IMG/VR virus record: IMGVR_UViG_3300018079_000006
Strand: one strand, 5' to 3'
DNA from: a virus
Length of the DNA stretch: 50,046 bases
Positions within the stretch are counted from its first letter, which is position 1. Each line of letters starts with the position of its first letter. The notes beneath the pieces are model-generated. The model worked only from the letters and a program-made list of their open reading frames with translations. It searched no databases and was not told the DNA's origin. The position numbers and the translations under genes are program-made. Below are positions 1 to 50,046 of the stretch, in pieces.

Positions 1-123
1 CATTCCAGGTTCCGGATAAGATTTTGTTCGAGATGAAGGAGGCCACCGGGGTTTCCGAGCCCATGCGCGGCGTCTTCCCCTCCAAGCGGACCACCGCTAC
101 CGAGACCCAGATCGTTACCGACC
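1..123. repeat. Left copy of exact 123-bp end overlap (closure of a circular or circularly permuted genome)
   Basis: Bases 1-123 (cattccaggttccggataag ... atcgttaccgacc) recur base for base at 49924-50046. Confidence 0.95.
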
Positions 124-587
124 GCGGCGACATGCGCCAATCCGAGCGCCGCTCGGCCCTCGAAGAGTGGTACCTGAGCATCGCTAAGACGATGCTCCAG
201 CTAATGCAGGTCTACTACAACAGGGACCGCATCCTGCGCTATACTGATGATCTGGGCGACGAGTTCGTCTGGGATTGGAATTCGCAGGACATCGCATTCG
301 ATGCGGACCTGGACATCAGCCTGACGCCCAGGGGCAACGCGACTCGCGATCAAAGGGTGCAGCAGTTCTTGCTCTTGATGAACCTCGCGCTGCCCTTGCC
401 TGAAGCAGATCGAGCGGAGTTCATCCGCCAGGCGGCTCTTGAGATGGGCTACCGCGAAGAAGATGTCCGCAGGTTGATCAAGAGTACTACTGAAGTCCAG
501 GCCGAGAAACAGCAGGCTGAATTGGATCAGCTGGCGGTCCGCCCGCAACCATTCGCTAATAGCCCTGCCGGTCTGAATATCGGTTAA
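1..587 (+). CDS. Portal protein, C-terminal part (continuation of the ORF starting at 48684)
   Basis: Frame open from base 3 to stop at 587. It is the same frame as the open ORF at the right end once the overlap is collapsed. Position is immediately after the large terminase. Confidence 0.8.
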   Translation, partial: FQVPDKILFEMKEATGVSEPMRGVFPSKRTTATETQIVTDRGDMRQSERRSALEEWYLSIAKTMLQLMQVYYNRDRILRYTDDLGDEFVWDWNSQDIAFDADLDISLTPRGNATRDQRVQQFLLLMNLALPLPEADRAEFIRQAALEMGYREEDVRRLIKSTTEVQAEKQQAELDQLAVRPQPFANSPAGLNIG

Positions 588-661
588 GCGGCGGTGACAT
601 AGAGGCCGTGTTCCAGCCTTCCAAGCTGGCTACGAGGGTTCGATTCCCTCTCGCCGCTCCA
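588..661 (+). tRNA. tRNA-Gly (anticodon TCC), CCA encoded
   Basis: Cloverleaf read by hand. Acceptor GCGGCGG/TCGCCGC (one G-U); anticodon arm CCAGC-CTTCCAA-GCTGG; T arm GAGGG-TTCGATT-CCCTC; then T-CCA. Confidence 0.85.
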
Positions 662-669
662 TTTGTCTT

Positions 670-741
670 AGCTGCATAGAGCAGAGGCAGCTCGTCAGGC
701 TCATAACCTGAAGGTCCCCGGTTCGAGTCCGGGTGCAGCAA
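670..741 (+). tRNA. tRNA-Met-type (anticodon CAT; could be Ile2 if lysidinylated)
   Basis: Acceptor AGCTGCA/TGCAGCA with an A1-A72 mismatch; T8; D stem GAGC/GCTC; anticodon arm TCAGG-CTCATAA-CCTGA; T arm CCCGG-TTCGAGT-CCGGG. Ends are +/-1 nt. Confidence 0.75.
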
Positions 742-931
742 CTGTGAGAGACCGTAAAGCATCTTTGACACGAAAACATTTTGGCTCTTGGATGGATAGG
801 GAGGAGTCAAAGACTTCCGCTAAACGAGCGGAGAGGGGTCGCGTGAAAGCGATCCTGCACCAAGCGATCGAGGCCCGAGGTACAGGACTCAGTCCCGAGG
901 CTGAAGGGTACAGTCACCAGGAGGTGCAGTA

Positions 932-1876
932 ATGCCGGAACCAAGTCCTAATACGGACAACCAACCCCAGAGTATCCGTGATGCAATTGCGGAGGCGCTG
1001 GGGGAGTCAGGCTACGCGGAAACGCTCCAGGATCAGTTAGATATCCTGGACGACCCGGGTAGCTCCTCGGCCGTTGAGCCCGCAACCGAGGAAGAGACGC
1101 CTAGTACAGATGACGACCAGCTCAAGGCAGCTGCCGAGGCCGCCGCTAAAGCGAAAGCAGAGGCGGATAGTACAGCAGAAAAGCTGCCAGAAGAGTATTT
1201 TGGTACGAGTCTTGAGGGGCTATCGGACGAGCAGAGGGAAGCAGTTATCGCTGCTCTGTCACAGCGGGACAGCTATATCCAACAGCTGCAACAGAAACTT
1301 GTAGAGGAACCTCCCGCGCTTGAGGAGAAACCGCCGGAGCCAGAGGTGGAAATCACCGATGACGATATCCTGCGGGCAATCGGGCTAGACCCCGAACAGG
1401 GCGACCAGCTCGAACTCGAATACGCTCGGAAGTTTACCCTTCCCATCGCCAAGCAGGTTATGGCGCTGGAAGAAACTGTTCAGAAGATCACCGAAACGGA
1501 GAACGTCCGAGACATTTCGACGTTCTGGAACGGCACCTTGGATCGACTCGAAGGCGAGTTCGGTAAGCTCCCGGGAGACCGGGTTCAGGTTTTGCAGTAC
1601 GCCGCCAGAGAGAAGATCTCGGACCCGGAAGTCCTGTATTTCCGGTTGACCGTTCCTACCCGTAAGGCGATTGACACCGAGGTTTCGAAGGTTCGCCAGG
1701 ACGCCGCCAAGAGGGCGGCCCAGGGCGGTCTCCGACCCCGCTCCACCGAAGTAGGTGGTAAGGTGCTGGACACGAAGGATAAGGACCTGAGACAGATCGT
1801 CCGAGAGGCGGCGCTCCAGGCCCAGGAGGAATCCGGCTTCAAGTGGAAAGACGTCCTGAAGGGCGGGCGCAGCTAA
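932..1876 (+). CDS. Putative scaffolding protein
   Basis: 314 aa, acidic, Ala/Glu/Gln-rich helical sequence between portal and major capsid. AGGAGG SD and a TAATG junction at the start. Confidence 0.6.
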   Translation: MPEPSPNTDNQPQSIRDAIAEALGESGYAETLQDQLDILDDPGSSSAVEPATEEETPSTDDDQLKAAAEAAAKAKAEADSTAEKLPEEYFGTSLEGLSDEQREAVIAALSQRDSYIQQLQQKLVEEPPALEEKPPEPEVEITDDDILRAIGLDPEQGDQLELEYARKFTLPIAKQVMALEETVQKITETENVRDISTFWNGTLDRLEGEFGKLPGDRVQVLQYAAREKISDPEVLYFRLTVPTRKAIDTEVSKVRQDAAKRAAQGGLRPRSTEVGGKVLDTKDKDLRQIVREAALQAQEESGFKWKDVLKGGRS

Positions 1877-1910
1877 GAGATGCTGAGATGATCAGCGAAG
1901 GAAAGCGATA

Positions 1911-2855
1911 ATGTCTATTTTCACCGACCAGTTCGATGTGCTAGTCACAACGACACTGGATAAATCGCGGCCCAAGCTGGCTGACCAGATCACCACCGAC
2001 AACGCCGTCACGGCGTTCTTGAACTCGAAGTCTCGGGTCAAGTTGGACGGTGGGTCCGTGGTCCGGCGACCGCTTGTGTTCGCATTCAACGATACCGTCT
2101 CGACCTACTCGGGTTACGACGTTATCGACACTACCCCCCAGGAAGGTCTGGGCTGGGCCGAGTACGAGTGGCGCCAGCATGCTGGTTCCGTCGTGATCTC
2201 GGGTGAGGAAGTTCGTAAGAACTCCGGAGCTGCCCAGCTCATCAACCTGCTGGAGGCCAAGGTCGATCAGTTGCGGTTCTCCGTGGCTGATGACATGAAC
2301 GCTATGTTGTGGGCTGCGTCTGTCGGGAACGGCGGCAAAGACTTCAACAGCATTCCGGTTTTGATCAAGGACTCGGGTACGGTGGCGGGGATTGACCCGA
2401 CCACGTATACCTGGTGGAAGTCCACGTTGGCCACGCTTATCGACCTGACGACTTTCGATGGGATCGATAACATGGGCAACTTGTATAACACCGTCAAGGT
2501 GAACAAGGGTCGCGTTGACGGCGTGTTCGCTTCGCAGGCTGTGTACGAGGCGTACGAGGCGCTTGCCGTCCCGAACGTCCGCTTTGAGCAGGTCAAGATG
2601 GCCGACCTGGGGTTCCAGGCCGTCGCCTTCAAGGCTGCCGAGCTGATGTTCGAGCCGGACGTGCCCGCCGCGACGATCTATATGATCGACTCGTCTCGCC
2701 TTGAGTTCGTGCAGCACACCGCTGCATGGCTCTCGATGACCGAGTTCGTTCGTCCGTACAACCAGGACGCGAAGGTGGCACTGATCCTCTCGATGGGTCA
2801 GCTGCTCACCGACTCGCGACGTAGTCACGGTTACGCGACGGGTGTGGTCACCTAA
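1911..2855 (+). CDS. Major capsid protein
   Basis: 314 aa ORF directly after the scaffold. The N-terminal pattern resembles T7 gp10-type coat proteins. It is followed by a GC hairpin. Confidence 0.75.
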   Translation: MSIFTDQFDVLVTTTLDKSRPKLADQITTDNAVTAFLNSKSRVKLDGGSVVRRPLVFAFNDTVSTYSGYDVIDTTPQEGLGWAEYEWRQHAGSVVISGEEVRKNSGAAQLINLLEAKVDQLRFSVADDMNAMLWAASVGNGGKDFNSIPVLIKDSGTVAGIDPTTYTWWKSTLATLIDLTTFDGIDNMGNLYNTVKVNKGRVDGVFASQAVYEAYEALAVPNVRFEQVKMADLGFQAVAFKAAELMFEPDVPAATIYMIDSSRLEFVQHTAAWLSMTEFVRPYNQDAKVALILSMGQLLTDSRRSHGYATGVVT

Positions 2856-2876
2856 GCTGTAATCGTAAATGAGGAC

Positions 2877-2900
2877 CCCGGGGGGCTACGGTTCCCCGGG
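2877..2900 (+). terminator. GC hairpin after capsid gene (possible attenuator/terminator)
   Basis: CCCGGGG (2877-2883) pairs with CCCCGGG (2894-2900); there is no clear U tract. Confidence 0.35.
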
Positions 2901-2922
2901 TATCCCCATTGGGAGGCAGCAG

Positions 2923-3396
2923 ATGAAGATTATTGAACCGCAGCGGACCTTTGAAAAGACGATGGAGTCCAGAAGCTTTGAAGTCCTCGATTCGCACAAG
3001 CGGATGGAGGAAAGAGAAGCCAACCGTGCCGCGAATCGTATCAAGGAGCAAGAACTCCTTGACGCTAGGCGGGGTAGGGCTAAAAGGTTGACCGCGGATG
3101 AGCATGTCGCCAAGGCTGTCAAGAAGCTAAGTGGCATGAACGTCATGCACACGGTTAACTTTTTACGGACCCTATCGTCCCGGGAGCTCGATTATTACTT
3201 GATCGCAGAATCGATCAGCGAGAACCGGGTTACGGTCCTAAAGCAGTTCAGCACCCCAAGAAAGTCGGTAGTTGTTGCCTTCTACGGCACCGATACTCCC
3301 GATGAAGCAATAGAGGACGAGGCTTCCAATCCAGAAGCCAGTCCCGACGAGTCTCCTGAAGACACCAGTCCGATAGTGGAGCAAACAGAGGAGTAA
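2923..3396 (+). CDS. Hypothetical protein with acidic C-terminus
   Basis: ATG 2923 preceded by GGGAGG. The ORF-track start at 2869 lies inside the hairpin. Confidence 0.6.
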   Translation: MKIIEPQRTFEKTMESRSFEVLDSHKRMEEREANRAANRIKEQELLDARRGRAKRLTADEHVAKAVKKLSGMNVMHTVNFLRTLSSRELDYYLIAESISENRVTVLKQFSTPRKSVVVAFYGTDTPDEAIEDEASNPEASPDESPEDTSPIVEQTEE

Positions 3397-3399
3397 GAA

Positions 3400-3846
3400 A
3401 TGGCTATCAAGAAGAGACGAATTGAGGGATTGGTCCTGGATACGGACCACGACCTCGGTAATATTGCGGGGGCGCAGACGGTCAAGCTGGGCCTTGGGGC
3501 TCCGTTTGCCAAGTTGCTCTCTATCCGCGCCCGCAACTGGGCATCCGCGGCAAAGGGTGCGGCGGGTGCCGATGTCCTCACGAAAATCCGCATTACGGAT
3601 GCCAATGGCGACATTGTGTATCTGGATGCAGCCGATAGGGACTACGCTACGGCAGAAGTCACTATCAACCCGACGCAGGACGACACGGTTACGGGTCTGA
3701 ACGTGATCGCAACCGATGCTACCGGTGCTACCGCGACGGCCGGTGCGGGTGCTCCGATTATCATGCAGGGTCCAGTTCTGGTTGCTGTTGTGAACGGTGC
3801 TACGGCTACCGACTTCTTCACCTGCGACCTGATCGTGGAGGTGTAA
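3400..3846 (+). CDS. Hypothetical head-associated protein
   Basis: 148 aa, tightly packed in the head module, high third-position GC. Confidence 0.6.
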   Translation: MAIKKRRIEGLVLDTDHDLGNIAGAQTVKLGLGAPFAKLLSIRARNWASAAKGAAGADVLTKIRITDANGDIVYLDAADRDYATAEVTINPTQDDTVTGLNVIATDATGATATAGAGAPIIMQGPVLVAVVNGATATDFFTCDLIVEV

Positions 3847-3847
3847 T

Positions 3848-4717
3848 ATGGTTGCTATCGCAGTTACTTCACTCGCTGGTGCTAGCCTGGACGTGGATGG
3901 GGATTCCCCATCTCGTCAGCCTCGTATTGGCCTTCGCGGCGCGACCGGCGGAGTATATGTCGGCCCGATTATCGGGGGGGACGCAATTATCGAAGGACCC
4001 GCAACTCCGACGCACGCAACCGGATCGGCCGCGGGCGGGGTTGAGGACACCACGGGGTATCGCGAGTCGGACACCTACGGAGTCACAGGCGACAACACCG
4101 GTATGACCGGGGCGCAGGGTGGGGTCGTCGAGATCCAGACCCGGCCTACCGGTCGGACGGCTTACAATGCCGACGGTATCTTCGGGGGGAGTATTCCCGG
4201 GTATGCCGCGCAGCGCTCGACTCAGAGAGCGGCCGCCGCTAATGGTGTTGACGTTTCCGGCGGTGTTATCACCGGAGCTTTCATCGACAAGAGGAGTTCT
4301 CTTTCGAGGGAAGCCCTCGGGTCTAATAGCAAGACTACGGTGGACGGCGAGACGGTTACCAGGGCGATTACAATTCCGACTACTAGTACTACCGCGGACC
4401 AGGCTGCAGGAATCGTTTCTTTAGTCGCGGGTGATGACCTGCTCCGGGTTGACCTCCACGCGGACGACATCACAGGAGGTGCCAGCGGTTTGAAGGGCGC
4501 CGAAATTGTGCTGTTTAGGCGGGGGACCGATACGGATGAAGACGGCGATTTCGTGGGACACGTCTCCGCTGACGGCGGGACGGACATCACGGATGCCTTC
4601 GTCGGGCTTCTCAGCGCCACGACTTACGCTTTCTACGCGCGTTTCCGCAAGGCGGACGCGAACGGGAAGATCCAGGTCAGCGCTTGGTCGGCTAGAAACA
4701 CCGTTGCTACAACGTAA
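3848..4717 (+). CDS. Hypothetical structural protein, possible surface/decoration protein
   Basis: 289 aa, Gly/Thr-rich with a beta-rich C-terminal segment (YAFYARFRKADANGKIQVSAWS). Followed by a strong terminator. Confidence 0.55.
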   Translation: MVAIAVTSLAGASLDVDGDSPSRQPRIGLRGATGGVYVGPIIGGDAIIEGPATPTHATGSAAGGVEDTTGYRESDTYGVTGDNTGMTGAQGGVVEIQTRPTGRTAYNADGIFGGSIPGYAAQRSTQRAAAANGVDVSGGVITGAFIDKRSSLSREALGSNSKTTVDGETVTRAITIPTTSTTADQAAGIVSLVAGDDLLRVDLHADDITGGASGLKGAEIVLFRRGTDTDEDGDFVGHVSADGGTDITDAFVGLLSATTYAFYARFRKADANGKIQVSAWSARNTVATT

Positions 4718-4731
4718 CACAAGACGCTGAT

Positions 4732-4754
4732 GGGGGGTCTTCGGACCCCCTCTC
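4732..4754 (+). terminator. Rho-independent-type terminator hairpin
   Basis: GGGGGTC-TTCG-GACCCCC (7 bp plus G-U, UUCG tetraloop) followed by TCTC. Confidence 0.6.
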
Positions 4755-4769
4755 GGGGAGGTTCTAGAC

Positions 4770-5171
4770 ATGGCAACTGTTTTTGTAGGTATAGATAGGG
4801 AACCAGGCGTATTCAATTCTGACATTACTCTCGCGCGCGATGCGAGAGGACAGCTTTATCATGTCGCCTATACGGCAGAAGGCGGGGCTACCGCAGTGCT
4901 GGATGTCAAATTCCAGTACTACGACACGGTGACGGGGACTTATGAAGACTTGAAGGATTCGGAAGGTACTGTTGTAGCCTTCGCGCAGTTTACCGGGGTT
5001 TCTGAAGATGATCTGATCATCCACCCGGATATGGCGCAGACTGCCGACGCTACTCACCCTCTGGCAACCGGTCGCCGGTTTGCCACGCCCCACCCCCGCA
5101 AGTTGCGGGTTGTGGCTACCGTGGGTACCGACAACTTGACTTTTAGTATTGCCAGCGTTCCGTTGGCGTAA
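4770..5171 (+). CDS. Hypothetical structural protein
   Basis: 133 aa with a GGGGAGG SD upstream of the ATG. Confidence 0.6.
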   Translation: MATVFVGIDREPGVFNSDITLARDARGQLYHVAYTAEGGATAVLDVKFQYYDTVTGTYEDLKDSEGTVVAFAQFTGVSEDDLIIHPDMAQTADATHPLATGRRFATPHPRKLRVVATVGTDNLTFSIASVPLA

Positions 5172-5180
5172 GGAGACGTG

Positions 5181-5762
5181 ATGGCAAGAGCTAACAGGAC
5201 ACTCGAAGACCGGGCTCGTTTTGGTCTCGGTTATGATACGCAGGATGACGAGACCGATCCTTCTGATACTCAGACTCAGCTAACGGCTGAGGGCGTCACG
5301 GCCGTCGCTTCGATCCCAACAGCTGCTTTGGAAGACGACGCCGTAACAAATGCGAAGATCGCAGACAACGCCGTTGACAACCTGCAGATGACCACGAACG
5401 CCAAACGCCGAATTTCAAGGACCGTGTGGTTCAACTTGGACAACGGGGCTGCCGCCACGATTGATGATGTAATCATGAAAGTGTCGGTGGCTATGACTGT
5501 TATCGCTGCCCGTATTGTATACGTAGATGCCACGACCGGTACTGTCGCGGCGGGGAACGCCCGAATCGGAACTACGCTAGGTGGTTCTGAAGTTGTGGCC
5601 GCCACTGCGTATGGCGACGCCGTTGCGGTTGGCACCCAGACCGCGATGACCATCGTTTCAGGCGTGATCGCCGCGGGCGGCGCCGTATTCGTGAGGCACA
5701 CAGGCGTCGCCGCGACTCAGGCGGGCCAGGCATTCGTAGAGATTGAATACAGGCCGACGTAA
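5181..5762 (+). CDS. Hypothetical structural protein
   Basis: AAGGAG SD 5 nt before ATG 5181; Ala/Val/Thr-rich beta-type sequence. Confidence 0.6.
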   Translation: MARANRTLEDRARFGLGYDTQDDETDPSDTQTQLTAEGVTAVASIPTAALEDDAVTNAKIADNAVDNLQMTTNAKRRISRTVWFNLDNGAAATIDDVIMKVSVAMTVIAARIVYVDATTGTVAAGNARIGTTLGGSEVVAATAYGDAVAVGTQTAMTIVSGVIAAGGAVFVRHTGVAATQAGQAFVEIEYRPT

Positions 5763-5776
5763 GCTCGGGAGGGGCA

Positions 5777-6106
5777 ATGATATACTGCTACAGTTGTCCT
5801 AAGTGCGGCTACGGCTTCGAGGTCAAAAACCGGGATGTCCGGACTTGCCCAGCCTGCATGAAGGCTGATCTGGTCCGCGACTACCGCGCGGAGAATGTTG
5901 GCGTTTCCCTAGTAGAAGTGAAGAAGTTGCGCGAGCACCCGCAGGAGGAATACGCCGCGAAGATGCTTCCCACCAACGCGGACTTCGCCTCCCCCTCTGA
6001 CCCCGAGGGCAAGAAGGGTATGAGGCAGTGGCGTGACGAGCACCGGCCAAAGGAAGGCAATAAGCGCCCGTTCTGGCCCGGTGAAGTAGAGAAGAAGACT
6101 TTCTAA
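5777..6106 (+). CDS. Zinc-ribbon protein (FmdB-like CxxC...CxxC)
   Basis: N-terminus MIYCYSCPKCGYGFEV...RTCPACM. Confidence 0.6.
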   Translation: MIYCYSCPKCGYGFEVKNRDVRTCPACMKADLVRDYRAENVGVSLVEVKKLREHPQEEYAAKMLPTNADFASPSDPEGKKGMRQWRDEHRPKEGNKRPFWPGEVEKKTF

Positions 6107-6312
6107 TGAGGGTGTTCATCTCGAACGATGATGGGGAGATGCTAGTCTCCCATGCTGGTGGAATTACTTACGTCCACCAGGGAGATACTGACGCATTGGC
6201 TTTTGCCCTTTTCAAACTGGCCGTGGGACTCATGAAGCCGAGCAATGAAGGATTTGATATGCCCGATGCTTCTGACATCAGGGAGATCGTCGCTGACGGA
6301 GGTCCCGTGTAA
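6106..6312 (+). CDS. Hypothetical protein
   Basis: 68 aa with TAATG junctions at both ends. Confidence 0.5.
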
Positions 6313-6776
6313 TGGCAACTGCCGCTCAAATTCGCTTTCGTCGGGGAACTGCGGCAGAGTGGGCATCCATAAACCCGGTTCTCCTCCAGGGCGAGCCGGG
6401 TTTTGAAATAAATACTGGCAAGGTCAAGATCGGTAATAGCGTCAACGCTTGGAATGATCTCCCGTACAGCCTTGAGCAAGGTCCCGCAGGTCCTGAAGGT
6501 CCTGCTGGGGCACAAGGATCTCCAGGTTTTGCGGGTGCTGACGGAGAAATAGGGCCTATGGGGTTCCCAGGTCTCCGAGGCCCAGCAGGTCCGCCCGGTG
6601 CGGATGGTGGCGGGGGAGGAGGAGCAACTAGCGCAGGTATTGGGCCTGTTGATGGTGGCATCGCGACCACAACCTACCTCGGCTACACGGCTGCGGGCTA
6701 CAAGTTTGACGGCGGTGCCGATGGGGCACTGGCACATCACTTCGGTACTGCGGCGGTAGATGGAGGTTCAGCGTAG
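6312..6776 (+). CDS. Collagen-like tail fibre protein with Mtd-N-type N-terminal domain
   Basis: N-terminus [46 protein letters not shown], then about 15 G-X-Y triplets and a poly-Gly run. Confidence 0.7.
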
Positions 6777-8014
6777 TGGGCGTCATAATTCAGATTCAAC
6801 TTCGGCGTGACGTCGCCGCCGACTGGACTTCAGCCAACCCCGTACTTGCCGATGGCGAGATGGGGCTAGAGACCGATACCAACAAGTTCAAGATCGGCGA
6901 TGGCACCACGGCCTGGAGTAGCCTTCCGTATGGGGGCATTGCTGGCGCTGCGGGAGCCGCCGGGGCTTCCGGCGCACAAGGGCCGATGGGATTTGAAGGT
7001 GAGCAGGGCGAGTCGGGGTTCACGATCCCAGGCCCGACAGGAACTGCTGGCCCGCAGGGAGAGCCTGGGGTCGGCGGACATACCATCGCCGACGCCGGTA
7101 CCCCAGAGACCCAGCGCGCGACGCTGGATTTCCAAGATGGCTTCATCGTCACTGACAATCCCGGGGCGGCCAGCACCGACGTAGACATTGACACGGCAGC
7201 CATCGACCATGGCGGACTCGCCGGGCTCGCTGATGACGACCACACGCAGTACCGCTTGGAGTCGGCCGACCACTCACATGCTTCCACCGGCCTAGAGGCA
7301 GGAACGGTCTCCCATGATGTCTTGACGGGTGTCAGTGCGGATGACCACCACGCCCAGGCCCACTCTGGTGCGGACCATACCGATCCGGCAGCGGCGACCA
7401 CCGTAGACATCGGGGACACAGCAGCGGCAGGAACCGGCACGAACCCGCCCGCCGCCGACGATCACGTACACGGCTTCCCAGCCCCTGCCGCGGCCTACCC
7501 CCTCGACACGACCTTCGCGGCGGAGGCAGATGGTACGGCTACTACGCCCGCTCGGAGCGACCACCGGCATACTATTACCGACCCGACTGACCTTCCGGCC
7601 AACGATGTCGTCGGAACCACAACCGGCACCGAGGGTGCGAGCACCCAGGTAGCACGAGCGAACCACGCACACGGCATCACGGCGTACAGGTTCTCTGTAG
7701 GCGGGTTGCTCGACGGTGCCGGTGCTTCACCGGCAACCGGCTTTCGCATGGTGTGGCGCGCGCCGTTCGCCTGCACCGTGGTGGAAATCCAAGGGCACGT
7801 GGACGCGGGCACCACCACGACGGTTAACGCACGCCTAAATCAGACCTCTGACTTCCTGGCGGCCGACCTGGCCATCGCCGCGGCCAACGCTTGGTCAACG
7901 TCCTCCACCATCCAGAACGCCGCCGTCGCCATCGACGACGACATCGAGATCGAAGTCGTGAACGCGGGGACGGCCACGAAGATCACCATCCAGGTAGAAC
8001 TGACGAGGCCGTAA
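6776..8014 (+). CDS. Tail fibre protein (Mtd-N-type N-terminus, collagen-like repeats, repeated HxH motifs)
   Basis: GTG start overlapping TAG. N-terminus IQLRRDVAADWTSANPVLADGEMGLETDTNKFKIGDGTTAWSSLPY, then G-X-Y triplets. HxH-type motifs follow: DHSH, HHAQAH, DHVH, DHRH, NHAH. Confidence 0.75.
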   Translation: MGVIIQIQLRRDVAADWTSANPVLADGEMGLETDTNKFKIGDGTTAWSSLPYGGIAGAAGAAGASGAQGPMGFEGEQGESGFTIPGPTGTAGPQGEPGVGGHTIADAGTPETQRATLDFQDGFIVTDNPGAASTDVDIDTAAIDHGGLAGLADDDHTQYRLESADHSHASTGLEAGTVSHDVLTGVSADDHHAQAHSGADHTDPAAATTVDIGDTAAAGTGTNPPAADDHVHGFPAPAAAYPLDTTFAAEADGTATTPARSDHRHTITDPTDLPANDVVGTTTGTEGASTQVARANHAHGITAYRFSVGGLLDGAGASPATGFRMVWRAPFACTVVEIQGHVDAGTTTTVNARLNQTSDFLAADLAIAAANAWSTSSTIQNAAVAIDDDIEIEVVNAGTATKITIQVELTRP

Positions 8015-8772
8015 TGGCTATCGGTTACAGAGCGAACGGTGGCGTTGACTTCGGCATCAACAGCCTTACGCCGACCATCGACCCATCCCAGGTAACGGGC
8101 GACATGATGATCCTGATCGCTGGGGGGAAGCCGTTCGATTTGGGCTGGTCGGTCGGTGCCGCGGGCTGGACCGCGTTAGGCAGTGGCGCAAGCGGCAGCA
8201 CGGCTGCGGGCGTGGACATCGGTTCGATGAAGTTCCAGGTCTGGTACAAGGTGGCGACGACCGACACCGAGGCGAACCCCACGCTCACCGAGGGGACGCC
8301 CGCGTTCAACATCGTAGGGTGTTCGCTCCACATATTCAGCAAGGGCGCGGGCGAGGTCTGGGGGACGCCCGTTGTGGTATACGGCGCAGACGAGACAGAC
8401 GGGACCGCGCTCTCCTTCACGTTCGCCTCCGATCCAGGCGTCACAGCGGGCGACCATATCCTCTGTGGTGTCGCGGTCAACACGGACGCGATCGGTCCTC
8501 TCACTGCCAACTTGACGCCCGCCCAAACGGGGGTCACGTTCGGAGCGACAACCGAGAGGAACGAGGGCGAGACCACTTCGGGCGGTGACATGTCCTTCCA
8601 CTCGACTGACACCCCGGTCACCAGTGGTACCGGCTCTGCGGCCCCGACAGCGACCGGCACGGGAACAGCGTCGGGCGGCGACATCGACCGCGCGGAGGCT
8701 GCCTTCATCCGCCTACGAGTTTCTACACCAACCGGATCACCGTCGTTCATAGTCATTACAGCAGGAGTATAA
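8014..8772 (+). CDS. Hypothetical tail/fibre-associated protein
   Basis: ATG 8014 in a TAATG junction. The upstream part of the ORF-track ORF (7891-) is an Arg/His-rich out-of-context extension. Confidence 0.6.
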   Translation: MAIGYRANGGVDFGINSLTPTIDPSQVTGDMMILIAGGKPFDLGWSVGAAGWTALGSGASGSTAAGVDIGSMKFQVWYKVATTDTEANPTLTEGTPAFNIVGCSLHIFSKGAGEVWGTPVVVYGADETDGTALSFTFASDPGVTAGDHILCGVAVNTDAIGPLTANLTPAQTGVTFGATTERNEGETTSGGDMSFHSTDTPVTSGTGSAAPTATGTGTASGGDIDRAEAAFIRLRVSTPTGSPSFIVITAGV

Positions 8773-8785
8773 GAAAGGAAAAGAT

Positions 8786-9124
8786 ATGGCAGGAACACCA
8801 TTTAGGGATGGGCCGGACTTCGTCGCTGTCGCAGTCGCGAACATCTACGTTCCGGCTGCGGGCACGTACGCGCTCGTCCGACACATCCACATCGCGAACA
8901 CCAATGCCGCGTCAAGGACATTGGCCCTCTATGTCGGTGCGACCGGCGGTTCGGCCAACGGCACCGAGCTGTGTGAGGGCAAAGTGATTCCGTTGAACGA
9001 CGTCTACGAACTCTACTTCCCATCGGGTCTCAAGCTAACTTCGGCAGACTTCTTGACTGGAGTTTCGAGCGTTGATGGTACATCGCTGGTTTGCACGATC
9101 ACTGGTGAACTTTACGTCGTTTAA
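8786..9124 (+). CDS. Small fibre-module protein, paralogue of 11310-11633
   Basis: NIYVPAAGTYALVRHIHIANTNAASRTLALYV aligns with AIYTVPSVTTTIIKHIVITNNTAGAVTGITLYH. Confidence 0.6.
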   Translation: MAGTPFRDGPDFVAVAVANIYVPAAGTYALVRHIHIANTNAASRTLALYVGATGGSANGTELCEGKVIPLNDVYELYFPSGLKLTSADFLTGVSSVDGTSLVCTITGELYVV

Positions 9125-9139
9125 TTGGAAGGATTGTTT

Positions 9140-9886
9140 ATGGATTTGGAAGAGCTGATAGTAGAAGTCAGGGAACGAATCGGTGAAGTTACGGAAGCAG
9201 ATTTCTTTACCGATGCCGAGGTCACGCGCGCGCTCAACGAGGGCCTTCGCCGGTTCTCTAATGAAGAGCGGTGGCCTTGGTTGTTCACCGAATTCTCGGG
9301 AACGACAACTATCGACGATGAGAACTTTGACCTTCCGGAGAACATCGCCCTGAACCGGGTATTCGGCCTAAATATCATGGACGACCTAACCCTAGCGGGT
9401 GGACAGATGCTGGAAAGAGTTCAACCTATGGAAGGTTTTCGGCTCAAGCACCAGTATCGCAATTACGATGGCGTTCCCAGATGGTACTATGTCTCGCATA
9501 CCAACCTAGATACGACCGCCGAGCCGCCCGTAATCTACACGGCCAAGCTTATTCCAGTACCGGACCTTGAATACGAAGTCACAGGTATCTACATGTTCGT
9601 TCCCCCCGCCCTGAGTGGAACGTCAGATGAGCCAGCGCTGCCGGAGGAGTACCAGGATGCCCTTCCGGCTTATGCGGCGGGTATCCTGTTCCTAAAGGAG
9701 CTTCAAATCTCCCAGAAGGCCGGTGAGCAGTTCGCGCTTTACAACGCGATCCTGGCGAATGCTGTCAAGGAGACCAAGCAGTTTGATGCTGATGAAGTCG
9801 TGGCTTGGGGCCGTTCGAAGCCAGTTCGTAGGATGGGGTTCGGCGAGTCGATCCTAAGCAGGATTCCTAGCACCCTGGGGCCGTAA
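9140..9886 (+). CDS. Tail tubular protein A / adaptor (T7 gp11-like)
   Basis: ATG 9140 after GGAAGGA. The N-terminal pattern EVRERIGEV...AEVTRALNEGLRRFSNEERWPW resembles T7 gp11 ILASIGEP...ARRILNKINRQIQSRGWTF. Confidence 0.45.
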   Translation: MDLEELIVEVRERIGEVTEADFFTDAEVTRALNEGLRRFSNEERWPWLFTEFSGTTTIDDENFDLPENIALNRVFGLNIMDDLTLAGGQMLERVQPMEGFRLKHQYRNYDGVPRWYYVSHTNLDTTAEPPVIYTAKLIPVPDLEYEVTGIYMFVPPALSGTSDEPALPEEYQDALPAYAAGILFLKELQISQKAGEQFALYNAILANAVKETKQFDADEVVAWGRSKPVRRMGFGESILSRIPSTLGP

Positions 9887-9888
9887 CC

Positions 9889-10698
9889 GTGGCTATCACG
9901 GTCGAGCGCCATGTCATCGATATAGCGCATGGCGATGCCGGGTTCGCGGTCACGTCTCCTACGTTCGGTGCCACCCCGGCCGATGACGACATCGTATTGT
10001 TTTGGGTTGCATCTGATCCTGTCTTTACGGAATTTCGGGCAACGGTAAATGGGGCAAACCCGGGATCAGCAAATTGCACCATCTTGGCGTCTTGGAATTC
10101 TCCAGGTTCGGTAAGCTTCAACCTTGAGCATTTGTATTTAGTGGCCCATCAATGTGTACCTGATTCGATTTCTAGTGATGCGCTCGTGATTGTGGGAGGT
10201 GAAATCGGAATTGGCTTGCAGCGCCTTCGCGGTACGGGTGGCTTTCCCACCCTAGTTAGTAGCGATGATGCGTGGAGTAGTCTTAACCCTGATACATCTC
10301 CAACGACACTACAGGTCGCAGCTCTAGCGGGAGCATATCAATTTAGAACATATTTCGCATTTTCGGATTCAGGCTTTTCCTCCGCCCCCCACGATTGGTC
10401 TACGGCTGACGGTACTCTTACTACGGTTGAAGATGCCGAGTCTAACGCTGGTAACGGTGTGGCTGGTGGTGCCATGGTAGGTTACGAGATCGATACCGTC
10501 GCTCCCGGGGCCGTGGATTTCACTGTTACATTTACTGGTTCAAACGCACTAGATGCCGGTGCGGGTGGGGCCTTACTGGATTTCGCGGTAGGACCTGCTG
10601 CTATCTCCCCGGATATGAGTTTCCCGTACGAGCGGCGTCGGGTCTCAGCCCAATCCTTGCCGTTCTCGCTTGATACCGGCCTCTTGAGGGAGCTGTAA
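9889..10698 (+). CDS. Hypothetical tail protein
   Basis: GTG start 2 nt after the preceding stop; 269 aa. Confidence 0.55.
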   Translation: MAITVERHVIDIAHGDAGFAVTSPTFGATPADDDIVLFWVASDPVFTEFRATVNGANPGSANCTILASWNSPGSVSFNLEHLYLVAHQCVPDSISSDALVIVGGEIGIGLQRLRGTGGFPTLVSSDDAWSSLNPDTSPTTLQVAALAGAYQFRTYFAFSDSGFSSAPHDWSTADGTLTTVEDAESNAGNGVAGGAMVGYEIDTVAPGAVDFTVTFTGSNALDAGAGGALLDFAVGPAAISPDMSFPYERRRVSAQSLPFSLDTGLLREL

Positions 10699-11294
10699 TG
10701 GTACAGATCGATCCAAAGCTTAAGAAGGTTCTCGAATCTATCATCAGGGCTTCGCAGGCCAACCAAGATCACTTGTCTGGTGAGGCAAAAGAATTCGCCC
10801 GCAAGTTCAATCAATTGGGCAATGACGTTTCCTCCCTGTTCGAATTGCTGGGGATCGAGTACAAAAACGAGTCCAACGAGGAATCTGGCCCCGACAGCTT
10901 TGGTAAGCCGCGGGCGATTGTAGAACTCTCGGATGATACGCCGGAGCCATTAGGGACGGCGGCGCCGGGAGATGATGATGAAGCCTCGCGCGACGATCAT
11001 GTCCACGCACATGGGGCGCTGTCCGCGCCTTCGAGTGCCCACGATGCTGACGATATCGATTTCGCGCCAGCGGCGGGTATTGCCGCGACGGATGTCCAGG
11101 CGGCTATCGTGGAGGACGCAGGAGACCTCGCGGCCCACCTGGCGGACACTTCAGACGCCCACGACGCGAGTGCTATCAGTATTGTAGATACGGGTGGTTT
11201 CTATACCGGGACTGACGTGGAAGCTGCGCTACAAGAGATCGAAGGAGGCGGAGGCGGGGCAGGAGGTTTCAAGTTCCCGTTCTTCATTTCGTAG
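10698..11294 (+). CDS. Tail fibre-like protein
   Basis: Fibre-type motifs DDHVHAHG, SAHDADDIDF and SDAHDASAISI...TDVEAALQEIEGGGGG. Confidence 0.6.
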   Translation: MVQIDPKLKKVLESIIRASQANQDHLSGEAKEFARKFNQLGNDVSSLFELLGIEYKNESNEESGPDSFGKPRAIVELSDDTPEPLGTAAPGDDDEASRDDHVHAHGALSAPSSAHDADDIDFAPAAGIAATDVQAAIVEDAGDLAAHLADTSDAHDASAISIVDTGGFYTGTDVEAALQEIEGGGGGAGGFKFPFFIS

Positions 11295-11309
11295 CCCTAC
11301 GGAGTAGAG

Positions 11310-11633
11310 ATGGCAGAGACACTCAAAAAATTGGCGCAGTCGTTGATCGACACTACAGTCGAGGCTATCTACACGGTCCCTTCTGTTACCACGACCATCA
11401 TCAAGCATATCGTAATCACGAACAACACGGCTGGCGCTGTGACTGGGATTACGCTTTATCATGACGGAACCGCTGACCTGAATTGCATTCTGCCGGGAGT
11501 AGACTTGGCAGCCGGTGAGTGGGGCGAATTCGAGGGCGTTATCACCATGGAGACTGGTGATACTCTCCAGTGTAAGTCGCTGACGGGGGACGACGTAGCA
11601 GCTATCACGGTCTACGGTATGGAGTTCACGTAA
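11310..11633 (+). CDS. Small fibre-module protein, paralogue of 8786-9124
   Basis: 107 aa; see the alignment given for 8786-9124. Confidence 0.6.
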   Translation: MAETLKKLAQSLIDTTVEAIYTVPSVTTTIIKHIVITNNTAGAVTGITLYHDGTADLNCILPGVDLAAGEWGEFEGVITMETGDTLQCKSLTGDDVAAITVYGMEFT

Positions 11634-11634
11634 C

Positions 11635-12546
11635 ATGTGGACGTTCTATACGGAAGACGGCGAGCAGAAGGTTGTCTCTCTCGGCAACGCCGATGTACAA
11701 GTCTTCACGGCTGTCGGTGCCGGAACGTGGGTCAAGCCTGCCGGAGCAACTATGGCAACGATCATCTGTATCGGTGCCGGTGCGGGCGGCGGCTCGGGGC
11801 GTGAGGGAGCACCGGGCGCCATCAGAGGTGGCGGAGGGGGCGGCGGTGGAGGCGCTATAGTGTATAGCCACATCCCCATCTCTCTCCTGGCTGCAACTGA
11901 AGCAGTTCAGGTTGGGACTGGCGGCGCTGGCGGCCCGGCGGCAGGTGCAGACGACACGAACGGCAACGCCGGTACAGCGGGTACAGACTCGTTCTTCGGG
12001 ACCACGGGAACCTGGGTCCGGGCCGACGGCGGAAGCGGCGGCGCCGCCGGGACTGCCGGGCCGGGCGGAGCAGGCGGAGCTGGAGGACAGGTTACTGGCT
12101 GCCGGGGCATGCATGCTGTTACGGGAGGGACTGGCGGGACGACCGATACAGCGGCAGCAGGGCCTGGCGATGACCAGGACGGCCTGAGTGCGACACCGAG
12201 ATACGGCGCCCCCGGAGGCGGGGCTGGCGGAGCGATCAACGCCGCCGACACCGCGAGGAATGGCGGCCAGGGCGGAAACGCATTCGACGTCGCCGGTGGA
12301 GCCGGAAGCGCTGGAGACGGCGCGACCGCCGGGGTTGCCGGAACCGGAGTGACCGCCACCGAACCAAGGGCAGGATCGGCCGGAGGCGGGAGCGGCGGGC
12401 AGCAGTCTGCCGGAGCCACCGGAGTCGGCGGTGCTGGCGGGATCTATGGCGCAGGCGGTGGCGGTAGCGGAGGAAACCGAAACACTGCTACCGGTAATGC
12501 TGGCGGAGCAGGAGCCCAAGGAATTGTCATCGTGGTGAGTGTATAA
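11635..12546 (+). CDS. Glycine-rich tail protein
   Basis: N-terminus MWTFYTEDGEQK followed by long GGxGG/GAGG tracts. Confidence 0.65.
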   Translation: MWTFYTEDGEQKVVSLGNADVQVFTAVGAGTWVKPAGATMATIICIGAGAGGGSGREGAPGAIRGGGGGGGGGAIVYSHIPISLLAATEAVQVGTGGAGGPAAGADDTNGNAGTAGTDSFFGTTGTWVRADGGSGGAAGTAGPGGAGGAGGQVTGCRGMHAVTGGTGGTTDTAAAGPGDDQDGLSATPRYGAPGGGAGGAINAADTARNGGQGGNAFDVAGGAGSAGDGATAGVAGTGVTATEPRAGSAGGGSGGQQSAGATGVGGAGGIYGAGGGGSGGNRNTATGNAGGAGAQGIVIVVSV

Positions 12547-13406
12547 TGAGGGGATGGACGTTCTACGATAGTTCGGGGCGGCGCAAGCTTTCCGCCGCCG
12601 GTCCGGTGGGTGGTGCCGAGCACAACATCTTGTCAACGACGCACCCCGATACGCTCACGACTCCGGTACCAGAAGCAGGTGACAGCCTCTCCTTTGATGG
12701 TGCAGATTGGGTAGCAGACGAACCTTCTTTGGTAGTCAACCGTACAGCATATCGTTGGGGAGAAGAGTTTCTCCACAAGATTGCTGCCACTGAAGGTAAC
12801 TTTGCCCGGACCCGTGTGATAGCCGTAGCAGGCGGTGGTAATATTTCGAATATTCCCCCGGAAGCTAGTCATCCTGGTATTGTCCGCATGGAGACTAACG
12901 CCAGCTCCACGGCTCGTACCATGGCTGCGGTCGGTGACGTTAACTCGGTTCTCTTTGGTTCCGGTCGGGTAAGGGTAACTTTTTGGATTCGTACCTCGAC
13001 TAACTTATCAGATGGTACGGATAGATATACTTATCGCATTGGCTTCAATGCTACTTCAGACATGGACTCAGCCGATGCCATCATGTTCCGGTACGTAGAT
13101 AATGTGAACAGCGGCAAGTGGCAGGCTGTGACCCGTAACGACACAGTTGAGACATCGACTGATACAGGCATTACAGTAGCTGCTAATACTTGGTACCGAT
13201 TGGAGATTGACATCAATTCGGCGGCGACTTCGGTAATATTCAAAATCGACGGTACTACTGTAGCTACTGTTGCTACCAACATCCCATCCGGGGCGGGTGA
13301 CGAGTCTCAAGTCATGGCGGTCATCACAAAAAGCTTGGGAACGGCCATGCGCTACCTGGATATTGATGCCATCAAGTTTACGATGAACTTTGCTACAGCG
13401 AGGTAA
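12546..13406 (+). CDS. Tail protein sharing the WTFY N-terminus, beta-rich C-terminal domain
   Basis: N-terminus MRGWTFYDSSGRRK matches the start of the preceding gene; TAATG junction. Confidence 0.6.
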   Translation: MRGWTFYDSSGRRKLSAAGPVGGAEHNILSTTHPDTLTTPVPEAGDSLSFDGADWVADEPSLVVNRTAYRWGEEFLHKIAATEGNFARTRVIAVAGGGNISNIPPEASHPGIVRMETNASSTARTMAAVGDVNSVLFGSGRVRVTFWIRTSTNLSDGTDRYTYRIGFNATSDMDSADAIMFRYVDNVNSGKWQAVTRNDTVETSTDTGITVAANTWYRLEIDINSAATSVIFKIDGTTVATVATNIPSGAGDESQVMAVITKSLGTAMRYLDIDAIKFTMNFATAR

Positions 13407-13407
13407 C

Positions 13408-15423
13408 ATGCCCATAGATGTCGCACCTAATCGAATCGAGTTGTCGGAACTTCGTGGCGGTTTTGCGCCCGATCCGGAGGAAGCTAGTCTACCCCTAGAC
13501 CAGTCGCCGGATTTGATGAACTTGCTGCCAGATCCCGGTTCGGGTTCGGTAGAGCTCCGCAAGGGCTACGCTCGTCTCCTGGCGGGACGCTTAGATAGCT
13601 TATCCGGCACGCATTACATCCGCCACGTTAACTATTACGAGCTGATTGTCAGTGGCACGCGCAAGAAGTTCTTGGTGTGTGTGCTGACCAGCAGCGTAAA
13701 TGCATCTGCCAACAATATCCAGATTTTCGTGTATAACTTTGCTGCCGATACTTTTACCCGGGTAGACACGGTGGGTCGCTCGTGGGCTAAGGCTGACACC
13801 GAGCACTGGTACGCGATCGTAGAGGGCACATACTACGGTGGGACGCGCGGTGAAGTCATCTATTCGTGGCATCCTACAACCGGCTGGGACGCAGACCCGA
13901 CGACTCCCGATGTGAGAGATTGGCAGGACAATGTTGGCAATGCAATTAATACAGCCACGCAATATGGCCGCAACTTTGCTTTCAAGAAGGGAACAAAAAC
14001 CGAATTCAACTCAAGATTCTACTCTGCCCTGCGGGGCATCCGGTTCAAGACCTGGGAGAGCGGGGAGAGGTACAACAAGGGCGAACGCGTCTCTCGCAAG
14101 GTGAACCACGGGACGAGTACGTACTTTCGATCTTTCGAGTGCATCAAGACGAACACGTCGGATGCAACCAACAGGCCGGGAGATGGAACGGGTACACCAA
14201 CAGATTTCTGGAAGAATATCCGACTCAAGAACATCAAGGATGAGGACGGTGATATCACAAGTGACTGGGCATACATGCCGCTTCCGGGGAAGGGGGTGAT
14301 CGGCACCTATCATGGGAACCGCCTGTGGGTACGACACGACGACGCCGACAATTGGGGAAGACTCCAATACAGCGCCCCTGCAAAGCCCGAAAAAGATACA
14401 CTCATCTCCGACCTGGACTTTCGCCCTACCGACTGGGCTCCTGTTGACGACGATGACGGGGACGGGGGCGGTTGGTTCACGGTCCCGTTCTCGAAAGGTG
14501 ATGCAATCCGGGCGCTGTACGCAAACGGGAGCTATCTAGTCATCTGTGGCCGGTGGGAGAGCTTCGTCCTCGCGGGGGTTAACGAGCAGACGTGGAACCT
14601 ACGCCCCCTGGGCAAACTGGGGACCATAGGCCCGGGATGTATCACGGAGCATAAGGGGCTCGTCTACTTCTTATCCCCGACTGGGCAGTTGTGTATGACG
14701 GATGGTACGAGTATCGATGTCGCCCCCGGATTCGAAAAGGTACGCGAGTGGATAAAGACTCGCGTTGACAAGGTATACCAAGATACTCTCCTGTCGAGGC
14801 CCTCGATAGTATCTTACGGACCATTCATCCTGATGTCGATGGCAGACTCGGACAGCGCTGATTACACGCTAGTTTATCATCCGGACACCGCTTCTTTCTG
14901 GTTGTGGGACATCCCCATCCGCGACATGGCGGTAGGTGAAAGAGGAAAGTCTCAGCGGTTGTGGTTTGCTACCGCTATTACCAAGCAGGCGGGGGAGCGC
15001 CCGTGTTTGTTCCAGCTCACGGATGATCCCGGATCTGAAGCATTTGTAGACGATGATTTCACCGCGGCCGCCGCTTCCGCATCTACAGCTGATATCACCT
15101 GGCGCTACCGCACCGGCTGGTTCCAGTTCGGGCTGACGCGGAACGAGCGCAGACTCCGGCGCTTGTGGGCGCTCGTGGCCGGTGAGACCGGCGAGCAAGT
15201 GACAATTGCCATGCACAGGAATTTTGAAGAGGGGACGGACAACACGACCGTAAATCGTACCTTAGCCGGTACTGCTCAAGGCGAGTTCGTCGAGGGCAAA
15301 GTTGCCTCGACTCATGGTCACGCGATCGGCGTCAAACTGAGCGGAACCGCTAACGCACATACTGCTATCCACGGCATTGGTATCGACACAGAGCCACTGC
15401 GGACTAGGTTCAAGAGAGGGTAA
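13408..15423 (+). CDS. Tail tubular protein B / nozzle (T7 gp12-like)
   Basis: ATG 13408 after GAGG; 671 aa. The N-terminal pattern LRGGFAPDP...QSPDLMNLL...GSVELRKGY resembles gp12 LKGGISQQPD...Q..N...GLQKRP. It precedes the internal virion proteins. Confidence 0.45.
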   Translation: MPIDVAPNRIELSELRGGFAPDPEEASLPLDQSPDLMNLLPDPGSGSVELRKGYARLLAGRLDSLSGTHYIRHVNYYELIVSGTRKKFLVCVLTSSVNASANNIQIFVYNFAADTFTRVDTVGRSWAKADTEHWYAIVEGTYYGGTRGEVIYSWHPTTGWDADPTTPDVRDWQDNVGNAINTATQYGRNFAFKKGTKTEFNSRFYSALRGIRFKTWESGERYNKGERVSRKVNHGTSTYFRSFECIKTNTSDATNRPGDGTGTPTDFWKNIRLKNIKDEDGDITSDWAYMPLPGKGVIGTYHGNRLWVRHDDADNWGRLQYSAPAKPEKDTLISDLDFRPTDWAPVDDDDGDGGGWFTVPFSKGDAIRALYANGSYLVICGRWESFVLAGVNEQTWNLRPLGKLGTIGPGCITEHKGLVYFLSPTGQLCMTDGTSIDVAPGFEKVREWIKTRVDKVYQDTLLSRPSIVSYGPFILMSMADSDSADYTLVYHPDTASFWLWDIPIRDMAVGERGKSQRLWFATAITKQAGERPCLFQLTDDPGSEAFVDDDFTAAAASASTADITWRYRTGWFQFGLTRNERRLRRLWALVAGETGEQVTIAMHRNFEEGTDNTTVNRTLAGTAQGEFVEGKVASTHGHAIGVKLSGTANAHTAIHGIGIDTEPLRTRFKRG

Positions 15424-15424
15424 T

Positions 15425-16210
15425 ATGCCACTTCCATCGGGTGAGATGGGTCAAGGGGGAGCCCCAAAGCGTAAGAGAAATACTCAGGCGAATTCTATTT
15501 CTAAGGGTGGTGGATCAGGATTCCAGTTTGACTTCAGTTCGCTGACGGGCGGAGATCTTCCCGCTCTCGACCCGGCCGCCATCGCCAACTACTACGGCCA
15601 GATTCAGACGATGCAGGCTCAGCTTGCTAATACTCTTGCTGGCCTGAGACAACAGAGGGTTGGACTCAGAGGAGAAGCTGGAGTAGCCAGACAAGACGTA
15701 AAGGCCGAGGGACGGGCCGCGATGACTGAGACCGTAAATACCGGTCTTGAGCGCGGGATGTCCGGTGGGAGTGCCGATTTGGCTGGTCGGGCAGGCGTTC
15801 GCGCGGATGTCGCGGGCGGAATCGCGGATGTGAATCGATCCTTGTATAACCAGCTTGCCGAGAGTAGGATGCAGGGGACTGCCGCCGCCCTCGGGTTTGA
15901 CCAGGCTTCGCAGCAGCTTGAGATGAGTGCAATCGCCCAGCGAATGTCGCTAGCCCAACAGCAGGAAGCGAACCAGATTGCTATCCGCACCGCCAAGATG
16001 CAGGCATCCGCTACTGCTCAGAGTACAGCCGCCCAGATGGCGATGGCGCAGAAGCAACTACGGATTGAGAGGCAAACCGCGAAGGGCATGAAGGCTCAAG
16101 CAAATGATCCGACAGCTATTTGGGCTCAGTTCGGATTGACACCTCCTGGGGCACCCACAAGATCTGCTTTCCCCGGCAGAGTAAGTTCAACGGGGGAGTT
16201 TAGATACTAA
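15425..16210 (+). CDS. Internal virion protein (gp14-position), Q/A-rich helical
   Basis: ATG 15425 one nt after the preceding stop; low-complexity AQ-rich helices. Confidence 0.5.
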   Translation: MPLPSGEMGQGGAPKRKRNTQANSISKGGGSGFQFDFSSLTGGDLPALDPAAIANYYGQIQTMQAQLANTLAGLRQQRVGLRGEAGVARQDVKAEGRAAMTETVNTGLERGMSGGSADLAGRAGVRADVAGGIADVNRSLYNQLAESRMQGTAAALGFDQASQQLEMSAIAQRMSLAQQQEANQIAIRTAKMQASATAQSTAAQMAMAQKQLRIERQTAKGMKAQANDPTAIWAQFGLTPPGAPTRSAFPGRVSSTGEFRY

Positions 16211-17283
16211 TGGCGCAAACCTATGGAACTATTGTAGCCAGGCGCAACATGAGGGCTATTAGCAGATTGTCCGATAGAGCAAAAGCATCGGCTAGGCGGG
16301 TTCAATCCTCTGAGATGAAGACGAGGGAGATGTACGGCCAGGCAATGGCCGGTACAATCGCGCAAGCATATGATCCCGCCCAGGCGAGGGGGACTGCGGG
16401 GAAAATGACTCTGCAATCTCGCGTGGCTCAGGCAAAGGCAGCCGCGGCCGTCTCACAGGTCAGTACGGGCGTTTATGAGGCCGGAAAGGCCGCGTTGCCG
16501 ATTGCTCAAGATGCGGCGATGGCGCGAGTTACGCAGGCGGCCAAGCCGTCTGTGATTTCCGCCAAGAGCGCATTGGCTGAAGCAGATGCATATGTCAAGC
16601 AGATCGGTATCGACATGAAGAAGATGGATTGGTCCGCGAAGGCGGCAATCTACGAGTCGATCGTTTCACAGAATTTTGAGATGGCTAGGATGCAATTCGC
16701 CTCGCAACTCGAACTTGAAAGCCAGCAAAAGATGTTTGACTTGCAGCAGAAAATGGCCGCAGACGCTAAGCTTGAAGGAGCACCGGCCGTCGTGGAGGCT
16801 GTGGGGGCGCCGATGTCGCAGTTGGTCGTGGACCTTCAAGAAGCTTTGAAAAACAAGCAAGAGGATGGCACGATCAAGGTTGGAGATAATAACCTGAACG
16901 TGGCCGACTTTGCCCGCCAATGGGCCGCCTCCAATACGGTAGATCCGGCCGCCACGGCGCTTTTGACGGATATCATGTACAAGGCGGTTATGGGTGGGGC
17001 AGGTCATATCGGAGAAAATGGACTACCCGATTTCGGATGGGTCAAGGGCTTGATGAGAAATTCGATCACAAATGCCTACCCGGGTTACTCGGACTATGCC
17101 TCTGATATCGATGCGGCATTGACTCCGAAGCTATACGGCGCGACGTTGAATCAGAACATGGCCGGTGGAGGACTCTCCTGGTCGGGCTTCTTTGGCCCGG
17201 GCGGACCTCTTAGTGCGGAGCAATTTGGTCTTGCCGCCGAACTGACAAAATACGCGCCGATGGTGGGCGGCGGACTAATCTAA
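16210..17283 (+). CDS. Internal virion protein (gp15-position)
   Basis: 357 aa with a TAATG junction, located between the gp14-position and giant proteins. Confidence 0.5.
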   Translation: MAQTYGTIVARRNMRAISRLSDRAKASARRVQSSEMKTREMYGQAMAGTIAQAYDPAQARGTAGKMTLQSRVAQAKAAAAVSQVSTGVYEAGKAALPIAQDAAMARVTQAAKPSVISAKSALAEADAYVKQIGIDMKKMDWSAKAAIYESIVSQNFEMARMQFASQLELESQQKMFDLQQKMAADAKLEGAPAVVEAVGAPMSQLVVDLQEALKNKQEDGTIKVGDNNLNVADFARQWAASNTVDPAATALLTDIMYKAVMGGAGHIGENGLPDFGWVKGLMRNSITNAYPGYSDYASDIDAALTPKLYGATLNQNMAGGGLSWSGFFGPGGPLSAEQFGLAAELTKYAPMVGGGLI

Positions 17284-17296
17284 TGGGAGAAGTAAC

Positions 17297-20200
17297 TTGT
17301 CAACACCTCTAGAGCGGATGCTACCGGTACCTGCCGGTCTGCCCACTCCCCAAGGAATGCCCCTACCGGCGCCGGACCCGAACACGTTCGGACTCGGCCC
17401 GTTAGACGCACAGTCTTCTCTGTCAGCGTTTCTCCCGCAACAGCTTCAGATTCAGACACCAGGAATAGTTGCTGCGGGGGATGACTGGTTAACTAGAATG
17501 ACCACTGCTCTTGGCGGATCGGGCAACGCCGACCCCGCCGAGACTCTTCTCGGGGCTAATCAGCAAACGGATCGCGCGCTCGCAAGAATCGCCCAGGTAA
17601 ATCCAGAGCTTGCAGAGCAGTTGTCTGTTCAACGCGGGGAAGAGCCCGATAGTCCGGGTTTCTTTGGTCGTATCTTGCAGACGGTTGCGTCTTCGCCGCT
17701 GGGGAAGGCGCTGGAAATCATCACCAGGCCGGGAAGAATCATTCCCGAGATCCTGACTGATGGAGACGAGAGCATCTGGAAGAACGTGGGTGATGCCCTT
17801 AGCGGGCATTCCGACGCCACGATGGGCGACTGGCTCGAACAAATGAATATCATGCAGGGCGATGACCTCCTGTCCAAAATCGGGCGGGGGGTTACGTCAT
17901 TTGGCTTGGATGTTGCCGTAGACCCGCTGACGTATATGACTGCCGGTCTGGGATCAGTCGGCCGGATTGGAGCTACGAGGTTCGGCTCGATGACCGCTGC
18001 CAAGGCTGTGATGTATGGGGAAGGCTTGTCCACTCTGGACAATATTGCATCTACTTTAGGCAAGAAAGCCCTTAACCTTGCCGACGATGCTCCCTGGGAT
18101 CAAGTAAGGGCCAAGGCATTTGAACACTGGTGGAAGACGATTACAGACCCGCGAATGGGCCGGTCGGGGAAGTGGGGTGCTTTAGCAGACGATTTGTCCG
18201 TCGTTCACCAAGACTTTATCGGAGGGCCGCTAGGCATGGCCTTGCACGGGGCTGATAAAGCCGTTGCTCTTCACGCTTTGAAAGTTGCGGACGAGGCGCA
18301 CAAGGTCATCGGTAAATTTGGGCTTAACCGGCTCGGGCCAAAGATGGCCGAGCAATTCGGTATCCCGATAGACGAGATGACTAAGATTCTTCAAGCTCAA
18401 AAGATCGTAGGAAAGTTCGGGACCCGGGCGGAATACATGCAAGGACGTTATGCAGCCTCACTTCTTGGGGGGGTTCGATTCAGCCTGCCCGGTATCAGGA
18501 TTATTACTCCCGCTATATGGGGCACGGCCAAGATGGATATGAGCATCGCCAGGCGCTTCATGAGCGGCCTGAGCGGGCAATATAGAATCATGAGAGCTGT
18601 GGAACGTAAGACGCTTGACCCCTTTCTTGCCCGCCAAGCTCTCGAAGCCGCTACGACAGGTGGGTGGAACGGGCTGAAGCAGGCAGTTCCGCAAGTGGCA
18701 CAGCACTTTGGTGGACCGGGAGGTAGGCTGGGAACTGCGTTTGCTAGTGCCTCGTGGCAGATTGGTGGGATCACCCGTAACTTAGGCTCGTTTGCTCTCG
18801 TGCGCGGGGGCGGGCTCGGTACCGCACTGTCTGCTGACGCGCGGAAGACGGTTCGGTCTATCAAAGCAACCCTTCAAAGGGAAGCGCTCGAACTTGCAAA
18901 CGACGTGGACTTAGACGATCCCAAGCCCTTGGAAGACCTTGCTAATTCCGGCTTGAAGCTAGACGCTGTTGGTGACGTATCCAAACGCGGTACTGGCCGC
19001 ATGTCTGTGCCGGAGACTCAGAGGACGCTTCACCAACTCGACCGGCTAGTCAGGGAAAAGTATCCAGATGATCCGACGATCGTGATTCGCGCCTTGGAGT
19101 CGTTCCCAGATTATCGAGCGCAACAAATGGGCGCGGAACGTTGGTACAGCGAACGCACCGGGATCATCCAGAGGAACAAATTGCCCGACGATGTGATAGA
19201 GCAGATGTTGAAGACCAATGAGATTAGACTCTCGCACGCGAAGCAAGTCGAGCTTCTGATGAAGGAGTCGCCAGAGATCGGCTTAGCGGCTCGGATTTAC
19301 CGCCTTGCGGCTAAACAGACCGTAAAGATCCATAACGAGTTCGGAGGCCACACGGCCAACAGCACTATTCGCGCCGGGGCGGAGCCGGTGATTCACCCTG
19401 CCAACAGGCAGGTCGTGGAGACCGGGCACGTTTTACAGCACGGGAAGACTTATGTGCAGCGGGCCACCCGCCGGGAGGGCGTGGGTCCTGGTTTCGAGCT
19501 GGAAGATGTAGTAGACACTCCGTTCGGGCGCGGGTACGACCTGGAAGAGATTGATGAATTTGCCCCGCCGGTCCAGCCGGAAGCTCCTGGTACTAAGGGA
19601 GCCCCAGAGGGACCAGAGGGGCCAAGAGGTGGACCGGAACGGCCTTCTCCTGAGTCCCCGGAGCTTCCCCCGATCGAAATAGACATTGAGGGCAACAGCG
19701 TAAGGATCGACTTCGAAGGTTACGATAACGCCGCGAGCGGCAGGGCCGGACTGGACGCTGAGATCGACGAATCGGGCAATATCGTGATCCAGGGGGTCGG
19801 TCTCCCCGAAGAACTGCGGGGTCGCGGCCTCGGCAAGAAGATGTATCACAGGTTAGCCGACGAGGCTGAAAAGCGCGGCGGCGTCTTGATGTCTGATGTA
19901 ACTCTATCCGGGGACGCCCAAGAGCTTTGGCGCTCTTTGGCTAAGCGGAGTCCCAATCTCGTCGAGCCCCCCGACTTCGACAAGACGTTTAACTGGGTCA
20001 TGGACGCCTCCAAGCCCGCCGCCAAAGATCAGGGCGCCAAGGCGGACGCCTTCCTAAAGAATATAGAAGATGAGACCCAGAAGATGCTCGATGGCATCGA
20101 GTTAGACGACGTTCGAGAGCTTGACGATATCACTGACGCGGCAACCCAAGGCGAGGAAGCGTTTGCTGCGATCCAGAAGCAGTTAGATCTCGTAGCTAAA

Positions 20201-23200
20201 AAAGATCCAAGATACAACATGCCGGATAGAATGACTGGCGCCCAACTTCGAGAAGCATACGACCCCAAGGTTAAGTACGATGGGATCGAATGGCGCAAGA
20301 GCCACGGCAGCAAGGAAGAGTTCGCCAAGAAGCTGACTGAAGAGGGCCAGAAGCGCCCAATCCGCTTGGCGTACGACCCCGAGGACGGCCAGTACTTCAT
20401 CTTCGATGGGCACCATCGAGTTGAAGCTCTTGATCCCAGTGTCGAGTACGACGTGGAGTGGATTCCCGAACCTGCTTGGGTTGACGATGCCCAGGGATTC
20501 ATCAACCAGGTTGATGCAGAACTGACACCACTCCCCCGAGTTTCGAAGGCGCTCGGCGTTGGCGACGAGATCAAAAAGATGCATGTCGGCGACTTTGTTG
20601 AGCGTCCTGACATCGAGCCATCCGCCAACATCCGTACCCTGGTGGCGGGCTTCGGTGTGCCGGAGGAGCATCTCGACCTCATCGACAACTTTGCCCAGTC
20701 TGAGGCGGTGGACCCGAAGTGGGGGCAGATCCTCGGAAATAAGCAGATCGGCGAGTTGGACGAGGCGACGGACATCGCGTATTGGCAAGAGAAGCTGGGC
20801 TCAATCGACGCCTGGCACCGCTCGCGGTTCGAGGGCGATCCGGACTTCGACGAGTTCATGAAGCGCTCCCCGGAAATGGATCCCGGGCAGAAGGAGGACC
20901 TCGCGACCGAGCTGTTCGGCGACCCGCTTGACGGTGGCTGGAACAAGGTTTTGCCATCAGACTACCTGGAGATCATGGGTCCTGGAGCATTGGATGCCGA
21001 GATGGCTGCGATGGATGAGTTCATCGGCCGCTCGCTCGGGAAGATCCCGGAGAGCGATCCGCGCTTTAGGGACATAGTAGGAAAGGTCTTTACTCAGGAA
21101 GAATCCCAATACAACTCCGAGGGGATAGACAAGCTGATCAAAGACTTGCGGGAAGACCCACAGGCACGCGAGATCATCAATAAGGGTTCCAATGCTTACC
21201 CACGTAAGCAAGCTGTTGCCGCCTTGAAAAATCCCGTTGTGATCAATGAAGATGCCGCGGCTATGATCAAACGTGGCAAGCGCCCGGTCGATACGACTAC
21301 GGCAGGCGGGATGGATATTGCAGAGCAGGCTGACGAGTACGTCGCCAAGACAATGGAAATGTTCAACGAGAAGTGGGATCCGCAGATTCGCGCGATCCTC
21401 GATAATCCCAAGTTCGACGAAATGGATGAGCAAGTCCAGGAAATGCTAAAAGACCTAGGACTCGCCCCTGAAGGCATGACTCGGGAGATGGCGCGAATTG
21501 CACTGGAGTCGCAAGACGAGATTGCCGCCCGTCTGAAGACTCAGTTCTTAGAAGAAGCGGGCCACGATGGCGTTATTCATGTCAAGGACGGCAAGCAGCG
21601 CGTGGTAGTCTTTGAGAAGGGGCTACAAACGGGCGACAGAGCCCCGATCTGGGAGCTGACGAATGACGCCCCTATTTACGGCCCCGAGCAGGGCTACTTC
21701 CACCGCAGGATGACCTCAGAAGTTCACGAACTATTAGAGGGTAAGCCGGGTACGATTGAGCGCCGAGCCCCCCGCGACTGGGATGCTCATTTTGAGCGCC
21801 AGACAAAGGACATGAACTTTGGGGAGGCTGACAATCATATTCGCAAGATGCTGCGTGAGATGGATCTAGAAGTCCCTGATGATATGCGGATGTTGGATGT
21901 GGACGTGCCCGCTAACCTAGCCGCCTACGTTGACGGCATGGCTAACGATGTGGGCAACATCTACCTCGGTAGGCAGACTAGAAGGTTGCAACAGATGGGC
22001 TTGTCCCGCTCTCCGTTTACTTCCAGATTCCTCGGCCCGCGGTATGAGGCGGCTCCCTCCGCTGCGTATATGAACAGCGGCAAATGGCTTTCTCAGCAGT
22101 CCGAGAAATTCTGGCAGCTAGCTCAGAAGATGGCCAGGCACCAGACCAAGGTTGCCAAGGTTGCCCAAAAGGATATGCGTCGAATTGAGACCACGCTCGC
22201 AGGTCTGAACGAGCGAATTCAGAGTGCGATCGACCGCGAAGTTAATACAGTGCAGTGGCTTCAAGAGCATAGGGGCTTGCCGGAGGATATCGCCTCGGCC
22301 CGAAAGGCTGCCGCCACGCCAGAAAACCTTCGCCCGGGGTTGGTCAAGCAACTTCAAGGACGCGAAGCTGAATTGGATCGGCTAAGACAAAAAGCCGATT
22401 GGCAAACTAATGCAATGAAGGAGGCGGCGGAGGAGTGGAATAGAATCCAGTTCTCCGCGCAGGCCAGGGTTGCTGATCCCAAGGTCGCTTTGCGAATTGG
22501 AGATCCCGAACACGTCGGTATGGGCAAGGTCATGGTCCCGGGACTTGAGGATGTCTACATGCCCGCGACTATGGCGGACGAATTCAACTATGCTGCCAGG
22601 GGCTTCAAGAGTTTGAATGAATTCCAGAAAGTCTGGCGCCGCTACCTTTCTTGGTGGAAGGAATGGGCGACGTGGGCATGGCCCGGCTTCCACATCCGTA
22701 ACATGATGGGCGGCTGGTTCAATAACTGGCTTGGTGGAGTTCAAATCGAAGACTATGTAGAGATCGGCAGGGCTATGCGTGCCCGCCGGGAGGTGGAGAC
22801 TGGTGCTGCAAAACCAAAATGGTCAAGTACCAAGCTCCCCAGAGAGTTTATCAACAAGCACGGTCTGGGGGATTACTACTTTGGGCTCGATCCGACTTAC
22901 GCCGACCTCGCCGTCTTGCTTACCAACAACGGGATCAATGCCGGTAACAGCCAGACGTTCGGCGCGGCCAGAATCGGTTCTGAGCTACTAGACAAGGAGA
23001 TGGCAAAGCCTGCTGACTCTCCCTGGACGATCGTCGATACCGCGTTCCGCAAGAATGTTAAGGCCGGTAAGCCTGGTCGAATCATCGCCAAGAAACTACG
23101 CGGAACCGGCGAGCTTACTGAGAATATGCTTCGCGGGGCGGCCTTCCTTCAGGGGCTCAAGCAGACCGACGGCGACATGATGGGCGCCCACACGTTCACA

Positions 23201-24037
23201 ATGATGCGCCACGGTGATTATGGGGACCTGTCTGACTGGGAATACGGTGCGATCCGCGATGTCGTTCCCTTCTATAAGTGGATGCGAACTAACACGCCCC
23301 TCCAGATCCACACTCTGTTCGAGAATCCCGGCAAGTTGATGGGTGTCCTGCACGCTAAGGATGCCTTCTACACGGCGACCGGGATCGACCAGGAGGATGT
23401 GAGGAGCAAATTGCCGGAGTGGGCACAGGAAGGCTTTTCGATCCCGACACTGGGTAGTACTGAAGACGCGATCAACCTTGTCGCTGCCGACCTGCCGATG
23501 AATGACTTGTACCAAGGCGCGGGAGAATTGTTCTCAAGCATCCTGCCCCTCGCCCGGCCTTTCCTTGAGAGCTACGTGACTGAGAAGAGCTTCTTCACCG
23601 GGAAGCCGATTGAGGGCGCGCCGGTCAAGGTTGCCTGGATTGATAACATTCCGTTTGTCGGTAAATTGCTGTCCGGAATCGGGATCGGACAGACAGGAGA
23701 GGACGGCGGGTATTACATCGACGACAAACTTCAGAACACGTTGGGCGTGATTCCGATTGTCGGACGATTCCGAGACTGGCTATATGAAGACCCGAAGCGG
23801 ACCAAGCTTCGAGGCTCGGCCTTGATATCGGCTGCATCTGGTGTCTCTTTTAGGACTTACGGTGAGGCAGAGTTCATGTCCGAAGAGCTGAACTTCTATT
23901 ACGGAACGGTGTTGCCGACGATGGACTACCTCAAGCAGCTGGGATACCCGCTGCCAACGACAGAAGACCTCAACGCAATGTATGGGGCAACTAACAATGT
24001 ACTCGCAGCGGCCGGTATCCCGGCGGGAGGTGCGTAA
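17297..24037 (+). CDS. Giant internal virion/ejection protein with GNAT-like and ParB-like segments
   Basis: 2,246 aa with TTG start after GGGAGAAG. Residues 829-862 read IVIQGVGLPEELRGRGLGKKMYHRLADEAEKRGG; residues 1020-1045 read RPIRLAYDPEDGQYFIFDGHHRVEAL. It occupies the gp16 position. Confidence 0.7.
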   Translation: MSTPLERMLPVPAGLPTPQGMPLPAPDPNTFGLGPLDAQSSLSAFLPQQLQIQTPGIVAAGDDWLTRMTTALGGSGNADPAETLLGANQQTDRALARIAQVNPELAEQLSVQRGEEPDSPGFFGRILQTVASSPLGKALEIITRPGRIIPEILTDGDESIWKNVGDALSGHSDATMGDWLEQMNIMQGDDLLSKIGRGVTSFGLDVAVDPLTYMTAGLGSVGRIGATRFGSMTAAKAVMYGEGLSTLDNIASTLGKKALNLADDAPWDQVRAKAFEHWWKTITDPRMGRSGKWGALADDLSVVHQDFIGGPLGMALHGADKAVALHALKVADEAHKVIGKFGLNRLGPKMAEQFGIPIDEMTKILQAQKIVGKFGTRAEYMQGRYAASLLGGVRFSLPGIRIITPAIWGTAKMDMSIARRFMSGLSGQYRIMRAVERKTLDPFLARQALEAATTGGWNGLKQAVPQVAQHFGGPGGRLGTAFASASWQIGGITRNLGSFALVRGGGLGTALSADARKTVRSIKATLQREALELANDVDLDDPKPLEDLANSGLKLDAVGDVSKRGTGRMSVPETQRTLHQLDRLVREKYPDDPTIVIRALESFPDYRAQQMGAERWYSERTGIIQRNKLPDDVIEQMLKTNEIRLSHAKQVELLMKESPEIGLAARIYRLAAKQTVKIHNEFGGHTANSTIRAGAEPVIHPANRQVVETGHVLQHGKTYVQRATRREGVGPGFELEDVVDTPFGRGYDLEEIDEFAPPVQPEAPGTKGAPEGPEGPRGGPERPSPESPELPPIEIDIEGNSVRIDFEGYDNAASGRAGLDAEIDESGNIVIQGVGLPEELRGRGLGKKMYHRLADEAEKRGGVLMSDVTLSGDAQELWRSLAKRSPNLVEPPDFDKTFNWVMDASKPAAKDQGAKADAFLKNIEDETQKMLDGIELDDVRELDDITDAATQGEEAFAAIQKQLDLVAKKDPRYNMPDRMTGAQLREAYDPKVKYDGIEWRKSHGSKEEFAKKLTEEGQKRPIRLAYDPEDGQYFIFDGHHRVEALDPSVEYDVEWIPEPAWVDDAQGFINQVDAELTPLPRVSKALGVGDEIKKMHVGDFVERPDIEPSANIRTLVAGFGVPEEHLDLIDNFAQSEAVDPKWGQILGNKQIGELDEATDIAYWQEKLGSIDAWHRSRFEGDPDFDEFMKRSPEMDPGQKEDLATELFGDPLDGGWNKVLPSDYLEIMGPGALDAEMAAMDEFIGRSLGKIPESDPRFRDIVGKVFTQEESQYNSEGIDKLIKDLREDPQAREIINKGSNAYPRKQAVAALKNPVVINEDAAAMIKRGKRPVDTTTAGGMDIAEQADEYVAKTMEMFNEKWDPQIRAILDNPKFDEMDEQVQEMLKDLGLAPEGMTREMARIALESQDEIAARLKTQFLEEAGHDGVIHVKDGKQRVVVFEKGLQTGDRAPIWELTNDAPIYGPEQGYFHRRMTSEVHELLEGKPGTIERRAPRDWDAHFERQTKDMNFGEADNHIRKMLREMDLEVPDDMRMLDVDVPANLAAYVDGMANDVGNIYLGRQTRRLQQMGLSRSPFTSRFLGPRYEAAPSAAYMNSGKWLSQQSEKFWQLAQKMARHQTKVAKVAQKDMRRIETTLAGLNERIQSAIDREVNTVQWLQEHRGLPEDIASARKAAATPENLRPGLVKQLQGREAELDRLRQKADWQTNAMKEAAEEWNRIQFSAQARVADPKVALRIGDPEHVGMGKVMVPGLEDVYMPATMADEFNYAARGFKSLNEFQKVWRRYLSWWKEWATWAWPGFHIRNMMGGWFNNWLGGVQIEDYVEIGRAMRARREVETGAAKPKWSSTKLPREFINKHGLGDYYFGLDPTYADLAVLLTNNGINAGNSQTFGAARIGSELLDKEMAKPADSPWTIVDTAFRKNVKAGKPGRIIAKKLRGTGELTENMLRGAAFLQGLKQTDGDMMGAHTFTMMRHGDYGDLSDWEYGAIRDVVPFYKWMRTNTPLQIHTLFENPGKLMGVLHAKDAFYTATGIDQEDVRSKLPEWAQEGFSIPTLGSTEDAINLVAADLPMNDLYQGAGELFSSILPLARPFLESYVTEKSFFTGKPIEGAPVKVAWIDNIPFVGKLLSGIGIGQTGEDGGYYIDDKLQNTLGVIPIVGRFRDWLYEDPKRTKLRGSALISAASGVSFRTYGEAEFMSEELNFYYGTVLPTMDYLKQLGYPLPTTEDLNAMYGATNNVLAAAGIPAGGA

Positions 24038-24675
24038 TGGCGTACTACAACAAGACGCAGTGGCGCGCGAGTGTCAACAATGGTGACATTCCCCGTGACC
24101 TCCTGGCTGAGGTATATCCCCAGCAGTATGATATTGACTTGCAAGGTCCTGCTATCGCCCATCCTGACGCAGCCTTGGCAATGTCAGACTTCCTCGCGGA
24201 AGCTAAGGCTCAGGGCATTCATATCTGGGTCAAGTACAGTTATCGTACGCTGTCAAAGCAGTGGGAGAAGTGGATCGACTACCAAAACGGGGGAAACCTG
24301 GCAGCTTACCCCGGCACCAGCAACCACGGTTGGGCTGTGGCATTTGACTTGAGTTGGAGTCAAGACAGTGATATTGCTTGGGCGCACCACAACGCGGAGA
24401 GATTTGGATTCAAATTTGACATACCGAGTGAATCGTGGCACATCACGTACCAAGGTGGCTACGCGGAGGAAGTAGACATGAACCTAGATGAATACGAGGA
24501 GGGCTGGGATGCGCAGCTTGCCGGTATCGCCTTTAAGGACTTCTGGACCAAGCACAAGAAAAGGGGTTTCAACGCCGCCAAGGTAGCAACCTCGCGCCCC
24601 AAGGCTGAGGAGCACTTTCACGTGGGACTAGCGCAACACCCGCACGTCCACGGACAAGATACTCCGGTGGCATAA
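24037..24675 (+). CDS. Endolysin, peptidase M15 (VanY/L-Ala-D-Glu peptidase-like)
   Basis: Motifs SYRTLSKQ, PGTSNHGWAVAFD (H-x6-D) and SESWH. Confidence 0.8.
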   Translation: MAYYNKTQWRASVNNGDIPRDLLAEVYPQQYDIDLQGPAIAHPDAALAMSDFLAEAKAQGIHIWVKYSYRTLSKQWEKWIDYQNGGNLAAYPGTSNHGWAVAFDLSWSQDSDIAWAHHNAERFGFKFDIPSESWHITYQGGYAEEVDMNLDEYEEGWDAQLAGIAFKDFWTKHKKRGFNAAKVATSRPKAEEHFHVGLAQHPHVHGQDTPVA

Positions 24676-25040
24676 TGAACAAAGACTCTGACGCAAATGG
24701 CAACTATCACGGCTCTGATGGACGCTTCGTAAGTCTGCGCGACTACTTCGAGCGAGTGTTTCAAGACCACGCTAGAGAGCACAGACAACTCGCGGAGGGT
24801 ATCCGCATAGCAAGTGTCGCCCAGGACAAGCGCCTAGACGCCATGAATGAATTCCGCTCAGCCCTGGTGGACCAAACTAACCGCGGGGTCACCCGTGAGC
24901 TATTCGACGCGAGAGTCGATGTGCTCTCCACGGCGATCGGTGTGCTGGAAAAGCGCATGGCGTATTACGCAGGTGGCGCGGCAGTTGTAGGCGCCCTTCT
25001 CGGCTACCTCGCACGAGTAATTACGACAGGCAATGCATAA
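24675..25040 (+). CDS. Lysis-cassette protein with C-terminal transmembrane anchor
   Basis: Helical N-terminal part and C-terminal YYAGGAAVVGALLGYLARVI; TAATG junctions. Confidence 0.5.
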   Translation: MNKDSDANGNYHGSDGRFVSLRDYFERVFQDHAREHRQLAEGIRIASVAQDKRLDAMNEFRSALVDQTNRGVTRELFDARVDVLSTAIGVLEKRMAYYAGGAAVVGALLGYLARVITTGNA

Positions 25041-25255
25041 TGAAGCTACACAACTGGCATACCATCGGATGGATCGTCATCACGATGCTGTTCGTCCTCT
25101 GGGAGGTCATCGGCCTGGCGAACAAAGCCGATGCCAACCAGCCGCTTACGTACTTCATCCGCAAGATCGCAGGAACATGGACATCTCCAATGTGGTACCT
25201 CGTGGCGGGGTTCCTCGTCTGGCTGATCATCCACTTCCTCTTCGTTCACGAGTAA
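25040..25255 (+). CDS. Holin-like two-TM protein
   Basis: 71 aa with hydrophobic spans IGWIVITMLFVLWEVIGL and WYLVAGFLVWLIIHFLF. Confidence 0.55.
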   Translation: MKLHNWHTIGWIVITMLFVLWEVIGLANKADANQPLTYFIRKIAGTWTSPMWYLVAGFLVWLIIHFLFVHE

Positions 25256-25267
25256 GGAGGTGAAATT

Positions 25268-25423
25268 ATGGATAATGGTATTCAAGGTTTCGAAGTGTTG
25301 TTCTTTGTTGCTACTGTCGCTGCGGCAGTTCCGGCAGTTACAGCCGCGCTGAAGAAGAAAATCGATTACCTTGCAGTCAGTCTGGCATCGTTCTTCGGGG
25401 CGTTTTTGCTGGCAGCCTGGTAA
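25268..25423 (+). CDS. Unlisted 51-aa two-TM membrane protein (holin/antiholin-like)
   Basis: AAGGAGGTGA SD before ATG. Translation is MDNGIQGFEVLFFVATVAAAVPAVTAALKKKIDYLAVSLASFFGAFLLAAW. It falls below the ORF-track length cutoff. Confidence 0.6.
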   Translation: MDNGIQGFEVLFFVATVAAAVPAVTAALKKKIDYLAVSLASFFGAFLLAAW

Positions 25424-25588
25424 GGCTATTTTACTAAATACTTACCAGATAAGACATAGCTAAAGCATTTGCCCAGGTCAGACGAGTAAGCACTACGAGT
25501 ACGTTTTGAAAAGTATGTAGTATTTTGACATTAATTCGACACCTCGTCTGATCAGTACAAACGCCCCCCGTTAGATAAATATAACTAA

Positions 25589-25613
25589 GTCTTATCATGT
25601 CTTATCATGTCTT
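25589..25613. repeat. Tandem repeat GTCTTATCAT x2.5 with an inverted copy at 25447-25457
   Basis: gtcttatcatgtcttatcatgtctt; the reverse complement agataagacat occurs at 25447-25457. Confidence 0.9.
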
Positions 25614-25635
25614 CCCCAGTCCTCCCCTGGGGAAA

Positions 25636-25672
25636 GCAAAAGCCCCCGGCCCAAAAGGCTCGGGGGCTTTGC
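25636..25672. terminator. Bidirectional terminator hairpin between the convergent arms
   Basis: AAAGCCCCCG (25639-25648) pairs with CGGGGGCTTT (25661-25670), with A/T runs on both sides. A second hairpin CCCCAG/CTGGGG lies at 25614-25632. Confidence 0.6.
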
Positions 25673-25693
25673 TGTGCAAAGAATATCGAATGG

Positions 25694-25966
25694 TTACAGA
25701 CGTATACCGCGCCACCATTCGCGTTCTTGGCGATTCATCTCTCGAACTACCCGGCGCTTCACGTCTCTGTTGTACTCCTGCCCTTCGCGGACTGGGATCT
25801 TCGTGAAACCATCCGCAAGGGCCTCAGCCACCCGCTTTCGGGTAGTTCGATCTTGGGACCAAACTAGAATCACCTCCGGCTGTTGGAGGAGCCAAGCTGT
25901 AAACTTGTCTAACAGCCGCTCGACAGCCAGTTCTGCCTCAACGCGTGAACCAATCTCCTGGGTCAT
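25694..25966 (-). CDS. Hypothetical protein
   Basis: 90 aa with a GGAGGAG SD and ATGA overlap with the upstream gene. Confidence 0.6.
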   Translation of the reverse strand: MTQEIGSRVEAELAVERLLDKFTAWLLQQPEVILVWSQDRTTRKRVAEALADGFTKIPVREGQEYNRDVKRRVVREMNRQEREWWRGIRL

Positions 25967-26163
25967 CGCTCCTCCGATTTCGTTGAATGCCGCCGGGCTA
26001 GTTCATTCTTGTTGCTCCCCCAACCGCACCAACAGTGATAGCACTCCAAGACGTCATCCCAGATCGCATGATGCCAACGCCGAATAGCACTCTTCCAGGG
26101 CGTCTTGCTCAGGATAGGCGCGTCGCCTTCGTAGGATTCCAAGATGAACGGATCAGTGTCCAT
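25963..26163 (-). CDS. Hypothetical Cys/His/Trp-rich protein
   Basis: Contains WHHAIWDDVLECYHCWCGWG; the start is uncertain (26163 or 26178). Confidence 0.5.
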   Translation of the reverse strand: MDTDPFILESYEGDAPILSKTPWKSAIRRWHHAIWDDVLECYHCWCGWGSNKNELARRHSTKSEER

Positions 26164-26335
26164 CTGCGAGTGCCTCAAATCTAGCCGGGTCGATGTCTTT
26201 CAACATGGCCTCCATTCCCTTCGTATGCCTTTTCCAACGCGGGCGGTCAACGGGGTCGAGGCCGGGCTTGTCATCTGCTGCCCGTTCCTTTCTTTCTTCT
26301 TCGCGCCTAGCATGAAGTTTCTTTCTCGTTACCAT
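26153..26335 (-). CDS. Hypothetical basic protein
   Basis: ATG 26335 overlaps the nuclease stop; the upstream ORF-track extension overlaps the nuclease coding frame. Confidence 0.5.
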   Translation of the reverse strand: MVTRKKLHARREEERKERAADDKPGLDPVDRPRWKRHTKGMEAMLKDIDPARFEALADGH

Positions 26336-27240
26336 TTGTATACCTTCCTCTTCGCGAGACACGTAGCGAATTTGCAGAACGGCCACCCAGGACAATCCCA
26401 AGTTTCATCGCCGCCCCAAAGGTCGTTGACTGTCCAGGTTACCCCGCCCGGTTCCACATACGGCTTCGGCCAATCCGGGTAGCTGTCGAGCGCATTCTTG
26501 AGCAAGTGCATTCGTGGCCGAATCGTGTGCAGGACTTCCTCGTCAGACCAGACCACCGGGAGGCGCACCCTTTTAGGCTTTCCGTTCTTGCCGATGACCT
26601 CGACCGATGCCTTGTGAACCATTACCTTGGGCCGCTTTGGGCCGATGAAAACAATGCCGACGCTTTCGACCGGGTAGTCCCGAGGATCAAATGGAAGGTC
26701 CTCGGGATCCCACCGCGTTGCATTGCGCGCGATAAAGGCGTTGATCATCAACTGCTCGGTCTGGTTGGAGTACAGGTAGCTCATCGGGATCGTGTTCTGA
26801 TCCGCCGGTACTTTGTAGTCCACGAGGTACTTCTCGGTCATCATATCCGGCTGGCCGCTGATTTCGATTCCGTCTACCTCCGTGAAGAATCGTACTTCGG
26901 AAATAGACCCGGGAGGTGAGGCAATTTCTAGCGTCCTGTGTATCAGCGTTCCCCGTAAGGCGGTCCACAAGTCGTTCAAATCTCCAATGTAATCTTCCTT
27001 GCGCTTGAGGACTTCCCCGCGGATACAGCTGGTGGTTAGTGCCGTCGTGCTGATTATATCCCCCCGGTCTTGCACGTTCTGGATAGCGGCGGCGGCCATC
27101 TCGTATGTCCAGTGGGATTCACCCAGTTCGTTTGACGCGAGCATTTGAAGAAGCTGCTCTTGCGTCATCCAGTTAGGGAGGTTGCCGGGATGCGGCAGAG
27201 CCTCTTTACCGGTTGGATCAATTACTCCGACTAGGGGCAC
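26329..27240 (-). CDS. PD-(D/E)XK nuclease, Cas4/RecB-like with Cys cluster
   Basis: Motifs GQPD...LVDYK; Cys in TTSCIRGE and C-terminal CPGWPFCKFATC; GTG start after GAGGAG. Confidence 0.7.
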   Translation of the reverse strand: MPLVGVIDPTGKEALPHPGNLPNWMTQEQLLQMLASNELGESHWTYEMAAAAIQNVQDRGDIISTTALTTSCIRGEVLKRKEDYIGDLNDLWTALRGTLIHRTLEIASPPGSISEVRFFTEVDGIEISGQPDMMTEKYLVDYKVPADQNTIPMSYLYSNQTEQLMINAFIARNATRWDPEDLPFDPRDYPVESVGIVFIGPKRPKVMVHKASVEVIGKNGKPKRVRLPVVWSDEEVLHTIRPRMHLLKNALDSYPDWPKPYVEPGGVTWTVNDLWGGDETWDCPGWPFCKFATCLAKRKVYKW

Positions 27241-27409
27241 TGTTATTCAACTCCTCTGCTCGTTGGTTAGCCAGTATATGAAACTTTGCCCGAGCCGCAA
27301 CCTTGTCTGCTGGATGACCCGCAGTAACTGCATCGGCAATGACTAGCAACAGATTGCGAATATCCAACAATACCCTATGGTTGTCGTCACGTTCAGTGAA
27401 CATCGACAT
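27218..27409 (-). CDS. Hypothetical protein
   Basis: First ATG in the frame; the ORF-track start is TTG; start is uncertain. Confidence 0.45.
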   Translation of the reverse strand: MSMFTERDDNHRVLLDIRNLLLVIADAVTAGHPADKVAARAKFHILANQRAEELNNSAPSRSN

Positions 27410-27584
27410 CTTGGGCACTCTTCGCTTCCTTAAGTTTGCCAATCAAGTCATCAAACGTTGCTTCGTTTTCTCTCGTCTGGCGCAAGATAGAGACCTTGCG
27501 AATCAGGTAGAAAGTACCCGAGATGAATGCCGTAGAAGCGACACTCCCGAAGAAAACACCTAAAGCGATCTCAATGATATTCAT
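27393..27584 (-). CDS. Small membrane protein
   Basis: N-terminal hydrophobic span IIEIALGVFFGSVASTAFISGTFYLI; ATGA overlap. Confidence 0.55.
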   Translation of the reverse strand: MNIIEIALGVFFGSVASTAFISGTFYLIRKVSILRQTRENEATFDDLIGKLKEAKSAQDVDVH

Positions 27585-27826
27585 AGGTATTGTCCTTCCC
27601 CTGGTTTGTACTCGCCCATCTGCTTCTCCTCTACGCCCAGCGTAGCTAGGGCCTGGACCCTACTCTCAAACGGGACGAAGGGCACGGGCGCGTGGACGCA
27701 GGTAACGCCCGCCTTCTTGTTGATCATCTGTGCACAGTGAATCGCCAGGTCAAGGCCGACGACCGGCCCAAAAGCCTGGTGCATCTGTGTGCAGACGATG
27801 ACATACAGTTCTGGGTTATCGGTCAT
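27581..27826 (-). CDS. Hypothetical protein
   Basis: ATG 27826 in ATGA overlap with the polymerase stop, with GGAGAGAGG upstream. Confidence 0.55.
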   Translation of the reverse strand: MTDNPELYVIVCTQMHQAFGPVVGLDLAIHCAQMINKKAGVTCVHAPVPFVPFESRVQALATLGVEEKQMGEYKPGEGQYL

Positions 27827-29712
27827 TTTGCCTCTCTCCATGATTTAGCAATAATAGGGTCGAATACGATCGGCACGTTCAGTGCGAAGCCATGTCCAAA
27901 TTCGGCCAAGTATTTGAACGTCTTCAAGTGCGTCCACTGCACGTCATCGCGGTCGGCTTCGAACATGATCTCGTCATGAACTTGCAGGATTAGGTTCCAC
28001 TTCGGGAATTCTTCGTGGGCTAAAATCATTGTCTTCTGTGTGATATTGGCGGCACTTCCTTGGATCTTACTATTGACGCACTGCCGCTCGGCCTTCCATC
28101 CGTTTTCCCCTTTAAAGTTCAGGTGCCTGCGATGCCCGGCAATTGTCTCGACGTAGCCCAGTTCTCTACCACGCGCTACTTCTTCGTCCTTCCAGTTCCA
28201 GAAGACTTCGTACATCTCGGTGATGGCCTTATACGAGCGCTCCACCTCCCGAATGGAGAAATAGAATCCCTCCTCCGCGAGGTTGTCTTTGATCTTCGGA
28301 GGTCTGGCCCCGTAGCCCATGGCGAGGAAGCAGGTTCGTACCAGTTGTCGCTCCGGCGTGCCCTTGGAATAGTACTTCCCCAGAACTTCCATCGTTGTTT
28401 CTTCATAGATGTCCTTTCCTTCTTTGAAGACCTTTCTCATCATCGGGTCACCGGAGAAATGGGCCATCAATCTGGGCTCGATCTGGCTAAAGTCTCCGTT
28501 AACGAATACATTGTTGTCTTTTGGCCGGAACAAGCTTCGGATTTCCTTTCCAAGGCTGCCCCTTGATGGGACATTTTGGAGGTTTACCGGGTCGGACGAA
28601 GACAGCCTACCGGTTGCTGTTCCAGTCTGGTTGAAATGTGTGTGTAGTCTTCCATCCTTCTGGTGCTTCACCCATACCGCGAGGAACTGTAATGCCTTGT
28701 CGTACTCGCGGTATTTGATTAAATCCCCAATCCACGGATCTTGCCTACTGTGGTGAATTTTGAGCGTCTTAGAAGAGACGCTCGGTATGCACTTACCTGC
28801 CGGATGATCACATTTCTTCGCCGCGCATTTCGGAGCCTTGACTCTTGGTTTGAACCCAAAGCCCTTTAGTTCAAATTCACCATGGACTAACTCCCTTCCG
28901 ACCTTCTGGATGTCGAACCTCGTGTCAATTACGTCCGGCCAAACCCCTTCCTTTAGGTTTTCCATGTCGTACTTGTCTAGCCGGATCTTGGCCGGAAGCT
29001 TGTATTCCTTCGAGAACAACTGGTTGGCGATTTGGTCTCGACTGTTCAAATTAAACTGCTCGGGAAGTTTTGCGCCGTACCGCAAGTCTTTTTCCAACCC
29101 ACTGGCTAGGATAGAGTAGTCCAGTCGTAACTTATCGGTCATATTCATGCTGATCGGCAGGCCGTTTAGTTCCATGTCGAGCAAGACCTTGGAAAATGGC
29201 TCGTGCATATCCTTCCAGTAAGCCAAGGAACCGGCTGCTTCGAGCCTGCGATACATCTCAAAGTACAAGTCTTCGGTCATAGATAGGTCACGCCTATTGT
29301 AACGGCGCAGCTGATCCATCGGGGCCTGTCCGATAGGCACCAACTTACCATCATCACAACGGAAGTAGACTATTCCCTTCTGCCGGACAATCCTCTTGTC
29401 TGGGTCTATGTTCAAGTAGTTCTTGGAGCACCAATCCAGTGTCAACGGCGTAGTCTCGTCATATACGTAGCACATGACCTGGACATCCACGATAGGTCCG
29501 CCGATTTCGACACCGTGCTCGATCAACCAATGGTGGTCTGCCTTAGTAAATACAATCTTGCCGATCGACGGGTCTATCAACTTGTCGAAGGCGCCCGGCG
29601 GAATAGCATGGTACGGGTAAGAACTTCCACCAATCCCGAGTACTAGTAGCGGCTCGTCGTCTAGATTAGCATTCCACTCCAAGTCTAGAGTCACTAGTCC
29701 CTTAAGCGACAT
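27823..29712 (-). CDS. DNA polymerase, family A
   Basis: Motif A DFSQIEPRLMAHFSGD, motif B RQLVRTCFLAMGYG, motif C QVHDEIMFE, and an N-terminal TLDLEWN exonuclease-like motif. Confidence 0.9.
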   Translation of the reverse strand: MSLKGLVTLDLEWNANLDDEPLLVLGIGGSSYPYHAIPPGAFDKLIDPSIGKIVFTKADHHWLIEHGVEIGGPIVDVQVMCYVYDETTPLTLDWCSKNYLNIDPDKRIVRQKGIVYFRCDDGKLVPIGQAPMDQLRRYNRRDLSMTEDLYFEMYRRLEAAGSLAYWKDMHEPFSKVLLDMELNGLPISMNMTDKLRLDYSILASGLEKDLRYGAKLPEQFNLNSRDQIANQLFSKEYKLPAKIRLDKYDMENLKEGVWPDVIDTRFDIQKVGRELVHGEFELKGFGFKPRVKAPKCAAKKCDHPAGKCIPSVSSKTLKIHHSRQDPWIGDLIKYREYDKALQFLAVWVKHQKDGRLHTHFNQTGTATGRLSSSDPVNLQNVPSRGSLGKEIRSLFRPKDNNVFVNGDFSQIEPRLMAHFSGDPMMRKVFKEGKDIYEETTMEVLGKYYSKGTPERQLVRTCFLAMGYGARPPKIKDNLAEEGFYFSIREVERSYKAITEMYEVFWNWKDEEVARGRELGYVETIAGHRRHLNFKGENGWKAERQCVNSKIQGSAANITQKTMILAHEEFPKWNLILQVHDEIMFEADRDDVQWTHLKTFKYLAEFGHGFALNVPIVFDPIIAKSWREAK

Positions 29713-30163
29713 CCTTGATCCGCTCCCTCAACATCCGCGCGGCAGGACCCCCGGTCGGCCTGTCGTCAATCAGCACACCAATTTCAATCGCGTCTGCGAT
29801 AATGGCAGCCCCGGCTAGGATACCAGCCAGGTGGGTCTTGCCTGTCGCGCTCTCCGGGTCCACGTCCTCACCGTCAATCAGAGCGAAAGTATGGGCCAGG
29901 ATACCGCGCAGATACTGCATCAACTCGACTCTGCCTTCTCGCCAATTGAACGGGCCATACTTGGCGGCCCCTTCAGCCATCGCGTCTGAACCGAGAATGA
30001 CCCCCGCCATTGGGAACAGCTGAATTTGGGCCTTGCGGCTACCCATTTGGTTCTTCAAATTGCCGTCCCCAACTGCGTTATCAGAATCATTCATGCCGTC
30101 GCTGTAATAAGAATACATGGGGGAATCCGCATACCAAAGTCTTTCAATCTTACCATGGGTCAT
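29702..30163 (-). CDS. dATP/dGTP pyrophosphohydrolase-like protein (DUF5664-type)
   Basis: AAKYGPFNWREG ... LAHTFALIDGEDVDPESATGKTHLAGILAGA matches the KYG..NW / H...G.D.ESG..HL pattern of that family. Start is uncertain. Confidence 0.5.
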   Translation of the reverse strand: MTHGKIERLWYADSPMYSYYSDGMNDSDNAVGDGNLKNQMGSRKAQIQLFPMAGVILGSDAMAEGAAKYGPFNWREGRVELMQYLRGILAHTFALIDGEDVDPESATGKTHLAGILAGAAIIADAIEIGVLIDDRPTGGPAARMLRERIKDVA

Positions 30164-30740
30164 TGTGCCCGCCCTTCCCGTTGCTGATCTTGTCAACTAG
30201 GTTAACGACATCCTGCATCGTGTACGCTGTTGGGAACATGCCCTGCTCTTTAACATTTTGGCTTCTTGCGAATAAGATACCGACTCGGCCGGGTCTGGAC
30301 GCCACCCACCTATCCAACGTACTTGGCCGGTCGTCGATCAACACGTCGGCATTGGAGATATCTTCCTTACCGAAGTGGTTGGCGATCGTGACTTGATCGA
30401 ACGGGGGGTTATTGTATCCGAGCCAATTCCATACCACAGGCCTGGCCCATTCGGGTTTGTTGGTAACGATCTCAAGAGTGTGTCCCCGCGTCTTTAAGGT
30501 TTGGAGAGCATCTAGCGCCCCGGGCGTAGTCTTGGCATTGTACCAGTACTCCAAATGTATTTCAAGCCATTGGAGCCAGTCCATTCCCACGATATCGGAT
30601 GCGTGTTTAGACATGTCCCAGCCGTCGAGGATCAAACCTTCGCGGGTAATGGTAGCAGTTGGATGCTGCTCATTTACACTATCACACCATGCCTGCACGA
30701 AATCCACAAGAACATCGTCATAGTCAAAGGCTAGTTTCAC
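30150..30740 (-). CDS. HAD-family 5'(3')-deoxyribonucleotidase-like protein (NT5C-like)
   Basis: GTG 30740 in a GTGA overlap; motifs FDYDDVLVDF and VLIDDRP. Confidence 0.6.
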   Translation of the reverse strand: MKLAFDYDDVLVDFVQAWCDSVNEQHPTATITREGLILDGWDMSKHASDIVGMDWLQWLEIHLEYWYNAKTTPGALDALQTLKTRGHTLEIVTNKPEWARPVVWNWLGYNNPPFDQVTIANHFGKEDISNADVLIDDRPSTLDRWVASRPGRVGILFARSQNVKEQGMFPTAYTMQDVVNLVDKISNGKGGHNDPW

Positions 30741-31225
30741 CTCGACACCTCCCTGTAAGAGACTCCGGCCTCGTCCAGGTAAGATTGGGTCAGGGCAAAG
30801 GATTCCGCCCACCGGCTCATCATGCCTTTGGTATCTTCAGGCCAGACGAATCGCGAGATACCCGCTTGTAGCATGTGGACTACGCACCGGTCACAGCACA
30901 TGGTGGTTGTATAGAGCATGTAACCCCGTACTGGCTCGACTGCCGCTAGTAGAGCATTCATCTCGCAATGAACAATTCGGCTCAACTTCTTGGGCCGGTC
31001 AGCGTACAGCTCCTCATCGTCCCGCATGTTTCGCGGGAAGCCGTTGAAGCCCACGCTGGCGATCGAGCGATTCGGCCGCACGATGACAGCTCCGGTCTGC
31101 GTATTCGGGTCCTTGCTCCACGTCTTGATGAGACTTGCCATATCAAGGAATCGCTGATCCCACTTGTCTCTCTTTTCAAAAACTTCTGGCCAGAATTCGT
31201 TACTCCAGGTTTCTAGTTCCCTCAC
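30737..31225 (-). CDS. dCMP deaminase
   Basis: Zinc motifs VHCEMNALLAA and TMCCDRC; GTGA overlap at the start. Confidence 0.8.
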   Translation of the reverse strand: MRELETWSNEFWPEVFEKRDKWDQRFLDMASLIKTWSKDPNTQTGAVIVRPNRSIASVGFNGFPRNMRDDEELYADRPKKLSRIVHCEMNALLAAVEPVRGYMLYTTTMCCDRCVVHMLQAGISRFVWPEDTKGMMSRWAESFALTQSYLDEAGVSYREVSR

Positions 31226-31809
31226 GGTACGTACACCGCCTCCCGCCCATCGGGCTGCCAGATAGTCGGCGGGCCGATCCAGCCGATGTCGATGAGCGCC
31301 AGTCGCAGCTCGCGGTTTTGAACCACGTCGCCGACGACGCGCTCGATGATCTTCTCCTCGAACCCCGGGTATCGACCGTTAAAGCCCTCCCACTCCGCAA
31401 GGGTCACTTCGATTTTCGGGTTATCCAGCTTCAAGTCGGCACCTAAGTTCTTTTGGCTCTTGCTCCGGCCGTGCGCTGGATACAAATCCTCTTTGGTGTC
31501 ATGCGAGAGGACGGGTCCAAGCGGTGGTTCTTCCGCGCGAAGCAGCTCACCGTTCAACAACGGCAGGTCGAACCCGCGGATGTAATGCCCCACTACAAGA
31601 TCGGCCGACCTAACTGCGTTCGCAATTTCTCGGGCGATGTCGCCCGGAAGAACTTCGTAATGGGTCAACACTGTAGGATCATCTTCTCCGAAGGCATATG
31701 CTCCGGCAGTAATGATCTTCGACACATAATCCCCGCCGATCCAGTGCCCGGGCTTGCACTCCAAGTCAAAATACAGCACTCTCATCTCGGCAACTTGTCT
31801 AAGCTTCAT
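31222..31809 (-). CDS. 3'-5' exonuclease, DnaQ/RNase H-like fold
   Basis: Motifs YFDLECKPG and HYIRGFDLPLL. Confidence 0.6.
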   Translation of the reverse strand: MKLRQVAEMRVLYFDLECKPGHWIGGDYVSKIITAGAYAFGEDDPTVLTHYEVLPGDIAREIANAVRSADLVVGHYIRGFDLPLLNGELLRAEEPPLGPVLSHDTKEDLYPAHGRSKSQKNLGADLKLDNPKIEVTLAEWEGFNGRYPGFEEKIIERVVGDVVQNRELRLALIDIGWIGPPTIWQPDGREAVYVP

Positions 31810-32035
31810 CTGTCACCCCGCCCGGCCCAAGCATGTCCAAAGCATCTGCCCCAGGACCCAGAATGATATCGTCATTCAGACCCTCCTGGAACTGTTCCCA
31901 TGCCTCGTTTAGTGCTTCGTTGAGCTTGCGCTCTCGCCAAACCTGAGCCTCAAAATTGACGCGAGCAGTTACGGCCCGTTTGATCGCAGACCAGCTAAGT
32001 TCTGCCTCGCCCTTCTTTCTCGGTTGACCGTTCAT
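31799..32035 (-). CDS. Hypothetical protein
   Basis: 78 aa with GGAGGT SD upstream of the ATG. Confidence 0.55.
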   Translation of the reverse strand: MNGQPRKKGEAELSWSAIKRAVTARVNFEAQVWRERKLNEALNEAWEQFQEGLNDDIILGPGADALDMLGPGGVTDEA

Positions 32036-32091
32036 TTACTACCTCCTGCCTCCCGATTTGGTGGGCTAAACCCACTATCACCATTATACGG

Positions 32092-32163
32092 AGTGAGGCC
32101 CAGGAATCGAACCTGATCCTTCCGGGACACAACCGGACGGGCTACCACCCACCCCCGCCTCAC
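32092..32163 (-). tRNA. tRNA-His (anticodon GTG), atypical
   Basis: Minus-strand cloverleaf: acceptor GTGAGGC/GCCTCAC, D stem GGGT/GCCC, anticodon arm TCCGG-TTGTGTC-CCGGA, T arm TCAGG-TTCGATT-CCTGG. It has G8 and U37 and no encoded G-1 or CCA. Confidence 0.7.
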
Positions 32164-32399
32164 GTAAGCCGCCGGATGCGCGACACGATTCCGCGCGGGA
32201 TATGCGTAGTGCACCGACCCTCGCCGTTAACATTGGTCTCGCTTTCGACCGTAACGATATCCCCGTTACGGCGGAGAATGCCATACGTCGTCAGCGCGAA
32301 AGAATCCGCCCAGTCATTTTCGGAACTTTCTTCGTGAATACACCAGGCATCCTGCCATTCGACGGCGACGATATCCCCGATCTTAGCTTTTGTCGTCAT
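32160..32399 (-). CDS. Hypothetical protein
   Basis: ATG 32399 in a TAATG junction; the stop abuts the tRNA-His 5' end. Confidence 0.5.
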   Translation of the reverse strand: MTTKAKIGDIVAVEWQDAWCIHEESSENDWADSFALTTYGILRRNGDIVTVESETNVNGEGRCTTHIPRGIVSRIRRLT

Positions 32400-32530
32400 T
32401 ACACTTCTTCCTTCAGCCATTCGCGGATGATAACTACCTGATCGAACACGTCTCCCAGTGCTTCCTCGATTTCCCAATCCTCGGGCGGCTCCTCCTCAAA
32501 TCGGATCACCGCTTCCACCTCCCAAGACAT
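32399..32530 (-). CDS. Small acidic protein
   Basis: MSWEVEAVIRFEEEPPEDWEIEE..., with GGAGGAAGG upstream inside the end of the endonuclease VII gene. Confidence 0.5.
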   Translation of the reverse strand: MSWEVEAVIRFEEEPPEDWEIEEALGDVFDQVVIIREWLKEEV

Positions 32531-32531
32531 C

Positions 32532-33026
32532 CTAAACACCTTCCTCCTGCGACCGCTTCTCATACGCGTCGAGGTAATCGGCACCGCTTCGCAAGAGCTT
32601 TGCTGAGATTCGATGATTAAGAACAAACCTGTTACACACGTAGCAGGCTAGGCCCCTAACGAAACGCTTTCGCATAGTCGGAGCCATGTTCTTCCAGCCC
32701 CGGACGTGCTCGTGATCCGTGAACAACCTCCCACTCGGAGGTTTATTACCACAAACCCCGCAAACATATCCGCTGCTAGCGAGTAGTTGTAACCACTCGT
32801 CCTTAGTGATTCCATACTTCTCCAGAGTGCTGCTCGTTGGTATTAAGATTCCGTTGACGCCTTTTTGCGCTCCACCGGAGCTTTGCTTCTTCGATGCTGA
32901 TCCAGTTTCGTCTCGTGCGGAAGTAGGTCCGCTCGTATTCGTTGCACTGTGCGCGGAACACCGGGCACCAGTCGGATCGGCTCCCCCTGCGGGAATGTCC
33001 TCCGAGTTTGCAAGCTTTCGCGTCAT
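32532..33026 (-). CDS. Endonuclease VII-type junction-resolving nuclease
   Basis: VCGVCG...DHEHVRGW...RGLACYVCNRF matches the CxxC...DH.H...C..CN pattern. Confidence 0.7.
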   Translation of the reverse strand: MTRKLANSEDIPAGGADPTGARCSAHSATNTSGPTSARDETGSASKKQSSGGAQKGVNGILIPTSSTLEKYGITKDEWLQLLASSGYVCGVCGNKPPSGRLFTDHEHVRGWKNMAPTMRKRFVRGLACYVCNRFVLNHRISAKLLRSGADYLDAYEKRSQEEGV

Positions 33027-33607
33027 GCCTCACAGCGGGAATCAAGTTCCGCTCCCACGGCATCTACGAATTCCTCCGACCCGCCCGCGGCTAAGCCGTT
33101 CTGCCTCCACTCTTCCCGGGGCGTGCTTCCTAATTGAAGACCTTGGCACCAGATGAGCTGGACGTACCGCTCTGAATCCCCGGTTGCCCTCGAAACGTCT
33201 TGAAGAAACTGGTCAGCAGCTTCTTCAACTAGATCCGAGGTAGCGGATGGGGCGGTAGATGGAGTGGCAGCGGGGGAGGCCGGTGCTACGCTCGTAGCCC
33301 CCGAAACCAACCCCGCCGCCATGATGGCCGCGCCGAAGACAGCTGCCATCATAAAGACGGCCCATTTGCCCTGCCGCCTGCGCCTGTTGTCTTCACGCGC
33401 TGACCTCTCCCTTCGGTTGCCCTCATCGGCTTCTTTGTCCGGCCGCGGTGGTGGAGCCTCTGGCAATCCCATCATTGTCATTTCTTCCCACTCTTTCCAA
33501 TCCGGGTGCTCTTCCCGCCACTCGCGGCGCGCCCGCTCGTATTTGTAAAGGCCGTGCAAGATATACCACGCTAGGCCGCAGCTTGCGAGTACCAGAAGCG
33601 GGTTCAT
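33023..33607 (-). CDS. Two-TM membrane protein
   Basis: ATGA overlap at 33607; hydrophobic spans NPLLVLASCGLAWYILHGL and WAVFMMAAVFGAAIMAAGLV. Confidence 0.55.
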   Translation of the reverse strand: MNPLLVLASCGLAWYILHGLYKYERARREWREEHPDWKEWEEMTMMGLPEAPPPRPDKEADEGNRRERSAREDNRRRRQGKWAVFMMAAVFGAAIMAAGLVSGATSVAPASPAATPSTAPSATSDLVEEAADQFLQDVSRATGDSERYVQLIWCQGLQLGSTPREEWRQNGLAAGGSEEFVDAVGAELDSRCEA

Positions 33608-33729
33608 CCCCGTCCCCACAAAAGGTACAGCGCGACCAAAGCTGTGGCCGTGCTCCCCACAGTCCTCAAGACTGCGAGCCAGAAACTTAGCCGTTTGTAT
33701 TCTTCGGGTGTTAGTTTTCGTCTCATCAT
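33604..33729 (-). CDS. 41-aa membrane protein
   Basis: GAGGT SD before ATGATG; SFWLAVLRTVGSTATALVALYLLW. The longer ORF-track version runs through the tRNA-like element. Confidence 0.5.
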   Translation of the reverse strand: MMRRKLTPEEYKRLSFWLAVLRTVGSTATALVALYLLWGRG

Positions 33730-33816
33730 TACCTCAAGATAAGCTCCGCGGGAGACGAAGCGCTTCGCCCCCAGCCGTCGCCGGGCACCATAATCAGAGT
33801 GCCCCGCGGAGCGGAG

Positions 33817-33883
33817 TGGACGGGGTGGGAATCGAACCCACGTCCGGGTACACAAGCGTACACCGTCGAAACCTATCCCGCCC
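33817..33883 (-). ncRNA. Aberrant tRNA-like element (canonical acceptor and T arm, non-canonical D/anticodon region)
   Basis: Acceptor GGGCGGG/CCCGTCC (one G-U), T arm GTGGG-TTCGATT-CCCAC, discriminator A. Only 35 nt lie between them. The best central hairpin, GG(T)GTAC-GCTTGT-GTACCC, has a 6-nt loop. Confidence 0.45.
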
Positions 33884-33897
33884 GTATAGCTATCATC

Positions 33898-34167
33898 TCA
33901 TGCCTTGTCGCCATACTGAACTTTTGTTGTGTAGGTATAAGGAAGCCCAGAAATGAACGGCACGTTCCCCCTTATCTCTGCTTCGGCTTGCGCCCGAAGA
34001 TGAATATTCTCACCTTCCAGTTGTTGTACATAAGCTTCGATCATGCACAAGGCATTCCACGCATTAGCGTGCAAATTACCATCCTCCTCATCAGGGCTTA
34101 GAAATAGAGCTGATCGTACTGCCTTAAACTCTGTCTTCATCACTCGTATCGCCTCCTCAGCGAACAT
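33898..34167 (-). CDS. Hypothetical protein
   Basis: 89 aa, helical, packed between the lipoprotein gene and the tRNA-like element. Confidence 0.55.
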   Translation of the reverse strand: MFAEEAIRVMKTEFKAVRSALFLSPDEEDGNLHANAWNALCMIEAYVQQLEGENIHLRAQAEAEIRGNVPFISGLPYTYTTKVQYGDKA

Positions 34168-34549
34168 CGATGTCGGGTAGGATAACCGACGGCTTGAACA
34201 CTACGCGGTAGTGATACGTACTCACGCTCGCTGATTCCAGTTGCTCCACGAAGTAACTCACATTGTCGGACAAGCCCAGGAAGTGCTTCTTGAACTGACT
34301 CGGGCCAACCTTGCATGTCACCGACAACTCGCGGGCCTTGTCGCTGTTGCCAAGAGAGCAGCGACCCTCAATTGTGAGCATATATTCGCCAGTAATACCG
34401 TTGTAGAACACGACCCGGCGTAGGATCTCAAAGTTGTCGGCAGCTTTTGAGAGGTTCTGTGACGCCACGTCGGCATCACTGACACATGCGGTCGCGCCGA
34501 GCGCGAGAATGCATAGTGCAATGGTGATAATTCGGGTGACTTTATTCAT
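34157..34549 (-). CDS. Lipoprotein (signal peptide plus lipobox-like LGATAC)
   Basis: GGAGAA SD; MNKVTRIITIALCILALGATAC followed by a beta-rich body. Confidence 0.6.
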   Translation of the reverse strand: MNKVTRIITIALCILALGATACVSDADVASQNLSKAADNFEILRRVVFYNGITGEYMLTIEGRCSLGNSDKARELSVTCKVGPSQFKKHFLGLSDNVSYFVEQLESASVSTYHYRVVFKPSVILPDIDVR

Positions 34550-35049
34550 TGTTTTCTCCTCTGTGTGGTTGGTAAGCATCGGGGATAAACACGAGTCGTC
34601 CCGGCCCAAGTTCCTGAAGCCACCGCTTCTCATCCGGGTCATACGGCATGATGTCGGCCCAGCCTTCCTCGTTCTCCGTGTCGTCGGCTTGCAGCCCTAC
34701 GAAGGCATAAGTACCGTCAATCCGCACGCTGCGAGGATAGGGTACGGTGAACCATGGTACCCCGCAGCGGCGCGTACATGTCGTCCAGAGACCCGATGTA
34801 GTCTACGCTACGCTTCAGCACCTCAGCCCTAGGACAGGGTGAGGTCAGCGCAGTGGTAGACAGGCGCGTACCGCGCTCTTGGTGCTCTCCCAGAGCCGCC
34901 TGGATTATCTCGAAGGTCCACGGTGACCACTTCGGGTTCGGCGCTGACGAGGCCAGCAGTGCCTCGTCCAGCGTCAGCCAATTAGGCAGCCTGCCGGCAC
35001 GCGCATGCGCGCGTTCGTAATGAGACGGGTCAACTATGCCCACCAACAT
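34542..35049 (-). pseudogene. Frame-disrupted, shortened paralogue of the Cas4-like nuclease 26329-27240
   Basis: Residues 1-105 align with the nuclease N-terminus (LPNW, STTALT..C...EVLKR..DYIG, LRGT..HRTL). Similarity continues in the +1 frame (RIDGTYAFVGLQADD vs EVDGIEISGQPD). The (D/E)xK and C-terminal Cys cluster are absent. Confidence 0.55.
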
Positions 35050-35202
35050 TTACTCGCCCTCCAATAGCACGCTCATGTACCACTTGTCCGGGTTCCTTGT
35101 AGCCAAGTGGGACGAAAGTACCTCTATGATACGCCAACCGGCCAGTTCTGGACCGCTCATCGTTCCATCTTCAAATGTAAGCTGCGCTACCCGGTAAACC
35201 AT
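35050..35202 (-). CDS. 50-aa hypothetical protein (split from the ORF-track 273-aa ORF)
   Basis: GGAGGAGG SD 5 nt before ATG 35202; a TAATG junction with the stop of the +1 frame. Confidence 0.5.
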   Translation of the reverse strand: MVYRVAQLTFEDGTMSGPELAGWRIIEVLSSHLATRNPDKWYMSVLLEGE

Positions 35203-35871
35203 TAGACCTCCTCCTGCTGGACCGCCACTAAGATGCACTCCAATATGTCTTCCACGTCGTCCCAGCTTGCAACCGGGATGTCGTCTTCCTCCTTCTTCCA
35301 CAAGCAACTGAGCGCGACTCTGATTCATCTCCTCTAGCTCCTGGATGCGGGTCAGGTACTCAGTCTTGTATCCAGCTGCCAGCTCTGAGAGGTTCCGCAC
35401 CTCCTCTTCTAGCTGTTGGATGTGAGTGTCCATCTCGGCAGCGTGAATCGCCAGCTCCTCGCATCCGGCTCGTGTGCCCTCGGCATAGCTCGCCTTCGTC
35501 GCTTCGAACAGGAACAGTTTGCGTTCCTCGGGAGTCCAGGCAGCAGGAGTCCGCAGACGCCCGACCTCACGCCGGAGTTCGTTGTTCGCGTCTCGGAATG
35601 TTTCCACGTTTGTGAGCGCCGCAACGTATTCAACAAGTCGCTCGTCTAGTGCCTTCTCTAGTTGTTGGATGCGGGTTCCACGTTGCTGGCAGCATTCAAG
35701 CTCTTCCTCGAATCCCACCTTGAGCGATTCCATCTCCTCCCGGATGGTGGTGAGGGCTTCATGAGCCTCGTCGAAGCGGGTAATTTCCATACCCCTGCCC
35801 CTGTGCCCATCAGGTGCTGTAAGGTCGATCTGCCCGCGAATGACCTCGATCATGTCGTCTATTTCATTCAT
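35202..35871 (-). CDS. Coiled-coil family member 1 (three RIQ(Q/E)LE motifs); needs a +1 frame change near 35283-35300
   Basis: Span is 670 nt (3n+1). Third-position GC collapses in the track frame after ...AQLLVEE. It is restored in the +1 frame, which reads EEDDIPVASWDDVEDILECILVAVQQEEV-stop. Confidence 0.5.
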
Positions 35872-36427
35872 ACCGTCTCTCCCGGGTCAGTGTGGTCGAG
35901 GGCTTGGCGAAGTCGCCTAAAGGTCGTCGGGGCGAACGCTCCATATGTGCGCATTCGCCACCAACTGACGAGCCGCCTCTCTAGTTCTTGGATGCGGGCT
36001 TCAGCTTCGACTAGCTGGTCTGCCATGTCGGACACGGCTAGGTTGTCCGTCGCGTCCGCAAGCTCTTCCCCTAGCTCTTGGATGCGGGTACGAAGCGTCG
36101 TTGTCGCCTTCCCGCATCCACGAGCAGCGGCCTCAGCTAACCTTGCTCGCTCCTCCATCTCCTCCCACTCGGAGCGGATGGTGGTGAGGGCTTCGAGGGC
36201 TTCATCGCAACCGCAGTTGCAAGCATCTACGAGGTCCGGGTACCGAGCACAATCCTCATCGTGTTCTATCCGGTTCTCTACCACGTCGAACAGTTCGTCT
36301 ATCTCGCTCATGGCTTCTCCTGGTCGAGGGCGTTACGGGCGATGTCCTGATAGGACTCCTCAAACGACTTCCCACAGCCGGTACACCAACCTTCGTCGTA
36401 CCGCCTCTCTAGTTCTTGGATGCGGGC
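35331..36427 (-). repeat. Six dispersed copies of a 20-27 nt motif (plus strand CTAG[CT]T[CG][CT]TGGATG[CT]G[GA]G)
   Basis: Copies lie at 35331-35353, 35406-35428, 35653-35678, 35973-35999, 36067-36090 and 36401-36427. The 35973 and 36401 copies are an identical 27-mer, ccgcctctctagttcttggatgcgggc. A second shared 20-mer, cggatggtggtgagggcttc, lies at 35741-35760 and 36175-36194. Confidence 0.9.
35868..36311 (-). CDS. Coiled-coil family member 2
   Basis: MSEIDELFDVV..., EALTTIRSEWE and two RIQELE motifs; ATGA overlaps at both ends. Confidence 0.65.
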   Translation of the reverse strand: MSEIDELFDVVENRIEHDEDCARYPDLVDACNCGCDEALEALTTIRSEWEEMEERARLAEAAARGCGKATTTLRTRIQELGEELADATDNLAVSDMADQLVEAEARIQELERRLVSWWRMRTYGAFAPTTFRRLRQALDHTDPGETV

Positions 36428-36670
36428 CAAGGCTCGCTGTAGATGCGGAACCGCCTCACCAAGGGGTCGGTCAGGATAAGCCCGTGCCTTCCACTCGTCC
36501 CGTTCCTGCACCATCTTCTCCCATTGGGAGCGGATGGAGATGAGGGCTGTTCGAGCTTCGTCTACGTCGGCTGGGTCGCCTCCTACCCATCCGCCCATCG
36601 AGCGGTCGTAGTCGCCATAGACCAGCGCCTTCTTCACCACACTGAACAGCTCGTCTACCTCATCGTTCAT
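36308..36670 (-). CDS. Coiled-coil family member 3
   Basis: ATG 36670 in an ATGA overlap; MNDEVDELFSVV..., ALISIRSQWE, ARIQELERR. Confidence 0.6.
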   Translation of the reverse strand: MNDEVDELFSVVKKALVYGDYDRSMGGWVGGDPADVDEARTALISIRSQWEKMVQERDEWKARAYPDRPLGEAVPHLQRALARIQELERRYDEGWCTGCGKSFEESYQDIARNALDQEKP

Positions 36671-36861
36671 AGTTTCTCCTGATTGAGGGCGTTGCGGGCG
36701 CGTTCGATGTAGCCGTCGTGCTCCCACTTCTCGGCGAAGTAGTCGGACACGTAGGGCCTCATCTCCTCAAGGCCCTCAAGGGCGTCCCTTAGCGCCTCCT
36801 GTTGCTTGAAGTACAGCGCGCGTAATTCCTCGTAATCCATTTCTAGCGTACGCCGGGTCAT
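36667..36861 (-). CDS. 64-aa helical protein
   Basis: ATGA overlaps at both ends; C-terminus NALNQEKL. Confidence 0.55.
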   Translation of the reverse strand: MTRRTLEMDYEELRALYFKQQEALRDALEGLEEMRPYVSDYFAEKWEHDGYIERARNALNQEKL

Positions 36862-37115
36862 GGTTTCTCCCTTTGAATCTCGAACGCCAATTTTGTAATG
36901 GCCGTGCTGAGCCGACTCGGAAGGTTCCCGTAAAGGTCTTCCAACAGGCCGATGATCTGGTTGGCGCACGCGACGGCGGTGGGCGCGTGGTTGTCTCGGT
37001 CGGGCGGCACGCCATACCTGTGCGCCCGCAACCCACACCTCTCGCAGATTGGGTTGAGCGCATCTAGTTTCGCCTGAAGCTTTTGAGCTAGTGCTCGCCA
37101 GTCTTCTTGTTTCAT
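36858..37115 (-). CDS. 85-aa hypothetical protein
   Basis: ATG 37115 in ATGA overlap with the primase-helicase stop; C-terminus EIQREKP. Confidence 0.55.
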   Translation of the reverse strand: MKQEDWRALAQKLQAKLDALNPICERCGLRAHRYGVPPDRDNHAPTAVACANQIIGLLEDLYGNLPSRLSTAITKLAFEIQREKP

Positions 37116-38689
37116 AGCTTCTCCTCTTTCAGTTTGGCCGCCTCGCGGGCTTCCCGCAAGCGGTCGAGCAGGGACGGTGGTGCATCTGGCTTTGGTTCCG
37201 GCGGGGGCGGGGAGCCCCCTTCCTCGTGCCACATGCTCCCCAAGTCCACGTCGTGATCATCAATTACCCTGAAGTCGATGTTGTTGTTGTCGGTCTTCAC
37301 GGTGATCGGCTTCGGTATCGAAGCGTCCCCCCGCACCTTCTTAACCCTAATCCTGACCTTGTGGTTGTCGTCCTCATCGGGCCGCTCGAACATCAAGTTC
37401 TGGTCCATCTTGTCGCCCTTGGAAGACGCGCCCCTGGCCCAATCGGGTTGCACCTTCCCCCGCTCGGTCAGGATCGCCTGCCCCGTGTTGTCGAGAATCA
37501 GCAAGGTAGCCCCAGTTTCCTCGATCAGCGGGAGGAAGAACTCCTGGTCCAGCCGGGCAACAGCGTCGTTGTCGTTGGAATTGCCTCTCTGAGCTGCCGA
37601 CCAGGAGTCCACCACGATCAGGCTATAACCCTTGAGCAGGTCGCAGGCCGCCGCCAGGTCGTTGCTGCTCTCAAAAGAGAGCCTGCGGAATAGCTTGAAC
37701 CTGTCCCTGGGCGGGTTCAACTTCTTGAGCCGCTTGGCGACCTCCTTCGGCTGCATCTCTAGGCTGAAGTACGCCGCCTTGTGCCCTTCTTTCGCCAGCT
37801 GCGAGGCCACCCACATCGCCCACAAAGACTTCAGCGACCCGGCAGGCCCGTATGCCATCACCCGGCTGTTCGCCGGGATGTAGTTGTCCAACAGCCAGTC
37901 CACCTCGGGAGCCTCGTACCTCTCCCAGTCCATCTCCTCAAACTCGCGGCCGTCGGTAATGACGTGGCGCTCAAGATCCTTCAAGCCGTAACCCTGGTTG
38001 AAGAGATCGGTCACATCCTTGCCGTGTGGGTTCTTCCACACGCCTAGCCCCTTGCAAGAGCCGCGAAGGGCATTCTTGACTCGCATGGCACCTTCAATGC
38101 CGGGCTGGTCGTTGTCGGCGATGATGTCTACGTGCTTGTCCCTTAAGGACGGCAGGTATTCGTCCTTCCAATTTCCGGCGCCGCCGAGTAGGGTTGTTCC
38201 GACAACCCCCTCGCCTCTAAGCGTCTCGACATCCTTCTCGCCTTCGACTACCCAGACATGCTCCGCCCCCACTACCTCGGGCAGGTTGTAAAGCACCCTT
38301 CTGGTTTCGAATAGGCGGTTCTTCCACATGTTGTCTGCGGGGTCCCACCGCTCCTGGCGGAAGCTCTTGGGCCACGTCCTCGTGACCCGGATCAGAGGGT
38401 CCCCCGCCTCGTCTGTGTAGACGTATTGTGCTACGTCGAATCCACCGTCTTTGTTGTTGAACAAATCCTTCATATCCAAGCCGAGGGCCGCGACGACCAA
38501 GGGTGTATCACACCCCGCGAAGCAGTGAATCAATGCTCTGCCGTCGTCGCCCCTAGCTACGCTCAGCGACGCGCGCCCGTCCTCGTGGGACGGGCAACGC
38601 GCACTGAACTTGGAACCATTCTGTCTCTCAATGATGCCAGCACCGTCAGCGGCCTGGAGTACGCGATCGTAACCGTTACCTGCTGTCAC
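37112..38689 (-). CDS. Bifunctional primase-helicase
   Basis: Zn finger CPSHEDGRASLSV...HCFAGC; TOPRIM VWVVEGEKD and DIIADNDQPG; P-loop GPAGSLKS; Walker B LIVVDSW; GTG start after GGAGGAC. Confidence 0.85.
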   Translation of the reverse strand: MTAGNGYDRVLQAADGAGIIERQNGSKFSARCPSHEDGRASLSVARGDDGRALIHCFAGCDTPLVVAALGLDMKDLFNNKDGGFDVAQYVYTDEAGDPLIRVTRTWPKSFRQERWDPADNMWKNRLFETRRVLYNLPEVVGAEHVWVVEGEKDVETLRGEGVVGTTLLGGAGNWKDEYLPSLRDKHVDIIADNDQPGIEGAMRVKNALRGSCKGLGVWKNPHGKDVTDLFNQGYGLKDLERHVITDGREFEEMDWERYEAPEVDWLLDNYIPANSRVMAYGPAGSLKSLWAMWVASQLAKEGHKAAYFSLEMQPKEVAKRLKKLNPPRDRFKLFRRLSFESSNDLAAACDLLKGYSLIVVDSWSAAQRGNSNDNDAVARLDQEFFLPLIEETGATLLILDNTGQAILTERGKVQPDWARGASSKGDKMDQNLMFERPDEDDNHKVRIRVKKVRGDASIPKPITVKTDNNNIDFRVIDDHDVDLGSMWHEEGGSPPPPEPKPDAPPSLLDRLREAREAAKLKEEKL

Positions 38690-38712
38690 TGTCCTCCATC
38701 TTTCCCGCTCTT

Positions 38713-38765
38713 ATCCCGGGGGCCTTGAAGATAATGCTGCCAGATCCCGGGGGAAGATAATGCTG
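38713..38765. repeat. Two direct repeats upstream of the primase-helicase gene
   Basis: ATCCCGGGGGCCTTGAAGATAATGCTG (38713-38739) and ATCCCGGGGGAAGATAATGCTG (38744-38765). Confidence 0.85.
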
Positions 38766-38776
38766 GCGCTTGCGCA

Positions 38777-38887
38777 TCAGATGACCTCAGCTAACCACTC
38801 GCAGTACCTCAACAATGCGACGATGGCGAGCGGCCATAAAACGAGAAAGGCCAGAACGCCCGCCGCAATCAGTATCGTCGTTCGCAT
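38777..38887 (-). CDS. Unlisted 36-aa membrane peptide
   Basis: GGGAGTGAG SD; MRTTILIAAGVLAFLVLWPLAIVALLRYCEWLAEVI. Confidence 0.45.
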   Translation of the reverse strand: MRTTILIAAGVLAFLVLWPLAIVALLRYCEWLAEVI

Positions 38888-38914
38888 CTCACTCCCTTCG
38901 ACCATACGCAATTT

Positions 38915-39250
38915 CTAGCTATTTGCGTCTACAATGATCTGACTTCTCTTGCTCATCTCGATCCGGACCTCGACGGGCTCTCCGCCCTTCTCAAAGTGAT
39001 CCTTGAGTGCCGCCAACAGACGGTCTCTCGAAAACACCTTTCCCTTACCGAAACCGAGCATTCGGCTTTCGCCTTCTACCTCGATTCCGAGAACCCATCG
39101 GGGGCCGTACTGGGTGGTCGTGCTATCAACTGACGTAATCGGGAAGCTTGCGCCCTCGTCAATGAGGAGCTGCTTCTCGCCCGCAGTCAAGAAGTTACTA
39201 TCACCGCTGTTTGGATTCTCATCCTCGTAGCCATCGAAGAACCCTGCCAT
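38915..39250 (-). CDS. Hypothetical protein
   Basis: ATG 39250 after GGGAGAG; the ORF-track N-terminal 100 aa are S/T/R/Q-rich read-through of other genes. Confidence 0.6.
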   Translation of the reverse strand: MAGFFDGYEDENPNSGDSNFLTAGEKQLLIDEGASFPITSVDSTTTQYGPRWVLGIEVEGESRMLGFGKGKVFSRDRLLAALKDHFEKGGEPVEVRIEMSKRSQIIVDANS

Positions 39251-39252
39251 GT

Positions 39253-39420
39253 TTACTCTCCCTTCGCCCGGTCCCCCGGGAATAGCGGTGCCACCTCTGA
39301 CTTGCCCTTGCAAGCCAAACAATCGGCCCCGTACTTGTGTTCCCAAATCTTGCTGCTGCTGCTGCGGTGGACGACTGAATACTTCTCGCCCGCCTTGTTG
39401 ATGTATACGTAGGTCTTCAC
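39253..39420 (-). CDS. Unlisted 55-aa protein starting GTGAAGACC
   Basis: GTGA overlap with the upstream stop; VKTYVYINKAGEKYSVVHRSSSSKIWEHKYGADCLACKGK... Confidence 0.5.
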   Translation of the reverse strand: MKTYVYINKAGEKYSVVHRSSSSKIWEHKYGADCLACKGKSEVAPLFPGDRAKGE

Positions 39421-39575
39421 GGGTGGACCACCAAGACCTTCCAGCCCAGCTTCGGGGCGTGGTAGTCGAACTCGTACCAGAAGTCTTCCGGGTGCCCGAC
39501 GAAGTACAGCTCGCCGTTCGCGTCGTAGACCCTGAACCAGTCCTGCGACTCATACTCCAGCTTGACGGTCTTCAC
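39417..39575 (-). CDS. 52-aa protein starting GTGAAGACC
   Basis: GGAAGG SD and GTGA overlap; VKTVKLEYESQDWFRVYDANGELYFVGHPEDFWYEFDYHAPKLGWKVLVVHP. Confidence 0.5.
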   Translation of the reverse strand: MKTVKLEYESQDWFRVYDANGELYFVGHPEDFWYEFDYHAPKLGWKVLVVHP

Positions 39576-39604
39576 TTCACCTTCCCTTTCTTGTAGGTCT
39601 TCAC
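39572..39604 (-). CDS. 10-codon relay mini-ORF (VKTYKKGKVK)
   Basis: GTGA overlaps at both ends; shares GTGAAGACCTAC with 39253-39420. Confidence 0.3.
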   Translation of the reverse strand: MKTYKKGKVK

Positions 39605-39888
39605 GATCTTCCCTTCGCCCGCTTGACCACCTTGCTCGCACCCTTGCCGATCGAGTAGATGCCGTGCTTCTTCCCGCATCCATCGTTGCAGCAGGCCGGG
39701 CCGGTCCGGGCGCGGTACGCCCCGCCACTGAACCTGGGTTCCCTGGTGACCTCGCGCAGGAAAGCACCGGTCTCGGACATGCGCACCACGAGTCCCCGCG
39801 GGGCACGATGCTTGCCTCGTAGCGCCATGACCATAGGATAACATGCCGGGCGGCGATCCCGAACTTGGCCGGGCGAGCAGCTACTCAT
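39601..39888 (-). CDS. Hypothetical basic Cys-containing protein
   Basis: High third-position GC in this frame only; GGAG 9 nt before ATG 39888; contains GPACCNDGCGKKHGIYSIGKG. Confidence 0.55.
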   Translation of the reverse strand: MSSCSPGQVRDRRPACYPMVMALRGKHRAPRGLVVRMSETGAFLREVTREPRFSGGAYRARTGPACCNDGCGKKHGIYSIGKGASKVVKRAKGRS

Positions 39889-40021
39889 GGGTAATAGCTC
39901 CTATCCTTAGATTTTCTGAGAATCTATTACCTACAATATCTATATCAGAGTTGCTGATTATTTGAGTAATCGAGGATCTGATTCTCAGATAATTGAATCC
40001 ATTACTATACGCCCTACGTCC
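39889..40021 (-). promoter_or_regulatory. AT-rich intergenic control region with a 10-bp inverted repeat
   Basis: TCTGAGAATC (39925-39934) and GATTCTCAGA (39979-39988), with coordinates +/-2. A minus-strand TATAGT at 40009-40004 lies upstream of the repeat. Confidence 0.35.
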
Positions 40022-40195
40022 TTATTTCGACCACATTTCCCGCCAAACTACAACACTACCATCGGGAAACAGAACCGTTCTCTTGCGATAAACGAACAAT
40101 TGTGTCTCACGCTTTACTTCACCTGGACGATGCGGTTCCATTGGGTGTAAAATGACCGCGAACCGAAGCGAGTAATCCTTCTTGTCTCTGTTCAT
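40022..40195 (-). CDS. Unlisted 57-aa hypothetical protein
   Basis: ATGA overlap with the upstream stop; MNRDKKDYSLRFAVILHPMEPHRPGEVKRETQLFVYRKRTVLFPDGSVVVWREMWSK. Confidence 0.5.
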   Translation of the reverse strand: MNRDKKDYSLRFAVILHPMEPHRPGEVKRETQLFVYRKRTVLFPDGSVVVWREMWSK

Positions 40196-40386
40196 GACTC
40201 ATCCTTTCGAATGATCTCCTCGTCGATGCTCCCCGAGGTGAACCCGTTCTCGGCCCATCGCTCAAAGTTCCGGTACCTGTTGTGCTCATCCTGACGGCCT
40301 CGCCGGATCATCGCCCGTTGCTCTTTCGTGGCCTTGCGAGAGATGCTGTCAGGATGTGTCAAGGAACCGAACATAGGGTTGCTCAT
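40192..40386 (-). CDS. Hypothetical protein
   Basis: ATG 40386 after AGGGAGGAAAAC; ATGA overlap. Confidence 0.55.
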   Translation of the reverse strand: MSNPMFGSLTHPDSISRKATKEQRAMIRRGRQDEHNRYRNFERWAENGFTSGSIDEEIIRKDES

Positions 40387-40514
40387 GTTTTCCTCCCTTC
40401 TCGGGGCGGGCAAGCACACGGCTCTGGAAGCCGACGACGTGTGCCACATTGGTCACACGTCACATACTCAAACGGGTTGTCTTGCCTTTCGGGTGTTGCT
40501 CTCGGCTCGGTCAT
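40383..40514 (-). CDS. Unlisted 43-aa Cys-rich mini-protein
   Basis: TGATG junction; MTEPRATPERQDNPFEYVTCDQCGTRRRLPEPCACPPREGRKT. Confidence 0.45.
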   Translation of the reverse strand: MTEPRATPERQDNPFEYVTCDQCGTRRRLPEPCACPPREGRKT

Positions 40515-40792
40515 CACATGTTCCTACGATCGGTAATCTCAGTCACCGCGTCATCGATGATCTCGATGTTCACTTCGAGTTGCTGGTGCGAGAGCTTTGG
40601 ATGGGCCGTCAGCGTGGTCTCTACCCATTTCGGGCTCCTGTCGGCTGCTTCCGCTACTTCGACCTGAGAGATCCTTCGGTCTTCCATTAGCAACAGCGTG
40701 TTGATGATCTTCCAGAACAGGTCGATCCGCCCGCTCTCGGCGAGCTTGTCGAGGTACTGCTTTCGGTTCCCCTCTTCACGCACTGTCTTCAT
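40514..40792 (-). CDS. Putative HTH DNA-binding protein
   Basis: RISQVEVAEAADRSPKWVE has a helix-turn-helix-like pattern; AAGGAA SD. Confidence 0.4.
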   Translation of the reverse strand: MKTVREEGNRKQYLDKLAESGRIDLFWKIINTLLLMEDRRISQVEVAEAADRSPKWVETTLTAHPKLSHQQLEVNIEIIDDAVTEITDRRNM

Positions 40793-41228
40793 CTGATTTT
40801 CCTTTCGTGGCTAGCTGAAGAGATACCCGATCCGCCCTCTTCCTGTTCGAGGGGTCGTTCCACCATTGGTTGATCCCGGAGGGGTGGGGGAAGACCATCA
40901 CGGCCCGGCCTTCGTGCTCGATCCACTCCAGGATCGGGGCGGTGCCGCTCAGCCCGAACGCTCGGGAGACCCTCCGGCCCAGCAGGACGAGGGGGACGCT
41001 CTTGGGCGTGCCGCGCTTGTATCGCCGCGCGGCCTCCCGCGCTGGTCCGATCGGGAAGGCGCAACCCTTGCTCTGTCGGCCGGGAAATTCCGAGAGGAGG
41101 TTCTTACCGGGGAGCCTCGGAATCCGACCCCTGAAGTACGTCGCCTCCCAGAACACCTGCCCCGAGGCGTTCGGGGCCTCGCCGACGAGCCTGGGCACGC
41201 CCCGACCCTCTTGATATCCAGCTTCCAT
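40776..41228 (-). CDS. Uracil-DNA glycosylase superfamily protein (family 4/5-like)
   Basis: Motif A-like VGEAPN and motif B-like FPHPSGINQWWN. Confidence 0.6.
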   Translation of the reverse strand: MEAGYQEGRGVPRLVGEAPNASGQVFWEATYFRGRIPRLPGKNLLSEFPGRQSKGCAFPIGPAREAARRYKRGTPKSVPLVLLGRRVSRAFGLSGTAPILEWIEHEGRAVMVFPHPSGINQWWNDPSNRKRADRVSLQLATKGKSDEDSA

Positions 41229-41434
41229 CAGAGTGCACCTCTCTGCAGCTGTTTGATCAACTGTATCCTGGGGACATCCTCAAACAGTTCTGCGAGCACC
41301 AGTTCTAGCGGGTCGCGCGCTCCGGGCGCTAATACCTGGAACGTGGGATCGTCCAGGTGCTCCACGTACGTCAGGAACTCTGTGATCGTGGCATCGATCA
41401 GCTCTTCTGGCATGGGTCCCGCTTCATGAATCAT
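41228..41434 (-). CDS. Hypothetical acidic protein
   Basis: Start is uncertain (41434 or 41449). Confidence 0.5.
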   Translation of the reverse strand: MIHEAGPMPEELIDATITEFLTYVEHLDDPTFQVLAPGARDPLELVLAELFEDVPRIQLIKQLQRGAL

Positions 41435-41675
41435 GTCTAACACTCCCAATAAACAAAGGTCCAGGCTCGGGACAATCGTTCCATGGAGACGGGTCGATCA
41501 GGATGTGACCATCCGTCACCATGACGTGCTCCCAGTATGTATTTCCCGACGCCCTAGTGAGGCGGATAGACTTTAGACCTTTCACGCGACGACAGAACCA
41601 ATTGGCAGCTTGAACGCAACCTATTTTCGTTCTGTCTTTACTTCTCCACTGGGCTAGTGCTTCGTCGAGGGTCAT
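41424..41675 (-). CDS. Hypothetical protein
   Basis: 83 aa with ATGA overlap at the start. Confidence 0.55.
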   Translation of the reverse strand: MTLDEALAQWRSKDRTKIGCVQAANWFCRRVKGLKSIRLTRASGNTYWEHVMVTDGHILIDPSPWNDCPEPGPLFIGSVRHDS

Positions 41676-41851
41676 CGTCCGGCCTTTCTGTCCGTTCGCG
41701 AGACTTTACACCAGCGCACTTTACGGCTGGCCATCAGCGCGAAAGCAACCTTGTCCATCTGTTCACGGCCCTTACGATCGTCGCGCTCAACACGCTCGAC
41801 CTTGTGCTGGCCGTTCGTCCGCGAGACCGTCAACTCAAGGAACGTCGTCAT
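41672..41851 (-). CDS. Hypothetical basic protein
   Basis: ATG 41851 in an ATGA overlap. Confidence 0.5.
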   Translation of the reverse strand: MTTFLELTVSRTNGQHKVERVERDDRKGREQMDKVAFALMASRKVRWCKVSRTDRKAGR

Positions 41852-42108
41852 ACCATCACCCACCCGTTAGAGCGCTCAAGAGCGCGCCTACGAAGAAACG
41901 GTGACGGCTGCCGTATGTGCCTTCCCCTACTGGCCTTCTTCTTCGTGAAGTGCCACCACCCGCAAATCGGACACACGTAAGCGTGGCCGTACCACAACCG
42001 TCCGGTCTTTGAACTTCTCGAACCATAGCGCCACCACGATACGAGGAGCGCACCAAGCGGCGTAAAATACCGCCGCTTACAGTGTCGGCCCTTATAGTTC
42101 CCGCTCAT
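41848..42108 (-). CDS. Small Cys/Trp protein (CPICGWWH motif)
   Basis: ATG 42108 in ATGA overlap with the peptidase stop; YGHAYVCPICGWWHFT. Confidence 0.55.
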   Translation of the reverse strand: MSGNYKGRHCKRRYFTPLGALLVSWWRYGSRSSKTGRLWYGHAYVCPICGWWHFTKKKASRGRHIRQPSPFLRRRALERSNGWVMV

Positions 42109-42869
42109 AAGTCCTTCTCGATAACTGCCTGGAGCAGCGGTCCTAGGTCTCTCATGTCGAGGCCATGAGCGTCGGCATAGCGCTGGGCCGTTTGGCGTGG
42201 CATCGGGCTGTCTAGGATCTCTTGCTCGAAATCGCTCCATTGTTTTCGATCTCGCGCTCCGTCTTGGATGCGCCTCATTTCTTCTCTTTCGCGCTCTTCG
42301 TCTTCGTCGCGCCTCTCACCAGTTTGTTCGTATTCATCGAAGCAATTAGGGGCATCATCGCCCGGCTCGGGTTCTAGTGGAATGTACCACTTGAGCTTTC
42401 GCGCCTCATCTGGAGAGAACAACGCATCTATCGTCATGTCTGTATCCACGCGCCATGTTCGATCGTCGATCTTGAGAGCGCGCCGGTAGGAATTCAGCGC
42501 ATCCAGCATCAACATTCCGTTTTCGTAGGTCAACGCGAGCGGCGCGAGCGGCGAGAGGTGCTCATTACCGCGAATCCACGCTTCGATCTCTGCCTGCCAT
42601 TTATCATAGTTGTCCATCGCCTCGAAGCCCTCGAATTTACCGAGCCCTTCCTTCAGGTCACTGATGATAAAGGCATGTCCGAACTCGTGGCGCATGCACA
42701 TGTCTGCCGTGGACCGACCTCGAATGGCCGCGGGTCCCCAACAAACGATGTGGATTCGATCCATCTCCGACCGAACACTTGTGACGCCCTCGACTTGCCA
42801 TTTCCGAGCGAATGACGACTCAGAATTGGGCTTGTTTGTGTCGTAAAAGTGGTCAACAGGCATCGTCAT
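42105..42869 (-). CDS. Putative zinc metallopeptidase (HExxH)
   Basis: MCMRHEFGHAFI; acidic C-terminal tail; ATGA overlap at the start. Confidence 0.55.
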   Translation of the reverse strand: MTMPVDHFYDTNKPNSESSFARKWQVEGVTSVRSEMDRIHIVCWGPAAIRGRSTADMCMRHEFGHAFIISDLKEGLGKFEGFEAMDNYDKWQAEIEAWIRGNEHLSPLAPLALTYENGMLMLDALNSYRRALKIDDRTWRVDTDMTIDALFSPDEARKLKWYIPLEPEPGDDAPNCFDEYEQTGERRDEDEEREREEMRRIQDGARDRKQWSDFEQEILDSPMPRQTAQRYADAHGLDMRDLGPLLQAVIEKDL

Positions 42870-43711
42870 AGTATCTCATCCTCTCTGAGTTCGAGAGAAA
42901 CACGGCGGCGAATGACGTCTAGGATCCAAGCCTTTGCTTCGTATTCACGAGCAGGAACGATCTCATCGAAATCGTGTTCATGGCGAGATAGTTGCGTAGG
43001 ACGACCATATCCGCCCATTCTCCTGAAGCCCATTGTTTCGCGGACGTTTTTCGGCTCGTGCTCGTACGTAGCGAAAGCGAATCGTCTTAGGGCCGCCGGA
43101 TGAACCGTCCAGAAAGCGAGCCGATCCATGTCAATCGGTCTTCCCGCCTGTTGGATCAGAACTTGGTGCGAGACTCCTATGATGTTTCGATTTCGCATCG
43201 TGTAATTGTCTACCGTGAATGTGACCCAGACTTCGCTAGGGATTCCCGCCGTTCGCAAGGCTTCGACCACCGCGAGCACAGATGCGCCTGTTGCTTCGAT
43301 GTCACCCGTGCTCGTCGCCGCCGCGATGGCTCGTTCGATCCCGATCTTGATCACGGGTGAAGGCCGTTGTCCGCGGACGACCTCGACCATATCGTCCGGT
43401 TCGCCGGTCATGAATCGACCGATATCCACGCTCGACCCTTCTGGACCCCAGCGTGGCCGTGGGCGCGTGGCCGTTCGGATCCTTGCCAGCTTCCCTAGTT
43501 TGCGCTGGAGCTTGAGCGTGCCCTTGTGGTAGCCTTCGTAGGACATCTGAATCGCCTCTTCGAATGTCGCCCCATACCAGTCGCGTGGTCCAAATGAGTC
43601 TAGTTCCACCCGAGAAGAAACGTTTTCGATCCCTTCCGGAGGTCTCTTTGTGGCTAATGCAATTGCTTGCTCTAGGTCGAACTTCCTGATGCGTCTAGTC
43701 TTTTCAAGCAT
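42866..43711 (-). CDS. Partner protein of the AAA+ ATPase (possibly degenerate VWA/CobT-like)
   Basis: 281 aa overlapping the ATPase stop. The beta-alpha pattern VIKIGIERAIAAATSTGDIEATGASVLAVVEALRTAG lacks a clean DxSxS MIDAS motif. Confidence 0.35.
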   Translation of the reverse strand: MLEKTRRIRKFDLEQAIALATKRPPEGIENVSSRVELDSFGPRDWYGATFEEAIQMSYEGYHKGTLKLQRKLGKLARIRTATRPRPRWGPEGSSVDIGRFMTGEPDDMVEVVRGQRPSPVIKIGIERAIAAATSTGDIEATGASVLAVVEALRTAGIPSEVWVTFTVDNYTMRNRNIIGVSHQVLIQQAGRPIDMDRLAFWTVHPAALRRFAFATYEHEPKNVRETMGFRRMGGYGRPTQLSRHEHDFDEIVPAREYEAKAWILDVIRRRVSLELREDEIL

Positions 43712-44933
43712 GAGACTTCTCCAACAGAGAAGAGATCTCGTCATCCTTGAGGCCGACCAATTTCGTGGTCAGCGCCTCACGGAGCGAGAATCCCTTATGG
43801 CAGAGAATTGTTGCGTGAATCGTCGTTCGTGGAGACACAACTGAGCCGCGGAAACGTAATTCGATTTCGTTCCGAAGCTTGCTCACGACCCTGACGACAG
43901 TTTCGGATTTGGGAGCCAGACAAGCCTGGCGCGCCCGATCGTCCATCTTAGCCGAGAACGCGGTGCGACACTTCTTCCCGAGAGACCCGAAGGCATCACT
44001 GTCTCCGGCCGCTAGGTGGGCTAGCGCGAGTTCGAGCTTGTCTTCGATCGGAACGCGAAGCGTGACGAACCGGTCTCGGGTCGCCAGGTCCACACCGTTC
44101 CGTCCGATGAATCCCGCCTCCGGCCCAAGACCGGCCGTGTTCGCCGTCGCAATCACTCGGAAGTCATCGTGGCGTTGAACGACCGTTCCCGACCCGAACA
44201 CACAGTGCCCATTGCTCATCGCGCTGTTCAGCGCCGCGAGCAGGTTCGGGTTACCGTTGTCTATCTCGTCCAGGAGCAAGATTCCACCGTTCTCGTACGC
44301 ATCCCAGAGTGGTGTCCGGTGGTCTATCCCGTTCGCATCGCTATAGCCGAACAGGTCTGTCCGAGTCATCATCTCGTGGCACGAGACCGGGTGGAAAGCA
44401 AGGCCTAGCGCCTCGCTAGTTTGGAACGCCATCGTGCTCTTGCTCGTCCCCGGGGGACCCTGAAGCCATACGGGGAGATTACCCTGAACGGCGAGTAGGA
44501 CATCCGGTAGAACGCTGTGCCACACACCGGACGGCGGCTCGGGGAACAGAGCCCTGATTCGAGCAATCTCTTCAGAATCGAGAACGATTTCTGGCTCAGG
44601 CTCTGGTGCAGGTGCAGGTGCAGGCACTGATGTTTCGTCCTGGCCTTGCTCGCCCTCGAACTTGTCTTGAATCTCATCCAACTTCGACTTAGGTGCTCCG
44701 CCCGATTTGTTCGGATTCTTCCGAGCACATGACGGGCACGGGCGGCCTTCGAGCCATTTTACGGCAGAAGGCTTCTTGATGCTGTATGCAAACTCATGAC
44801 CACATTTGTTCGTGATCATTGTCTTTCCGTCTGGTCGGACCCAAGGATCTCCGAATTTGGGAACGACGACGTAGGTCTTATCGCCCTTCGGCATGGTCTT
44901 ATAGCCTTTCGGCGTTTCCTCTCCGAAAGCCAT
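43704..44933 (-). CDS. AAA+ ATPase, MoxR/CobS-like (AAA_5-type) with N-terminal zinc-ribbon-like segment
   Basis: Walker A GPPGTSKST, Walker B GILLLDEID, sensor RVIATAN; N-terminal CGHEF...CPSC. Confidence 0.75.
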   Translation of the reverse strand: MAFGEETPKGYKTMPKGDKTYVVVPKFGDPWVRPDGKTMITNKCGHEFAYSIKKPSAVKWLEGRPCPSCARKNPNKSGGAPKSKLDEIQDKFEGEQGQDETSVPAPAPAPEPEPEIVLDSEEIARIRALFPEPPSGVWHSVLPDVLLAVQGNLPVWLQGPPGTSKSTMAFQTSEALGLAFHPVSCHEMMTRTDLFGYSDANGIDHRTPLWDAYENGGILLLDEIDNGNPNLLAALNSAMSNGHCVFGSGTVVQRHDDFRVIATANTAGLGPEAGFIGRNGVDLATRDRFVTLRVPIEDKLELALAHLAAGDSDAFGSLGKKCRTAFSAKMDDRARQACLAPKSETVVRVVSKLRNEIELRFRGSVVSPRTTIHATILCHKGFSLREALTTKLVGLKDDEISSLLEKSHA

Positions 44934-45334
44934 TACTGTCCTTCCTTCTCGGCGCGAGTGTAGCGAGGCGCAAAGTTCTCGAAGAACAAATGCACTTCGA
45001 CACCCTCACGAGTTGTCGCAACAATCCAGTTCCGGCGCAACCGAGAGTCCCCGTCGATGATGCGGACGGTCTCGGCGACATAATACACTTTCTTCGCCAG
45101 ATTGTCCGTCCCGGTCTCGTGAGTCTCGCAGTAGCCAGCGATGCACTTCCCGCAGCCTCTACGCGCCCAGGCTAGCTCATCGTCCGTGTACGTTCTTTCT
45201 GTGTACGTCTTGAGGTCATCTGTCCCGGTCTCGTGCTTCTCGCAGTACTCATCAAACAAGCAGTCGCTGCATCCCCAGCGAGCCCAGGCCAGCTCGTCAT
45301 CCGTGTAGCCTGTTTGGCCCTCCGTGTTCTGCAT
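44933..45334 (-). CDS. First early-arm gene: protein with an internal duplicated Cys/His module
   Basis: ATG 45334 after GGAAAGGAAGAG. Two copies of YTDDELAWAR.GC..C...YCE.HETGTD.L are present. Third-position GC upstream is near 50 percent, arguing against the longer ORF-track version. Confidence 0.55.
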   Translation of the reverse strand: MQNTEGQTGYTDDELAWARWGCSDCLFDEYCEKHETGTDDLKTYTERTYTDDELAWARRGCGKCIAGYCETHETGTDNLAKKVYYVAETVRIIDGDSRLRRNWIVATTREGVEVHLFFENFAPRYTRAEKEGQ

Positions 45335-45449
45335 GTCCTGACTCTTCCTTTCCCGTTCTCCGTGCTCCGCACCATCTGCCTTAGACAGCGCGGCAAGACA
45401 ACTTGACCCAAGAGCGCTCCTTCCCGTTCGTGGTCCGTTCACGAGGATT

Positions 45450-45458
45450 AGTATACCA
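45450..45458 (-). promoter_or_regulatory. Candidate extended -10 (TGGTATACT) for the leftward early arm
   Basis: Read on the minus strand about 115 nt upstream of ATG 45334; no convincing -35 element. Confidence 0.3.
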
Positions 45459-45729
45459 CGTTCACGCTTCTCGCCGAGAATACCTGGAGCGCATAAGACC
45501 TGGACGGGCACTAAAAATCGTAGCGCAAACAGCTTGCAGGACATCTCGTCCTCAGCAGGCATTTCCCCAACACGACGATACGACGCAACAGGTCCGGGCG
45601 GCCACCGTCCTTTGGCCCGTCTCGCCCGGCAAAGGTCTAGTCTTCGGAGGATCCTTGCCCGCCGATGCAATGGAAACCCGCGCGCCGCGCCTAGTCCGAC
45701 CTGCGCATATTCGGGTTGCGCCAAAGACA

Positions 45730-45738
45730 TGTTATACT
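45730..45738 (+). promoter_or_regulatory. Candidate extended -10 (TGTTATACT) for the rightward arm
   Basis: Same TGnTATACT form as the leftward candidate, about 260 nt upstream of 46001. Confidence 0.3.
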
Positions 45739-46000
45739 TTGGTTAAGGAGCGCGAGCGGGAGGGAGAAGCACCAAACCGCCGTTCGAGAGGCGAGAGGCG
45801 AGAGCGCGAAAGGACGGGGCGAGAGCGCGAAGCGGGACCGACTCCCCCTCCCCCGGAAGGGCTTCGGGGAGGGGAAAGTAACCTACAGCGCACGTGAAGC
45901 ACCGAATCCAATGCGCGGTAATACGAACGGGCGATTTATGCCCCGCCGCAACTGCTCGTGTGATCAGGTAGTTTCAGGAAGTTAACAGGGAGGAAACAAG

Positions 46001-46315
46001 TTGCCGGTTCCGGTATTGACTCAGGAGCAGAGGGCCGCGGGTGGGCGCAAGTCCGCCGCGATCCGCGCGCGCCGGAAGGCGCCAGATGCCCGCGCGAGGG
46101 AAGCGCTTGCGAGCGGGGCCGCCGAGGCCGCGAAGGCCCTAGTCAGCATCATCCGCGGCGACGACGGCTTTGAGGAGGTCAAGCCTGAGTTGAAATTTAA
46201 GGCGGCTCTGGTCGTCCTCGAATACACGCTCGGGAAACCGGCCGGGTTGGTCCAGGAAGAAGACGAGAAGCCCGCGGCCGGTCCGACGTTCGAAGACTTG
46301 TTGAGGGACAACTAG
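46001..46315 (+). CDS. Putative small terminase subunit / DNA-binding protein
   Basis: TTG start after GGGAGGAA; basic N-terminus (GGRKSAAIRARRKAPDARARE); first gene of the packaging module. Confidence 0.35.
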   Translation: MPVPVLTQEQRAAGGRKSAAIRARRKAPDARAREALASGAAEAAKALVSIIRGDDGFEEVKPELKFKAALVVLEYTLGKPAGLVQEEDEKPAAGPTFEDLLRDN

Positions 46316-46545
46316 TGGTCACCCTGCTCTTTCTCGCCTTTTTTCTCTTCGTCTGTTGGGGGGCATTCAAGTTGGTCAGGTGGGGCGGGCAGCAAGATGG
46401 GGGGGAGGGCCGACGCCGCGGCGGCAGGCCGCCCAAGAATACCCCGCCCGGTCCACCGCCCCTCCCGAAAAAATGGACCCCGCCGGATTACATCCCCGAG
46501 TGGGTAGAGGCGGAACAGGGCGTCAGGTTGGTAAAAAATGCCTAA
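46315..46545 (+). CDS. Small membrane protein with Pro-rich tail
   Basis: GTG start overlapping the stop; N-terminal LLFLAFFLFVCWGAF. Confidence 0.5.
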   Translation: MVTLLFLAFFLFVCWGAFKLVRWGGQQDGGEGRRRGGRPPKNTPPGPPPLPKKWTPPDYIPEWVEAEQGVRLVKNA

Positions 46546-46801
46546 CCCTTATTTTGCCCCTGATTTTCTTTTACCATATGCGGCATCAGTCTTTCTCTGG
46601 ATCGCGTGTGGTGTCGTAGTTTGCCACACGAGGCACAAGCAGCGCGGGATCGACGCGCACAAGTTCGGTTGGAACGTGCCGGACGGCCCCGACGGTATCG
46701 ACTGGGGGCCGGGACCGGCGCCCCGCGAGATCCACTATGACTACCGCCCGGAGGAGTCTGATAGCAGCGCAGAGCCCCGGGTGTTGGTTGGGGTAAGATA
46801 A
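46538..46801 (+). CDS. Small membrane protein
   Basis: Hydrophobic span AASVFLWIACGVVVC. Confidence 0.5.
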   Translation: MPNPYFAPDFLLPYAASVFLWIACGVVVCHTRHKQRGIDAHKFGWNVPDGPDGIDWGPGPAPREIHYDYRPEESDSSAEPRVLVGVR

Positions 46802-46927
46802 ACTTGGGGGTTACCAGCCCCCACCCTATCCCGCTAGGGTTGATCCGGGTGGTACCGGCGCGGGCGGGGGGTCTACGTGGTCGCGCGGCCTGGGCTCCCC
46901 GGCATTCAATCTTTTAGGGAGGGAAGA

Positions 46928-47173
46928 ATGTTCGAGAAACTGGCAGGAAAGATCTGGGTCCGATTCGCTACGAGGCGGGTCCGCAAGGCTTTCGCGCGGG
47001 AGCGCGCCGAGGCGTCGCACCTGACGAACTACGCCAAGCCCGCGCCGATCAAGCCCCCGAGCGCCAAAGATCACTTCCGCTGGCCGGGCGGGTTCGTCTA
47101 CGGCCGGGTGCACTACGAGGGCGGCTCGAAGGTACCTTCCCGCGTGGATAAGGTCTGGAAAGATCCGGTCTAA
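46928..47173 (+). CDS. Hypothetical basic protein
   Basis: ATG 46928 after AGGGAGGGAAGA. Confidence 0.5.
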   Translation: MFEKLAGKIWVRFATRRVRKAFARERAEASHLTNYAKPAPIKPPSAKDHFRWPGGFVYGRVHYEGGSKVPSRVDKVWKDPV

Positions 47174-48697
47174 GTGAACTTCGGCTCGCTCTCGCTCAAC
47201 CCGGGCGCCCAGACAGATTTCGTCTTGGGGGAAAGTAAATTCTCTGCCTTTATTGGGGGTTTGGGTTCCGGCAAGACGTATGCCGGGATCTTGCGTGGTT
47301 TGAAGTTTGCCCTGCAGCCGAAGCCGCACGGGGTATTCCACCCGCCGCACGGGTTGATCGCGGCAGTCTCTTATCCGGCCTTGCGGGACGTGATCATCCC
47401 CAAGTTGCAGGAGGTGATGTTCCTCACCGGGCTCGCCGATTTCGAGAGGGACTTCTCCAAGTCAGAGATGACTTTGCGCTTGAAGAACGGGGCGATCATA
47501 CGACTCCGGAGCCTCGACAAGCCGGATAATATCATCCGCGGGCCAGAGTACTCGTGGGCATTTATCGACGAAGGGAGGAATACTTCTCTTGAAGATTGGA
47601 AACTCATCGGAGGTCGGCTTCGACAGGCGGGGTACAAACGTGGTGCTTGGGTGGCTAGTACCCCCAACGGATACGACTGGATGCACCGCGTATTTTCCAA
47701 AGATGGTGACTTGCATGCCACTGAATATCCCGATGCTTTATGGTACAACGCGCCAATGCGGGAGAACATCCACTTAGACGAGGATTATCTCGCCGAGATG
47801 GAGGTTTCTTACAGTGGGAGATGGTACGACCAGGAAGTCCTCGGCCGATTCGTCGGAATGGTCGAAGGGGGAGTCTTTGCGGAGTGGGACCCCCAGAAGT
47901 TCTGCCTGCCGCTGGAGTTCCGGCCTGAGCTTCCTCTGTATACCGGTTGGGACTTCGGGATCGGGGACCCGGGAGTGTGCGTGTTCTTCCAAACCGAGTG
48001 GAAGAAAGTAGAATTGGCCCCGGGGAAGAATCACTACCTACCTTGTATCTATGTGGTCGATCTGCTTGAAGCTAAAGACTTGAGTTCCTCCGAGTGGGCG
48101 AGTATGTACCGGGAACACCTTGAAGAAGCGTTCCCGCCGGGCACTCTGGCCAGGAACTACGGAGACCCGGCTGGGATGCAGCGCCGCGTCGGGGTTCAGA
48201 CTTCTGTGATTCAGGACCTCCGCGCCGCCGGTGTCGAGATTACTCCTGCCCAGCGCCGGTCTCCGGACTACGCGATCCGCATTTTGTCCAATATGATGGC
48301 AGATCAAAGGGTCTTCGTGGACAGCGAGAAAGCCAAGCGAGTCTCAAATGCGCTCGCGTCGCACAAGTGGAAGATCGACAAGGATGGGATCAAGACGGGG
48401 ACCGACCCAGTTCATGACTGGACTAGCCATATCGTTGACGCGCTTCGTTACGGTGTCTCTATGCTTCCGCTGCGCCCTCGCGAGGGTGAGGAGCCGCCTG
48501 ACAAGCTTGATCCGGGTCCTATGACTTACAGCCACGTATTTGATCAGCTGATAAAACCAGAGCCGAAGAAACAGTGGCTCGGGCGGTCAACTAAAGGTAA
48601 ACTTCCTAAGTTCGTCCCGATAGCACCGATCGGACCAGATCAACCGCGGCCGAAGCGCGAGCCGAGGCCGAGGGAGAGAATGAATGCCGCCAACTAA
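47174..48697 (+). CDS. Terminase large subunit
   Basis: Walker A GGLGSGKTYAG, Walker B WAFIDEG, nuclease-domain DFGIGDPGVCVFF and DWTSHIVDALRY; GTG start. Confidence 0.9.
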   Translation: MNFGSLSLNPGAQTDFVLGESKFSAFIGGLGSGKTYAGILRGLKFALQPKPHGVFHPPHGLIAAVSYPALRDVIIPKLQEVMFLTGLADFERDFSKSEMTLRLKNGAIIRLRSLDKPDNIIRGPEYSWAFIDEGRNTSLEDWKLIGGRLRQAGYKRGAWVASTPNGYDWMHRVFSKDGDLHATEYPDALWYNAPMRENIHLDEDYLAEMEVSYSGRWYDQEVLGRFVGMVEGGVFAEWDPQKFCLPLEFRPELPLYTGWDFGIGDPGVCVFFQTEWKKVELAPGKNHYLPCIYVVDLLEAKDLSSSEWASMYREHLEEAFPPGTLARNYGDPAGMQRRVGVQTSVIQDLRAAGVEITPAQRRSPDYAIRILSNMMADQRVFVDSEKAKRVSNALASHKWKIDKDGIKTGTDPVHDWTSHIVDALRYGVSMLPLRPREGEEPPDKLDPGPMTYSHVFDQLIKPEPKKQWLGRSTKGKLPKFVPIAPIGPDQPRPKREPRPRERMNAAN

Positions 48698-50046
48698 CCC
48701 GTTGATGGGTGACGAAGAAGCGATCCTCAAAATCTATAGTCGCCGCCTGCACATGGCGGATAACAAGTTTGACAAGGGTAAGGCTGATCGCGAGAAATTT
48801 GTTTCTAGGTATCAGAACAGGGTTCAAGAAAACCAAGTCACCGAGGACGGCCACGTCGTCTCCGTGACCAGCGGGATCGGGATCATCGACACGATGTTTG
48901 CGAGCATGACTGCCGTTGACATCGAATTCCTCGCGAGGAATATCGGTAACGGGAATCAGCTCCAAGCCCGCGCCGCAACTACTGCCCTGAACCAGGGGTG
49001 GCGCGATACCAAGGGCCAGAAGCGCTCAAAGGACGCGATCAAGGATTCGCTACTGGTGGATATCGGGTGGGTGAAGGTCTACTACGACTACCAGGAGGAG
49101 CAGGCCCTCCGAGACGTCCCCGAAGATGCCCTTCGTGCGCAAATCGCGACTTTAGCGGCCGATCGAGAGATCGACCCCGCTGACGTTCCCGAGAAAGAAC
49201 TCCAGCTGACGGAAGCGGTAGATATTGTGATCCGCGACCGGGTGTGCATCGAATACGTCCCCTGGTCCATGATCAGGGCAGACCCCAGCGCCAAGCGGAT
49301 CGAAGATGTGCGGTGGACATGCCAGTACACCCTTCTTCCGGTGCATGAAGTTCAGAATCACCCGATTTGGGCAGATTATGTTGCTGAGAGGTATGGTGAG
49401 CAGAACGCGCGCCGCCTGCTTGAGTCCGTAAAGGGGGACACCTCCCTAAAGGGCTATTCAGACCCGGAGATGTTCACCGAACTTGAAAAAGACGAGTACG
49501 ATGATGATGCTCGGGTCACGGTCTGCGAGATGTGGGATCTTGAAACCGGTCTGACCACGATCTTTCCCAAGGGCCGTCACGACATCATCTTGCACCAGCG
49601 AGAGAATCCGCTGATGATCAACGCGGACCTCGAAGACCGTAATCCGTTTAAGCCTCTAATCATCAGGCAAGACAACACCTCGCTCGAAGGTCTCGGCGAT
49701 ATGCGGGTGATCTACCCCGCCCTCGCAGAACTCGACGAGCTGCGCTCTAATCTTGCGACACACATCTCTAGGACGATCCCCAAGATCATCGGACCCGAGG
49801 AAGGTCTTACCCAGAAGGGCAAGGACGCCTTCAAGAGCCCAGTCTGGGGGGAATTCATCGGAACTTCCGGCGTTGACGGGCAGGCGTACCAGCCGCTCGT
49901 GCCGCCCCCGCTTCCCCAGGAGGCATTCCAGGTTCCGGATAAGATTTTGTTCGAGATGAAGGAGGCCACCGGGGTTTCCGAGCCCATGCGCGGCGTCTTC
50001 CCCTCCAAGCGGACCACCGCTACCGAGACCCAGATCGTTACCGACC
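48684..50046 (+). CDS. Portal protein, N-terminal part (open at window end, continues at 124-587)
   Basis: ATG 48684 overlaps the end of the terminase gene. The frame has no stop to the window end. The combined ORF is about 608 aa. Confidence 0.8.
   Translation, partial: MPPTNPLMGDEEAILKIYSRRLHMADNKFDKGKADREKFVSRYQNRVQENQVTEDGHVVSVTSGIGIIDTMFASMTAVDIEFLARNIGNGNQLQARAATTALNQGWRDTKGQKRSKDAIKDSLLVDIGWVKVYYDYQEEQALRDVPEDALRAQIATLAADREIDPADVPEKELQLTEAVDIVIRDRVCIEYVPWSMIRADPSAKRIEDVRWTCQYTLLPVHEVQNHPIWADYVAERYGEQNARRLLESVKGDTSLKGYSDPEMFTELEKDEYDDDARVTVCEMWDLETGLTTIFPKGRHDIILHQRENPLMINADLEDRNPFKPLIIRQDNTSLEGLGDMRVIYPALAELDELRSNLATHISRTIPKIIGPEEGLTQKGKDAFKSPVWGEFIGTSGVDGQAYQPLVPPPLPQEAFQVPDKILFEMKEATGVSEPMRGVFPSKRTTATETQIVTD
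49924..50046. repeat. Right copy of the 123-bp end overlap
   Basis: Identical to 1-123; unique genome length 49,923 bp, a multiple of 3, so the portal frame is preserved across the junction. Confidence 0.95.

Follow-up and report, generated by a model that had tools for sequence, protein, structure and literature searches.

The locus described here raises the question of why the virion-structural gene block of a phage should end in a gene for a protein of more than two thousand residues, and whether the enzyme-like motifs that can be read in this protein are genuine modules. The window, i.e. the whole stretch of viral DNA that was analysed (IMG/VR record IMGVR_UViG_3300018079_000006), is 50,046 nucleotides long.

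The giant reading frame and its surroundings

The ORF occupies 17297..24037 on the plus strand (stop codon 24035-24037; 2246 aa), exactly as given in a first-pass annotation made from the sequence alone, and the three peptides quoted there are found where they were claimed, i.e. at residues 829-862 (nt 19781-19882), 1020-1045 (20354-20431) and 1421-1442 (21557-21622). Two start codons are possible: the TTG at 17297, giving 2246 aa, is preceded 7 nt upstream by a GGGAG Shine-Dalgarno sequence, while the ATG at 17318, giving 2239 aa, is the one used in the public gene call of an identical protein (P0001, 2239 aa) and agrees with the N-termini of the homologues. The ORF is no chance reading frame, as 14 homologues (identity 21-63%) span it. 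Searches of the protein revealed neither a transmembrane nor a peptidoglycan-degrading element, and the earlier remark that it lacks a lysozyme or transglycosylase motif is borne out by the Pfam and PHROG searches.

The gene is the last large one of the virion-structural block, and the slot is shared by four related contigs as well as a single distant podovirus. It is preceded by a trio of genes for proteins of 671, 261 and 357 aa (13408..17283, plus strand), which may be tail-tube and small internal proteins; the order of proteins of about 680, 265 and 370 aa followed by the giant one is complete in two or three related contigs, and in one more, which is incomplete upstream, the two members closest to the giant gene are still present. 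In the related contigs lysis or small genes follow, and then the strand switches. In the window a lysis cassette lies directly downstream (24037..25423, plus strand), consisting of a VanY-like peptidase (a VanY-type endolysin, 24037-24675, plus strand), a 121-aa ORF and a pair of holin-like ORFs (25040-25255 and 25268-25423, plus strand), each with two transmembrane segments. The distant podovirus (MW202803) has a 1312-aa protein with a homologous C-terminal domain (E=2e-7), again preceding a VanY peptidase.

The adaptor (9125..9886, plus strand) is of SU10 type and the portal, which comes next after the terminase (47174-48697), is of SU10/P22 type, so the phage is a podovirus; long-tail genes are absent. 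The first-pass annotation had seen a T7-type phage with a gp11/gp12-like pair and the giant ORF in the slot of gp16. This assignment is not demonstrable, as the portal and adaptor are SU10/P22-like and no homology to gp11, gp12, gp14, gp15 or gp16 was detected; searches with the upstream trio were likewise negative.

A scaffold with exchangeable modules

BLAST maps of the 14 homologues reveal a common scaffold of three regions (residues 1-750, 1300-1655 and 1660-2246), and the cargo changes at two hot spots between them, the basal family protein being about 1850 aa long. The N-terminal domain (residues 1-750, 17297..19546, plus strand) is kept in 13 of the 14 homologues, and no Pfam or PHROG family was found for it. 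It is followed by a Pro/Gly/Glu-rich linker (residues ~751-795, 19547..19681, plus strand), the first hot spot, where the inserts differ among homologues. The middle domain (residues ~1300-1655, 21194..22261, plus strand) is kept across most of the family. The C-terminal domain (residues 1660-2246, 22274..24034, plus strand) is the most conserved part, is the only one over which the most distant homologue (P0015) aligns, and bears two signature motifs, WK-x-WAT-x(2)-PGFH-x-RN and RHGDY-x-DL-x-D-x-E...PFYKWMRTN-x-P-x-Q-x-H. The cargo of two homologues illustrates the exchange: P0002 carries GNAT, ART-PolyVal (E=4e-12), X and ParB, in an order differing from that of the giant protein, and P0003 has ParB and X without a GNAT at the first hot spot. 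Confidence was low in the two AlphaFold models (mean pLDDT 56 and 54). In a Foldseek search of BFVD the C-terminal half gave four significant matches (E=6.5e-10 to 1.8e-7), all to C-terminal pieces of proteins from uncultured Caudovirales annotated as 'Large polyvalent protein associated domain-containing'. No similarity of the scaffold to T7 gp14-16, to the P22 ejection proteins or to any PDB entry could be detected.

The first module of the cargo is a mini-GNAT (residues ~796-915, 19682..20041, plus strand), indicated by Pfam, PDB, phmmer and Foldseek searches, and by sequence homology it is a relative of bona fide GNATs. Its motif A loop reads R-G-R-G-L-G, and like 1r57 and Acetyltransf_CG it is devoid of the N-terminal alpha1-alpha2 arm; the R/Q-x-x-G-x-G/A loop is preserved in both GNAT copies of the family. 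Pfam Acetyltransf_1 scores just below its cut-off (E=0.001, 19.8 bits versus 20.7), and all seven PDB sequence matches of the region are GNATs. The GNAT suggested by the first-pass annotation was confirmed most clearly by an exhaustive phmmer search covering 1.84 billion representative proteins: about 45 matches outside the family fall on residues ~810-915, single-domain proteins reach E=1e-8, and eight of the ten non-family matches that were scanned carry a Pfam GNAT (in seven of them the gathering score is reached or exceeded). Two of the GNAT relatives, P0034 and P0036, are of the polyvalent type: ART-PolyVal comes directly after the GNAT, and PBECR5, MuF_C or Fic is present as well; P0021 and P0028 carry LPD22 and LPD14. 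The relatives often form long tandem arrays, with up to 14 or more copies per polypeptide. The mini form, the sub-threshold Pfam score and these arrays mean that binding instead of catalysis is possible for the GNAT.

The evidence for a ParB/sulfiredoxin-like module (residues ~976-1075, 20222..20521, plus strand) is weaker but consistent, and comes from PHROG, PDB profile, NCBIfam and Foldseek searches. The core runs in the order helix, strand PIRLAY, strand YFIFDG, HHR, helix. The DGHHR signature on which the module had originally been proposed is invariant in the four ParB copies of the family, all four match ParB-like PHROGs (best E=3.4e-6), and the three best PDB profile matches of the region are ParB/Srx folds, which supports the proposal. 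NCBIfam matches include the ParB/Srx relatives SerK, parB_part and SbnI as well as one unnamed hypothetical-protein model. The module is not matched by the ParBc or DdrB-ParB models of Pfam, and the exhaustive single-sequence search of the 1.84 billion representative proteins turned up no true ParB relatives beyond the family. With the low-confidence AlphaFold model, 46 of the 50 top Foldseek matches were ParB/Srx (31) or GNAT (15) folds, none of the matches to the PDB reaching E<=0.001.

Module X (residues ~1093-1290, 20573..21166, plus strand) is acidic and helical. It is common only to P0002 and P0003 (identity 53-58%), and no relatives elsewhere were found, including by the exhaustive phmmer search.

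The third motif (1421-1442) lies in a helix and beta-hairpin, G[YHF]DG-x-I...TVF (residues ~1405-1445, 21509..21631, plus strand), and closes the family-wide middle domain. It had been described as the end of another, unnamed module; it does end a domain, and its sequence is similar to the hairpin at the C-terminal end of the ADP-ribosyltransferase domain ART-PolyVal. The hairpin region aligns with ART-PolyVal in hhalign (P=2.2e-5), and the equivalent hairpin in the middle domain of P0004 matches profile positions 91-126 (E=0.024). When the insert in the ART of P0002 is deleted, the Pfam match lengthens to positions 1-131 of 140, which shows the GYDG hairpin to be part of ART-PolyVal. In the ART-like element of the giant protein no catalytic His and Tyr could be identified.

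Proposed role and alternatives

The concept of phage polyvalent proteins was introduced by Iyer, Burroughs, Anand, de Souza and Aravind in 2017 (PMC5512222), who list GNATs, typically adjoining ART, and ParB/Srx domains among their components. The giant protein belongs to this class, whose members are thought to be packed in the virion and injected with the DNA. As such components were described in 2017, including GNAT-ART pairs, it is an addition to a known class, and the earlier impression of an unfamiliar combination was too strong. The idea of an early effector of the polyvalent type agrees well with our results, as both the GNAT relatives and the structural relatives of the C-terminal half are polyvalent proteins.

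We consider it fairly probable that the gene product is a polyvalent protein of giant size located inside the virion, that the phage represents a podovirus lineage not sampled before, with a portal of SU10/P22 type, and that the protein is ejected with modules that act on the host. Packaging and ejection are suggested by synteny and analogy. The almost all-helical scaffold (N-terminal, middle and C-terminal domains) may be the ancestral occupant of the slot, and would presumably provide for packaging in the capsid and for passage or conduit formation at ejection. The hot spot after the N-terminal domain would have accreted three modules, i.e. the minimal GNAT as an acyl-CoA transferase, the ParB/Srx-type domain, whose fold is one for NTP binding or nicking and whose DGHHR arginine loop is intact, and the acidic helical X, while the middle domain would retain the ART-PolyVal-like hairpin. 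Upon infection the protein may enter the cell alongside or ahead of the DNA, and the modules, if catalytically active, could affect host targets through acetylation of proteins and through binding or nicking of DNA in an NTP-dependent manner, so that defence would be blunted or the host taken over before phage genes are expressed.

It is also conceivable, though rather doubtful, that the protein is an internal or pilot protein whose GNAT-, ParB- and ART-like modules are non-catalytic and serve binding or structure; the leading DNA end might, for instance, be clamped or capped by the ParB/Srx domain, and CoA or a partner protein might be the ligand of the mini-GNAT. The armless GNAT just below the Pfam threshold, the arrays of its relatives, which are unusual for enzymes, the ART-like element without recognisable His and Tyr, and a very divergent ParB core of only about 100 residues would all fit. 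However, R-x-x-G-x-G/A persists in both GNAT copies and DGHHR in all four ParB copies, and this preservation of the diagnostic loops is an argument for retained ligand binding; moreover, close GNAT relatives are paired with an intact ART-PolyVal in effector-type proteins. By far the least probable view is that the protein, being long and fast-evolving, has come to resemble GNAT and ParB motifs by chance. Although the Pfam, PDB and Foldseek E-values of the query alone are individually not significant, independent methods agree on the same two folds and all ParB copies find ParB-like PHROGs; for the GNAT, chance is effectively refuted by its Pfam-validated relatives from the exhaustive search.

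That the protein is not ejected at all, being instead a tail or hub component, a tape-measure-like protein or a late non-virion protein, appears unlikely as well. Its association with the virion is deduced from gene order, and the weak BFVD matches below the top four are mostly tape-measure or minor-tail proteins. For the latter, however, E is >=0.004 and the TM-scores are very low, a result to be expected with any long helical protein, while the four significant ones are all polyvalent-annotated. A podovirus portal and adaptor in a genome devoid of long-tail genes also argue against it, enzyme-like cargo would be difficult to explain within a tail structural protein, and there is a direct precedent for capsid packaging: phi24B gp47, a polyvalent protein of 2,811 aa, was detected by proteomics in podovirus virions and proposed to be an ejection protein (bioRxiv 10.64898/2026.04.10.717836).

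Comparison with known systems

It is instructive to compare the giant protein with polyvalent proteins that contain the GNAT-ART dyad (ART-PolyVal, PF18760). Both are very large late-gene products adjoining virion genes, with conflict-type domains strung together. In the clade to which its GNAT belongs, ART-PolyVal comes immediately after the GNAT in the other large members, the sister protein P0002 has both domains, and the C-terminal half matches polyvalent-annotated BFVD proteins. On the other hand, the giant protein shows no LPD, MuF, metallopeptidase or other polyvalent marker of Pfam, its scaffold domains are unannotated, its ART is reduced to a C-terminal hairpin, and ParB/Srx and module X stand between the GNAT and this remnant. 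phi24B gp47, from a Stx podovirus, is likewise a giant polyvalent protein with a proposed packaging and ejection role, but it contains LPD5, LPD1, LPD38 and a MuF-C metallopeptidase, none of which the giant protein has; gp47 is supported by proteomics, whereas the giant protein is known here from its sequence, and no sequence relationship between the two was shown. With T7 gp16 and P22 gp7, gp16 and gp20 it shares a helical character and the location at the end of the podovirus tail/internal-protein block. It differs from them in having no detectable sequence or structural similarity and no lytic transglycosylase domain, and from T7 also in the SU10/P22-like portal and adaptor of its phage.

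The individual modules have counterparts too. Minimal GNATs of the Acetyltransf_CG/YjdJ type (1r57) are also about 100 residues long, with strands followed by alpha3-beta5-alpha4 and no N-terminal arm, and 1r57 appears in both the sequence and the Foldseek match lists; the difference is that the GNAT studied here is embedded in 2,246 aa, and identity is about 17-24%. The ParB module shares the ParB/Srx fold and the conserved active-site arginine with DdrB-like ParBs (DdrB of phage P1 and other polyvalent proteins) and with ParB-like nuclease or NTPase domains such as Osa and ParB-methyltransferases, and here too the setting is a virion-linked giant protein in the absence of a ParA partner. Unlike these it is unmatched by Pfam DdrB-ParB and ParBc, its best family-level matches being generic phage ParB-like PHROGs and a ParB-fused DNA methyltransferase PHROG.

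The giant protein and its scaffold family

The open reading frame at 17297-24037 on the + strand is uninterrupted over 2246 codons when read from TTG, and the three peptides that the first-pass annotation quoted from its product are found exactly at the residues assigned to them (829-862, IVIQGVGLPEELRGRGLGKKMYHRLADEAEKRGG; 1020-1045, RPIRLAYDPEDGQYFIFDGHHRVEAL; 1421-1442, AGHDGVIHVKDGKQRVVVFEKG). The true start may be either of two codons that lie 7 codons apart: a Shine-Dalgarno motif, GGGAG, is located 7 nt 5' of the TTG at 17297, and the N-termini of the homologues agree with an ATG at 17318. The same protein, read from this ATG (2239 aa), is on record in ENA metagenome contigs of 50,064 and 43,343 bp, so the window is essentially the complete genome of one uncultured phage.

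Among 5.8 billion protein clusters searched, 14 homologues of 1809-3075 aa were retrieved. BLAST maps reveal three regions common to the family, i.e. an N domain (residues 1-750), a middle domain (about 1300-1655) and a C domain (1660-2246), of which the C domain is best conserved (33-68% identity). The scaffold made up of these domains matches no Pfam, PHROG or NCBIfam family. The basal size of the family is about 1850 aa, and the giant protein has an insert of about 530 residues between its N and middle domains (hot spot 1). At the same site the homologue P0002 (3075 aa) carries a 1300-residue insert that contains the same GNAT-like module, an ART-PolyVal domain, a copy of a segment that we call module X and a ParB-like module, in an order that differs from that of the giant protein. 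The homologue P0003 has ParB and X at hot spot 1, without a GNAT there, and P0004 and P0005 have other small inserts. A second variable insert is present between the middle and C domains in many members (hot spot 2).

The order of the neighbouring genes is also conserved. Three proteins of about 680, 265 and 370 aa, then the giant protein, then small genes and a strand switch are found in full in three related contigs, and a fourth contig, truncated upstream, retains the two proteins nearest the giant gene. The slot that closes the structural block and precedes the lysis cassette is kept in these four contigs and in one distant podovirus (MW202803), where it is filled, ahead of a VanY-type peptidase, by a 1312-aa helical protein annotated as 'chromosome segregation'. 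The C-terminal 300 residues of this protein align to the C domain (E=2e-7) and retain the signature motifs WK-x-WAT..PGF..RN and H-x-DY...VPF..M..N..LQ.H. It follows that the scaffold is the ancestral occupant of the slot and that the enzyme-like modules are accretions. The domain content of the giant protein, its scaffold-plus-cargo architecture and its conserved position in the structural block are direct observations.

A few features of the other family members need to be mentioned. Hot spot 2 (equivalent to about 22260-22300 in the window) holds a module of about 120 residues in ten homologues (P0003, P0004 and P0006-P0013), with the pattern YY-x-V-D..G-x-V...R-x-V ... x-G-x-G-x-x-L...HW-x-D-x-G ... 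S-x-x-G. In hhalign it aligns to the GNAT alignment with P=2.9e-4 (probability 41%), and HMM-against-sequence searches were non-significant; it may be a relocated mini-GNAT. Three inserts are ART-like by motif only: P0004 at about 765-851 (LYRGEG...GSWFTSNP, with an R-S-E-type start), P0005 at about 744-917 (GYVYHITPRENF...GGL, H-Y-type start) and P0006 at about 1500-1620 (NFVYHWGR...PGVYFGAS, H-Y-type start). A second ParB-like motif in P0002, LLLLEGNHRRATAV, is likewise recognised by motif only. In L009, the contig of the homologue P0012, the protein encoded two genes upstream of the giant gene (1234-2238, the slot of window 15425-16210) is longer (334 aa) and faintly matches VanY peptidase, as would fit a cell-wall-cutting internal protein.

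The GNAT and probable ParB/Srx modules

The GNAT module (residues about 796-915) scores 19.8 bits against Pfam Acetyltransf_1, just below the gathering score of 20.7 (E=0.001), and E=0.011 against Acetyltransf_CG. Up to E=10 the PDB sequence search gave seven matches, every one a GNAT that aligns through the beta4-loop-alpha3 motif. When residues 790-1480 were searched exhaustively with phmmer in 1.84 billion representative proteins, 50 matches were obtained at E<=0.001, and those outside the family, roughly 45 in number, fall nearly all on residues of about 810-915 (E=1e-8 to 1e-3). Of ten such relatives scanned with Pfam, eight match a GNAT model; seven of these reach the gathering score and the eighth stays below it. 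Motif A, consisting of beta4, an R/Q-x-x-G-x-G/A loop and alpha3, is present: the loop occurs in both family GNAT copies (IVIQGVGLPEELRGRGLGKKMYHRLADEAEKRG in the giant protein and RRQGVA at the same place in P0002), and the AlphaFold model has a strand, a loop and a helix at this position. These sequence relatives establish the homology of the module to GNATs, as first proposed from the motif; acetyl-CoA binding and acyl transfer are its putative functions.

Two of the ten scanned relatives of the GNAT module are large polyvalent proteins with LPD22 or LPD14, and in further large relatives the GNAT is followed directly by ART-PolyVal (P0034, also with PBECR5 and MuF_C, and P0036, also with Fic), an arrangement that corresponds to the GNAT-ART dyad of polyvalent proteins (PMC5512222). 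Mini-GNAT relatives also form long tandem arrays in one polypeptide, an unusual architecture for an acetyltransferase domain: they are seen in P0016 (4480 aa), P0017, P0018, P0025, P0026 and P0029, and P0016 contains at least 14 copies according to local phmmer, with 22 matched stretches in the exhaustive search.

The ParB/Srx module (about 976-1075) is less readily recognised. It matches neither ParBc nor DdrB-ParB in Pfam, and it is not of the DdrB-like subfamily. The DGHHR motif is invariant in all four family copies (the giant protein, P0002, P0003 and P0006), where it comes after the strand PI(R/V)(L/I/M)xYD and leads into a helix, so that the overall pattern reads helix, strand, strand, DGHHR, helix. 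The module thereby possesses the D/G-G-x-x-R loop with the active-site arginine between a strand and a helix. Against PHROGs, the segment from the giant protein matches the ParB-like phrog_1033 (E=3.6e-4), the ParB-like phrog_26387 and phrog_2159 are matched by each of the four copies, and the best values among the copies are 3.4e-6 for phrog_4715 and 7.5e-5 for phrog_1033. NCBIfam returned the ParB/Srx relatives SerK (E=0.001), parB_part (E=0.0085, for one copy) and SbnI, together with one unnamed hypothetical-protein model. The three best PDB matches of a four-copy profile are the ParB/Srx folds 1vk1 and SbnI, at E=0.08-0.44. The sole non-family 'ParB' match of the exhaustive search, P0042, was discarded as spurious, as it is an NHL-repeat protein that matches through a YDPxDG-type repeat.

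An AlphaFold model of residues 795-1290 has a mean pLDDT of 54, with 55-77 over the GNAT and ParB modules, and finds no PDB match at E<=0.001 in Foldseek. The top 50 chains are distributed among 31 ParB/Srx folds, all at E>=0.08, 15 GNATs, all at E>0.3, and 4 of any other kind. The ParB/Srx matches include sulfiredoxin 6ky4 (probability 0.99, TMt 0.64, rmsd 3.6), KorB, ParB, Noc, PadC, SerK and Spo0J, and the GNATs include 5c82 (rmsd 2.5 over 65 columns) and 1r57 (TMt 0.52). In the model the GNAT region shows four strands, alpha3, beta5 and alpha4, without the N-terminal arm, and would therefore be a minimal GNAT like 1r57. The evidence for the ParB/Srx module is weaker than that for the GNAT and is nonetheless consistent across motif, profile and fold, and we consider it quite likely that residues 976-1075 belong to the ParB/Srx group. 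Binding or hydrolysis of NTP (CTP or ATP) or a DNase activity is putative.

The middle domain, module X and the C domain

The third peptide noticed in the first pass, AGHDGVIHVKDGKQRVVVFEKG, was taken for the end of another globular module, to be checked against ART-like profiles. It is a beta-hairpin that closes an element found throughout the family (consensus G[YHF]DG-x-I...TVF). The middle domain of the giant protein does not match ART-PolyVal even at E<=10. The same hairpin closes the bona fide ART-PolyVal domain of P0002 (Pfam E=4e-12). When a 135-residue insert is removed from the latter in silico, its match is extended from positions 1-89 to 1-131 of the 140 in the profile, with a gain in score from 50.2 to 55.7 bits (E=1e-14). 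The middle-domain alignment matches this P0002 domain in hhalign with P=2.2e-5 over 32 columns, and the hairpin of P0004 matches positions 91-126 of ART-PolyVal (PF18760) at E=0.024. ART-PolyVal enzymes have an H-Y-D configuration, with the His in strand 1, the Tyr in strand 2 and the Asp in strand 5 (PMC5512222). The Asp-bearing hairpin G(H/Y)DG is the sole part of it that can be recognised in the middle domain; the strands of the catalytic His and Tyr gave no confident alignment. We thus rejected the middle domain as a complete ART-PolyVal, since the reliable alignment is limited to the last 32 columns. By sequence the element resembles the C-terminal part of ART-PolyVal and falls short of membership, and it may be a degenerate remnant.

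Module X (about 1093-1290) is acidic and helical and shares 53-58% identity with the copies that P0002 and P0003 carry, beyond which the exhaustive search found no relatives. The AlphaFold model of residues 1290-2246 (957 residues) is almost all helical with a mean pLDDT of 56, and Foldseek gave no real match in the PDB, just coiled-coil noise. In BFVD four structures match it significantly (E=6.5e-10 to 1.8e-7, probability 1.00): three come from the C-terminal portions of proteins annotated as 'Large polyvalent protein associated domain-containing' in uncultured Caudovirales phages, and the fourth is listed without a name. The C domain (22274-24034) has invariant polar residues in RHGDY-x-DL-x-D-x-E...PFYKWMRTN-x-P-x-Q-x-H and a W-rich motif, WK-x-WATW-x-WPGFH-x-RN, both conserved as far as MW202803. 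They match no known family or fold, and we speculate that they could mark a catalytic site, a metal-binding site or a membrane-active element.

Genome context and the polyvalent reading

The structural block is headed by the large terminase (47174-48697, +), followed on the same strand by a portal of the SU10/P22 type, two 314-aa proteins, two adjacent Mtd_N fibre-like proteins of 154 and 412 aa (6312-8014, both starting with the Mtd_N domain), an SU10-type adaptor (9125-9886), several proteins without a family and a trio of 671, 261 and 357 aa directly before the giant gene (17297-24037), which is the last of the block. The 412-aa protein also has collagen-like and tail-fibre PHROG matches, and the Mtd_N pair are probably receptor-binding fibres. 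Directly downstream of the giant gene is the lysis cassette, made up of a VanY-like peptidase, an ORF of 121 aa and a pair of small ORFs, each with two hydrophobic helices; past it the coding strand flips to genes of replication and nucleotide metabolism.

It had been assumed that the giant gene occupies the gp16 slot of a T7-type podovirus. The portal and adaptor mark the phage as a podovirus with an SU10/P22-like head-tail connector, and it cannot be shown to be T7-like. Pfam/PHROG, phmmer and Foldseek detected no relationship of its proteins to T7 gp11, gp12 or gp14-16, and the giant protein has no Pfam or PHROG match to a gp16-type protein or to an N-terminal lytic transglycosylase. Five upstream structural proteins have no PHROG family, the 671-aa protein found nothing in the PDB by phmmer, and a hydropathy scan detected no transmembrane segment in the giant protein or the three that precede it. 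The lineage stands very far from the phages sequenced to date: megablast and tblastn of the giant gene against 50,697 GenBank phage records gave no match, and the portal found a single record, at 19.7% identity.

It is useful to compare the giant protein with the polyvalent proteins of phages, a described class that includes the GNAT-ART dyad and ParB/Srx domains (Iyer et al. 2017, PMC5512222). A GNAT, a ParB/Srx domain, an ART-like remnant and a module of no known family are combined here in one phage protein of 2246 aa, and its gene stands among structural genes, a context that in this class is taken to suggest packaging. The reading with the best support is that of a polyvalent protein inside the virion. 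The conserved helical scaffold would then be needed for packaging and ejection, and the accreted modules would take effect in the host right at entry. We infer packaging, ejection, catalysis and targets by analogy with the model of PMC5512222, with T4 Alt and P1 DdrB, both treated in that paper, and with phi24B gp47, a 2811-aa polyvalent protein that was detected by proteomics in podovirus virions and is proposed to be an ejection protein (bioRxiv 10.64898/2026.04.10.717836). The last is the sole precedent for presence in the virion.

Other explanations have to be weighed against this reading. The GNAT and ParB motifs might have arisen by chance, since the single Pfam, PDB and Foldseek values of the giant protein itself are not significant; this is very unlikely in view of the GNAT relatives, the ParB-like PHROG matches of all four copies and the agreement of independent methods on the two folds. 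The modules might also be genuine and non-catalytic, a less likely reading that would suit the middle domain with its lone Asp hairpin, and less so the preserved motif A loop and active-site arginine. Finally, the protein might be structural and not ejected; this is unlikely, and phi24B gp47, as a precedent for such a protein in the capsid, speaks against it. A further reading is that the mini-GNAT is an obligatory cargo of nearly every scaffold member, moved between the two hot spots, and that with ParB/Srx it is part of a pilot complex associated with the DNA end, in which ParB would clamp or cap the entering genome in an NTP-dependent manner and GNAT would acetylate, at the site of entry, a protein of the host nucleoid or of host defence. 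This would amount to protection of the injected genome rather than a generic string of effectors; taken as a whole we regard it as improbable.

The first-pass annotation did not recognise the combination as a described one, although the polyvalent class, its GNAT-ART dyads and its ParB domains had been reported (PMC5512222). New here are a scaffold family without annotation, from a lineage of podoviruses that sequence databases hardly cover, its two fixed sites for cargo, and the probably new union, within a single protein, of a non-DdrB ParB, a mini-GNAT, module X and an ART-like remnant. The idea itself is not new, and the value lies in one more well-delimited family, drawn from phages that have hardly any sequenced relatives. 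Provided that packaging and ejection do take place, this lineage would deliver into the cell a pre-made acyltransferase and a ParB/Srx NTPase or nuclease before phage transcription. One conserved scaffold with swappable cargo (GNAT, ART, ParB, X and others) at two fixed sites is a clean natural experiment, and the family could serve to map which modules counter which host defences and help to define the role of the scaffold domains in packaging and ejection.

Among the genes on the opposite strand there is a cluster (29702-31225, -) of a MazZ-like dGTP_diPhyd_N protein (153 aa), an NT5C 5'-nucleotidase (196 aa) and a dCMP deaminase (162 aa), adjoining DNA polymerase A at 27823-29712. The precomputed Pfam list contains no PurZ-like gene beside the MazZ-like gene. 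The cluster hints at manipulation of the nucleotide pool or at a modified base, and the MazZ-like and NT5C pair is also present in the related contigs L008 and L009.

Follow-up and report, generated by a model that had tools for sequence, protein, structure and literature searches.

The minus strand of an uncultured phage (IMGVR_UViG_3300018079_000006), analysed here as a window of 50,046 nucleotides, carries a gene for a MoxR-class AAA+ ATPase (gene 1) and, directly after it, a gene for a DUF7192 protein (gene 2). This two-gene core stays together in tailed phages that are only very distantly related, and also at a small number of bacterial or prophage loci. Attached directly downstream is a third component specific to this phage's lineage, gene 3, whose product appears to be a zincin-type, protease-like protein. 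As a whole, the module is explained with moderate confidence as a MoxR-class motor, its DUF7192 partner and a lineage-specific third protein engaged in NorQ/NorD-like remodelling.

An earlier note had described four consecutive genes in this region, and all four ORFs are present on the minus strand with the coordinates, motifs and stop/start overlaps that it reported. Read directly from the sequence, the junction of genes 1 and 2 is ATGCTTGA, and ATGA overlaps join gene 2 to gene 3 and gene 3 to gene 4. The overlaps continue into the surrounding genes: the ORF upstream of gene 1 overlaps it by 1 nt (TAATG), gene 4 shares an ATGA (41848-41851) with the next gene, and three further junctions downstream also overlap by their ORF coordinates. 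Because stop/start overlaps run into genes on both sides, they set no cassette limits, and translational coupling is operon-wide rather than the distinguishing mark of a four-gene unit that it had been taken for. If the ATG at 45334 is the start of the operon's first gene, the four genes occupy places two to five, as had been proposed. Promoter and terminator scans gave no signal above shuffled expectation. The module of genes 1 to 3 is surrounded by small accessory ORFs outside the structural arm; it heads an operon that also includes a primase-helicase and a DNA polymerase, and these replication genes sit farther down the same strand.

Gene 1 (43704-44933, minus strand) encodes a 409-aa ATPase that opens with a Cys/His module, continues with a Pro/Ala/Glu linker and has its AAA_5 core at residues 155-289 (44067-44471, minus strand). 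The ATPase assignment is well above chance, since Pfam AAA_5 (PF07728) matches with an E-value of 6.2e-20 and 72.1 bits (cutoff 22), over profile positions 2-139 of 139. Sequence matches in the PDB include midasin AAA (2e-17) and CobS (3e-8), as well as CbbQ and NorQ, and together with the AAA_5 profile they bear out the MoxR/CobS-class identity proposed earlier. Walker A (GPPGTSKST), Walker B (LLLDEID) and the sensor-1 Asn (ATAN, in the region VIATAN) are intact by direct reading, and G159, G162, K165, D222, E223 and N265 are invariant in an alignment with distant phage and bacterial homologues. PHROG 249, which is labelled 'porphyrin biosynthesis', also matches gene 1 (E 6e-40). Assignment as a CobS equivalog was rejected, with a score of 25.2 bits for NCBIfam TIGR01650 against a cutoff of 558.55.

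The N-terminal part of gene 1 contains the motif CGH...CPSC and the linker PAPAPAPEPEPE. Specifically, residues 44-69 (44727-44804, minus strand) follow the pattern CGHxxxYxI...EWLxxRPCPxC, a putative zinc-binding module that, judged by its sequence, may bind metal. A CxH...CxxC module is kept in seven of the eight ATPases that precede a gene 3 homologue, and in the eighth (L083) a C...H...CxxC stretch of another kind stands in its place. The Pfam treble-clef family DUF4379 matches this N-terminus weakly (E 0.17). The earlier note had suggested a part in host takeover or anti-defence. Among PADLOC models, gene 1 found only a weak, sub-threshold RtcR-type AAA match (E 0.0036), and genes 2 to 4 found none. 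Ternary conflict systems, in which a MoxR ATPase is accompanied by vWA and beta-propeller/VMAP genes, were reportedly described by Kaur et al. in 2020. Membership of such a MoxR-vWA-beta-propeller system was rejected as well: the bpMoxR model (PF20030) gave 13.3 bits, under its cutoff of 27, and Pfam found no beta-propeller in the neighbouring genes scanned.

Gene 2 (42866-43711, minus strand; 281 aa from the ATG at 43711) had been left without a family by the earlier note. It belongs to Pfam PF23822 (DUF7192), with an E-value of 2.4e-36 and 125.9 bits (cutoff 27), and it also matches PHROG 1909. The homologues found (24 of 24) are all members of the same Pfam family, which counts some 8,100 clusters when grouped at 50% identity. 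The AlphaFold model (pLDDT 80) predicts a VWA-like alpha/beta core without a MIDAS, arranged as a beta strand (121-126), a helix (135-154), a hairpin (159-187) and helices (195-216). In this predicted model, the order of strands and helices agrees with the first half of the VWA fold. On the question of whether gene 2 folds as a VWA protein, a Foldseek search of the PDB placed NorD VWA domains in complex with NorQ in its first three ranks, with VWA domains of Ku and factor B next. The NorD matches are weak (E 3.6e-3 to 5.9e-2, probability 0.85-0.93, TM 0.27-0.28; the best has E 3.6e-3, probability 0.90 and TM 0.28), and no PDB entry was matched at E <= 1e-3. Gene 2 has no Pfam VWA match, and profile searches of the PDB found nothing.

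The absence of a clean MIDAS, already suspected, is borne out: gene 2 has ERAIA at the expected site. Of the 249 DUF7192 members, 2 carry the canonical DxSxS-type motif (Dx[ST]x[ST]) and 33 carry the relaxed form [DN]x[ST]x[ST]. Conservation within the family is highest at residues 88-116 (43364-43450, minus strand; consensus G..VD.GR...GEPECM), where G92, V95, D96, R99, G103, P105 and M108 are conserved at 76-100% across the 249 members. This segment is modelled with low confidence (pLDDT 51-57) and is a candidate 'finger' that may contact the ATPase. Gene 2 was also considered as a CobT and rejected: hhalign of the DUF7192 alignment against the CobT-position protein of cyanophage S-RIM14 gave a probability of 0.6%, a comparison with one target and of low power.

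The association of the two genes is nearly constant. In 59 of 60 IMG/VR viral loci, a gene 1-like ATPase and a DUF7192 gene are same-strand neighbours, the exception (L052) being a gene at a contig end, and in 58 of these loci the ATPase lies upstream. The same adjacency occurs in all eight genome-collection loci and in six cultured-phage or bacterial loci: on one 174-kb bacterial contig, in Mycobacterium phage LeBron (gp128-gp127), in the Kayvirus (Staphylococcus) phiIPLA-RODI (gp033-gp032), and in Listeria LP-013, Acinetobacter Herod and Rhizobium RHph_X2_24. This supports the proposal that gene 2 is a dedicated partner of the ATPase. The core is kept in distant phages that lack gene 3, and its position and neighbours vary from phage to phage.

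The wide conservation of the pair also bears on another explanation, in which the pair is a chaperone for virion assembly, maturation or replication, folding or assembling a structural or replication complex of the phage, and gene 3 is a processing protease for a phage protein. The occurrence of the pair in large lytic phages of unrelated hosts suits a phage-intrinsic rather than a host-specific role, and the module shares a strand with the replication genes. In addition, a viral precedent for a MoxR-VWA chaperone is provided by the Acidianus two-tailed virus, whose MoxR-like p618 and VWA protein p892 are, as far as the citing account relates, proposed to act in tail development (Scheele et al. 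2011, cited in PMC7911831). However, the module lies among small accessory ORFs rather than in the structural arm, and its location and neighbours differ among phages. The absence of the pair from most phages further indicates that it is not a core assembly factor, and the chaperone explanation is considered unlikely.

Gene 3 (42105-42869, minus strand) encodes a 254-aa protein of an uncatalogued family, composed of a zincin-like N-terminal domain, a YxPLEPxP..C segment, a D/E-rich linker that varies in length, and an HTH-like C-terminal three-helix domain. The motif MCMRHEFGHAFI, quoted in the earlier note, is present, and the sequence HEFGH (HExGH) at residues 61-65 (42675-42689, minus strand) lies on a long helix (49-76). 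Twenty homologues were found; conservation of H61, E62, G64 and H65 reaches at least 90% over 20-21 sequences, with an N-terminally truncated one as the sole exception. E94 is invariant and E96 is at least 90% conserved; both lie 29-31 residues past H65 on a predicted helix (90-103), and either is a candidate third zinc ligand. The model (pLDDT 87) predicts a three-stranded sheet followed by the HExxH helix and then the glutamate-bearing helix. Motif and predicted topology together suggest a protease-like protein of the zincin type. Gene 3 has no match in Pfam, PHROG, NCBIfam or PADLOC, and comparison with peptidase families and structures gave nothing significant. Its best PDB fold match is 3c37, an M48-like peptidase (E 0.92), and one of the 20 members matches Peptidase_M48 weakly (E 0.17). 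In BFVD, the two highest-ranking entries are phage proteins that have not been characterised (probability 0.97-0.99, E 0.014-0.031), with zincin-labelled entries there only at a probability of 0.16 or below. Weak zincin-type matches recur, including an AR9 'zincin protease' and IrrE-like, M48 and SprT-like entries, and the C-terminal domain has weak HTH matches.

In all eight informative loci, including that of the most divergent homologue, gene 3 stands directly downstream of the AAA_5-DUF7192 pair, and on two truncated contigs a DUF7192 fragment lies directly 5' of the gene 3 homologue. This strict synteny, together with the family-wide HExGH, upholds both the peptidase-like motif and the linkage to the pair that had been proposed. 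Gene 3 is missing from most DUF7192-bearing phages and so cannot be the module's general client. Every locus that bears it belongs to one related group (gene 2 identity 41-52%), so that the synteny could come from shared descent, and gene 3 might then be an independent conserved neighbour inherited in one lineage, such as a protease of ImmA/IrrE-like type that cleaves a regulator and brings an HTH of its own. The weak HTH matches and the IrrE-like entries among the weak fold matches agree with such a role. On the other hand, the order AAA_5-DUF7192-gene 3 is kept in eight of eight loci while all other surroundings differ, it persists with gene 3 identity down to 25-33%, and homologues of gene 3 away from the pair were not found. 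An independent gene 3 is thus regarded as distinctly unlikely.

Gene 4 (41848-42108, minus strand; 86 aa from the ATG at 42108) is a basic, Trp-rich ORF of doubtful coding status. The earlier note had united it with the other three in a single ATPase-adaptor-protease-zinc mini-protein cassette, a reading in keeping with the consecutive, overlap-joined ORFs and with the Cys/His motif CPICGWWH, which is present in gene 4 as YVCPICGWWH. Nevertheless, a search of 5.8 billion proteins returned only gene 4 itself, and no match was found in related loci, the eight syntenic relatives included. Its in-frame codon score, -0.09, exceeds those of the other five frames at this site and yet falls under all 76 same-length chunks of confident genes (minimum -0.013, mean 0.217, sd 0.08), and GC1 is lower than GC2, opposite to every confident gene. 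The zone is variable between relatives, in which gene 3 is followed by other genes, namely counterparts of those that lie in the window about 1.3 kb farther on (40192-40792). Within this lineage, synteny holds for genes 1 to 3, which are kept in order, and fails for gene 4. As the overlaps also reach past both sides of the four genes, a four-part unit is very unlikely, and gene 4 is a lineage-private ORFan outside the conserved unit.

Scarcely credible is a cobaltochelatase-type auxiliary metabolic module in which genes 1 and 2 act as viral CobS/CobT that hijack host CobN for more cobalamin: the PHROG 249 label, the CobS entry among the PDB sequence matches and the CobS annotation of gene 1 homologues in cyanophages and Listeria phages speak for it, but gene 1 scores 25 bits against the equivalog cutoff of 558, gene 2 lacks a MIDAS, has 281 aa against about 700 for CobT and aligns with the CobT-position protein at a probability of 0.6%, the same pair occurs in Kayvirus phages whose Staphylococcus host is not known to make cobalamin aerobically, and a chelatase has no role for a protease-like third gene. 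Cobalt chelation by this module is accordingly unlikely, as had been supposed before.

As a mechanism, a NorQ/NorD-like remodelling motor that either serves a zincin-like protein or makes use of one is the most likely. Its biological role may lie in host takeover, anti-defence or assembly. Gene 1 would assemble as a hexameric ring, on which gene 2 may dock in the manner of VWA-type partners on MoxR ATPases. By analogy with the NorD finger, the flexible and most conserved loop of gene 2 (residues 88-116) could enter the pore of the ring, and ATP hydrolysis would then turn or pull gene 2 and so remodel a bound protein. Since the MIDAS metal site is lost, gene 2 probably recognises its client by a different surface. 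The client or effector in this lineage would be gene 3, the small metalloprotease-like protein: either the motor would activate or position it, or gene 3 would cut a protein that the motor has opened. More tentatively, the position of the module at the head of an operon with a primase-helicase and a DNA polymerase hints that the target might be a protein of host or phage on which the module acts ahead of replication or in its course. For NorQ-NorD, the solved example, docking with a finger in the pore is established, and its authors propose that it is general for VWA partners, naming CbbQ-CbbO and midasin as further cases (PMC13036017).

Among known systems, NorQ-NorD, CbbQ-CbbO and RavA-ViaA resemble genes 1 and 2 in pairing an AAA_5 MoxR motor with an adjacent partner gene. 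The NorD VWA domain is the best, though weak, fold match of gene 2, and its docking offers a template (PMC13036017). Unlike NorD, gene 2 is half the size and has neither a MIDAS nor sequence-level VWA similarity; moreover, the pair is phage-borne, has no respiratory or Rubisco client gene nearby, and in this lineage is joined by a zincin-like third gene. Phage cobST clusters of cyanophages, pelagiphages and haloarchaeal viruses, for which the hijacking of cobalamin synthesis was hypothesised (PMC8651126), likewise combine a MoxR-class ATPase with an adjacent partner and, as with gene 1, often carry the label 'porphyrin biosynthesis'. The CobT of these clusters is a VWA/MIDAS protein. Gene 1 scores below the CobS equivalog cutoff. 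At the cyanophage locus examined, cobS has the partner gene upstream of it, and the 708-aa product of that gene has no Pfam match and is not of the DUF7192 family.

Counterparts among cultured phages are LeBron, phiIPLA-RODI, LP-013, Herod and RHph_X2_24, in which both families recur with identical order and orientation but, unlike in this phage, with no gene 3 homologue. Their DUF7192 partners are all annotated 'hypothetical protein', and the N-termini of the ATPases differ from that of gene 1. Cluster L mycobacteriophages and several metagenomic loci have two DUF7192 paralogues (gp127 plus gp120 in LeBron).

A functional comparison is provided by Bas54 (Vequintavirinae), in which the MoxR-annotated ATPase bas54_0063 was shown by experiment to be required against the predicted defence system DS-28 (HIDEN-SEQ preprint 10.1101/2025.11.20.689424). 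This is the only functional anti-defence precedent found for a phage MoxR ATPase, and its relation to gene 1 is one of analogy, not homology. The rV5 protein gp004, which to judge from gene order may be the counterpart of bas54_0063, shows no similarity to gene 1 (E 0.4), only sub-threshold AAA matches, and no DUF7192 neighbour.

Midasin (Rea1) is a eukaryotic ribosome-assembly AAA+ protein with a D/E-rich linker, and it gives the best sequence match of a solved structure to the gene 1 AAA core. It unites an AAA_5 ring with an acidic linker and with a VWA-type domain whose loop enters the ring (PMC13036017), parts for which genes 1 to 3 would supply putative equivalents. Midasin is, however, a single chain of 4,800 residues with six AAA modules and a MIDAS, whereas the acidic linker here belongs to the separate gene 3 protein, and the likeness is architectural only. 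Finally, gene 3 shares with minimal gluzincin/M48, ImmA/IrrE and SprT zincins an HExxH motif on a long predicted helix that comes after a small sheet, and a conserved Glu about 30 residues downstream on the next predicted helix. Those families lack the YxPLEPxP..C segment, the variable D/E-rich linker and the HTH-like tail of gene 3.

The conserved unit at this locus is a two-gene pair, an ATPase gene and a DUF7192 gene, which is much older and more widespread than the window phage, as its recurrence in viral, genome-collection, bacterial-contig and cultured-phage loci demonstrates. In the window the pair heads a run of four minus-strand genes, comprising the ATPase gene g1 (43704-44933, 409 aa), the DUF7192 gene g2 (42866-43711, 281 aa counted from the ATG at 43711), the gene of a zincin-like HExxH protein, g3 (42105-42869, 254 aa), and a CPICGWWH mini-gene, g4 (41848-42108, 86 aa counted from the ATG at 42108). 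All four frames are present where an earlier note had placed them, every motif it quoted was found in the translations, and the stop/start overlaps ATGCTTGA (g1/g2), ATGA (g2/g3) and ATGA (g3/g4) can be read in the sequence. That note took this coupling as evidence of a four-part cassette, an argument undone by overlaps that run on into the genes on both sides: TAATG ends the ORF upstream of g1 and overlaps the g1 start, GTATGACG joins the g4 stop to the ATG of the next gene, and, by ORF coordinates, three further junctions downstream also overlap. Close packing is a trait of the entire leftward operon, not of g1-g4, and the same operon carries genes for a primase-helicase (37112-38689) as well as for a family A DNA polymerase (27823-29712). 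Scans for promoters and terminators in the region gave no score above shuffled expectation, an Rfam scan of it returned nothing relevant, and it displayed no DNA similarity to known phages; the window's DNA polymerase shares no more than 27% identity with its counterpart in any cultured phage.

[quoted passage not shown] The bpMoxR model of MoxR-vWA-beta-propeller conflict systems scored g1 under its cutoff, and PADLOC returned only weak generic AAA matches. The N-terminal element of g1, CGHxxxYxI...EWLxxRPCPxC, is kept by seven of the eight ATPases in the closely related group. Other sorts of Cys-rich N-terminus (CxxC...CxxC) are present on 13 ATPases from loci that lack g3, and the element is thus a variable accessory module; a tie between the putative zinc module of g1 and g3 was rejected in part on the same grounds.

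The partner, g2, which the earlier note could match to no family, belongs to Pfam DUF7192 (PF23822, E = 2.4e-36) and to PHROG 1909. Among 1.84 billion cluster representatives, a profile search (E <= 1e-3, clusters at 50% identity) recovered 8,141 DUF7192 clusters, nearly all of them single-domain proteins of 260-310 aa. When the ORFs of 60 IMG/VR loci encoding relatives were scanned with the DUF7192 HMM and the g1 AAA region, a g1-like ATPase adjoined the DUF7192 gene on the same strand in 59 loci and lay upstream of it in 58 of these; in the sole remaining locus the DUF7192 gene sits at the contig end. The same adjacency was found in all eight loci from a species-representative genome collection and in a 174-kb bacterial contig. 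Among cultured phages, the pair is encoded by Mycobacterium phage LeBron of cluster L (gp128-gp127, with a second paralogue, gp120), Staphylococcus Kayvirus phiIPLA-RODI (gp033-gp032), Listeria LP-013, Acinetobacter Herod and Rhizobium RHph_X2_24, and the DUF7192 partner is labelled 'hypothetical protein' in every cultured-phage record examined. The literature searched does not mention DUF7192 or PF23822, and searches on phage CobS/CobT/MoxR and Kayvirus ATPases returned no functional study of the pair. In several compared loci (L008, which is LeBron, L013, L050, L057-L059, L069, L077, L081 and L082) two DUF7192 paralogues accompany one ATPase. Such arrangements, seen in phages and prophage-like loci, suggest that one motor may work with alternative adaptors or with heteromeric ones.

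The third gene has a narrower distribution. g3 had no match in Pfam, PHROGs, NCBIfam or PADLOC, PDB searches by sequence and by profile gave nothing meaningful, and no relatives were found in IMG/VR or, by tblastn, among GenBank phages; a profile search yielded 20 homologues, all metagenomic. Their alignment conserves H61, E62, G64, H65 and D71, together with WQxEVEAWxRG, in which E94 is invariant and E96 at least 90% conserved, and with LDxLNSYRR and YxPLEPxP....C. A D/E-rich linker of highly variable length and a conserved C-terminal three-helix domain (W....GLD....PPL..A) are also present. The g3 model (pLDDT 87) places HExGH on a long helix after a three-stranded sheet and both glutamates on a later helix, which is the predicted layout of a small gluzincin. 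No fold search produced a significant match, and the weak ones are alike in kind, including an M48-like peptidase (3c37), the AR9 'zincin protease', and IrrE-like, M48 and SprT-like entries; one family member has a weak Peptidase_M48 match and a few have weak HTH matches in the tail. Assignment to ImmA/IrrE (M78), M48 or SprT was rejected in all three cases, none having a significant score.

The strongest evidence on g3 is its synteny. The order AAA_5, DUF7192, g3, with at most one small ORF between neighbouring members, is found in every locus with enough upstream sequence, namely the window and the compared loci L001, L002, L006, L083, L084, L085 and L086, and it is kept at g3 identities of 25-33% while flanking genes differ. 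Two truncated contigs additionally carry a DUF7192 fragment directly upstream of a g3 homologue. Shared descent adds to this signal, because the phages of these loci are related (g2 identity 41-52%). A DUF6011 protein with a C-terminal CxxC...C is encoded in three relatives (L002 5317-5832, L086 5803-6303, L001 11639-12166), directly after g3 in two of them and farther downstream in the third.

g4, proposed earlier as a fourth member, lies outside the module. No homologue was found in the related loci, nor, besides g4 itself, among 5.8 billion proteins, and its in-frame codon score of -0.09 falls below the minimum of -0.013 over all 261-nt chunks of confident genes. Its GC1 is lower than its GC2, unlike in all confident genes; its frame is still the best of the six there. 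g4 may be untranslated. In relatives (L005, L006, L085) the genes directly after g3 are homologous to the window ORFs at 40514-40792 (HTH-like) and 40192-40449 (minus strand), from which five small ORFs, g4 included, separate g3 in the window; this correspondence marks 40793-42104 as a lineage-variable insertion zone.

Several other features of the window were recorded. The first ORF of the leftward operon (44933-45730, minus strand) looks coding only from the ATG at 45334, with a codon score of 0.22 from there and -0.06 upstream; in its 133-aa product, which has no family match, an internal duplication has left two tandem copies of a Cys/His-rich unit (YTDDELAWARxGCxxC...YCExHETGTDxL). The divergent intergenic region between the arms (45740-45910) holds the direct repeat GGCGAGAGCGCGAA twice, 21 nt apart, together with related GAGCGCGA copies, which may be regulator-binding or origin-type sites. 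Three tRNA genes are present, Gly(tcc) and Met(cat) at 588-661 and 670-742 (plus strand) and His(gtg) at 32090-32163 (minus strand), the last within the replication-gene arm. At 33814-33883 (minus strand) an Rfam tmRNA match scores 54.6 bits against a gathering score of 47; it covers only about 70 nt, joins both ends of the 374-position model and includes a clean T-arm and acceptor 3' half (GGACGUGGGUUCGAUUCCCACCCCGUCCAC) in the alignment. ARAGORN called neither a tRNA nor a tmRNA there, and the segment may represent a tRNA-like domain or else a remnant. The structural arm contains a single ORF of 2,246 aa (17297-24037, plus strand), presumably a tape-measure or tail-fibre type protein.

Structural prediction relates g2 weakly to VWA domains. 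The best three PDB fold matches of its AlphaFold model (22 homologues, pLDDT 80) are the NorD VWA domain complexed with NorQ, followed by the VWA domains of Ku and complement factor B, at weak scores (best E 3.6e-3, TM 0.28). Strand 121-126, helix 135-154, hairpin 159-187 and helices 195-216 succeed one another as in the first half of the VWA fold. Sequence and profile methods found no link between DUF7192 and VWA or CobT, and PDB sequence and profile searches with g2 gave nothing meaningful. An hhalign comparison of the DUF7192 profile with cyanophage CobT likewise detected no similarity, at low power, the CobT-position protein itself having no Pfam match. In cyanophage S-RIM14 (L073, 765-2891) a 708-aa gene upstream of cobS is annotated 'peptidase', and genes of this kind in cyanophages are, according to PMC8651126, mis-annotated CobT; since its product has no Pfam match at E <= 0.001, even the well-known CobT partner is poorly covered by profile libraries. 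At the MIDAS position, g2 has ERAIA. Among 249 family members the motif Dx[ST]x[ST] occurs in 2 and [DN]x[ST]x[ST] in 33, so that a MIDAS remnant (N/D-x-S-x-S after strand beta-1) was rejected as a family feature. The strongest conservation lies in loop 88-116 (consensus G..VD.GR...GEPECM), where model confidence is low, at R141-G142, G156 and E160, and in HP..LRR..F...E (residues 204-217) and YG (residues 235-236). We read g2 as a putative derived, MIDAS-less VWA-like adaptor, a candidate rather than an established member of the VWA family.

VWA partners work with MoxR ATPases. In the NorQ-NorD cryo-EM structure, a finger of the VWA domain is inserted in the ring pore, with a second contact at the post-sensor-1 loop, and ATP hydrolysis rotates the partner and stretches its linker, remodelling the client; the authors expect this docking mode to be general, midasin included (PMC13036017). 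By analogy, g1 would form a ring and g2 would dock in the manner of NorD, with loop 88-116 as candidate finger, and, its MIDAS lost, g2 would hold on to its client through a different surface. For this lineage, g3 could be a client that is activated or positioned, or an effector that cuts what the motor opens. The function of the trio is what we infer here, and the fold link of g2 to VWA domains is weak. Of the module in the earlier note, what stands is a motor, an adaptor dedicated to it with a VWA-like shape, and a third component resembling a protease; the note's fourth member, its equation of coupling with a cassette and its unmatched partner are given up.

One fuller reading, which we consider rather improbable, is that the AAA_5-DUF7192 pair is a phage-specific ATP-driven remodeller built on a degenerate MIDAS-less VWA adaptor. 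Here it would load or activate its own dedicated zincin protease, g3, so that some host protein, perhaps an immunity or stress-response factor, is unfolded and cleaved at an early stage of infection; in Kayvirus, cluster L mycobacteriophages and other phages the same core would act on different clients. If true, anti-defence or host-takeover protease systems would gain a new, energy-dependent class. Cobalt chelation by the module is unlikely, as g1 scores 25 bits against a cutoff of 558 as a CobS equivalog, CobT/MIDAS features are missing in g2 and the pair also occurs in Staphylococcus phages.

The pair is widespread and unstudied, with about 8,100 clusters and members in therapeutic-type Staphylococcus Kayvirus, Listeria, Acinetobacter and Mycobacterium phages, and the tie to a NorQ/NorD-type motor and adaptor offers a testable model for its genes. 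The g3-bearing lineage supplies a candidate client or effector, the piece missing for most MoxR systems. With an anti-defence or host-takeover role, the mechanism would be ATP-driven, in contrast to the small stoichiometric inhibitors described to date, and an assembly role would point to a phage chaperone class of general interest.

The published cobST-hijack idea (PMC8651126) concerns a partner family other than DUF7192. Two viral precedents frame the alternative roles. [quoted passage not shown] Phage Bas54 depends on a MoxR-annotated ATPase to get past a predicted defence system (preprint 10.1101/2025.11.20.689424); the probable counterpart of that gene in rV5 bears no relation to g1 and is not accompanied by a DUF7192 gene, and the likeness to g1 is one of analogy only. 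The trio itself is a new take on the MoxR-plus-adaptor theme, in which g1 and g2 each join a catalogued family without known function and g3 represents an uncatalogued family.
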